From assembly GCA_017499595.2 (NCBI GenBank), contig CM039007.1, positions 1,612,001 to 1,676,000 on the forward strand: DNA of 64,000 nt. The letters are read 5' to 3'. The position numbers and the translations under genes are program-made. The notes below the pieces were generated by a model. The model saw only the letters and a program-made list of their open reading frames with translations. It was not told where the DNA came from and did not search any database. Source of the DNA: Psilocybe cubensis (taxonomy: Eukaryota). Positions 1 through 64,000 of the stretch are shown one piece after another. Position 1 is the stretch's first letter, and every line of letters begins with the position of its first letter.

Positions 1-3000
1 GCTGGCTACGCAGCCTTCGGACTCTCAGGATCCGTCATATTTCCGTGAACAGCGCATTTCATTTTTTGCGTATTGGCTGGTGGCAGGCGAGTTGAACTGC
101 GGCGGTACGATCACGATGTTGGAAGGTGGAACCAAAAAAATTAGTCCGAGTCGAGTCGATCGAGTTTTGTTTCCTTACGGTACGTACACAGCTAGCCTTG
201 GTGTATCTCGTCGTAACTCAGTAGACTTGAGTACTGACGCGTTCGCCAGCAATATAGCAATATAACATGCTAATATACCATGTTAAAGTCGCTTAGAGTT
301 GTACAGCCTGAGGTTTACGGGTTTACGGACTTGTAAATGGATTCATTTTTTTTTTTGCTAAATTGTTCGTTCGTATCAACAGGAAGCAAGAAGCATGGGT
401 AAGAAGTACAATTGCACGATGATGCAACCGCCACCCACGCGTCACCGATTCGCCGTCATATCCCGGTCCCCTAAGATGACGATATGCAGACATCACTAAT
501 AGTAATAGTGCACTATGTGGACATCTGCACGACTGAGTTTCCTCACCACCGCACATCCTTCAAGCTTCTGCTTCAGTACTCAGTCCTGCTCACATCGACG
601 GCGACTAAGGCCATCGACGGCGATTAAAGGAAGCTCAGCCTCAGCCTTTATCTCAGTCTCAGCCTCATCATCAGCCTCAGCCTCAGCCTCATCCTCAAAA
701 CCTTGCCTGCTCGCTCGCGCGAAACGCAAATGAACCGGGCAACGGCTACTCAAAGAGTCAATAACCCAAAAACAAAGTGTGGATGTAGGACGGTTGTGCC
801 CGCTCTGTTCAGATCGCGGGGAGTATCTGTATCTGTACATATATACATAACATTACAGTTTCGAATTTATGCTTCTTGATTCTCGATTCTCGATTCTTGA
901 TCCGTCGCGAGTTCGCCTTCACCTTCTCGCTTCCCCCTCTCCCCTTCGACACCGTAAAACCCCTAAAAAGCAAAGAGCCTAGACCTGGGCCCTCGTCGAT
1001 ATCTTCCTATTCGGCCTGCTTACTGCCAAACCCAAACTACGTAAATCGTCTCGCCAGGCAGGTGTACATATGCTACTTATAAGGGTAGGGCCCAGGGGCA
1101 GGGCAGGGCAGGGCGCCACACTACACCATTTCAAGACGCTTCGTTTCTGGCTCTGGTTCTGGGCTGACTGGATATGTAATGATGATAATATGATGGATGA
1201 TGGATGATGGACTCATAAGATTTAAGAAGCACGGGGAGTGAGCCAGGCTGACTGTGCGCATTGCTATGAATGAAATCATGAAACCGGGATTGAAGTCGCC
1301 TGACAGTGCAAGTGTGAGTGCCATGCAGCCGATTCATTGATTCATTCCACTGTTATTACAATACCAGTCCACTGCTGTGCTATATTCGGATTTCGCATTT
1401 TTAAACCAACGGCCAAATTTAGGGAAACCAGAATGGGCCAGATTTTCGTCTTTTTCCTTTCAGCCTACCTAGTACCAATAACCTATAACAGTGCAATGGG
1501 TCACTGGACTGGAGTGGACTGTCTGGAAACTGGGACACTCCGTATGTCAGTAATTCATTCCATGCTCATCTTTTTTCACATTCTATTAAGTTGGCCATCG
1601 GCGCAAATTAAAAGTCCCTTGAGAGTGTGAAGCGTCGAGTAAAATAGCCCTTCCGCACTCCCCCTTTCAAATTTCTAGTATCGGAAGGAGGCCGTGAGTG
1701 TCATGAGACTATAAACAATTTTTTTTGCCCTTTCCAACAGTATGCCGACCAAGTTGAATGAAAAAGATCTCCTGACGCCGTAAATGAACAGCATGGAAAT
1801 TTGGGCGAGCTAGGAACAAGGAAGAAGTGAAAGTCGAAGTACCAGGTGAATGCTAGGAAGCCCCTTTCTCAAAGAAAGCATGCGGACATGGGTGACAAAC
1901 GGGAAAAAAAAAGAAAAAGATCTGCAGGCAACAACCGGCCTCTTTGTCAGGGCGGTGCATGTCTAACTTACGTGTAGAAAAAAGAAGAGCGTTGACAGGA
2001 TCGACTTGTTGCATCATCCTTACGCGGCTGGTTCACCGGGGTTCACAATGGATGGGGTACGCATAACTGTGGAGAGAACCAGAAACGAGCCAGACATTGA
2101 TAAGATCTTGACAGAACAAAAAACCCCAAGTGAGCTGCGGAGGGAGCGTGTCAGAGTAGAAGCGGTGAGGTTTACACTGGTGTGAGCGCGCACTTCAAAC
2201 CGACGCGCCTCTCGCATGATGGTCGCGAAGGAAAAAGACCGATGGACAGCCAGTGTAGGGAAATTCTTCTGGCGGGTGGTAATTAAATATAGGCGGGTAT
2301 TGAAAAGAACGGTTTTGCGAAATGCAAAAGGTCTATTGATACACCATGGCATGTGTCGGTATTCACTAGTCGCTGCTCGGTATCAATTGTAATAAATAGA
2401 GACCCTACCCCAGATTTCATAACGAGTCATACCGTCGTCGCATATGCTATCATATTGGAGCATTCGAAGCAGATGTATACCATGGATAGATGCATACAAC
2501 ACACGCCCAGGATATCAGGTGGCAGGACTCATCATTCACCAGTATGCCAGCTGAAGATCTTCGAGAGAAGAAACCAGAAGAACAGACGACACTCGGCGGC
2601 GGGTGTTATTTCCGGGAGACGAGACAGGCGGGTGGTGTGGCTGACTTGGCTGATTGACGAGATTTGGGTAAATGATGCATACGGCTCATGAAGGAAACGA
2701 AGGGTCGGGTGTTCCTATAAGTAGCCTCACTAGAGGCTCCGAGACACTCAGCTCTTGACTTCAACTGACATGTCATGTCAAAGGTGGGAGTGCAGGGCCT
2801 GTTATCGAAAATAGCGGTAGAGGACCGGTGTAAGATTGACACAATGTCTGTATCTGGGCTCTTACGGCCTGAAAGCGAACTTATCCAATTGCGCGGACGT
2901 CTGCAAGGCTATGTTTTTTTGAAAGCATGATCTGTCAAAGAACGTCCCCATTACGAGTCGTTTATGACGTCGCCCTAGATGGTCATAGTTCGGCTGATGC

Positions 3001-3768
3001 TTATAGACATTTAAGGAAACCAAAAGTACACGGTCCGATGTCCACGTAGGTGAAGGGAGGTGTACAGCAGAGCGACTACCCGTCAAGGGAGTATGTAACT
3101 TGTATAACCTGTCCAAGATATTCAGACTAGAAGAGCCGATACAGGGATTCCTTGACGGCGTGGGTGTCGCGCCAAGGTACCATGCAGAAAATTTGCACAA
3201 TGAAGTGGCCCATTACACCCTCTGAAGAGTTTAGAAGTCATTATAGCTCTTGTATGAGGCTATGTCCCTACCGTCAATGAACGACACCTGTCATGCAGTA
3301 ATATAGACATTAAAAGGAATGAAGAGTGAGTTGAGCTTTGGAAGGAGTCGATGGCCGGTGTGTTGTAAGTCAAGTTGTTGTTGGACAACTGCAGAATGCA
3401 ACATGCACGTTGCCATCATTTTTGCAAATAGGGTTAAGTTCAATCTCCGAACCTTCGGCACAGACGGCTGTTATGTTCCTGACCTGCTGTTCTGGAGAAT
3501 CGGAGCACAATGTTCAACAAAACTTGTATAAATGTCAAGTAAGGAACCTCTGTGCTACAGATTCTTCGTATAGCTTGAATTCTTCAGATGCCAGATTCAT
3601 TCGTACATTTTACGTCCAAGTGGAGGTTATGGTCTCGAAGCACGTGAACTTATCGCGGGTGCGGCGATGACTCTGACCGCTGCGACTCTTTCGTTGAACA
3701 CGCACTAGTACCTCGCTCCTCCTCCCTTATTACCACTCAGCGCCCCCTAAATCTACAAATATACTGCG

Positions 3769-4999
3769 ATGCCAGACACAAAGTTTGATAACGATGTCGC
3801 TCAGTTCTGCGCGGTAACAGGTGCCTCGTATGTGCTTTGATACTTGCATTCCACGGGTTCACGATCTCGAACTGATCTTGACGTCTGATCAGGGCAAAAG
3901 ATGCTAGAAAGTTCATGGAGGCACACAAGAGATTAGACATCGCCATTGACGCTTTCTACACGAATCCGAAAGCTTTCGCGAGCTCGGCGCGTCGGAAAGG
4001 AGATTCAACTGTACCATCATCAAGCAAATTAAACCAACTATTCGACAAGTACAAAGGTTTAGAAGGCGATATTCTACGATGAAAATACACGCTTATATTA
4101 TATTTGTAACAGATCCAGAAGATGAGAACATCACAGTAGACGGAACAATCAAGTTTTGTGAAGACCTGGAAGTCGACCCAGAAGATGTTGTGTTATTAGC
4201 CATCGCATATGAACTAAAGTCGCCGAGAATGGGGCAATGGACAAGGGCAGGATGGGTAGATGGATGGAAAGCTGTTGGGTAAGTACATCTTTTCTTATCT
4301 CATATATCCACCGTTGCATTTATTTTACAAACGAACTGACCCTATCAACAGAGCCGATTCAATATCAGGAATGAAATATGCTCTTACAAGATTGAGAGAT
4401 CAGCTCGCATCAGACCCCAGATATTTCCAGAAGGTGTATAACCATACATTTGACTTCGCCCGCTCAGAAGGACAACGTAGTCTCGGTAAGCTACAACGTC
4501 CGTTTGCCTTGGGTAGAAAAATGCCAATATACGATTACAATCACACAGGTCTTGAGACTGCCCAGGCTTTTTGGGGTCTTCTTCTTCCACACGGATTTCA
4601 AGGGGGGGCACTCTCTCGAGCTAATGACGACGATAATGATGTCAAGATGGACGGAGATGAAGGTTGGAAAAAAGAGTATTTGCAGTGGTGGTTCGACTTC
4701 ATGAACCAAAAGGGCCTAAAAGGCGTCAGCAAGGATACATGGGTTATGGTATGTTATCAACTTGTGTCTTTTCTTAGTAAACATAAATTCGTTGTGTCTT
4801 ACTTTTCTACAGTTCCTTGATTTTATCAGGTCTACCAACTCCACATTTTCAAACTATGATATGGAAGGTTCGTTCGTTTTCTCAGATTCCCAGGAAGAAC
4901 TTCGGTAACTGATGGTCAATTTCCTTTGTAGCCGCTTGGCCATCTACCATTGACGATTTCGTAGAGTACGCAAAGCATCGGTTAGCATCAGGCGCGTGA
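3769..4999 (+). CDS. DCN1: DCN1-like protein (defective in cullin neddylation; UBA-like N-terminus + PONY domain), multi-exon
   Basis: Spliced reading MPDTKFDNDVAQFCAVTGA...ITVDGTIKFCEDLEVDPEDVVLLAIAYELKSPRMGQWTRAGWVDGW...FQKVYNHTFDFARSEGQRSL...KGVSKDTW...AAWPSTIDDFVEY matches DCN1 family motifs; GT-AG introns. Confidence 0.92.
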
Positions 5000-7900
5000 A
5001 GCCTTGTTCTTTTCCTTGCCAACCACGGTCGTTTTACGGCTCCAGTTTCTAGAGCACATCTTGTGTACTTAGTCCCATCTGTATCCCATGCAATTTTGAT
5101 TATTCGATATATTCCACGGCCAACGGATCATATATAAAGGGCACGAACGCATTGTTTTTAATCATATCAGGACGGAATCAGGAATGATTCACACCCACGG
5201 AGTTGGTCCTTCATCATATACCTGCGGGGTGTGTGACTTGCCCTTCAGGGCGTGATTGGATGCAGTATGAGGTGGAACGGATGTTGTCATATTTAACTCC
5301 TTTGCCGCACGGTATGCATAATGCCAAAGGCATTTACTCACGACAAGCCTGGGAAGCCTGAGCTTCCTGCAGGCGAGTCCACTACGGGATGGGGATACGG
5401 GGATAGAAGCCAGGAACACGGCCCGAAAGGTGTTTGATGTCTGCTCAGTTTGTAACGACATCATCGAAATCGCTTTCTTTGGGATGAAGAACAGCTAGCC
5501 GAAAAAACAGACACAGACTTCCTGGCATTCTAAAAATTCAGAAACCTCACCCGTGTTATCGGAAACCAATGGCTAATATTAACACCCCTCTAATCCCACG
5601 GGCTTTGCATATGGCGGTGAAGAGGTTCGAGCTCTTTTCAATTCAGTTCACAAAGACAATCATCATATGTGATGAGATGGGAGTCGGGATAAGGCCTCTG
5701 GCAGACATTAGACATCAGTTTGGTTCTACCTCTCTCCCGTCTACTGGTTCCCGCCCGACCCCGCCGTACACATTGGAATCACTCGTGATAAGAAAAATGG
5801 CTCATCTGACGCTTCGTGTGTGTGCGTAAAAGCGGATCCTCTACAGTGCCGATCGGCCCTCTTGAAAACATGAAATTTGGCAAAATACTGAGTAGGTTCA
5901 AATCTTTATCTTCTTTTCAAGAATTTTGGATAAAACCTTTTTTTGACTCCAGCTAGGCAGTGCACATTGAAATCAATTAATTGATCGTGGAGTAGTTAGC
6001 AACAATAGGTTATTCTTTCCTTGGAGAAAAATTTTAATGAATGAACGAGTCGTAACCTATTCTAAACGTAGGTAGCATGAATTACCAAGCCAATCGACTC
6101 ACGTAAATCGCTCGTTAGCCCGCAAAGGCTCCTCTAATGAAGCGCCACCAATTGAGACACCCAATTGCTAGTTGCTTCAAATTTTGAGACTAGTAGAGTT
6201 CGATTAAAGATCAACGCTACCTGGAGCTAAACCAGTAGTGATCTGTATCCAAGCATCAGACAATACATAGCAACAAAAGCAACATTGGCGGAAATGGTTG
6301 CGATTTCATTCGACGGTATTAAAATCTGCGTACACACACACGTAAGCCATAAGTTACAGAGCCAGCTTAACACCACATACCATTAAGCATCTATCAGGGA
6401 GCAAGCCACGATGGTTCCAAAAAACGATGCTATGGGCCCGGCGTGTCAATTCAACCCGACATGGGTTTGGTGAAGAAGAATCCCGCGATGGTACATAGAT
6501 GTTTGGATGAGGATGTTTTATGTGTCCCAAATTGCTGGAAATGAAGGTAGTGAGACCAAAACAACAAACTTGGGAGATGAAGTCTCTATATGTCTTAGTT
6601 TTCTTCAAAAGGTCCATGGTGAGCCAAAACAGTACAGGTTGAGCGATTTGAGGAGTGAAAAATTTGGTACAAAAAGGGGCCTATGTTATTGAGGATGCTG
6701 GATGTTCTGAAGTCTCAAAGAGTGTGGTAAGCTCCGAAATGGGCGGGTGGGGACTCTAAGGAGCAATGTACAGGTCAAGGCATAACCTAGTTAATTAATC
6801 GATTGGTTCGTTTGACGATAGTCCGCAAGAACAGTGAACGATTGATTTCATCTTTATATTTATTATCCCTGAGGACGTGAAGGTGAATTTTGTCGACGTT
6901 TTGACAAGAATATAGGACTGTCAAGCCAAATTGCTGGTTGGGTTTTTCAATTGCATGCTTCAGATAGCCCAAAATGAGAAGTTGAATGGGCACAGGAAGG
7001 CAAGACGTGGGGAGGCAGTGACCTATAATTAATAAGGCCAGGAGCTTAATGAATGCAGAAACGAGATGCTGACCTCTCTTGGCCTCCACCTTGACGTACT
7101 CGTACAGTGTAAATCCGGATTACATCGGCGAGGAGCAGTAGAATTTCCATGAGACTCTTGTGATAATTGTCAGATCGTGGTAACCGCCGCTGTTGATTAT
7201 CGGCATACGAAGACAAGAAGGATATGCCAGTGACGAGAGTGTGCCTTTGCTCCTGCCGGAAATGTGGTCTAGGCTGGATGAGGCGAGAGACAAAATCGAT
7301 TGCGTGCCAGTTGTAGGGGTCCACCAGGTCCAGTTAAGTGTCAAATACTCAGGCATCGAAGCAGAGCCTTTCTGATATAGCACAATCCACAAGTTCAGGT
7401 GATGAAGCAGATAAATCTGGGATTCGAAGTGGGTTATATCATGCGGCTGGTAAAAGCATCCTTCTATGGGGATGTATCCAAAATGGTCAAGGAGATTGCT
7501 TCAGATACAACATAAGGATCGAGTGCAATTCAGTGACAGCGGACTGACCGCCAGATGGGCAGGTGTTATCCGACGATGGACGACGTGTCTGTCACCCAAA
7601 AAGACAACATGGTGCTCCATGATGCCTAACCAGAAGAGCCGCTAGAATGATTATGAGGCTGTGATATTCCCTCGAGCACCGGGAAGGTAAGAATGTCCGT
7701 ACCTTGCATTCGGTTTGTGCCAAAATTTCTAAGCATCGCGTAGTACATTTTCCTCATGTCCAGTGTCTGTACGTACCGGAGCCTGGCCGGAGCGGCCTTT
7801 CCCATAAATTCCGACCGCCTCCCTAAAGACTCCGAAATTATGGAAGGTACTTAAGGACAAATAGAAAGAATAACCTGCCTGTCAATTTCAGCGTCAGTCA

Positions 7901-9173
7901 GAGGAATAAATTCCCCAGTAGGAGAGTGTGGATGATCGAATGTACGAATTTATCCTAGCTCATCATCCTGGATTCCTTGAGGAGCTGTTGCTTCCGGGCA
8001 CAAGATATTTTGTACGCTAGCATATAGCGATGATGCGGTCGCGGTTGTGACTGTTTCGATGTAGGTTAATTAAGCATGTTATCATGTTCTTTACCAGAGT
8101 TCTGTACGTACCGTGCGCGCCTGGACTTGAATCTAATATTCGAAGTTTGGTAAGCATTGATGGCGTTCGTGGCAAGACAAGCGCGAAGCCGATAATAGCG
8201 CCACTGTTCATGCCCCGTGGGGATCTAAGCAGGTTCGGTAGACGCCTAGTCTGCGATTGTGCTGCCAAAACACTAACCGCAAACACTGTTCACTATGATC
8301 TAAAGTGGATGTTTTGTTTATTTGCATCTGTGACGTTTAACTCTCTTGTTGAACGCTCTGCAGGCATGCAGGATGGGACCCTGTACCATGACCTCGCGAA
8401 TAAGCCTCGTCCCAGAATTTTGGTGCCCTCGGACACCCGACCCTGTCTCTTGAGGAAACGGCCAAAGATATCCTGAGCGCCGTATTTAGTTTCCAGGGAT
8501 ATATTTATTTCCTAGTGTTCTGATAGAGAGCAAGTTAGATTGTCACAAACATCTAAAAGTAAACCGTCTGAGAACGTATGGATGGGGCAATGATTGAATA
8601 AACTGGTACCACTTACTATTATTTACTGAGGTTTCGTTCCAATGCACACATAGTTTCCAACGGTGAATAAGGAAGATTCTGGTTCTTTCGAAGCACTTCT
8701 GTTCGTTCTGCATGGATAGTTAGCAAATCATCAGAAAGCAGAAATGAATGTATGAAAAAATTGAACTCATATAATGGCGTCAATTTTAATTACCAAAATT
8801 GACCAAAACCTTATTTCTCACGGGATTTGTGGAAGTGCGGGAATTCCCGAATACTGTTGGTCCTCGGTCGTTGAGTCACCTTCATCGATGTTGATCCTTT
8901 TGTTTGAGGCACAATGCTAGATCGTCATCCTATTCACTTTCCAGTCGCACGAGCTAATTTCAACAACAAACATATCTGCATTTATTATCAGCGATTCGAG
9001 ACCAATATTTGTCTATGGATATCGATTTGTCTGATAACTTGATGCAGCGGTGTCAGATTCTTCGTGTCGGAAGTTCATGACGTTGAAACAGTGTCGCAAA
9101 GTTCAGCGCAATATATCTAGGAATCCTACAAGTCAGTATCTTCTTCCACGCTGCACCCACCAACCTCTTTGAC

Positions 9174-10706
9174 ATGTCTTCTATCCCCACCACAACGCAA
9201 CAGTACACCCTCACAGAGGTTTGTTGTAGAACATATTACACCAATTCCGAGGTATACTAATCATTATTCAAGTGGGGAGTTACAAAAACCTCAAAAAGGC
9301 TGAGGCCACTATCTCTAAAACAAAGGCAAATGAGGTCTTAGTTAAAGTACACGCCGTGTCCCTCCAGGTTCGTTTTTTCTCAAAAGTGTCTCTTGTCCAT
9401 GTCATGACGATAGGAACCAGTACCGGGACTTATCCATGGCAGTTGGTACATATGACGTTGGGTGAGAGTTTATCACATCGTGTAATGGCGAACAGATTTC
9501 AACGAAAAATATATTATCACAGGTATAAGGGGGTAGTTCCTTGCTCGGACATGGCAGGAGAAATCATCGCCGTCGGCGAAGACGTAAAAAAATGGACGCA
9601 GGGTGCGAGAGTCTGCAAATTTTTCCACCGACCACCTTTTTGGGGACACACATCATCCAAACTTCTTTGGGTGCCCAGTCAGATGGTGTCTTGACTCAAT
9701 ATAGAAATTTCCCAGCGCATGTAAACGATCACGTCCCTCTGTAGTCTCTATACGTCTGACACATTTGCAGTGTCTGGTAGCCATCCCAGAACACTTGTAC
9801 TACGAGGAAGCTCCGACACTTCCGTAAGTGATTCTGCTCTTTGGGATGCAGCCGTGACAAATTGTGTACCAGATGCGCTGGACTCACAGCTTACAATGCA
9901 CTTCGTGGCCCAGTACCTATCAAAGCGGGAGATACTGTCCTTGTTCTAGGTACGGGTGGAGTCTCTATGTCAGTGATCTAACCTGCTGTCTTGACCTTCT
10001 CATATGCTGAAAGGTTTCGTTGTAGTTTTGCGTTACAGTTCGCTGTCGCTTCTGGGGCCACTGTGATAGCCACTTCATCCTCGAACGAGAAACTCGCAGA
10101 AGCCACTAAACTTGGAGCGAAGCACACTATTAATTACACAAACAAGCCTGAATGGGATAAAGAGGTTCTTGAACTGGTGAGCACTCAGTGGATATGTAGT
10201 TGTTCTCATATTATCTAATACTTTACTAGACCAATAAAGTCGGTGTTGATTTTGTCATAGAGGTTGGTGGTCAAGGCACCTTACCCAGGTCGCTCAACGC
10301 CGTAAGAATCGGTGGTTCTGTGGCAGCCATAGGATTTTTATCTAAGGTGCGAATCGATATTATACAACAAATGAATGCAATTCTCAATTCGTATTGCACA
10401 ATTAGGATACTAGCGGCCTTGATTTTGTACTTCCTGTTATCATGAAATCGATTTTGGTTAGAGGTGTCTACATTGGGCCCGTCTCGGAGTAAGACCATCA
10501 TACTCTTCCGTTGATATCAGGAAGATTGACTGATCCAATGTACTGTTCAATACAGGTTCATCAATATGAACCGTCTTATTGAAGCTAACCCCGAAAAAAC
10601 CAGACCTGTAATAAACAAGGTCTTCAATTTCGACCAGGCTGTCGATGCTTATGCTTACTTGAAAAGTCAACAACATGTCGGCAAGATTGTCATCAAGGTT
10701 GCGTGA
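9174..10706 (+). pseudogene. Zinc-type alcohol dehydrogenase-like (MDR superfamily) oxidoreductase, frameshifted in one exon
   Basis: Motifs VLVKVHAVSL, VVPCSDMAGEIIAVG, VLVLGTGGVS, GATVIATSSS, HVGKIVIKV. Exon ~9523-9720 needs two frame changes (~9617 and ~9651) to read VC-NFSTDHLFGDT-IIQTSLGAQSDGVLTQYR; the net frame is broken. Confidence 0.75.
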
Positions 10707-11076
10707 TTCTGGACGCGACATCTTCGCTCTCACGCGGGACCTACGATTTTAGGACCACCACTTGTAACTTGCACTGATATCTGCGCTAGTCTTTAATCAT
10801 GCCGACTTTCATTAAATTAATTGCATTTATAAGACTTGCTATGTTGTTTATTGAATATTAGGTATCTTACCGTGCTCGTGTTCATTGAACCTTTAAACGT
10901 TTGTGTTTTAACTCCTAATGGCCACATTCGCCAAGCCTTGCTTAGTTGCGCCAAGTCATGTTGCCATCTTAAAATGTCTTCCAACTTGATCCCAAACAGC
11001 CTCCGGCACTGATTCTTGAACGTCCAACTGCTCTGTGTATACCTTTTACATACCCTAATACCGCAAATAAAGCCAC

Positions 11077-12411
11077 ATGGACCCTGCAGCCGTGAACTGG
11101 AACGTTACAATCGATGATTTCGACAGCATTCTCACCTACGACGACCAATCCGTTTGGATAACGCCAGATCCATCGGTACCAAACTTTGACCCAACCAACT
11201 CGCCTTGGCTAAGAGGAACATTTCATCAAACAACAACCAAGGGCGCTTCTGTCAGTTTGAACATCACAGGTTGGTTCTTGGTGTTTCTTTGTATCTGTAG
11301 TAATCCGTTCATCTTCACGAGTCTTTAGGACCTGCCCTCTACATCTATGGAAGCACAGGGCCAGCCTTTGGGTCATACGAAGTTCAGATCGACTCAACCG
11401 TCCTACGCTACAGCGCGTATAGCGAAACATCCAAGAATGTTTCGACTCTGTTATTCGCTGCTTCAAACTTGACGTTTGCAAACCACAACGTCGTCCTGCG
11501 GAACATAGGAGCACAAGTAGATGCAGGCGACAAAGGGGGGGATGGATTCTTGTTGGATTATATTCAATCCACTATCCAACTTGCACCAGCAGGGTTGGTT
11601 CTCTTTTGTTGTATCGCGCGATCACATTATACTAACACGCTACTACATTATCAGCTCGACCGTGAAGAACGTCACGTTTGAAGAGACTGATCCTGCAATT
11701 AACTACACGGGCGTATGGGGGCACAATACCAGTCCAGCGTTTAGCGGCGGAGGGTCTACATTCACCAGTGGAGACGGCGCGTCGTTCTCCTTTTCATTCC
11801 ACGGTCCGTTCCATTCAGACATTGACCCTGGCGGGACAGCTTTACAATTACGCATATAGGATCTGCAATCTATGTTCTGGGAGACAAAAAGAACGACCAC
11901 CGTCTATACAGTGTCGTGCTGGATGATCAACCGGCTGTGACCTTGAATGGCATATCTGGTTGCGGAGGCGCCTTTGGTCTGACTTGCGAACAACAAGCAC
12001 CCTCTATCAAATACCTAGCCTCCAACTTGGACGGATCCGAGCACAAGCTCACTCTTATAAACCACGCCAATGTCAATACGTCTTTCTTCGGTGTGTGCTA
12101 CACGTTTCATAATTAAATTCTTCGCCATCACTGACCTTTGCTGAGTAGACTTGGATAGTATTGTGGTAACAGTCCCCTCTCAATATGCCCCACGTCAGCT
12201 CGCTTCAGGGTCGTCATCTCCATTCACAAATACCACAGCATCAAGTCCAACGACTTCGTCAACGTTAAGTGCGACTGATGCCAATACGACGTCTGGTCCT
12301 GGATCCAATACAAGTGCGGCACTGTCATTATTCTCAACGATGACCAACCCAATACTTTTCCTGGCTTTTACTCTCTTATTCCTCTTCCGCACGTCAACCC
12401 GCGGCCATTGA
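11077..12411 (+). CDS. Uncharacterised cell-surface protein: two galactose-binding-like beta-sandwich repeats, Ser/Thr linker, hydrophobic C-terminal (GPI/TM-like) tail
   Basis: Repeats NVTIDDFDSILTY...W and NVTFEETDPAINYTGVW...SFSFSFHG...LDSIVVT; S/T-rich stretch; C-terminal NPILFLAFTLLFLF. No clear signal peptide at the ATG, so the start is uncertain. Confidence 0.7.
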
Positions 12412-12871
12412 CCATCAACATGTATAACCAATGCTAGCATGATTGCACACTTATCACGTCTCATATATGTCAATAAGCGATGCAGAAAATTATCACAGCT
12501 CTGGACCGTATTACCAAGGCTATATATTACAAAAGACAGGAATTGAATATTGACTAACACTGTCAGTGTACTCCAACTAGCGCGACACCAGCTAGGTATA
12601 TGAATTGAAGAAACGATACTGTATGTACGTGTGTGGGGGAATACAAAGATATGTCAACAGTGAGGAAAGGCGAAACATATGTAAAATAATAACCCGAGCA
12701 TGCTACATACTACAACATTGAGAAACGTAAAAATCTATAGGATATCACAGATTCAACTGGAACTGAAAATGGAAATAATTGTATTAAAATGTCGAATGTC
12801 AGAGTAGAAATTTGAAAGAAAATGACACAGACAAAAGAAAAACGAACGCTAAGGTGAATCACCGTGGTTTA

Positions 12872-15800
12872 TCAGGTCCACGTTGTTCCAGGCTTGGTGT
12901 ATAGATTGGCTCTCCAGCCGCCGCCGCACTTCTGTCCAGCGTTTCCTATGCAAAATAAATCCCATTAGCACCGCACATTTGAAAAAAATTAGTTGAAATT
13001 GGTCATAGACTCACCACTGCATGCAACGTTACACTGGCCCGCATCAACCAACACACCCGCTCCGCCATCCTTGTAAATCTGCGAGCCGCAATAACATTCT
13101 TGGCCGTATTCAACCGCCGCCATGATGTATCCGGCACCGTTACAAATGTTCGTGCAAGTCTCCACGGTCAGGGTGTTTGGAAGTGTCACTGAATAGCCAC
13201 GTAGCATGCGACTGTCCGCATCGACGAAGCAGCCCGCCAATGCCCATGCCGAGCTAAAGGGGGGCGTGACTGCGGATTTGGTGTACACGTTCAGCGTCCA
13301 AGAACCGCCACATTTCTGGTTGGAGTCGCCTGAGCAGGTCCATTGGCAATTGCTATTGTCGATGACGAGACCGGATGCTCCGTTGTTCAGCAACGAGTTT
13401 CCACAGAAGCCTGCAAGCAGAGTCGATAAATATTTTTTTGCGACGGTCAACGCGTTGCTATACGTACATTCATTACTGGATAAGGTTGGTTGTATCGAAA
13501 TATAGATTTTTGTCAGAGTGTTGGAAGGTGTCAGAAGTTCCAACATTACTTACCCAGCTTCTACGCCTGCATACTGGTACCCAGAACAAAGTCCTTGACA
13601 AACTTGAGGAGTCATATTAGACTGGGTGTAGCTTGCGCCTGTCAATGCGCGGCGAGATCCAGAGGTGCCTTCGGCCACACATCCAAGGGTATTCCAGCCG
13701 GTTGGAGTGGCAGACGCAGTACTCGAGGTGGAAGTTGATGTAGAAGAAACCCCGGATTTGTAAATGTTAATCCGCCATACACCACCACATGTATCAGCAG
13801 CTATGAAAATAAAACATGGCAAAGCAGAATATCAATGGAAGCGTAGGGAAGTGATAAATGAAGACAGACCATTCCCAACGCAAGGTGTGTTACAATCGCT
13901 TGGATTCGTGGGCGCAGCCCCGTTTCTGATCGTGTTAGAGCAAAAACACTCGTTTCGCGATTCTACTCCGGCATACAGGTAATTCCCAGCTTGACATCTT
14001 GCGAGACATGTTGCAATTGTCATGGTGTTGCTACTAAAGGGCCCATTTTGAGGGAGAACTCTGGGATCCGAGTCCACATAGCATCCTTGATGGGTCCATC
14101 CTGCCGTTGTGGTAGGGGTGGCAGAAGTGCTGGTGCTACTGGTGCTACTAGTGCTAGTGCTGGTACTGGTACTAGTCGACGAAATGGATGAAGAAGAGCT
14201 GCTAGAGCTTGTAGAGGACGTTGGAGGTATAGTTGCGGCTGTAGGAACACGCACATTGAGTTCTCTGGTATTTATGTTTGACATCAACACCTACTAGCTG
14301 ATCCGACCCATGCATTATAGTTGTCTATTTACATTCGTTAGTTATAGGAAAACAGAACAATTCCTTATAGACCTACATCTAACAGGGTTCAGAACATATG
14401 TATAGTCTGAAGGTGTATAATTGATGATGGTCTGGCCATTTCTGATCATCTGCACAGTTATCTTGCCGGCAGCGAGAGGAATCTTGAGCTTGTTAACACC
14501 CGGACTGACGTTGAACGTGCTCGATGAACTGCCGCATCTTAACACGACAGTGGCGGGCGACGTGGCAAACACGGCTGCCCACATCGAGTCCTAAATCCGC
14601 AGAAGCAATCGATCGAAAGTCAGCAATCGGCTACCTTTTCATTTCCACTGCTTTGAGTGGCTTTTGGGGCTTACCTCCGTCCAGTCCCAGCCAGTTGGTT
14701 TCCCGAGGTTATCTCCCGAAGCGGTTGCGCCAGCGGGATGGGGGCGTGCCCAGAAGTAAATCACATCTTGCTAGATGAAGCGAAGGAGGCGGAGATCTAT
14801 GAGTATCGGGCTGGTTCAATAAGGTAGAATAGCAAATAGAGACGTACAGTGATCGCGGGATATGATCCTGTTTTGAATGCCTGGACGTAGTACCCGGTCA
14901 AGTCATACCATGCAGTGTGAGGGTATCCGTTGGCCCAAGTCGTCCCATCTGGTTGTGCGCCTTTAATGGGTCCGTAGCTAGATTTAACCATGTCGGACCC
15001 AAGACGTCATGAAAGCTCTTCGAAAATATACATACTAGCTAGATTCGCCGTAGTCATTCCTAACATTGTATGGTGGACGATCAGACAAGAAAGAGAAGTT
15101 TAAATGAGCCACGTACCAAGTGGCCAACTCGACAAATGTTAATGTTGATCGAAGCTGCATGAGTTGCTCCCATCGGCTAACAACGAGCCAATCATCACCG
15201 CGTAGATAAAAATTCTTCCAGGTGTAATGGGTGCTGGAAAGATAAGAAAAAGTTTTATGATCAGAGCGAGAAGCGGTCGAGAATGTTAAGTTCACTCACT
15301 ACATCCACGGTCCAACTGTCGTGCCGTACTTTGTGCCCAACTGGCTGATATCTAAAGCAAATGATCAAACTCTGCGATAACGAAAGACAGGGGTTAAGTA
15401 AAGTTCCCTACAGAAATTATCATCGTCCATCTGATTTAGAACAGTTCACGGTCAGCATACAACTCATGCATTTAACACTTTACGGACATTTTTAGGATAG
15501 TTTCCTTGGGGCCAAGCGCAGCCCCAGCTAGGCAGTATAGTTGAGCACGCGGCATATCGAGAATAGTTCTATTTTTAGACTACTCACCAATACCAAGAAT
15601 CCAGAGAGGGCCACGACTGAAAGTTGTTTTCAAGACCCCAGATAAAGGGCATGATATATCCATTCGTTTGACTTTTGAGACTCTGCCACCCGTCATTTCC
15701 TAGGCAGCCGCCGGAGAAACTGGAGATGAAGGCCTTGCCGTTGACTTTGAACTGATTGGGGTGGTTATTGTACAGGTTGACTCTGGCTACAAGGTCGGCG

Positions 15801-16454
15801 ACGTTGCAATCCATCTCGGTTAGATCAAATGAGTAAAACAACTTGATTCCAGTATTGGAGTCTCGAGCAGCACTGTACGCAGTAGCGACTTGGTTTCTTT
15901 GCCAGTCCGAGCCACCAATGTTGAGGGCGATAGCGTCGCTATGAATAGCATCAGACGATGTGTCAAGTCATTTTTACTACCCTAAGCTACTCACACCCCT
16001 TTTGCTGCAATCTTGATCATATCGTCGAGCCAATCAGCATAGGTATACGGGAAACTAACAAAAAAATGGGTCAAAATGTTTTTACAGAACACGTACAAAA
16101 AAGCCTACGTGTCTATTTTGAAGAGTTTCAGAAACTGGTTTGAGTCAAGAATAGACATATAACTTTGGTTGAAACTCACTCCCAACAATCTAGAAGATAT
16201 ATTATTTTAAATCGGCGTAAGGATTGAATGTTTAGAAAATTGCTCACATGATGCATGAACACATATTTTGTCCCATCTCTCTTGAACAACTCGGCGGGAT
16301 CATCTCCCTGAGGCTCTGTCCCATTGGTATAGTGACTCCAATTACGCCGACGCCTTATAGTGGAAGAATGAGATCCAGAGTTTTGCTGAAACGCGTTGGT
16401 GGATGAAATAAATAGAGCCGTTAACGACAGGACATTGAGGAGGGTAAGGCGCAT
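12872..16454 (-). CDS. Secreted GH71 alpha-1,3-glucanase (mutanase) with three C-terminal WSC domains
   Basis: Signal peptide MRLTLLNVLSLTALFISSTNA; Kex2-type KR; GH71 motifs KYVFMHHIVGNTFPY..DW, DAIALNIG, FYSFDL, VELATWNDYGES, YPHTAW; three WSC repeats (GCYVDSDPRVL, GCVAEGTSGSRRAL, GCFVDADSRML, each with an ECxCx and a CGG). Confidence 0.93.
14126..14215 (-). repeat. Low-complexity Ser/Thr linker repeat within the GH71-WSC gene
   Basis: Iterated gtgctg/gtgcta/gtactg units on + encoding SSSSSSISSTSTSTSTSTSSTSSTSTS on -. Confidence 0.8.
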
Positions 16455-18517
16455 AGTGTTGAGGTGTAAAGAATGCGGTGAGCGGATTGCTCAGCGTTAT
16501 TTGAACGAATGTGGGGGTCGGGGGTCGGGTTAGAACCAACTTCCGAGAAAGAAACGCGCGAAGCTCTAAAGGCGGGGGGTACTGGCGGAGACGAATCGGA
16601 AAAAAAAAGGAAGCAGAACGTCCCTCTGTTGATGCCTTTAAAAAGAACAACTCAGCGTTCAACCCAACAAAGAACACGCAGGCAGGCATAAATATATGGG
16701 TTGGGCGTCTTGCGGGCAGCGCCGCATTCAGGTACCTCTGCACCCAGCCATGCCCAGCCACTCACCCCTGATGCCTGTTGCAAATTGAGGTATAATGAAT
16801 CGCCGCCAAGAGGCTTTTGTTTGTAGACCCCTTGATAGAGAGAGCTAGCGAGGATCTGTCGGCGACGATAACGGAAAATAGACCAGGCATCCACCAGGAA
16901 CGCCTGAAAAAACTCGAACGAAGGGAAAGAAAGAAAGGCGGTGGAGCTCAACTGGAAGAGCATAAGCATGCTTTGTATGCGGAAGAGAAACTTCGAGGCT
17001 AGCGGCTGGTATCCTTCTAGAAACAGTAATGACAAGCAAATCCATTTCTCGAGGCATCTTGGTTACCTCGAAGCAACTACTTACATAAACCTCCATCATA
17101 CATCTTCGAACAGTGTAATCCTCGAAATCGTCCAATCCTGATCATTCTGATCATTTGCAAAGTACCCAAAGCGCCCTGGATATATAGGAGTTCGTTAGAT
17201 AGCTGATATCCGACCATGGTCGGCAGATATAAGTACTCATTTTGATGCGCTACTGTTCTGCATTAGTACACCGAGGCCACTCCCATCATTCATCAGAAAT
17301 GTGCCTATCCACTCTCGAGCATACCGTATGCGGAAACCTGCATGCACACATGCCGACCCGGATCAGTCACAGTTCAAATTGACATGACAACCTGGAAGAT
17401 AGCTCATTTTTAGGCGCTCGTGTACGTTACGTCTATGCGGAATATTGCTCACCGGGATGAGGAGTAGCAAAGTCATGTATACCGTTTCTGTACAACAGTA
17501 AATAGATTGCTTGTGCGATAAACGAAGATCGAGGAGCAGGCTGTCTAAGTTCGCTTAAATGTTTCTGGCTTTTCGTTAGTGACAAAAACCTAATTATAAC
17601 GATTAATAAAGATTTCATGGTACTGGGTTGACATGTCTACCTTGTGTTCCACTGAAGCTATCTGAAACCGGCACATTTTTAACAGACTACCGCTGCATTA
17701 TTGACCGAATTCTTCACAGTCTGAGCCGACTTATATGGGAAACATCACCAGAAACGATCTAAGCTGTCCCAACTGCATCTCGACTCAAGGTTGTTCCTGC
17801 TCAATTATTTTTGGAATGCCATCGATTCGGAATGAACTTCATTCTTTCAGGTCCAAAGGGATCAGAAAATTCTGATGTAAGTTGCAAAAAAGTTCATAAT
17901 GGCTCCATTTCATTGACATCGAATAAGCTGGTTCTTATGGTTCAATAGTATTAGCAAGACAATTGAATGAATGTGTTGGATGAATAATAATTTATTTTAG
18001 TGTTGGTGGAAAGACAGACCTAGGTACCGACACGGCCTAGAAGGAAGTTGCACCATGTTAAATTGGTGCTCCACCGCTCCAGCTTGGACGCACTGTTGCT
18101 GATAATGACTGGATAGTATAACCAGCAGGCGAGGTATGTATTTACTCACTTGATCATACGGTATTTTGATTGTATTTTGTTACTCCATTTTCACCTCGAC
18201 AGCCGATATGCAGCCAGTGTATCTGTACAACAGTGCTTCCTAGACACAGACTTCCGGCGATGCCAGAGGTACAAAAAAGTACCAGTAAATCATGGCAAGG
18301 CGGATCTCATATGCAGAGAAATAGCACAGAAACACGTATAATTCTTGTAGGTCCGAACTCGAGATCTGGAAAGCACTAGTCAAGCGTCCCGTGTTGGTAT
18401 GAGTCAAAAGAGAGTGCCGATGACTAGATCCACTGGACTGCCTTTTTGCCGAAGTCGGAGATTCAATTATTGAAATTCAGATTCTCAGAAGCATTCGTGA
18501 TTCGACTTCGAGATAGA

Positions 18518-18529
18518 TAACCCTAACCC
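18518..18529 (+). promoter_or_regulatory. Telomere-like TAACCCTAACCC element (possible Tbf1/telo-box site) upstream of the La gene
   Basis: Two tandem TAACCC units ~130 bp upstream of ATG 18657; function inferred only. Confidence 0.35.
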
Positions 18530-18656
18530 CAGATTGATCTCGGTTGTTATCTTCAAGGACAGTGTGATCGAAAAGTTGTAAAAATCTGACTCTCTCTGCT
18601 TCATCTCACTTTTTCATCTTTTTTATTACTTCCTATACCTTTACTTCTTATTTTTT

Positions 18657-20551
18657 ATGGCTGAAGTTTCGGAAAAAACCACCCAGGTCGAGGCCAGCGT
18701 TCCCGAAGTCCCTGTCAGTGCCGTTGAAAGCACGACGGATGCCTCTGCTGCTACGACCTCAGCAGACGCTCCCATGGCTGATGCCAATGTCACGGAAAAG
18801 CAACAAAAGGCAGTGAAGCAGGGTGTGTTGAAATTTTTAGGCATTTTGCCGTACTTTTGCACGAGCTCATAAATACAGTCGAATTCTACTTCGCCGATGC
18901 CAACCTCCCATATGACAAGTACGATTTTCTACTGAGACTCGAGTTAACTTCATTTGTTGATACACCATTACCAGGTTCATGTGGACGTTGTACTCAAAAG
19001 ATCCAGAACACTGGGTTCCAATTCAAACCGTCGCCTCCTTCAAACGCATGCGCGATTTTGTCTCGGAAGGCGTCGAATGGCTCGCTGGCGCAATTAAATC
19101 GTTGAGCACCTTCCTCGAGGTCGACTCTACAGGGACTAAAGTGCGCCGGACTACTGAACCCCAAGAACCCAAGAACCAGTTCGAACGAAGCGTTTACGCT
19201 GTACGTCTTCTTGTTTTGGCTATGTGCTTCAAGCACACGACCCTCACATTATCGTTTTCCTTGTTTCCGTAGAAAGGTTTCCCTGATGAAGATGACACCC
19301 TTCAAGGCCGTCTGGAAGAGTTCTTCGCACAATACGGAGCTGTCGGCGCTGTTCGTATGAGGAGAGACGAGAAGAAGAAGTTCAAGGTGCGTCTGCTTAA
19401 CTTGATGACAGCGACTCATGGCCTGACTCATAACCTAAAGAACTCCGTCTTTGTCGAATTCAATGACTTTGAAAGTGTAGAAAAGTTCCTCAAAGCCGAT
19501 CCCAAACCTTCATACGAAGGAAAAGAGTTGTTGATTATGACCAAGTAAGTTGCTCCCGTTGTGTCTCTTCTGCGACATATGAATTGCTTGCTACCCTCAG
19601 ACACGACTACTGCGAGATGAAGATCAAAGAAAAGGGTTTGACTGGAAAGGGTGCTGCATTCCGACGGGAGCTGATCTCATCCAAGAAATTTGACGCCTTC
19701 CGCGACATGGCGAAAGATAAGGGCACTCCACAGCGTGCTGCTGCTGAGGACAAGAAGGACATCTTCCTCGAGTTCCTCGGTCACAAGCTCCTCATCAAGC
19801 AAGATGAAGATGGTAACGGTACTATCGACGCGAGCGATATACCCTTCGTTAAAGGCGTCACATTGAAGTTTGATGGATGCGGTGGAGACGTTTCATGGGG
19901 TGAAGTCAAGGTATGAACCTTTTATCTCTCACGTCCACTAGATATTGATTTTGACCTTTTCAACTTTACAGGACCCCATCAAAGCCAGGTTCGATGGAAA
20001 GCCCCCATACATCAAGTATGCAAGAGGAGAGAACAGCGGACTAGTTGGATTCTACAAGCCTCTCACAGAAGAGGACATCGAATATGTCAAGACCACAATT
20101 AAAACCATTAACAACCACGAAGTGACCTGGACCCTACCCACAGGCAAGTTCTCTCATCCTTGCAGCCACATTTTTCTTCTGACATTTTCTTCACTCACCA
20201 GAGGAAGAGGAGAAGCAATTCGAAATCGAACGCGCTCAGGCTGCCGCTCGCAATGCCTTTACCCAAAGTACCTCGCGTGACGCTAGTGGACGTGGGGGAC
20301 GTGGCGGTCGTGGTCGTGGGGGACGAGGTGGACGAGGTGGACGCGGTGGCCGAGGGGGGCGCGGTGGGGACAAGTCTCGCAATAACGAGCGGGATAGCAA
20401 AAACCCAGCTGCCACAGCTGAGGAGGCCGTCGGAGAGAAGAGGAAGCGCGGTGTCGAGCCTGACGGTGCCTTCGATGCCGGCATCCGTGGAAAAGTCGCG
20501 CCGCCTACGATCCAGAGCGCAAAGAAGGCCAAGACGGATGGCTCTTCATAG
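18657..20551 (+). CDS. LHP1: La protein (La motif + RRM + C-terminal RGG/basic tail)
   Basis: QVEFYFADANLPYDKFMWTL...WVPIQTVASFKRMR (La motif); ERSVYAKGFP and SVFVEF (RRM); RGG repeats; KRKR/KKAK NLS-like tail; GC-AG intron 20144-20201. Confidence 0.92.
20287..20370 (+). repeat. RGG-box coding repeat in the La protein
   Basis: Iterated GGACGTGGN/GGACGAGGT units encoding GRGGRGGRGRGGRGG... Confidence 0.85.
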
Positions 20552-21563
20552 CCCAATTTTGGTTCATGATGTGTGCCGCGATCCTGTGAGACACGTCAAA
20601 AACTTTGCCGCGTTAGTATTCTGTGGATCGTAAAGCACACTGCCGTCATCGTTTCTCCCATAGCCGAGGAGAGTATCGATTAACTAAACGAAAAAGTGTC
20701 GTACTCGACACATCCAACCCTTCTTTTCTACCCTCTTGTACATCTTTTCTTCTAAATTGTACTTGTAGAACGCATCTGCCTACCCATTGATTTGCATCCG
20801 CTGTCATAAAATTAATTATGTATCTCTTGGCCATTGGTCGTGATGTGAGCACCTTGATTGATATCTTATCGGTCTAGGGGAGGTTATGTGTGAATAACAT
20901 CTTTACCGTAAATTGTTTTGCAGAGGAATCCACGGACATTGACTGAAGGAGAAGGATACCGAATTGCTTTCTCGTGGTAGGCTCGGCTACATGAATACAC
21001 AGGATATTGCAAAGTCTCTGTGCCGCCTGTTACCCGACGCCAGTAACCCCTCAGGCTATGCCGATCCTCCACATCGAAAATTTACTGATTTTTATCTCGT
21101 TGTCACGTAGGTATTGCGCAAAAGGCAGCCTCTTAAACCGGCAAAAGTCCGAGCTGCGGTGGCGAAGATAAGAAAGTTGTGGACAGTTACACATAATCAG
21201 AAATCTATTGGTCCCATTATCCTCGTAAATACAAGTGATTGTTGGTTATGACGGCCTGCGAACGTCCGAGTTACGGCGTCATCCCTAACGTCTGCACCCT
21301 GACGTTGTCCGAGGCTCCGCAACGTGCGATGACAGGCCAGGGCGTCCGTATTGAACCGGTTTCGTCCAAGTTTGGTTGTCGACCACGTTCTAGGGGACGT
21401 ATCTTGTCGGTGGCCGATGTTCCATATAGCAAAAACTGACGCATTGGGACGACAAGCCCAAACTCACGGCGGCGGTTCCCTGGCGGGAAAGCCAGATAAC
21501 GCAAGGCGCGTAAAATGCCATCGCGCCTTCTTGCCGGATACATTGACCATGATAAAAAAAATT

Positions 21564-21969
21564 CTATAGCGTGATATCGGTTCGCAACAGGGAAGGAAGA
21601 AACGGCGATTGTTGTTTGACCGCCATCCTGGGGGTTTCGGTCCATGAAGCAATAGCTATAGAGATCTTGGTTGCATCGCTAGATCACAAAAGAAGGTACA
21701 TTTTCCATTGAATTCGACAAAATTAGCATGAAAAGAACTCAAGTCCCGGAAAAAGGGGTTTACAAGTACCTCTTATGCGCCCTGATTATACACTCTGAGC
21801 CATCATCCTTGAGCCAGAGCAGGTCCAAATAGGTCGATGTTGACGTGACACCGAAGGTTTCCGTCAGGGCGTCTGCGATCGTTTTCCGAATCGCTAATTC
21901 ACTCGCTACAGATGGAGAGACCGACAGGCACAAGTAGTGGGATTCCGTGTTTAACGAAGCAGTGTTCAT
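21564..21969 (-). CDS. Probable RNase P/MRP subunit Pop8-like small protein (2 exons)
   Basis: MNTASLNTESHYLCLSVSP...IRKTIADALTETFGVTSTSTYLDLLWLKDDGSECIIRAHK|SDATKISIAIASW...SPFLPSLL; the AL..FG..t...lDiL....ciiRv pattern is typical of the Pop8/Rpp14 fold. Confidence 0.55.
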
Positions 21970-22510
21970 GAGATCTTTGAGGAGGTTTGAGAAAGTTTGG
22001 TTAATCTTTCAGGTCTCTTTCAGTGGCAAAACAGAAACTATTGAAGGGCTGATGTAAGCAAAATTTATGTAAGGCGCCTGAGCTATGTTCTTTTTGGCTT
22101 TCAAGCTTCCTGTCGAAGTCAGAGATTAGATGGCAGTTGGGCGCTCTGACAAATCACTGTTAATCCATTGTATGGGGTGAATTCTATCTATGTACAAACG
22201 AAAACATGATAAGTACCCAAAACATAGCTGATATAGACATGTGCTAGGCTTGCGTGCTCTAGTATGACGCGAAAAATATCGAACAATGGAGAAAAAGCCG
22301 ATCTAAAGTGATAGTCGCAAGGAATATACAACATATTCTTCGGCGATTATAGATATACAACTTGAAGTTAAACGTTAGATATTGTTAGATACATTGTGAG
22401 TTGAAGTGCGAATGCGATATGTTACAAATGATATAAAGTCCTGTTGATTTTGCGGTGGATCTCCAGGATCTGAAAAGGCGAAAAGGATCATCAAGAACCA
22501 ATTTTCAGTT

Positions 22511-23935
22511 TTATGCTTGCACTTCTTCATCTTCGTGCTTTTCGTGTAGTCCCATATCGCCAACTTCTTTGGCGAATTTTTCGAAGTCTTGATCGATGTC
22601 GTCATCAGAGCCCAGCATTCTGTGAAGTGCCCGTCCAGTTTGGTCGTAGTCACAAGCGAGAGAGTACATCCAGTATGCTAGATATGCTCCTACATGACCC
22701 GCGTCAGAGTCATGGAGTGCAGCAAGGCTCCGTCCTGATGCGGGTTTAACGAGGACAACACCGTCCTGCGACTCGGCAACAGCGAGTTCACGGTTGAAGA
22801 CGTTGTGAATGACGGAGCGAGTACGTGACATTAAGGACGAAGAAGTCGATTCAGAAGAAGAGTTCGAATATGTTGAGACAGCGTCCGAATCTGAAAAATG
22901 ACCGGATACTTCGAATGTCGGGACAGCAAAGGCTTCCCAAGGGACTGTACCAGCACAATCCCAATCTATCACGCCAACAATGTGACCAGTCTCGTCTACT
23001 AGAATATTGTCACTGTGCAAGTCTCCATGCCTCATAGGGAAGGGTCCACGGTCGTCTCGTTCGTCGACAAGGGGCATCATGGCCTTACGCCATAACGAGG
23101 CAACAAATCTACGCTTGAGCTGGGCCGCGTCCGCACTTTCTCCCTCTCCCGCTTCATCATCTAACCCCGCAGCCATCGCAAGCTGTTCATACGCCTCTGC
23201 CTGAATTGCAAAATAGTCTTTGGCGCACTCAAATGGGCCCAGTCCAAAATCTGCCCCTGGACCTACTGAAACTTCCCCCTGAGCGTCAATCACAAAGGAC
23301 CCAATCCGATCGAATGTAATGCGGCTCAATTGTACATGTATGTCGGCCAGATCGTGCAAATAACGTTGTAAAATGGGGCGCTTGCTTTCGTCACCTCCTA
23401 ATGGATCGGAGGCCTCGCCAGTGACATCGTACTCGGACCCCAATTCTTCGATGGAGATCCCACAGTCTTCAATCGTTATACCGGTGATTGCAGTCATTAG
23501 AACAAATGCGGGGAAATCAGGACCCAGTGGGTTGGAAGGAGAGGGATGGGCGTGATATGAAATTATTTCGGGGATTGGGATTGTTGTACGTTGTCGGACG
23601 AGATGAAGAGCCGCTACTTCATTCAATATTTTGCGCTCGAGTTGTGCGGCAGTGTTGAAATAAGCATCCATAGGCCTCATGCCAAACCGAATAATCCATG
23701 ATGTTACGTTGTCGGAAAAAAGGAGTTCAAAGACAACAAAAGATTGACCCCATGTGTAGTGGTCCATGATTCGACAAGAAAGCCGCTGCGGGTGTAATGA
23801 GGTGGCATAGGATTCTATGGATTGATAGTGGGGCTTGAGTTGCTCGACCATAGAAGTCACCCGATTGGCATATTCTGGTTCCATGATCTCGAGCGAGGCT
23901 TCAACATCTGGCCAGTTATCACTGATAGGAGCCAT
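22511..23935 (-). CDS. Intronless APH/choline kinase-like phosphotransferase
   Basis: Single ORF (probable start MAPISDNW at 23935; ORF open to 24103); WIIRF, NEVAALHLVRQRTTIPIPEI, Brenner motif HGDLHSDNILVD, GVIDWD. Confidence 0.85.
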   Translation of the reverse strand: MAPISDNWPDVEASLEIMEPEYANRVTSMVEQLKPHYQSIESYATSLHPQRLSCRIMDHYTWGQSFVVFELLFSDNVTSWIIRFGMRPMDAYFNTAAQLERKILNEVAALHLVRQRTTIPIPEIISYHAHPSPSNPLGPDFPAFVLMTAITGITIEDCGISIEELGSEYDVTGEASDPLGGDESKRPILQRYLHDLADIHVQLSRITFDRIGSFVIDAQGEVSVGPGADFGLGPFECAKDYFAIQAEAYEQLAMAAGLDDEAGEGESADAAQLKRRFVASLWRKAMMPLVDERDDRGPFPMRHGDLHSDNILVDETGHIVGVIDWDCAGTVPWEAFAVPTFEVSGHFSDSDAVSTYSNSSSESTSSSLMSRTRSVIHNVFNRELAVAESQDGVVLVKPASGRSLAALHDSDAGHVGAYLAYWMYSLACDYDQTGRALHRMLGSDDDIDQDFEKFAKEVGDMGLHEKHEDEEVQA

Positions 23936-26900
23936 GGTGAATGAGAAAATGATAGCAAGTTGCGAATATACTAAATGCAACAGAGAATTGCTAGAGAGCG
24001 AAATCAGATGTAGATGACAGTGGAGGAGCAAAAGGGACCAGATCGTTTCTTTGGCGAACACAAACCATCCTGTGGCTGCATGTTTGAGGCGTGCATCATA
24101 CATGCCGCGTCACCGAATCAGGAGGTCCGAGTGCGGTCCGTGAATAAGCCGAAAAACACAGCATCACTGATGATGGACAGGCACTAGGGCCCTAAGTGCA
24201 CCGTCATCGTGGAAATGTCCTGCTTCTGCTCTCATCAGTGACAACACTGCTCATCGAGCGCTGTTCCTTTGGAAATCTAAAGGCTTGGCTGGTCTACGTA
24301 TCTCCAGTCTTCCCCGTCCCCGAGCCACTGATCACTGGCCAGCTCAATTCGGTTGTTGCACATCCTGAATACAGACTCTGAGTCGTAGTCTTGGAAAACA
24401 AAGAAGGTTCCCCAGGATTTCTTTCTTTAATCAATGCCAAAAGGAAACGTGAGCTTACTTGGCAATATGTTAATACAAATGCGATACTCACACCGATACT
24501 ACCTTTGAGTGTGTACATACCGGCGCCGACGCGCCTTTGGATGGTATGAGCATCTAAACTCTCAAAACATGTTGTCGGTGCCTTCGTGCAGTAGACAAAT
24601 GGTTGCAAGGAAGAGAAAAGATAAACAACCAAGATGGCAACGGAAGTTTCACGGCCGTCGGCATGTCAATTGAAGGTCAATTTGTCCTCCGAAATCCGAA
24701 ACCCGATTCCGTCAGTCAGTGAGTCGCATTTCCGCGAGTCTCTTGAACTTGGAATGAATGAGCCAGGCCGGATTTTTTTTTCGAAATCATTCATGTCGAT
24801 GGATAATCTGTTTACCTCCGACCTACCTCGTGACAAGAATAGACTGCCAATGGCTTCGCATCGTTTGCAAATATCTGAAATCCAAAAGTCCACACAAAAA
24901 TGCCTTGAAGATATCTTGTTCATTCTCAACCCACCCTACTCCAAATTCAGGTATATCGGTTGTCAATCAAAGTCCACTGCTGACCACATACAAACTCTCA
25001 TTGTGGCGCATTAGAAATAAAATTTCCTATTTTAGACATGTCCCACACCGCCCGCCAAGAAAATGACGGGGGTCACTCTTTAGTCACCTAGCAAAATCCA
25101 TACTGAGAAGTTCTTACAGAAAGAAAGGCTTTGTAGCCCTAATATAATTGCTCTCATAAATCTATGGTCGTATCAACAATAACGTGATATTGTCTGAGAG
25201 CAATTTTCAAAGTAAACTTCGTATTTTGTAGGTGAGTACCGGGTTCTTTGAATACGCAAATATGAGGCACTTCCTGGATACAAAAAGAAGTTTTCAGAAT
25301 TTGACATAACTCTCATAACCCTCGGGGGTAATAATGGCAACATTATAGCTCGGGCAGATGCTTCGGTGTCTGTATGAAAGACATCATATATAATCCAAAC
25401 TGTTCATGTTCTTTTCATCAAGGTTTTAAGCATTCCCTTCGTGTAAAAGGATATGTTGATTCCGGACTAAATCTGTACTGCTACTATAGTACTCCCACTG
25501 CTAATGGTAAAATCATATAGCCATTAACCATCCGACTCCATTTATTTAGCGGAATCTTTAATATTATATAAACACCGTGTTTGTTCCACACACATTCACT
25601 CCTCTAATCCCATGTTGCGTTATAGATTTATTAAGTTAGTAAATAGATTACTGCACGCTAGCCTTCGACGATTTTTTGCGTGATAATGTTTAGCTCATCA
25701 AAATTGCATCTACCTTCACTCCGAGGCACGTATAGTACAGCTCGCTGAAATGATTAAGCTAAGTTAAACATATATATAAGAATACCATACGAATCAAGTA
25801 CACACTGTCGAGCTCATTGCCCAGAAATTTGGGTCTTTGCTAACCTAGAACATTAGTACTCACAACTGCCCACGACCTGGGCGCTCAGTTTCACAAGAAT
25901 ATAAATAGCCCGAAATTTTAGGAGCTGACAAAGCCTACTCTACTAACGGCGATCAATGATTGAAATGCCGATGAATACACCGTTGTGAGATTTTCACGCC
26001 ATGAAGTGAAGATTCTGGCCTCGGGAATGAATAATGCGGTCCTGCGTGCCTACTTACGATTGAGCGTGATGAAACTCAGAGATGGATGCTTTCGTCAACC
26101 TTGATGTCAATTTAGAGCGCTACGTTGATTCGACGTGTAAGCGCCGCCGCACGATACGCGTGTTAATCCCCCCCCACATACACAATTTCCTTCACTTCAC
26201 TTGAAGGAAGAAATTTGTTGGAAAACCTGACGCCTTGACATTCTTTCAGAACGGAATTATCATTACAACGGCTGCTGCGGTACGCCTCCGTTGCAACACA
26301 GGGCCTAGATCAAACATCCCTCAGCTTAGTCCACCAATTCTGTTGTTGCCGTGTTGTTCAAAAATTGCGTTCAGATATGCCGTCACGAAGTTAAAGCGAA
26401 GTTCCTGGGGAAACAATCTGATTTCTTATTTTTTCCTTTTGTGACCTTTTACACATTGTTAAGAATATCAGCACCTTTATTCATCTATTTTGGACACATA
26501 TGCCACGTTTTGTGGTGAGTAAGCTATCGTACCCACGCTGAAATCGTCGCCTTGACCCCTGCCAGAGAAGAATGACTGGTCCTGATACCTTCTCTCTAAT
26601 CCTGTATTGACTAAAACGTCATTTTCCGGGACTTTCGATGCTGAAATCCTCCACAGGCATGTTCAGGTTCTTTCTCGAGTCGAAGAATGTGTCTTGATCA
26701 GGAATGTAGTTTCGGAGTAACAACCTTAGCGACGAGTAGCTCCCTTTGCTATCCCAATTTTTGCCATGAACAGTGAATTATACTATCATGGCATCAGGAA
26801 CCCGATAGTACGGCCTGGATATTGCTGCGAACTGTTCAGAAGTCGTCCATCGTGTTCTTGTCTCCCACCAGTGGCATGAGTTTTTGAAACCCGTGGTACA

Positions 26901-28841
26901 GTGCTTTTAAGTCGTTCACATTTTTGCGTTATCAATTGCTTCTGGTGAGAGTGTACCGCAGTAAACTACACGCTCCGACTCGGATAAATTATTGGTCAAA
27001 TAAATTCAATGGAACCTCCCGTATGAGAAATCGCGTATGTTCCAATTCGAGAAAGTCGGCTATTGTTGGTGCTGAAATTTGAGACCCTTGCCAATATCGA
27101 AGCGTTCAGGACGGCCGTAAAGCTACTGCTACTGAGCATCGAGACTTGTTCAATGAAGACCCATTGTATTTTGCCTGATGAAAGTCAATCGATTAGAGAT
27201 AACATGGAGGAATCGTCTGTATCTATCTCGGAGATCCTGTTTGTCCTGGGATATTACATATATAAAAATACGTGAAGTTAGCCCGAGGCGGAGGTACAGT
27301 GATTCTGTGGAACAGAAAGCTTGGCACTGATGAACATCAAGATCATCATCGTATGAGCTATCAATAGAACTATTTGCCCGTTTATTCCCAGATTGAAGGC
27401 AAGTACATGTTGAAGCCGAGGTTCATGTTCGACTGATTGACAAATTTGACAAATTAGATGGGTAACATACTTGGTGAGTGTCAACCAATCTGAAGCTCTA
27501 GGCCTTAGCTGAGCCGCTGGAGTGGTAATAGTAGACGTCAGAATTCCAAATTCTTATTTATTTCTCGTCTGGAACATAAATCGATTGATGTGTTCGGCGG
27601 GTACGAGCAATCTATATTTTTTAGAACTTGGACTTCTGTCATGGGAACACTTAACATCTTACTGCTAATTCGCTGTTAATTCCGCCTATTATTTCTCTTT
27701 ACCTTTGACCAGATGATCAAGGTAATTATTATCACAAATATCATACTTAAGTATGTCAGTATCCTCCTCTTAGCATCTTAATGCTTGATCATTCTTTTGT
27801 GCAAAAAAAGCACGATATTTGCACTGATACAGTTTGGTAGAAGCATGATAAATAAGGAATTCATATCACTCGTCGCGGGTACATTATCCAGGAAACGTTT
27901 GGTGGGAACATATGTACTCCATCGTCAGAGCGTACCGACCCTGGTTTTGCCCTTAGTCAAGCTATCTCCCCTTTCTTTGGGGTTTACAAAGATCGAGGGA
28001 CAAGGGACAAGGGCCTGATATCATACATTTCTTCTGTTAAGGCAATATTTAAGTTTTAAACTCACAAGGAGGACAACGATCTATAATTGGTTCTTAAAAG
28101 ATGTCATATCTGGTGACGCTTCGTCGAATCGAATCATAGATCACCTTCCATGTCAAACTCCATCTTTCAAGACTACAACCGACCATTAGAGCAGTATAGA
28201 CGTTCGGCCCATGTATGACAGATCGCACTGTCTACGTACCACTGCCTGACAAGAGGGTGCATACTGTCCTTCGGAACAAGGCGTTGTACCTCTTTGATCT
28301 TGACGTGCGACATATGCCGTGTAGTGAACCCCTCAGATTAATGAGTATCGAAACTGATAGTCAGAGCTGATGTATTAATTGTTCTTACACGCTTGATCTG
28401 TAGCAAAATCAGATTACGAGTCGAAAACACGATTAACCAAAGGACCCCTCGGACGCTGGTTTACATGGCTTACAGTAAACCCCACTTGCAAAGCAAGCGT
28501 CAGTTCTCTTGGTCCAGCTTTCTTCGCCCAAATTGAGAGGTACGAGTTTGAGATTAGATTGAGTTGAAACACCTTTACTGGTCCCGAAGCCACCGAGTGT
28601 ACATAATTCTGACCAACACGTATTTATGAGATAGGGTCTGACACGGCTCACCCTTTGGAGATCTCATTGAGATTTTTGTCGGTTGAACACCATAAACTCA
28701 CACGGAAATTTAAAAACCCCTTTCACATTGATCCATGCGAAACTGTAACTCATGCATACAAACATAAAAGGCACGTCTTGAACGCATAAAAGGTGAGCAT
28801 CTCAGAGGACGACTTCCCATACCGACCTCCCAACACCGACA

Positions 28842-29232
28842 ATGTCATCCTCTCAAGTGAATTCCTCTACAGAGGTAAACTCATCACATCTTTATTTCCT
28901 TGCAGATACTCACAACTGGGCAGCCTTATCATATGGCTCATTACGATGGACCAAGAACACCCAAAAGAACGCCGATGGCATGCCAATTTTGTCGAGGTAG
29001 GTTTGGTCATTCACAACCTAACACAAAAAGTTCTGATTTTGGTTGCCTGTGACGGAACACTAGGTCGCAAATTAAAATGCGATGGAATGCGGCCCTCCTG
29101 CGCTAACTGTAATCGACGTGGGTTTCCATGTGCATACGTTCCAGTCAATGTGTACGTCTTTTGCTCTTACCATTAAAGTCAGATTCAGGAAATTTTAATA
29201 TGTAAATCGCGTGTAGGTCGGAATCAAAATGA
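28842..29232 (+). CDS. Very small Zn(II)2Cys6 binuclear cluster protein (~69 aa, 4 exons)
   Basis: Spliced MSSSQVNSSTE|PYHMAHYDGPRTPKRTPMACQFCR|GRKLKCDGMRPSCANCNRRGFPCAYVPVNV|SESK*; complete C-x2-C-x6-C-x6-C-x2-C-x6-C motif. Confidence 0.75.
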
Positions 29233-30412
29233 CGGTCCAGCTTCATTTATTTAGACGGTCGGACACATTAATGTAAATCTCTTAATACGCATCACAACCG
29301 TGAGCAGTCTGAGGACATGGAATAATATGAACCCTAATTTCGGGTATTTCCGCTATACCTTTGCAGTCATTCCCGCATTTTGTGAACCTGCAGGGTCAGA
29401 CCAAAGCAATCCATTCTTAACCCATGCCTGGAAGTTGTTCTTGGCCTGTTTCTCGTGGCCGCCAGAAGTCTAAATTGCATCATACCCATTAAGATCTGTG
29501 GCAATGCCTTTGGGTCAGGACAAGGCAACTTCAAACGATACGTAAACGATCCAGATCTACTTGGACCCGCGAGCCTCTTAGTCCAAACGCCGATTACTCT
29601 CCCAATAACATCGGTGTCTTGAACCTCAACAGGATTCTTGAATTTTCCACTAAGGCCATAATGCAGCGAAATAGCGGTTTCTTTCAAAATGTCACACGGC
29701 GATAATGGTCGACAGCATTGAAGGCAATGTATGTTTCCCGATGGACGTTTTCCCTCTCATTGGCCAAATATTGATACGTAACTAGTAAACTTGAGATCAT
29801 TCAAAGTCTGTTTGCGTGGAAAGTTGTCAGCATGAAGTATTCAGGGACAGGCCCGACAATTTGGCAACTTGATATCCACACCGTGTCATTGGGAAAGAAA
29901 AAGTGGTTTGGTACCAACCGTAAGCCCTTGGCATTCACGAGTCTGTAATGACGTGGGCTCAGAAACTTAAATCTGATGCTTTGGACCCGGAGCTACTTTC
30001 CAGAATCCCTTCCGTTCATCGAGACAGATTACACTTCCTAACCTGAGTGAGGTCACGGCGGTGACTTTTCCTTGGCAGCAAGCTATGGATACCCGTTGAA
30101 CATAAACCGCATTAGAAACTGTTTGGGCCGCATAATATGTTACAAGTCCTGTCCAACCAGTGTGAAATTAACAACTTTTCGACAAGAGCCTACAACAATC
30201 CGAGTCAGGCCTGAGTCGATATCAAATTTCAGAAAATATAAACTCAGCTTGCGGACATTAAATAAGTTTCTCACGCCACAAACATTGACATCCAATGCCC
30301 AAGCTTAGACCCAGCTTTAACTTGAACCTTCATGAACCAGTTATAACGGACTTGACTTTAATCATTCGCATATTTCACTTGTCTTGTGCAAATTAAATTG
30401 CTTTTGGCTACC

Positions 30413-31644
30413 ATGGCGAACACTCCCGTTAATCACACGCATCATCAAATTAATGGATTGGAGAAAACTTTTTACATTCCTGACTTTATAACTGTAGGTC
30501 TAACAAGCGTGGAAAATATACGGCTAGAAACAATTTCTTACCGTTCTTTAGCCCGAAGAAGAAGAATATCTGATAAAGAAAGTACGGTCTGAAGTGCATC
30601 GGTTGGATATGTCGAGTCAATTTTGTTCTGTTCTCTGATCTCCCAGATCAAGGAATCACCACAACCACAATGGAAAATACTCTCTAATCGGCGGTTAGCC
30701 AGAGTTCTTTTTTATAAGAATACACAACTACTAATTAACATGTCCTAATTTATCGTTCCCAAGCTTGCAGATATGGGGTCCGTTCGTTCCTTTTAAACCA
30801 TACCTATTACTTAGCATGTATCTTGTAGGTGGTGATATGACGGCAAAGGGTGCGTTGATAGTAAAGCCACTCCCTCATTTCGTCAATGAGTAGTAAGTTG
30901 TCCAAATTATTATGACAACTGTGTCGTGATGACGGTCACCAATCAGCCCCGACATTATATCTCGCATCAAGGCAACGGGTGCATTCAGTTCCTCGGTTCA
31001 TAAAGAACCCAACCATGTTATAATGAATGAGGTGGGCCTTTTTTTGCGGCATAATTAGGTAGCTGATTGCTATATCAATTCGAAGTATCTCCCTGGGCAA
31101 GGGATTATGGTAGGTTGCCATCGAGCAATATAGGAGCTGTGTCCAGTGGTAACCTTCGCGTTAGCCGCACGAGGATGGACCACGGTATCACCCTGTAGTC
31201 GCCACCTTATCTCTGGGATCGCATACAGTTTTTCACTACTACCAGTATGAGAAAAACGACTACAATGGGGCCGTTAGTCGCGGAGTCGGGAAGACTATCA
31301 ACACGACACCGGTCTCATCAATACTACTGGAGCCTCGAAGTTTGATCATTTCCTCGGGTGCCATGTACACATCACATCTCCATGGGTGAGTCCAAAGATT
31401 AAGAATTATATGAAATCTCTGACAGCCCGACCAAATGTGCAGGATTGAAGAAATCAAGGAGGACGTCATCTCTCCAAACGCAGACCTACCCGGTGTGCTT
31501 TTATCAAACTTGAATCAGCTCCGAGACCCCCTTGTTAAATCCTTGATAGAGGAGGGAACTCCTTTGAGGAGAGGCATACGATATAGTCTTACCTTCCGGG
31601 ATGTCGAACGTTTATCTTCACTTAGTGTAGTCCCACGTCGTTAA
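30413..31644 (+). CDS. ALKBH6: AlkB-family Fe(II)/2-oxoglutarate dioxygenase, ALKBH6-like
   Basis: [81 protein letters not shown] (HxD...H...R catalytic set). Confidence 0.88.
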
Positions 31645-32212
31645 GCACCAACTATTGCTCGTAAAGAGAAATCATAGATTTAGCGCTGGACCATGATCGA
31701 TGACAGCTCGCCGTGTGTAGCATGTAGGCCGTATGTACCCATGCGTTACGGGCGACGTGTGTAGGTTCACTCATTGCCCATGTGCCAAATGGAAAGCACG
31801 CCAACCTTCGCAATGCGGTCGCCAAAAGGATATCACGACCTATAGACGCGTCTCTAGGCTGTGCTTATGGCTAGATACACAAGACCGCATTCTAGGAATC
31901 TGGTATGAAGGATCCCGATGTGCAGAAAGTGACAGTTATTCTCAACGGGCGCTATCGTGCGGGTATAAACGACATGTCAACCCGCAACCAATGATCGCAA
32001 TTCAGCAACAAACGGCGAATTTGAACAGTAATAATATTGAAGGTATATACTTTTCAAATTGATAATGGACATGTACTGGAAGATGAGTGAAGCAAGCAAA
32101 ACTGAATGAAAACGACAGTAAATTGAAAGAAAGCGTGATCGGCGAAATCGTCCAATGTCTGGATCATAACCGCGGCACCAATTGAGCCAATTTGCCGTCG
32201 GAATGTCGGAAA

Positions 32213-35200
32213 TCAGGGACCAGAGGATAGAATCTCTTTAGACACCAGTATTCGATTTGCCAACGTGGTCAGGTTAGCATCGGCTACGATGACCTCCGGG
32301 GCATATTCTACATCGAATATTTGCTTGATAGCGGAGCATATTCGCTTGGCCTGTCGTTCTGACCAAAAACTAAAGTCGTCTGGATCGCGACCCTCGTGAT
32401 CAAGCTCTGATTCTGCCTCGAGTATTCCCGAGTTGGAAGGCGTGTCCGACGTGTGAAGAGGGAAATCGCCGTCTTGTGAGAGTTTTTTGGTTGGCTTGCA
32501 GGAGAGGGGTATGAGGGAAGGATCTTCATCGAGACATAAAGGTACGATGCGTTTAAGCGATTCACGAACGGTGGTGAAGTTGACATCTTCCGGTTTGTCG
32601 ACTGTAAAACCGATCATCTTCAATCAATTTTGAAACATTTGGTTAGGAGAGATGTACTCGCCATAGATCTCAATCGGCCCGTCCATACTCATAACGTTGT
32701 ACTTACCATCATGGTGATAACGAACCTGTTAGTATGTCAAATTTCGTCAATATATGGAACAAAGAAAGTTTCCGTGATTTGCTTTAATAATTTACCTCAT
32801 AGCGCCCAACCAGCCATGGTAGGGTATTTCCCTTGAAGGTTAGGGTACCTTTCTCAGCGTCGCGATGGGGACTCGGAGCCCTGTCAAAACCAAGAGGCAC
32901 ATCCCCATCCCACTCTTCATTGTGAACAGGAAGCCACATGCCCATTGATGAGGTTTTTGTAACTTGCTTCGATTTATTTGCACCAACCTAGAGGAAAAGA
33001 ATCCATGAAGCGATAGAGGGATAAATGTAGACAGCCGACTCACGCGGTAGAGACCAATCCAATCTGTTGGAATGATAGTCGGCGAGCGACTTGGTCGCTA
33101 AGTCGTTATCTTCCTCTTGTAGTTTATCTTATCATATTTTTTCTAGATTATTCTACTATAGGTTCCGTAGTTACTGTAGGTACAACCGTGTAGCTACGTC
33201 GTGAATCTACATCTTTTACCACCACTGCGCATTATACTTACAACAGGTTATGGGCCCCGAGAGGTCATAACTAAAGCTCGCTTTGTTCTAAACTCGTTCT
33301 ATTCTTATCGATCTATATCTAAACTTGTACTCGACGTCAAATGGCTGACTCGACAACCGCGGAAGTCAACATCGGCGGATATCGCATCGACACACTGAAG
33401 GCCCACAATTGGATGCCGTGGAAGCGGCGCATGCTAGCAGTACTGGTGGACCTCGGACTGGAGAAATACGTGGACGGCACGTCGCTTCGACCAGGATCAG
33501 CGAAACCGAACGCACCCACGGCGGAAGAAATCGCAGCTCAGACAGCGTGGGATAAGGGAGATGCGAAAGCGCGATGCAGGATCGAACTCGCGTTAAGCGA
33601 TGCGGAGATGGTACACGTCCTGGGAGCGCGCACGGCGCGCGAGATGTGGACGCAGTTGTGCACAGTGAAGGAATCCAAGGGACGACTCGGTGTTTTGGCG
33701 ACACGACGAGCACTTTTCCGGGCAACCGCAGAGGAGGGATGCGACATGGCAGAGCATATCGCAAAGCTACGTCAATTCCAGGAGGAGCTGCACATCATGG
33801 GCAGCATTGTATCGGACGAAGATTTCGTCATGATTTTGCTCACCTCGTTGCCGGAATCTTGGGAGAATTATGCGTCATCCTTTTTGGGCTCGAGCGGGAA
33901 TCGTCCTACGCTCACTTCGCAAGAGCTCGTTGGTGTTCTCCTTGAAGAAGCTCGTCGTCGGAAGGAGCGTGGAGGTGATGGTGCCGGAGGGACTACGCTT
34001 CAAGTTCGTGGAGGTCAAGGGTCGTCGGATGGAAAGGGTAATGGTTCGAGGGATGGCAGCGGCGGGAAGGAGTGCTATAATTGCCACAAGATGGGGCACA
34101 TTTCGAAGGATTGCTGGGCGAAGGGCGGAGGTCGTGAAGGAAAGGGTCCGAGGGGGCGGAAGACGAAGAATAGAGGGCGGACGAATCAGGCTCGGGAGGA
34201 CGTCAACACTACGCTCAACGATGAGGTTGCGTACCACACGTACTCGACGTCAAACTTCTCTCGTTACGACTGGCTTTACGATTCTGCAACCACCAGTCAC
34301 GTTTGTCCCGTCCGTGAAGCCTTCATCGAGTATACGCCACTCGTTAATTCCTCCGTTCGTGGTGTCGGAAAGAGTCCAGCTATCATTGCAGGCCGCGGAA
34401 CAGTCATCCTCAACTTCGATGTCGACGGGCAGACGATTACTCATCGTTTGAAAGACGTTTTACACATCCCTGAAGCCGAAAATGCTTTGATGTCGCTCGG
34501 AAGGTTTGAGAGGGATGGGAGGAGCTCGTCGTTTAAGAATGGGAAGGTTCTTTTGATGGATGCGAAGGATAAGGTTATTGGAAAAGGGTCGAAACGCGGT
34601 CAGATGTATATTCTTCACGCTCGCGCTCAGCTTAATTCAGGGGAACAGGTCAACTACGTCTCGCCAAAACTCACCTGGGATCAATGGCATCGTCGTTTTG
34701 GCCATATCTCAGTGTCGTCGTTGCAGAAACTCGTCCGGAACGATCTTGTCGTCGGTCTTTCCGTGGACGAAACGTCTATTCCATCCCCATCGTGCGAGGC
34801 GTGCATCCAAGCGAAGCAGACGCATAAACCTTTCCCTGGAGAAGCAGAAAATCGATCCACGGTTCCTGGAGAGCGAACCATGAGCGACGTATGGGGTCCT
34901 ATCGGAACACGCTCGGTAAATGGATTTTATTACTACATTACGTTTATGGACGACGCGAAGCGATACAACGGCGTGGTTTTCTTGAAGGACAAGAAGGAGG
35001 CGGCGAAGGCGATTGAGAATCATGGGGAGCGAGTGAAGAGGAGGTTTGGGCAGTATCCGAGGTACATTCGCATGGACAATGGCAAGGAACTCGTGAACGA
35101 GCGGATTAAGAAGTGGGCGGCGGAGAGAGGCATTGAAATCGAGACGACGGCGCCATATTCCCCATCTCAGAACGGCGTCGCAGAGCGCTACAATCGTACG

Positions 35201-38200
35201 CTGTTGGAGCTAGCACGTGCGATGATTATTGCGAAGAATTTACCTCTCTTTCTCTGGGACGAGGCGGTCAATTACGCGAATTATTTACGCAACCGCGCGC
35301 CTACTCGAGCACTCGACGACAAGACACCATATGAAGGCTGGCACAACAAGAAACCGGATGTTTCTCACCTTCGGGAGTTCGGATGCGATGTATGGGTGTT
35401 AGACGAGACGAAGGGGCTTTCGAAGCTCAAGCCACGGTCGAAGAAGATGGTATTCGTTGGTTTTAACGAAGGCTCGAAGTCTGTGCGTTATTACGATCCC
35501 AAATCGCGCACAGTGAAGTCATCGCGAAACGTATCGTTTAACGAAAACGAAACGCCGCAGAACGTCGAAATTCCTGGATTATCGTCTGAGGGGGAGCGTA
35601 ACGAATCGACAGACGTTAAATCCAGCGAAAACGAGCCAGAAACCGTCAAGAACGAACCTATTTCGTCTACAGCATCGATTCCACAGCCCAGCATACGTCG
35701 ATCAGCTCGTGAACACAATTTTGTTGATTACAAGAAGGCAAACAACCCGAATGCTCGTTTACCGACTACACGATCCCAAACGACTCTAAACGCACCACAA
35801 ATCGCTACAAAATCGACCGAGACCTCGAGCGCAAAGTCTACAGCAACGGAGCAAGCAAACATTGTCAAAGAACAGCTGTGGGGCGCGATTTTAGACGATT
35901 CGGAACGTGTCTTTGCCATGCGCGAATTGGACGTACCTCGGACACTTGAAGAAGCTTTGGAAAGCTGTGAGGCAGCTGCGTGGAAGGCAGCTATGGACGA
36001 AGAAATTGAGACGCTTTTACGGATGGGTACTTGGGAGATGATGAAGATTCCGGATGGAAGGAAACTGGTTGGATGCCGTTGGGTCTACGCGAAGAAACGG
36101 GACGAAAACGGGAACGTCATCAAGTACAAGGCCCGACTAGTCGTTCAGGGATGCTCTCAGAGACCTGGTACAGACTACAGCGAGGACGGAACATTCGCAC
36201 CAGTCATGCGATTCGACACGCTACGCTCGCTACTCGCATATTCGGCCGTACACAATCTCAAGATGCGTCAATTCGATATAAAGGGTGCATATTTGCATGG
36301 TTACATCTCGGAGGAGATATATATGGTCCAACCACCCGGTTATGACGATGGCACTGGTCAGGCATGCCGTCTCATTCGTTCGCTTTACGGTCTCAAGCAG
36401 GCAGGAAACGTATGGAACCATGAACTCGATAACGCTCTCACTTCATTCGGTTTTACGAAACTCAAGAGCGATTACTGCTGCTACATCCGTCGAGCTGAAA
36501 ACGGCGATTTTACGATTTTGGTTACCTGGGTGGACGACATAATCAGTTTCTCAACAAACGACTCGCTCAACGACCAGCTGGAGCGAGAATTAGGCTCGAA
36601 ATTCGACGTTAAATCGATGGGTCAGCCCTCGATGATGCTAGGATTCAAGCTCGAGCAAAAGGACCATTACATTTCGCTCTCGCAAGCACACTACATCGAC
36701 AAACTCCTCGAGAAGTTTGGTTTACAAGACGCGAACCCCGTTTCGACGCCTATGGACCCGAACGTGCGATTGGATAAGGATGAAGGTGTTCGGGAGGATG
36801 GAGACGGTCAGGGGGAGGTTAATTCGCGTTTAGGATTCAGTTATGCAACGGTCATCGGCTCGCTCATGTATCTGGCACTCGGAACTCGTCCAGACATCGC
36901 GTTTGCGGTATACAAACTCGCGCAATTCACCAGCAAGCCGAAATCGACTCATTGGACCGCTGTCAAACGTATATTTCGTTATCTGAAGGGCACGCGCAAT
37001 CACAAACTTACTTACGGCGGCGATTCGCAAGTTTTGGACGTAAATCTCAATGTTTATTGCGACGCCGATTGGGCTGAAAACTACGATCGGAAATCAACTA
37101 GCGGATACGTGGTTACGATAGCAGGCGGCGCTGTGGCATGGAGCTCGAAGAAACAGAATACGGTCGCACTTTCAACCGCTGAAGCCGAATACGTTTCCAC
37201 AACGCATGCGGCGAAGCAAGTCTTATGGCACCGCTCACTCTTCACGGAGCTCGGTTTCCACATTCCATCAACGTCAACCATCTTTACCGACAATACGGCA
37301 GCCATTTCGATTGCGCATCATCCAGAATTCCATGCCCGTACGAAGCACATTGACATTGCATTTCATTTCCTACGCGACTTGGTGGAGAAGAAGACGCTCG
37401 ACACGGTTTACATCAACACTTCAAACAATTTGGCAGACGTTTTCACAAAGGCTTTACCTCGCGTTGCACACGATGGTTTCACGTTGCAGTTGGGAGTTTT
37501 GGCCGACTAAGGGGGAGTGTTGGAATGATAGTCGGCGAGCGACTTGGTCGCTAAGTCGTTATCTTCCTCTTGTAGTTTATCTTATCATATTTTTTCTAGA
37601 TTATTCTACTATAGGTTCCGTAGTTACTGTAGGTACAACCGTGTAGCTACGTCGTGAATCTACATCTTTTACCACCACTGCGCATTATACTTACAACACA
37701 ATCTTTGCGAGAGTGTTTATGGGGAGCCTGCCATTTGATAGTGATTTGTTCACCCAAATAGAACGCTAGTTTTCCTGTTGTAGAGCTCGGAACTACCGAT
37801 ACGTGGTATTTGGAGGTGTCATATGATGAAATGTCATTTGCAACACGACTAAATGACAGAATAAAAGACAGCGAAGCGTGAGCAAGGAGGGGCGACTCGC
37901 GGCTGAAGAAAGGAGCGAATACACTCACGTGATCACCAACTTCTCTCGCGATTGGCGAAGAAGGATCTTCGTGTCCTGAACAACTTCCGAGAGTCTTGGC
38001 GCTGCTACAAGATAGAGAGCAACCCGGGGATAGGGAGAGGAGAAGGCAGTTCGGCAACGGTCAGTTATGTCACTTGTCTGTTTCGCAAAGCGCAATAAGG
38101 TTTTACACTCACATCTGGCCAGGAAATCCTCAACAGCATCCGCAGTCTCCTCGTAGACCTTGTCAAAGGTGCCAATGACTTCTCTCGCGACCCTCTTCAA

Positions 38201-41190
38201 TTCTGGAGCGTGCCTTCCCGCACGAGACTCGAGTAATTTCGCGTTTTTGCTAGCGACATTCTTCATAACTTTGACAAACCCTGCATCTTTGCGGAGGGAA
38301 TCCCCATAAAGTTTGCGCATATGTGGACTGAAGACGGTTCAGATTTGTCAGTAATCGTGAGAAGACATCTATAACGGGCACGACATACTGTTCCACGCTG
38401 CTAAGGAACCACCAGTTGGCAAGATGGCGAATTACGGCCAGCGCCAGTACCAATTTACTACCACTGATCAGTGCTAGTCCAAAGTAGCCAGCTCCTCCCA
38501 TGGCTTCGGGATTGTTCAGATACCTGACCGATAGCGACAAAAAAGATTAAGTCGATCGGATTGCGGGTATCGGCAGGAGGACTAACCGGTAAATGCCTGT
38601 ATATTCGAGGTGTGCAGGGAATTCTTCCATAAAGAAGTCACCAAAAAACCACCCTGGAAACATAACATAATCACATCAATCGAATAAAGTGGGGAGCTTG
38701 AACATAAAACTCCAACACACCGAAAATACCCAGCACTTCGTAAGACTCCATTGTTGCCCAGACATGTAGAGCAATGAGAATCTAGAATGATCAATCAGAA
38801 GGATTGAAACTTGACCGGGTGGGGAAGGAAATGGGCAAAACGTACAGCGCCGATGGTGTGTCGAAGAAGTTCATTGCCAACAGTCCAATTGTATGGCACG
38901 CTGTAAGCCTTCCAAGCGACGCCAATGCAAGAAACTGGCAACTCATATTTAGGACCATACACGATGATTTTAAAAAAATAGCATACGGACCGTAGGTCAT
39001 ACACATGCTCAGATTGTAAATAGCCTTCCAGTTGGAAAATGCTTCGATAACGGCGACTTGACCCCCATCTTGCTGAGCGTAATCGTAATGATAGTTCTTG
39101 AGATAATGCCTGACGAGAAATTTACTCTCACTTTGTGCACGTAGGAGCAACCCAAGTCCAAAGTAGTGAAGACAACACCACGCCAGTGCATGCACAAAAT
39201 GAAGGATCAGGGAGCTCTTGGGGGACAGGTCTGGTAAAAAGGAAATAGCCAGTCCATACATCATAATCAAGACAAGCATGGCGTCTGTAGCTCTATAATC
39301 GTCCGCAAAACAGTAAGTTACCGACGTCTGGTCTTACAGCAACGCGTGGTGCCTTACCTTAAAAGGTCTACGTTTCGTAAAACCACTGCATCGCGCCTGA
39401 AATACTTGTTGAGAAGGTCGTGCTGGGACAGCACTTTCCTTCTCTGCGAGGCGACGGTATTGATGCTCCTCGGGCTAGAGGCCATATTCAGACTGATGCT
39501 CTCAGAATCACCATTTGATGATGAGATAGTGCTGTCGATGGAATAGTTGGGCATGTGCCGCGACAGTTTAGGTGCTTTGGGTTTATTCGGGAAGTTTTGG
39601 GCCTTCGCGGCTGCCAAAGGCAACATCTCGTCATCCATCTCTGTCTCTGTCTCCAGATCCGTCTCCGTGGCAGTCTCAGCCTCGGTAATTGCAGGAGTTG
39701 ATAGATAAGAGCTACTTTGCGCAACAGGTGTGCCGTTGGTCGATGGCGCGATGCTCGACCCTTCAGTGATTTTGGAATGATCGGATGGGAAAAGTGGGGT
39801 TCGTTTGGCAATCGCCTTGCGTTTGCCGTAAAGTCGTTCAATGTCTGTGAAAGCAATATGCCGTTCGTCTATTTTCGACCAAAAAAAAAACTTTTGGAGC
39901 TTACGTGGGTTCTCAAACAGAACAAGGAAAGCAAACTGGGCAGCATGGCCAGCCAAACTGACAAACAACACCGCATAACTTCCGGAGATGAGGGAAAGAC
40001 CGTAGTAGCCAGCATAGCCTGTCAAAGGAAATGAATAAGGGGGAGAACAATTGGCCCGATTAGATTTTATTTTGCTCTCTCCGCTTAAAAATGTCAAAAC
40101 ACACTCACCGACAGAGTACATGGGGTGAGGCGCCAATTCAAATACACCATCAAAGACTAATGCCCCACGCTGGAAGAAACAGTCACCCCAATACCAGCCA
40201 TAATCCTTGACTACATTGTGGGCCTCGGTCTTAACCCATAGATTGAATGCGATCAATGCAATGCCACCGACCCATCTATTGATTTGAAGTATCAAAAGTT
40301 GCACATGGATAGGATCATAAGTAAATGTACCTCATAATATGAACAATTACTGATAAGTCTTCTGGGACCCGGAAACATGAGAAGGCAAACATGCAATAGG
40401 ACAGAAAATCACTTCATAAGGACAGATGGGATCAGCATGATAATACATAGAGATTGAAGATGAGGTGTGACAAGGGAAAGAAAAGACATACTTGACCAAG
40501 ATTACATCCACAGCCTGACGAAACAAAAGCCAAGTGTTATATTCCAAAGGTAATTCCTGGATAAGAGCAGTGTCATGTCAGCGCCTGGGCGGCCAATGTT
40601 CAGTGATGATCAAATCCCAACTTACATCGAATGAGTAATCCTTGCCCATTTTATCGACAAGTTGTTTCTTGATCCAGTTCCTGACAGCAGGTCGCCTTTT
40701 CTCATCAAGCCATCCGCGTCTTTGAACTTCCCTTTCGATCCATTTCTTCTTACTTTGTTTGGTAAGAACCCAACCAAGGCCAGCGTCATATGCTGCGCGC
40801 CAGAACGCGAAGTAAAAGAAAAAGAAAATCTGAGCAGCCTTGCGAGAGAGGGCAAAATAGATGACAATCTGGAGGCCCAGAAGTCCCAGGTTCAAAAGAT
40901 CAAGATGGCTTTTAGGATAACCAGGATGGAACAGGGTGGTTAACACGTCATGAGTTGTTGGAACACGAAAGACTAGAATAGTCGCGTCAATTCAATCGAT
41001 AGTTGGTAAGATCATGATATCCAACGAACTTGCCTTCGCCTGAGGGCGTTTTCCCCCATACTATTTCTTCCTTCGGTGCATCTGATGTATGATCAACATC
41101 CGGAGTCGCTGACTTAACAGTTGCTGACCCCGACTCTCCTTTCTCGAAAACATTCTTCCTCTGACGCAAAAAGCCTTCAGACGACGGCAT
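32213..41190 (-). CDS. CHO2: Phosphatidylethanolamine N-methyltransferase, with a 3' coding exon interrupted by an LTR retrotransposon
   Basis: [97 protein letters not shown]. The motif RKDWIGLYR is split by the element at 33065-37698; downstream exons (to 32213) remain in frame. Confidence 0.93.
33065..33245 (+). repeat. 5' LTR (181 bp)
   Basis: TGTTGGAATG...TTACAACA; identical by eye to the 3' LTR. Confidence 0.97.
33341..37510 (+). CDS. Copia Gag-Pol polyprotein (1389 aa)
   Basis: Zn knuckle [14 protein letters not shown]; protease [17 protein letters not shown]...CEAC; integrase [47 protein letters not shown]; RNase H CDADWA, RTKHID; PR-IN-RT-RH order is copia-type. Confidence 0.98.
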   Translation: MADSTTAEVNIGGYRIDTLKAHNWMPWKRRMLAVLVDLGLEKYVDGTSLRPGSAKPNAPTAEEIAAQTAWDKGDAKARCRIELALSDAEMVHVLGARTAREMWTQLCTVKESKGRLGVLATRRALFRATAEEGCDMAEHIAKLRQFQEELHIMGSIVSDEDFVMILLTSLPESWENYASSFLGSSGNRPTLTSQELVGVLLEEARRRKERGGDGAGGTTLQVRGGQGSSDGKGNGSRDGSGGKECYNCHKMGHISKDCWAKGGGREGKGPRGRKTKNRGRTNQAREDVNTTLNDEVAYHTYSTSNFSRYDWLYDSATTSHVCPVREAFIEYTPLVNSSVRGVGKSPAIIAGRGTVILNFDVDGQTITHRLKDVLHIPEAENALMSLGRFERDGRSSSFKNGKVLLMDAKDKVIGKGSKRGQMYILHARAQLNSGEQVNYVSPKLTWDQWHRRFGHISVSSLQKLVRNDLVVGLSVDETSIPSPSCEACIQAKQTHKPFPGEAENRSTVPGERTMSDVWGPIGTRSVNGFYYYITFMDDAKRYNGVVFLKDKKEAAKAIENHGERVKRRFGQYPRYIRMDNGKELVNERIKKWAAERGIEIETTAPYSPSQNGVAERYNRTLLELARAMIIAKNLPLFLWDEAVNYANYLRNRAPTRALDDKTPYEGWHNKKPDVSHLREFGCDVWVLDETKGLSKLKPRSKKMVFVGFNEGSKSVRYYDPKSRTVKSSRNVSFNENETPQNVEIPGLSSEGERNESTDVKSSENEPETVKNEPISSTASIPQPSIRRSAREHNFVDYKKANNPNARLPTTRSQTTLNAPQIATKSTETSSAKSTATEQANIVKEQLWGAILDDSERVFAMRELDVPRTLEEALESCEAAAWKAAMDEEIETLLRMGTWEMMKIPDGRKLVGCRWVYAKKRDENGNVIKYKARLVVQGCSQRPGTDYSEDGTFAPVMRFDTLRSLLAYSAVHNLKMRQFDIKGAYLHGYISEEIYMVQPPGYDDGTGQACRLIRSLYGLKQAGNVWNHELDNALTSFGFTKLKSDYCCYIRRAENGDFTILVTWVDDIISFSTNDSLNDQLERELGSKFDVKSMGQPSMMLGFKLEQKDHYISLSQAHYIDKLLEKFGLQDANPVSTPMDPNVRLDKDEGVREDGDGQGEVNSRLGFSYATVIGSLMYLALGTRPDIAFAVYKLAQFTSKPKSTHWTAVKRIFRYLKGTRNHKLTYGGDSQVLDVNLNVYCDADWAENYDRKSTSGYVVTIAGGAVAWSSKKQNTVALSTAEAEYVSTTHAAKQVLWHRSLFTELGFHIPSTSTIFTDNTAAISIAHHPEFHARTKHIDIAFHFLRDLVEKKTLDTVYINTSNNLADVFTKALPRVAHDGFTLQLGVLAD
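37518..37698 (+). repeat. 3' LTR (181 bp)
   Basis: Direct repeat of 33065-33245, followed by TSD CAATC. Confidence 0.97.
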
Positions 41191-43696
41191 TTTGTTGTTG
41201 GACGTCGTGCACTAAGAAGAATCGACGTGGCTCACAGCGTGCGCCTCGCTTAACGATAGCAAAAAATGAAATTTACGTGCGCCCCCTGTCGGACCCTGCC
41301 ACAATTCAACGAAAACACGCGATATTTACTCACACGAAGGCTGTAGGCAAACACAACCAAGTAAGATTCGGTCCGGTGTAGCCTTTGGGGACTGGTTAGA
41401 CGAGCAAGGTGCATTGTACTATGTAGTCGTCTTCAACAACCTTAATAGGAGCAAATTGTTTTCATTGGACATAAGAAGAATCCATGGTTGCATTAGTGAA
41501 GCGCCAGTGAGCCATCCTCTGATTCAGAACTGACTTGGAGTGATTCAGTTCCACCTACGAACGACCTGCCCTAAATATACATTATATAAATATTTAATTT
41601 TTCCCACCCTGTCAAACTTCTCATCACTTCGGCCACCTTCGACTTCTCGACATATCGCCTTCCATTCAATTTTGTTCTGTTGCCCGAGGCTTGCGAAAAT
41701 CATCAGCACTGAGTTCTATTCCTCTACTTTTTCAGTCTGAACCCGACTGTGTCGTTCGCAAATACACCCTGGTAACTCGAGGCTCGATTCACACCCATAC
41801 CGAGTACGAGAGTCGTTAAAAGATAAGGGGGAGAACATAGGGTATTTATTTCGGCCGTTCCCTTGTTGGTAGGCATCGACCTTACGAGATATCCAAAATA
41901 TCAATACATCTTTCATTTCTTGCGAATCTGTGATATACCTGAGTGCTTGCCTTTACTGTAAATCGCTTACCAAGTCATTGGCAGGTTCAATTCATCTGAT
42001 TTGGGCATTTCATCAGCCACAGATTTTTTCCAACTTTGTTCAAACGTTTGGCAAGCTATCCGTGATACTTGTTATGCAGGGCTATGAACTTCTGAGGACA
42101 TCATCCTTACGAGCAAGAGATTTCCGCTCCTACCGTATCATGGCGGAGCTTGGCAGTGAGATCAACTCGTAGCTTTACGCGTCGGGTCTGAGCATGTAGC
42201 AGTCCGTAGCTCATACAATTCGGTTTTATATCATGCCCAGTGTGGCCTGCGCTATTTTAAAATGAACGATGGACACACATCCTTTTTTAGGTTCATATGC
42301 CGGATTCACTCACAACGTGGATTTTGACCTGTTCAGACACTCCGGCTCCGAATGTGACCGGCCACGCTCTCGGAGGATTCTCAACTTACTTTATGCATCA
42401 GGTTTGCGATATTGTCCCTATTCAGTTCGGTCAAGTAACCGCATTCTCAGGGATGGGTACGTCGCCTGAGCGTCACCGTTTTCAGCTCCGTTAGTCGGTG
42501 TTCGTGATGACGAGGGCCACTACAGCACCAAACTTTGGGGATCCTTGGAGTAAGTGCGGGAGACACAGATTGAAGATTTACTTGCTAGCGACCAACTAGG
42601 GACCACAGCGCCGATATAATCACGCCACTGCGGTTAAAGCTTTTACGACATAACACGCCAGCGACTAAATAGCTATATCTCGCTTGACCCGCAGCAAACT
42701 GCGCTCTTGGCGTCCACCAAACCTCCAAGTAGACGCCTAAGTCACTAGCGCCGACAGGTACCAACAGGTTAAAAATAGAACTACCATTCAAATGTACATA
42801 CGGGAGTAAATGAAACCAGGAGCCGCGCAAAGCCATGGAGCAATTGCGAAAGGATTAAACACCAGATAGATTGAACCCTGCTCAGCGTCAGTGTCATGGT
42901 AAGAAATACGTTAAGTTATCGGGACAAGTACGTTATCCCATGTGCTCAGCCTCAAGGCTGGGGCATTCTGACGTTAGGGAAAAATAGATGGTCCTCACGA
43001 ATCACAGTCAACCGCATATTTTTCTTGCTGATAAAGAAATCGAGATTTTTTAAATTATATGTGCCATTGTAATGATTTCAGAATCTACAACTTCATAGGC
43101 ATGGAGTTCGAATAAAAATTCTTTCGACCAATAACTTAGGACTTATCAAATGTTACTGAAATGATTTGCCCAATTTTGAACAACGAACGCTCAGCAATCA
43201 CAGTCACATTTATTTGACAGAGTATTCAAGGACAAAGAACACAGAAAACTAATATATACAAGAAAAAGAAACGGGATTGACTGAAAGGAAAAGAGACCGC
43301 GATGGGAATGAAATTATAATCGCACTTGGATCAAGGGAACAAGTTTACTCGTCGCATGGAAAGAGATTTGTGGAGAGAACCGATATGTGTACTTTATGCG
43401 CGGAGGAAAATGCATGAATCGTGATGATCCCTTGCAAGCAAGAAAGGGAATAAGAAAAGCGTACGATAGAAGAAAAAAGAGACGAGAGAGAGAATTCAGA
43501 TTGGTACAATCGATCTCGACGTGGGGAGACCTAGGCGAAAAGTAGGACAAGCTCGATGAAGTATAGGAATACAAAGCTCGAAGACTTGGGACCAGAAAAA
43601 TAAGCATATAAGAAACAGGACAGTGAAGAAAAGAAGAATGAGTACGATAAAGGAGAGTGTAACAAACCCTCAGCCTTAACATCGATGCGTCATAGT

Positions 43697-45252
43697 TCAC
43701 TCGGTTCTTTGTCGCTTGCCGTCGCGTTCGCCCTCGGCATTGGCGGTGCTGCTTTCAGTGGCGGCGGTGGCGGCCTCTGCTCCATCGGTACTCCTCCTCT
43801 TAGTACCTGCAGCACTCTCATCTTTCGAGGCCGGGGCCGAGCCAGCATTCACGCCGTTCATATTTCTCAACACTTCGAGCTCGGCCTCGAGTCTTGTGCG
43901 CGCCATACGCTCTTCTTCCCACAGACGCTTGACCTCTTCGAGTTGCGCCTGCAGGTCACCCATGGCCTGGTCCATGAGAAGCTTCTCAAGGGTCCACTTC
44001 TCGATATTGCGAGCTTCGTTCTCTTTCAAATGATGGATGTACTGCACAGCTCGAGAAAGGATGGCGCCTTTGGCCTTCTCGCCAGACCCACTGGGTACAA
44101 TGCGGCCAAGCTCGTTGATGCCCTCGTTGATATTGCCGCGGCGTCGACGCTCAACCTCTTTCTACATTGACCGAATTTTAGTTAGAAAGCTGCAAAGTCG
44201 ATAGATTAAAATTACAAACATGATTATCCTTCCTCTGTCTGCTCCATTCGTCACTTCCCATGGTGGCGCTGCGTCCACCACGGCGACCAGTTGTAGGAGC
44301 AGGAGCAGGTGGGGGAACGAATTCTGCATTGTCACCATCCTTTCCGGAGGTACTTGCACTCGCATTGCCAGCCTGCTCGCCATCGTTGCGGTTCGTTTGC
44401 TGGTCTGGATGCTGAATTGGAGCGGGGGCGGCTTGCATTGCCACAGCACTCAGTTGGCCAAGGTTGGGAGGGCCGCGGGGATGTGTGGACGGGCCTGGGT
44501 CGTTAATTCCTGGCAGACCTCCTGGGCCGCCAGCTTGGTAGTGAAGGGGTAATTGTTGTCCATACGGTTGAGCTTGGGCAAGGTTGGACAGCGTTTGAGC
44601 AGCATCCTCTTTGTTGCCTTGGCCTTGGTCGGGTATCTGAGAAAGAAATTGACCATTACGTCAATAAGATTCTCCCGAAATTTAGCAGAATACCGGATGG
44701 GATTTAGAACTATGTCCAGGGTCGAGGAAAGGAAAAACTGAAACCAACGAGAAACCGGGCCTTGAAAAAAAATGAAAAGTTGAAAAAATCTACAGAGGCT
44801 TTACGGGCGACATCTTGGGAAGGCATCCAAGGTGCACCTGCACAGTAGACCTTGTTGCCTCCCCCCTTCTCCCCGTGACTGACCCAGACGCGCTCGTGCT
44901 CTGCGTCGCGACAGTCACGTGTAGGTTAATTAACCAGAAAGCCCGCAACATGCCTTCCATCCCAAAACCACAACAATCGATAACGCGGACAGCATCGCGG
45001 CAAAAGAAATGCAGAAAGAAGGTCCGGCACACATCATTAAGGGAAGTGGATGCTTACTTTACCGCCCGAGAACATGCCAGGCAATGAACGAAGAAGGTTC
45101 ATGATCTGGGACTGATCGAGTCCGCTGAGCTGCATTCCAGCAATGTCTCCTGAGGCGTTTGGAGGAGCATTTGCAGGAGCTGGAGCACCTGGAGCAGGAG
45201 GGGCTCCGTGGGACAAGGCAGGATCGTGAGTTGCGGGTGTTGCGGGTGCCAT
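43697..45252 (-). CDS. psiR: bHLH(-zip) transcription factor of the psilocybin locus (Cbf1-like), 3 exons
   Basis: MAPATPATHDPALSHG...; bHLH RKDNHKEVERRRRGNINEGINELGRIVP...KAKGAILSRAVQYIHHLKENEARNIEKWTLEKLLMDQA; exons ~45058-45252, 44220-44636, 43697-44161. Confidence 0.93.
44914..44921 (+). promoter_or_regulatory. Cbf1/CDEI-type E-box GTCACGTG in psiR intron 1
   Basis: Exact RTCACGTG match inside the 421-bp intron 44637-45057. Confidence 0.4.

Positions 45253-64000: not shown

Follow-up and report, generated by a model that had tools for sequence, protein, structure and literature searches.

The CHO2 gene of Psilocybe cubensis in the window (the whole 64-kb stretch of DNA analysed) is interrupted in exon 15 of 18 by a 4,634-bp Ty1/copia element, which lies antisense to CHO2, itself on the minus strand. 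The insertion is a polymorphic, if not private, allele. Its most probable reading, in which we have fair though incomplete confidence, is that of a recent and ordinary copia insertion allele, with CHO2 function probably reduced or lost and with an accidental adjacency to the psilocybin cluster. The finding is unsurprising in kind, since transposon insertions into genes are common; new here are (i) the insertion polymorphism, (ii) the identity of the listed P. cubensis phosphatidylethanolamine methyltransferase (PEMT) with the truncated allele, and (iii) the occurrence of the element family at other insertion sites, together with its transcription.

The Ty1/copia element and its target site

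The element is flanked by two copies of a 5-bp target-site duplication (TSD), CAATC, at positions 33060–33064 and 37699–37703; the empty-site joint of other samples (33059 to 37699) skips 4,639 positions, that is, the 4,634-bp element and one 5-bp TSD copy. Its 5′ LTR (33065–33245) and 3′ LTR (37518–37698), both on the plus strand and 181 nt long with TG..CA ends, are 100% identical. This LTR pair is the only such repeat within the window, and the first 30 nt of the LTR have 2 matches there versus 0.00 expected by chance. Between the LTRs lies a single plus-strand gag-pol frame of 1,389 aa plus a stop codon (33341–37510), followed by a putative polypurine tract, AAGGGGGAG (37509–37517, plus strand), read directly 5′ of the 3′ LTR. 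Pfam matches on this frame comprise Retrotran_gag_2 (residues 31–210), zf-CCHC (residues 244–258), Pol_BBD (residues 311–393), gag_pre-integrs (residues 434–493), rve (residues 509–608), SH3_retrovirus (residues 668–739), and RVT_2 (residues 897–1138). The order is gag, zinc knuckle, β-barrel/protease region, integrase, and reverse transcriptase (RT), the integrase thus being ahead of the RT; protease and RNase H had no separate match in the Pfam search. A tRNA scan of the window found no tRNA gene to match the primer-binding site.

The paired TG..CA LTRs with a short TSD, which is a single CAATC at the empty site of other runs, together with an integrase before the RT and a copia-type gag, identify an autonomous-looking Ty1/copia LTR retrotransposon, as judged from sequence. 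It has in common with the Ty1/copia (Pseudoviridae) elements of Agaricales the short TG..CA LTRs, the 5-bp TSD, the one gag-pol frame, and the position of the integrase. Its nearest relative among the matches listed is a polyprotein of Agrocybe pediades (P0149), which has the same six Pfam domains as the element but only 64% protein identity to it, and its 181-nt LTRs are very short. No P. cubensis protein of the element's family was found among the matches listed. The first-pass annotation had placed a copia element within a coding exon of CHO2, and the identical LTRs, the CAATC duplication, the gag-pol frame, and the reconstructed exon bear this out; excision of the element and one TSD copy restores, as it had stated, RKDWIGLYR on the minus strand, in agreement with a 12-letter motif of CHO2 homologues.

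CHO2 and the truncation of its C-terminal region

CHO2 carries out the first methylation of phosphatidylethanolamine (PE) toward phosphatidylcholine (PC). The host gene was assigned to CHO2 on the basis of PF04191, present in 120 of 120 proteins among the matches listed, nearly all the named ones of which are called PEMT; of the PEMT domain, present in all 44 aligned CHO2 homologues; and of the colinear tblastn matches of Flammula and Galerina proteins across 41190–32216. By orthology, its product is predicted to convert PE to monomethyl-PE with S-adenosylmethionine (SAM). The start codon is at 41190, and the part of the gene upstream of the element (37699–41190, minus strand) contains coding exons 1–14 together with 149 nt from the start of exon 15, encoding residues 1–837 with both PEMT domains. 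The public protein P0001 maps exactly onto this part in 15 blocks, and its PEMT match (E 9.8e-54) falls in 2 stretches. The last 16 nt of exon 15 (33044–33059, minus strand) are severed by the element, as defined by the gene model and by a cDNA joint from 33059 to 37699 with 18 letters on its short side. This joint comes from run X10, which is RNA, as shown by its intron-free contigs, and whose sample carries the empty site.

Exons 16–18 (32987–32796, 32725–32662, and 32601–32216, with the stop codon at 32215–32213; minus strand, 32213–32987 in all) are orphaned beyond the element and encode the remainder of a SKICH-like domain (described below) and a conserved tail. They are still open, as had been claimed, with usable splice sites, and are letter-identical to the spliced cDNA of the other sample: no other letters were found against the X10 contig over 32066–32601 and 32794–32985 or at its joints 32723 to 32794 and 32601 to 32662. 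The latter joint has ends CT..GC, the last CHO2 intron being GC-AG; in the part of the gene upstream of the element, 11 introns were confirmed by X10 cDNA contigs. As single pieces, the 3′ exons gave no Pfam match.

In the filled allele, an unspliced transcript would run into the antisense reading of the 3′ LTR and meet a premature stop at 37647–37649 (minus strand); the lower end of the frame, stop included, is 37647, exactly where the first-pass annotation had put it. A possible 68-nt cryptic intron in the LTR (37627–37694, minus strand; GTAAGT...CAG) is immediately followed by TAA, and its putative use would explain why the public protein ends in ...RKDCV. The product of the filled allele would have at most 839–854 residues and would retain both membrane PEMT domains, in keeping with the earlier statement that the methyltransferase regions are spared. 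The loss, put earlier at roughly the last 200 residues, was counted as 220 of about 1,057 and comprises two thirds of the SKICH-like β-sandwich and the conserved helical tail. The sole P. cubensis PEMT among the matches listed, P0001 (839 aa), matches the truncated allele exactly; P0001 and the window probably share their source assembly, and P0001 hence gives no independent support for the filled allele. Comparative work using this 839-aa protein would wrongly conclude that the species is without the conserved C-terminal region.

A rescue by splicing out the element through the only obvious pair of sites (donor GT at 37694, AG at 33065–33064) was considered and rejected: 8 bases too many would remain, and the frame would hit a stop in exon 16. 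Exon 15 is 165 nt long and in phase, and its skipping would keep the frame while deleting 55 residues of the β-sandwich.

Across an alignment of 44 Agaricomycete CHO2 proteins, 54 of 227 columns are invariant in the lost part versus 138 of 826 in the kept part. Asp826, Trp827, Gly829, Tyr831, and Arg832 are invariant in all 44 proteins, and the matches listed for the C-terminal region are 52–84% identical to the query. The structure model of CHO2 is poor as a whole, with a mean pLDDT of 57.9; only some of its parts, among them the β-sandwich (strand block-mean approximately 78–85), are good. For model residues 784–933, the top eight VIA rows were all SKICH domains of NDP52/TAX1BP1 (Z 10.7–11.3), with generic Ig-like folds ranking next at a Z no higher than 8.6; Foldseek gave a best E of 4.9e-4 with a probability of 1.00 and a TM on target of 0.62–0.69. 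The Pfam SKICH family (PF17751) scored 18.8 bits on P0002, below its gathering cut-off of 23.4, and matched 20 of the 44 CHO2 members weakly at E ≤ 0.01 (best E 7.2e-6). The lost region is predicted to carry most of a SKICH-like β-sandwich. This domain has the fold in common with the SKICH domains of human NDP52 (CALCOCO2) and TAX1BP1 (rmsd 2.4–4.8 Å over 97–108 aligned residues), whereas the sequence identity is 15–25% and the CHO2 domain is joined to a polytopic membrane methyltransferase rather than to an autophagy receptor. The protein atlas gave one lead, a putative-PEMT cluster with SKICH on 20% of its members, commonest in Ascomycota, whose score of 0.87 falls below the level of trust. 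No paper joining Cho2 with SKICH was found in a literature search.

We infer that CHO2 function is reduced or lost in the filled allele, because conservation in the lost part equals that in the catalytic parts, because an early stop would lie far upstream of three further introns, and because the element's own transcription opposes that of CHO2; truncation, decay, or antisense effects may each act on the filled-allele message. The alternative that the allele is neutral, the truncated protein working well enough with both methyltransferase domains and the C-terminus being regulatory or dispensable, appears unlikely to us. The 839-aa product does retain both PEMT stretches, and Aspergillus oryzae PemA, according to the available part of the published account, lacks by nature a large C-terminal region that A. 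niger Cho2 possesses, yet is functional, as the growth defect of the pemA deletion strain implies; part of the CHO2 C-terminus can therefore be dispensable, as far as that account goes. Neutrality would nevertheless have to accommodate invariant columns that are denser in the lost region than in the retained one, a cut inside a folded β-sandwich that in the model would leave an unfolded stub, and a message that would have its early stop ahead of three introns and include 4.6 kb of antisense element.

If CHO2 function is reduced or lost, the fungus may tolerate this through choline, which rich substrates would supply to the Kennedy route to PC, or through an intact copy in a second nucleus. In the accessible portions of the Aspergillus reports, strains deleted for the CHO2 orthologues showed poor growth on minimal medium; a low-PC A. 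oryzae strain regained its aerial hyphae when given choline. The S. cerevisiae cho2, A. oryzae pemA, and A. niger cho2 mutants concern the same enzyme step, PE to monomethyl-PE, and are reported to show growth and morphology defects that choline remedies and, in the case of yeast, to accumulate SAM. The P. cubensis allele differs from these mutants in being a natural C-terminal truncation in a basidiomycete, with the catalytic domains kept, and not a deletion.

Insertion polymorphism and the element family

The insertion site was examined in 4 runs from 4 studies (X5, X6, X10, and X14; X1–X4, from one study, were not among them), and all 4 have the empty site. It is bridged by contigs of 17,582 nt in X5 and 15,779 nt in X6, and by 21 raw joint reads with 16 start places in X14, where the flank depth is approximately 21–30. 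In X10, a spliced cDNA contig of 1,290 nt spans the empty site and continues through exons 16–18; other P. cubensis samples express full-length CHO2 mRNA. All reads and contigs of the 4 runs differ from the window's copy of the element at positions 33811, 35928, and 36007, and this copy is thus absent from them. No paper on P. cubensis structural variants was found in a literature search.

The insertion is confirmed as genuine at the level of sequence, the filled allele resting on the assembly and on the hallmarks of transposition, with a TSD equal to the empty site in 4 of 4 runs. The element would have integrated antisense into exon 15 in the source lineage of the window, making the usual 5-bp TSD, and both the polymorphism and the undecayed exons indicate that this was recent. 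LTR dating was rejected as uninformative, because 0 differences in 181 nt bound the age only to millions of years. It is highly improbable that the insertion arose as an assembly artefact, or that a few long reads captured a rare somatic event unrepresentative of the strain: although all 4 runs examined show only the empty site and the filled junctions rest on the assembly, a misjoin would not create a 5-bp TSD exactly matching the empty site around a complete element with identical LTRs, and the share of sampled words found (0.96–0.97 in X1–X4 of one study versus 0.77–0.83 in X5–X9, of which X5 and X6 have the empty site) fits, indirectly, X1–X4 carrying this copy, whose private variants are absent elsewhere; one of these four runs may be the source.

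Members of the element family are also inserted elsewhere. At the LTR start, 21 reads of X14 and one contig of X6 continue into a different flank, and the X14 raw-read depth over the element is approximately 5 times the flank depth. Copy number was judged from this ratio, which comes from a single raw-read run, and from the foreign flanks at the LTR edge, contig depths not being copy numbers. The family is also transcribed in P. cubensis, as an X10 contig of 4,457 nt covers 33222–37677 at a depth of 66. Judging by the insertion polymorphism, a copia family is currently mobile, as well as transcribed, in this species.

The psilocybin cluster and SAM

At higher window coordinates lie a bHLH gene (43.7–44.7 kb), an MFS gene (51.4–53.0 kb), PsiK (54334–55191, plus strand), which matches the solved 4-hydroxytryptamine kinase 8zic (E 3.6e-192 over 286 residues), and, near 62 kb, a PsiM exon (61914–62384, minus strand), which matches psilocybin synthase (E 1.1e-18 over one exon). 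No firm Pfam match came from ten further frames (47.7–62.4 kb), a solved-structure search of three other frames in the window gave no match, and a literature search found no paper joining PsiR with a helix-loop-helix. The description of CHO2 in the first-pass annotation as next door to the psilocybin cluster is physically right but loose, the gene being 2.5 kb from the flanking bHLH gene and approximately 13 kb from PsiK; approximately 16.6 kb separate the insertion point (37699–37703) from the PsiK frame (54334). According to the available part of a preprint, the transcription-factor flank of the cluster is syntenic in non-producers. CHO2 may lie near the cluster through an ancient gene arrangement and not for functional reasons, and the position of the insertion beside the psilocybin genes would be an accident of gene order.

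It is very unlikely, in our judgement, that the truncated CHO2 acts as a hypomorph, leaves more SAM for PsiM and, being linked to the cluster, alters alkaloid yield, membranes, morphology, or sporulation, perhaps unknowingly selected by growers. A preprint, in the part available, describes SAM accumulation in yeast without Cho2 and phospholipid methylation as a substantial SAM sink, but SAM need not be limiting for PsiM, and choline-rich substrates would bypass CHO2. The distance of approximately 16.6 kb to the PsiK frame and the absence of the allele from the 4 other runs examined, which makes it lineage-specific, would suit a linked trait, whereas linkage is without functional meaning for a diffusible metabolite and the adjacency may be simply old synteny, as far as the synteny preprint extends. 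Low PC reportedly alters hyphal differentiation in A. oryzae, and one paper concerns S-adenosylhomocysteine (SAH) treatment and psilocybin content in Gymnopilus; a literature search found no paper joining P. cubensis with the CHO2 enzyme. Marginally less likely still is its extended form, in which the filled CHO2, linked to the psilocybin genes, would be a natural hypomorph in one cultivated lineage; by reducing the largest cellular drain on SAM it would move methyl supply toward PsiM and raise psilocybin over norbaeocystin and baeocystin, with a possible change of cap or spore development via low PC and unwitting selection by growers.

A homozygous form of the allele, if one can be made, would offer a natural way to ask which roles the SKICH-like domain and the tail have in fungal CHO2, and whether phospholipid methylation competes with PsiM for SAM. 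At 2.5 kb from the cluster flank, the insertion also provides a clean presence/absence marker, useful for lineage tracing.

A Ty1/copia element within exon 15 of CHO2

The CHO2 gene, encoding phosphatidylethanolamine N-methyltransferase (PEMT), was assigned to the minus strand at 41190–32213 by homology and by exact mapping of P0001, a public P. cubensis protein. The search with a 325-residue CHO2 exon read returned 1,856 protein matches; all 120 matches listed carried PF04191, and nearly all of the named ones were PEMTs. The best match was P0001 ([quoted passage not shown]), which has 839 residues, whereas most others among the matches listed have approximately 960–1,130.

The first-pass annotation described a copia retrotransposon in a coding exon of CHO2, and our analysis located the element in exon 15 of 18, where it is bounded by (i) a pair of plus-strand long terminal repeats (LTRs; 33065–33245 and 37518–37698), which are 181 nt each, 100% identical, and have TG..CA ends; and (ii) a CAATC target-site duplication on both sides of the pair (33060–33064 and 37699–37703). 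The LTR pair is the sole direct repeat of such kind in the 64-kb window, and the first 30 nt of the LTR had 2 matches there versus 0.00 expected by chance. A single open plus-strand frame of 1,389 residues lies between the LTRs. Pfam domains in this gag-pol frame are ordered as copia-type gag, zinc knuckle, Pol beta-barrel, pre-integrase, integrase core, SH3-like, and RVT_2; judged from the sequence, the placement of the integrase before the reverse transcriptase is of the Ty1/copia type. The purine run AAGGGGGAG directly adjoins the 3′ LTR, and no tRNA gene was found in the 64-kb window. The nearest polyprotein among the matches listed, from Agrocybe pediades, was 64% identical, and these matches included no family member from P. 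cubensis.

P0001 mapped to the window letter for letter in 15 blocks, and its C-terminus (...HSRKDCV) was placed at 37695, which is four bases, or two residues, into the LTR. This ending is explained by a candidate 68-nt GTAAGT...CAG interval in the LTR (37694–37627), directly after which there is a TAA. Without splicing, the frame of the filled allele (CHO2 with the element) stops inside the LTR and, including its stop, ends at 37647, the position first proposed. Because P0001 maps to the filled allele and ends in the LTR, it is the product of the interrupted allele. Among the matches listed, P0001 is the sole P. cubensis PEMT, and, given this mapping, it is an annotation of that allele, not the normal protein of the species; it probably derives from the same assembly as the window, and hence is not independent support. 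One of the main uses of these results is a correction to the public PEMT record.

Downstream of the element, the remainder of exon 15 (33059–33044) and exons 16–18 (32987–32796, 32725–32662, and 32601–32216, with the stop at 32215–32213) are open on the minus strand, as had been noted of these orphaned 3′ exons, and have usable splice sites. The last intron (32602–32661, minus strand), predicted from a homologue alignment, is of the GC-AG type. Intact CHO2 would have 1,057 residues (837 + 220), and the insertion removes 220 (20.8%), in agreement with the earlier estimate of roughly 200; both PEMT stretches identified by Pfam are retained in the truncated product.

The empty site in other samples

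The run search listed 15 runs, for which the share of sampled window words was compared. This share was 0.96–0.97 in four runs of one study (X1–X4), one of which may be the source of the window, 0.77–0.83 in five other runs, and 0.62–0.63 in two more. The comparison over 32000–41500 covered X5, X6, X10, and X14, which come from four different studies. All 4 compared runs contained the joint 33059 to 37699 of the empty site, which skips 4,639 bases, that is, the element plus one CAATC. The insertion in CHO2 is not fixed.

In X14, a raw-read DNA run, the joint was carried by 21 reads from 16 start places, and the flank depth was approximately 21–24 beside the insertion point and 21–35 over all flank bins; the number of joint reads is about that expected for a sample with the empty site only. 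Contigs bridge the empty site in X5 (17,582 nt) and X6 (15,779 nt), in which a minor allele may be hidden. In X10, the empty site is spanned by a 1,290-nt contig without the CHO2 introns, and X10 is therefore cDNA. The contig carries a full-length CHO2 message that crosses the insertion point and continues into each of the three 3′ exons; over 32066–32601 and 32794–32985, it has no letters other than those of the window. The joint ends in this contig are CT..AC and, at 32601 to 32662, CT..GC, which confirms the GC-AG intron.

The element family is active. In X14, the depth over the element was approximately 5 times the flank depth, and 21 X14 reads and one X6 contig carried other flanking sequence where the LTR begins. 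There is at least one internally deleted copy in X14, in which 7 reads join 34835 to 35752 and skip 916 bases. An X10 contig of 4,457 nt over 33222–37677 had 65 differences and 5 gaps relative to the window, at a depth of 66 versus 19–33 for the X10 CHO2 contigs, although contig depths are rough. At 33811, 35928, and 36007, the letters of the window copy differ from every read or contig in all 4 compared runs; thus, the window's element copy is absent from these runs. The filled junctions are supported by the assembly and by the hallmarks of transposition; a misjoin would not yield a duplication identical to the empty-site sequence. The filled site can be used as a lineage marker beside the psilocybin cluster.

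The C-terminal region lost from CHO2

In an alignment of 44 Agaricomycete CHO2 proteins, 54 of 227 columns (24%) beyond the cut are invariant compared with 138 of 826 (17%) before it, and the cut falls between the invariant residues D826 and W827. When the last 264 residues of the Flammula CHO2 protein (P0002) were used as the query, 266 proteins were found, with identities of 52–84% in the 119 other matches listed.

With a mean pLDDT of 57.9, the AlphaFold model of Flammula CHO2 is poor as a whole; it has beta strands at 792–917, with ordered blocks of mean pLDDT approximately 78–85, and helices at 1006–1049. The best ten Foldseek rows were the SKICH domains of NDP52 and TAX1BP1 and the N-terminal domain of HECW2 (best E-value 4.9e-4; TM on target 0.62–0.69). 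In a second-look alignment, the best eight rows were SKICH domains (Z 10.7–11.3, residues 784–933), compared with Z of 8.6 or less for generic Ig-like folds. The Pfam SKICH family matched 20 of the 44 members at E ≤ 0.01, and the Flammula protein scored below its cut-off. After its second PEMT domain, Agaricomycete CHO2 has a SKICH-like beta-sandwich (P0002 residues ~785–920) and a conserved helical tail (996–1045), which correspond to minus-strand exons 15–18 of the window. The element cuts this beta-sandwich about one-third along and removes the conserved tail. None of the papers searched linked Cho2 with SKICH. Overall, the first-pass observation is confirmed and its structural part is refined, with an insertion that is private and recent and lies inside the SKICH-like domain.

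Consequences for CHO2 and the psilocybin neighborhood

At best, the product of the filled allele would comprise both catalytic domains and an unfolded stub, with the tail missing. In its message, a premature stop would precede three introns, and 4.6 kb of antisense element would be included, the transcription of which would run against CHO2. We infer that CHO2 function of this allele is probably reduced or lost. This reading is weakened by Aspergillus oryzae PemA, which is reported to lack naturally a large C-terminal region found in A. niger Cho2 and works without it, as implied by the growth defect of the pemA deletion strain. Moreover, should the strain be dikaryotic and one of its alleles empty, no phenotype is expected. 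The one obvious route for splicing the element out would keep 8 surplus bases and run into a stop in exon 16.

The first-pass annotation further proposed that the truncation could raise the availability of SAM or alter membranes, morphology, or sporulation. Its general premises are backed by published reports: yeast without Cho2 accumulates SAM, deletions of CHO2 orthologues impair growth in Aspergillus, and low phosphatidylcholine alters Aspergillus hyphal differentiation, which choline reverses. None of the papers searched joined P. cubensis with the PEMT enzyme. We regard this adaptive reading as very improbable. The filled allele is a possible natural tool for studies of the CHO2 C-terminus and of SAM competition.

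The psilocybin genes in the window include PsiK (54334–55191; match to the solved kinase, E 3.6e-192) and a PsiM exon (61914–62384), and there are MFS-like frames at 51.4–53.0 kb and 58.4–59.5 kb. The start of CHO2 is 2.5 kb away from a bHLH gene (43700–44660, minus strand; Pfam HLH, E 2.5e-11). A preprint describes a transcription factor once called PsiR that flanks the cluster and is syntenic in Galerina and Agaricus, which are non-producers; the bHLH gene is probably this factor. A series of long open frames (46656–48818, minus strand) separates the bHLH gene from the first MFS gene; it had a weak PAS match only (Pfam, E 0.0063), with kinase-like motifs seen by eye. A second kinase-family gene, one open 532-residue frame (22514–24109, minus strand), lies approximately 30 kb from PsiK; it has a phosphotransferase (APH) domain (E 2.4e-13), and no solved-structure relative was found for it. 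Downstream of CHO2 are WSC-domain frames (12992–14290, minus strand) and an exon of a Zn(2)-Cys(6) transcription factor (28790–29173, plus strand); a 2OG-Fe(II) oxygenase was matched weakly at 31165–31389 (E 0.014).
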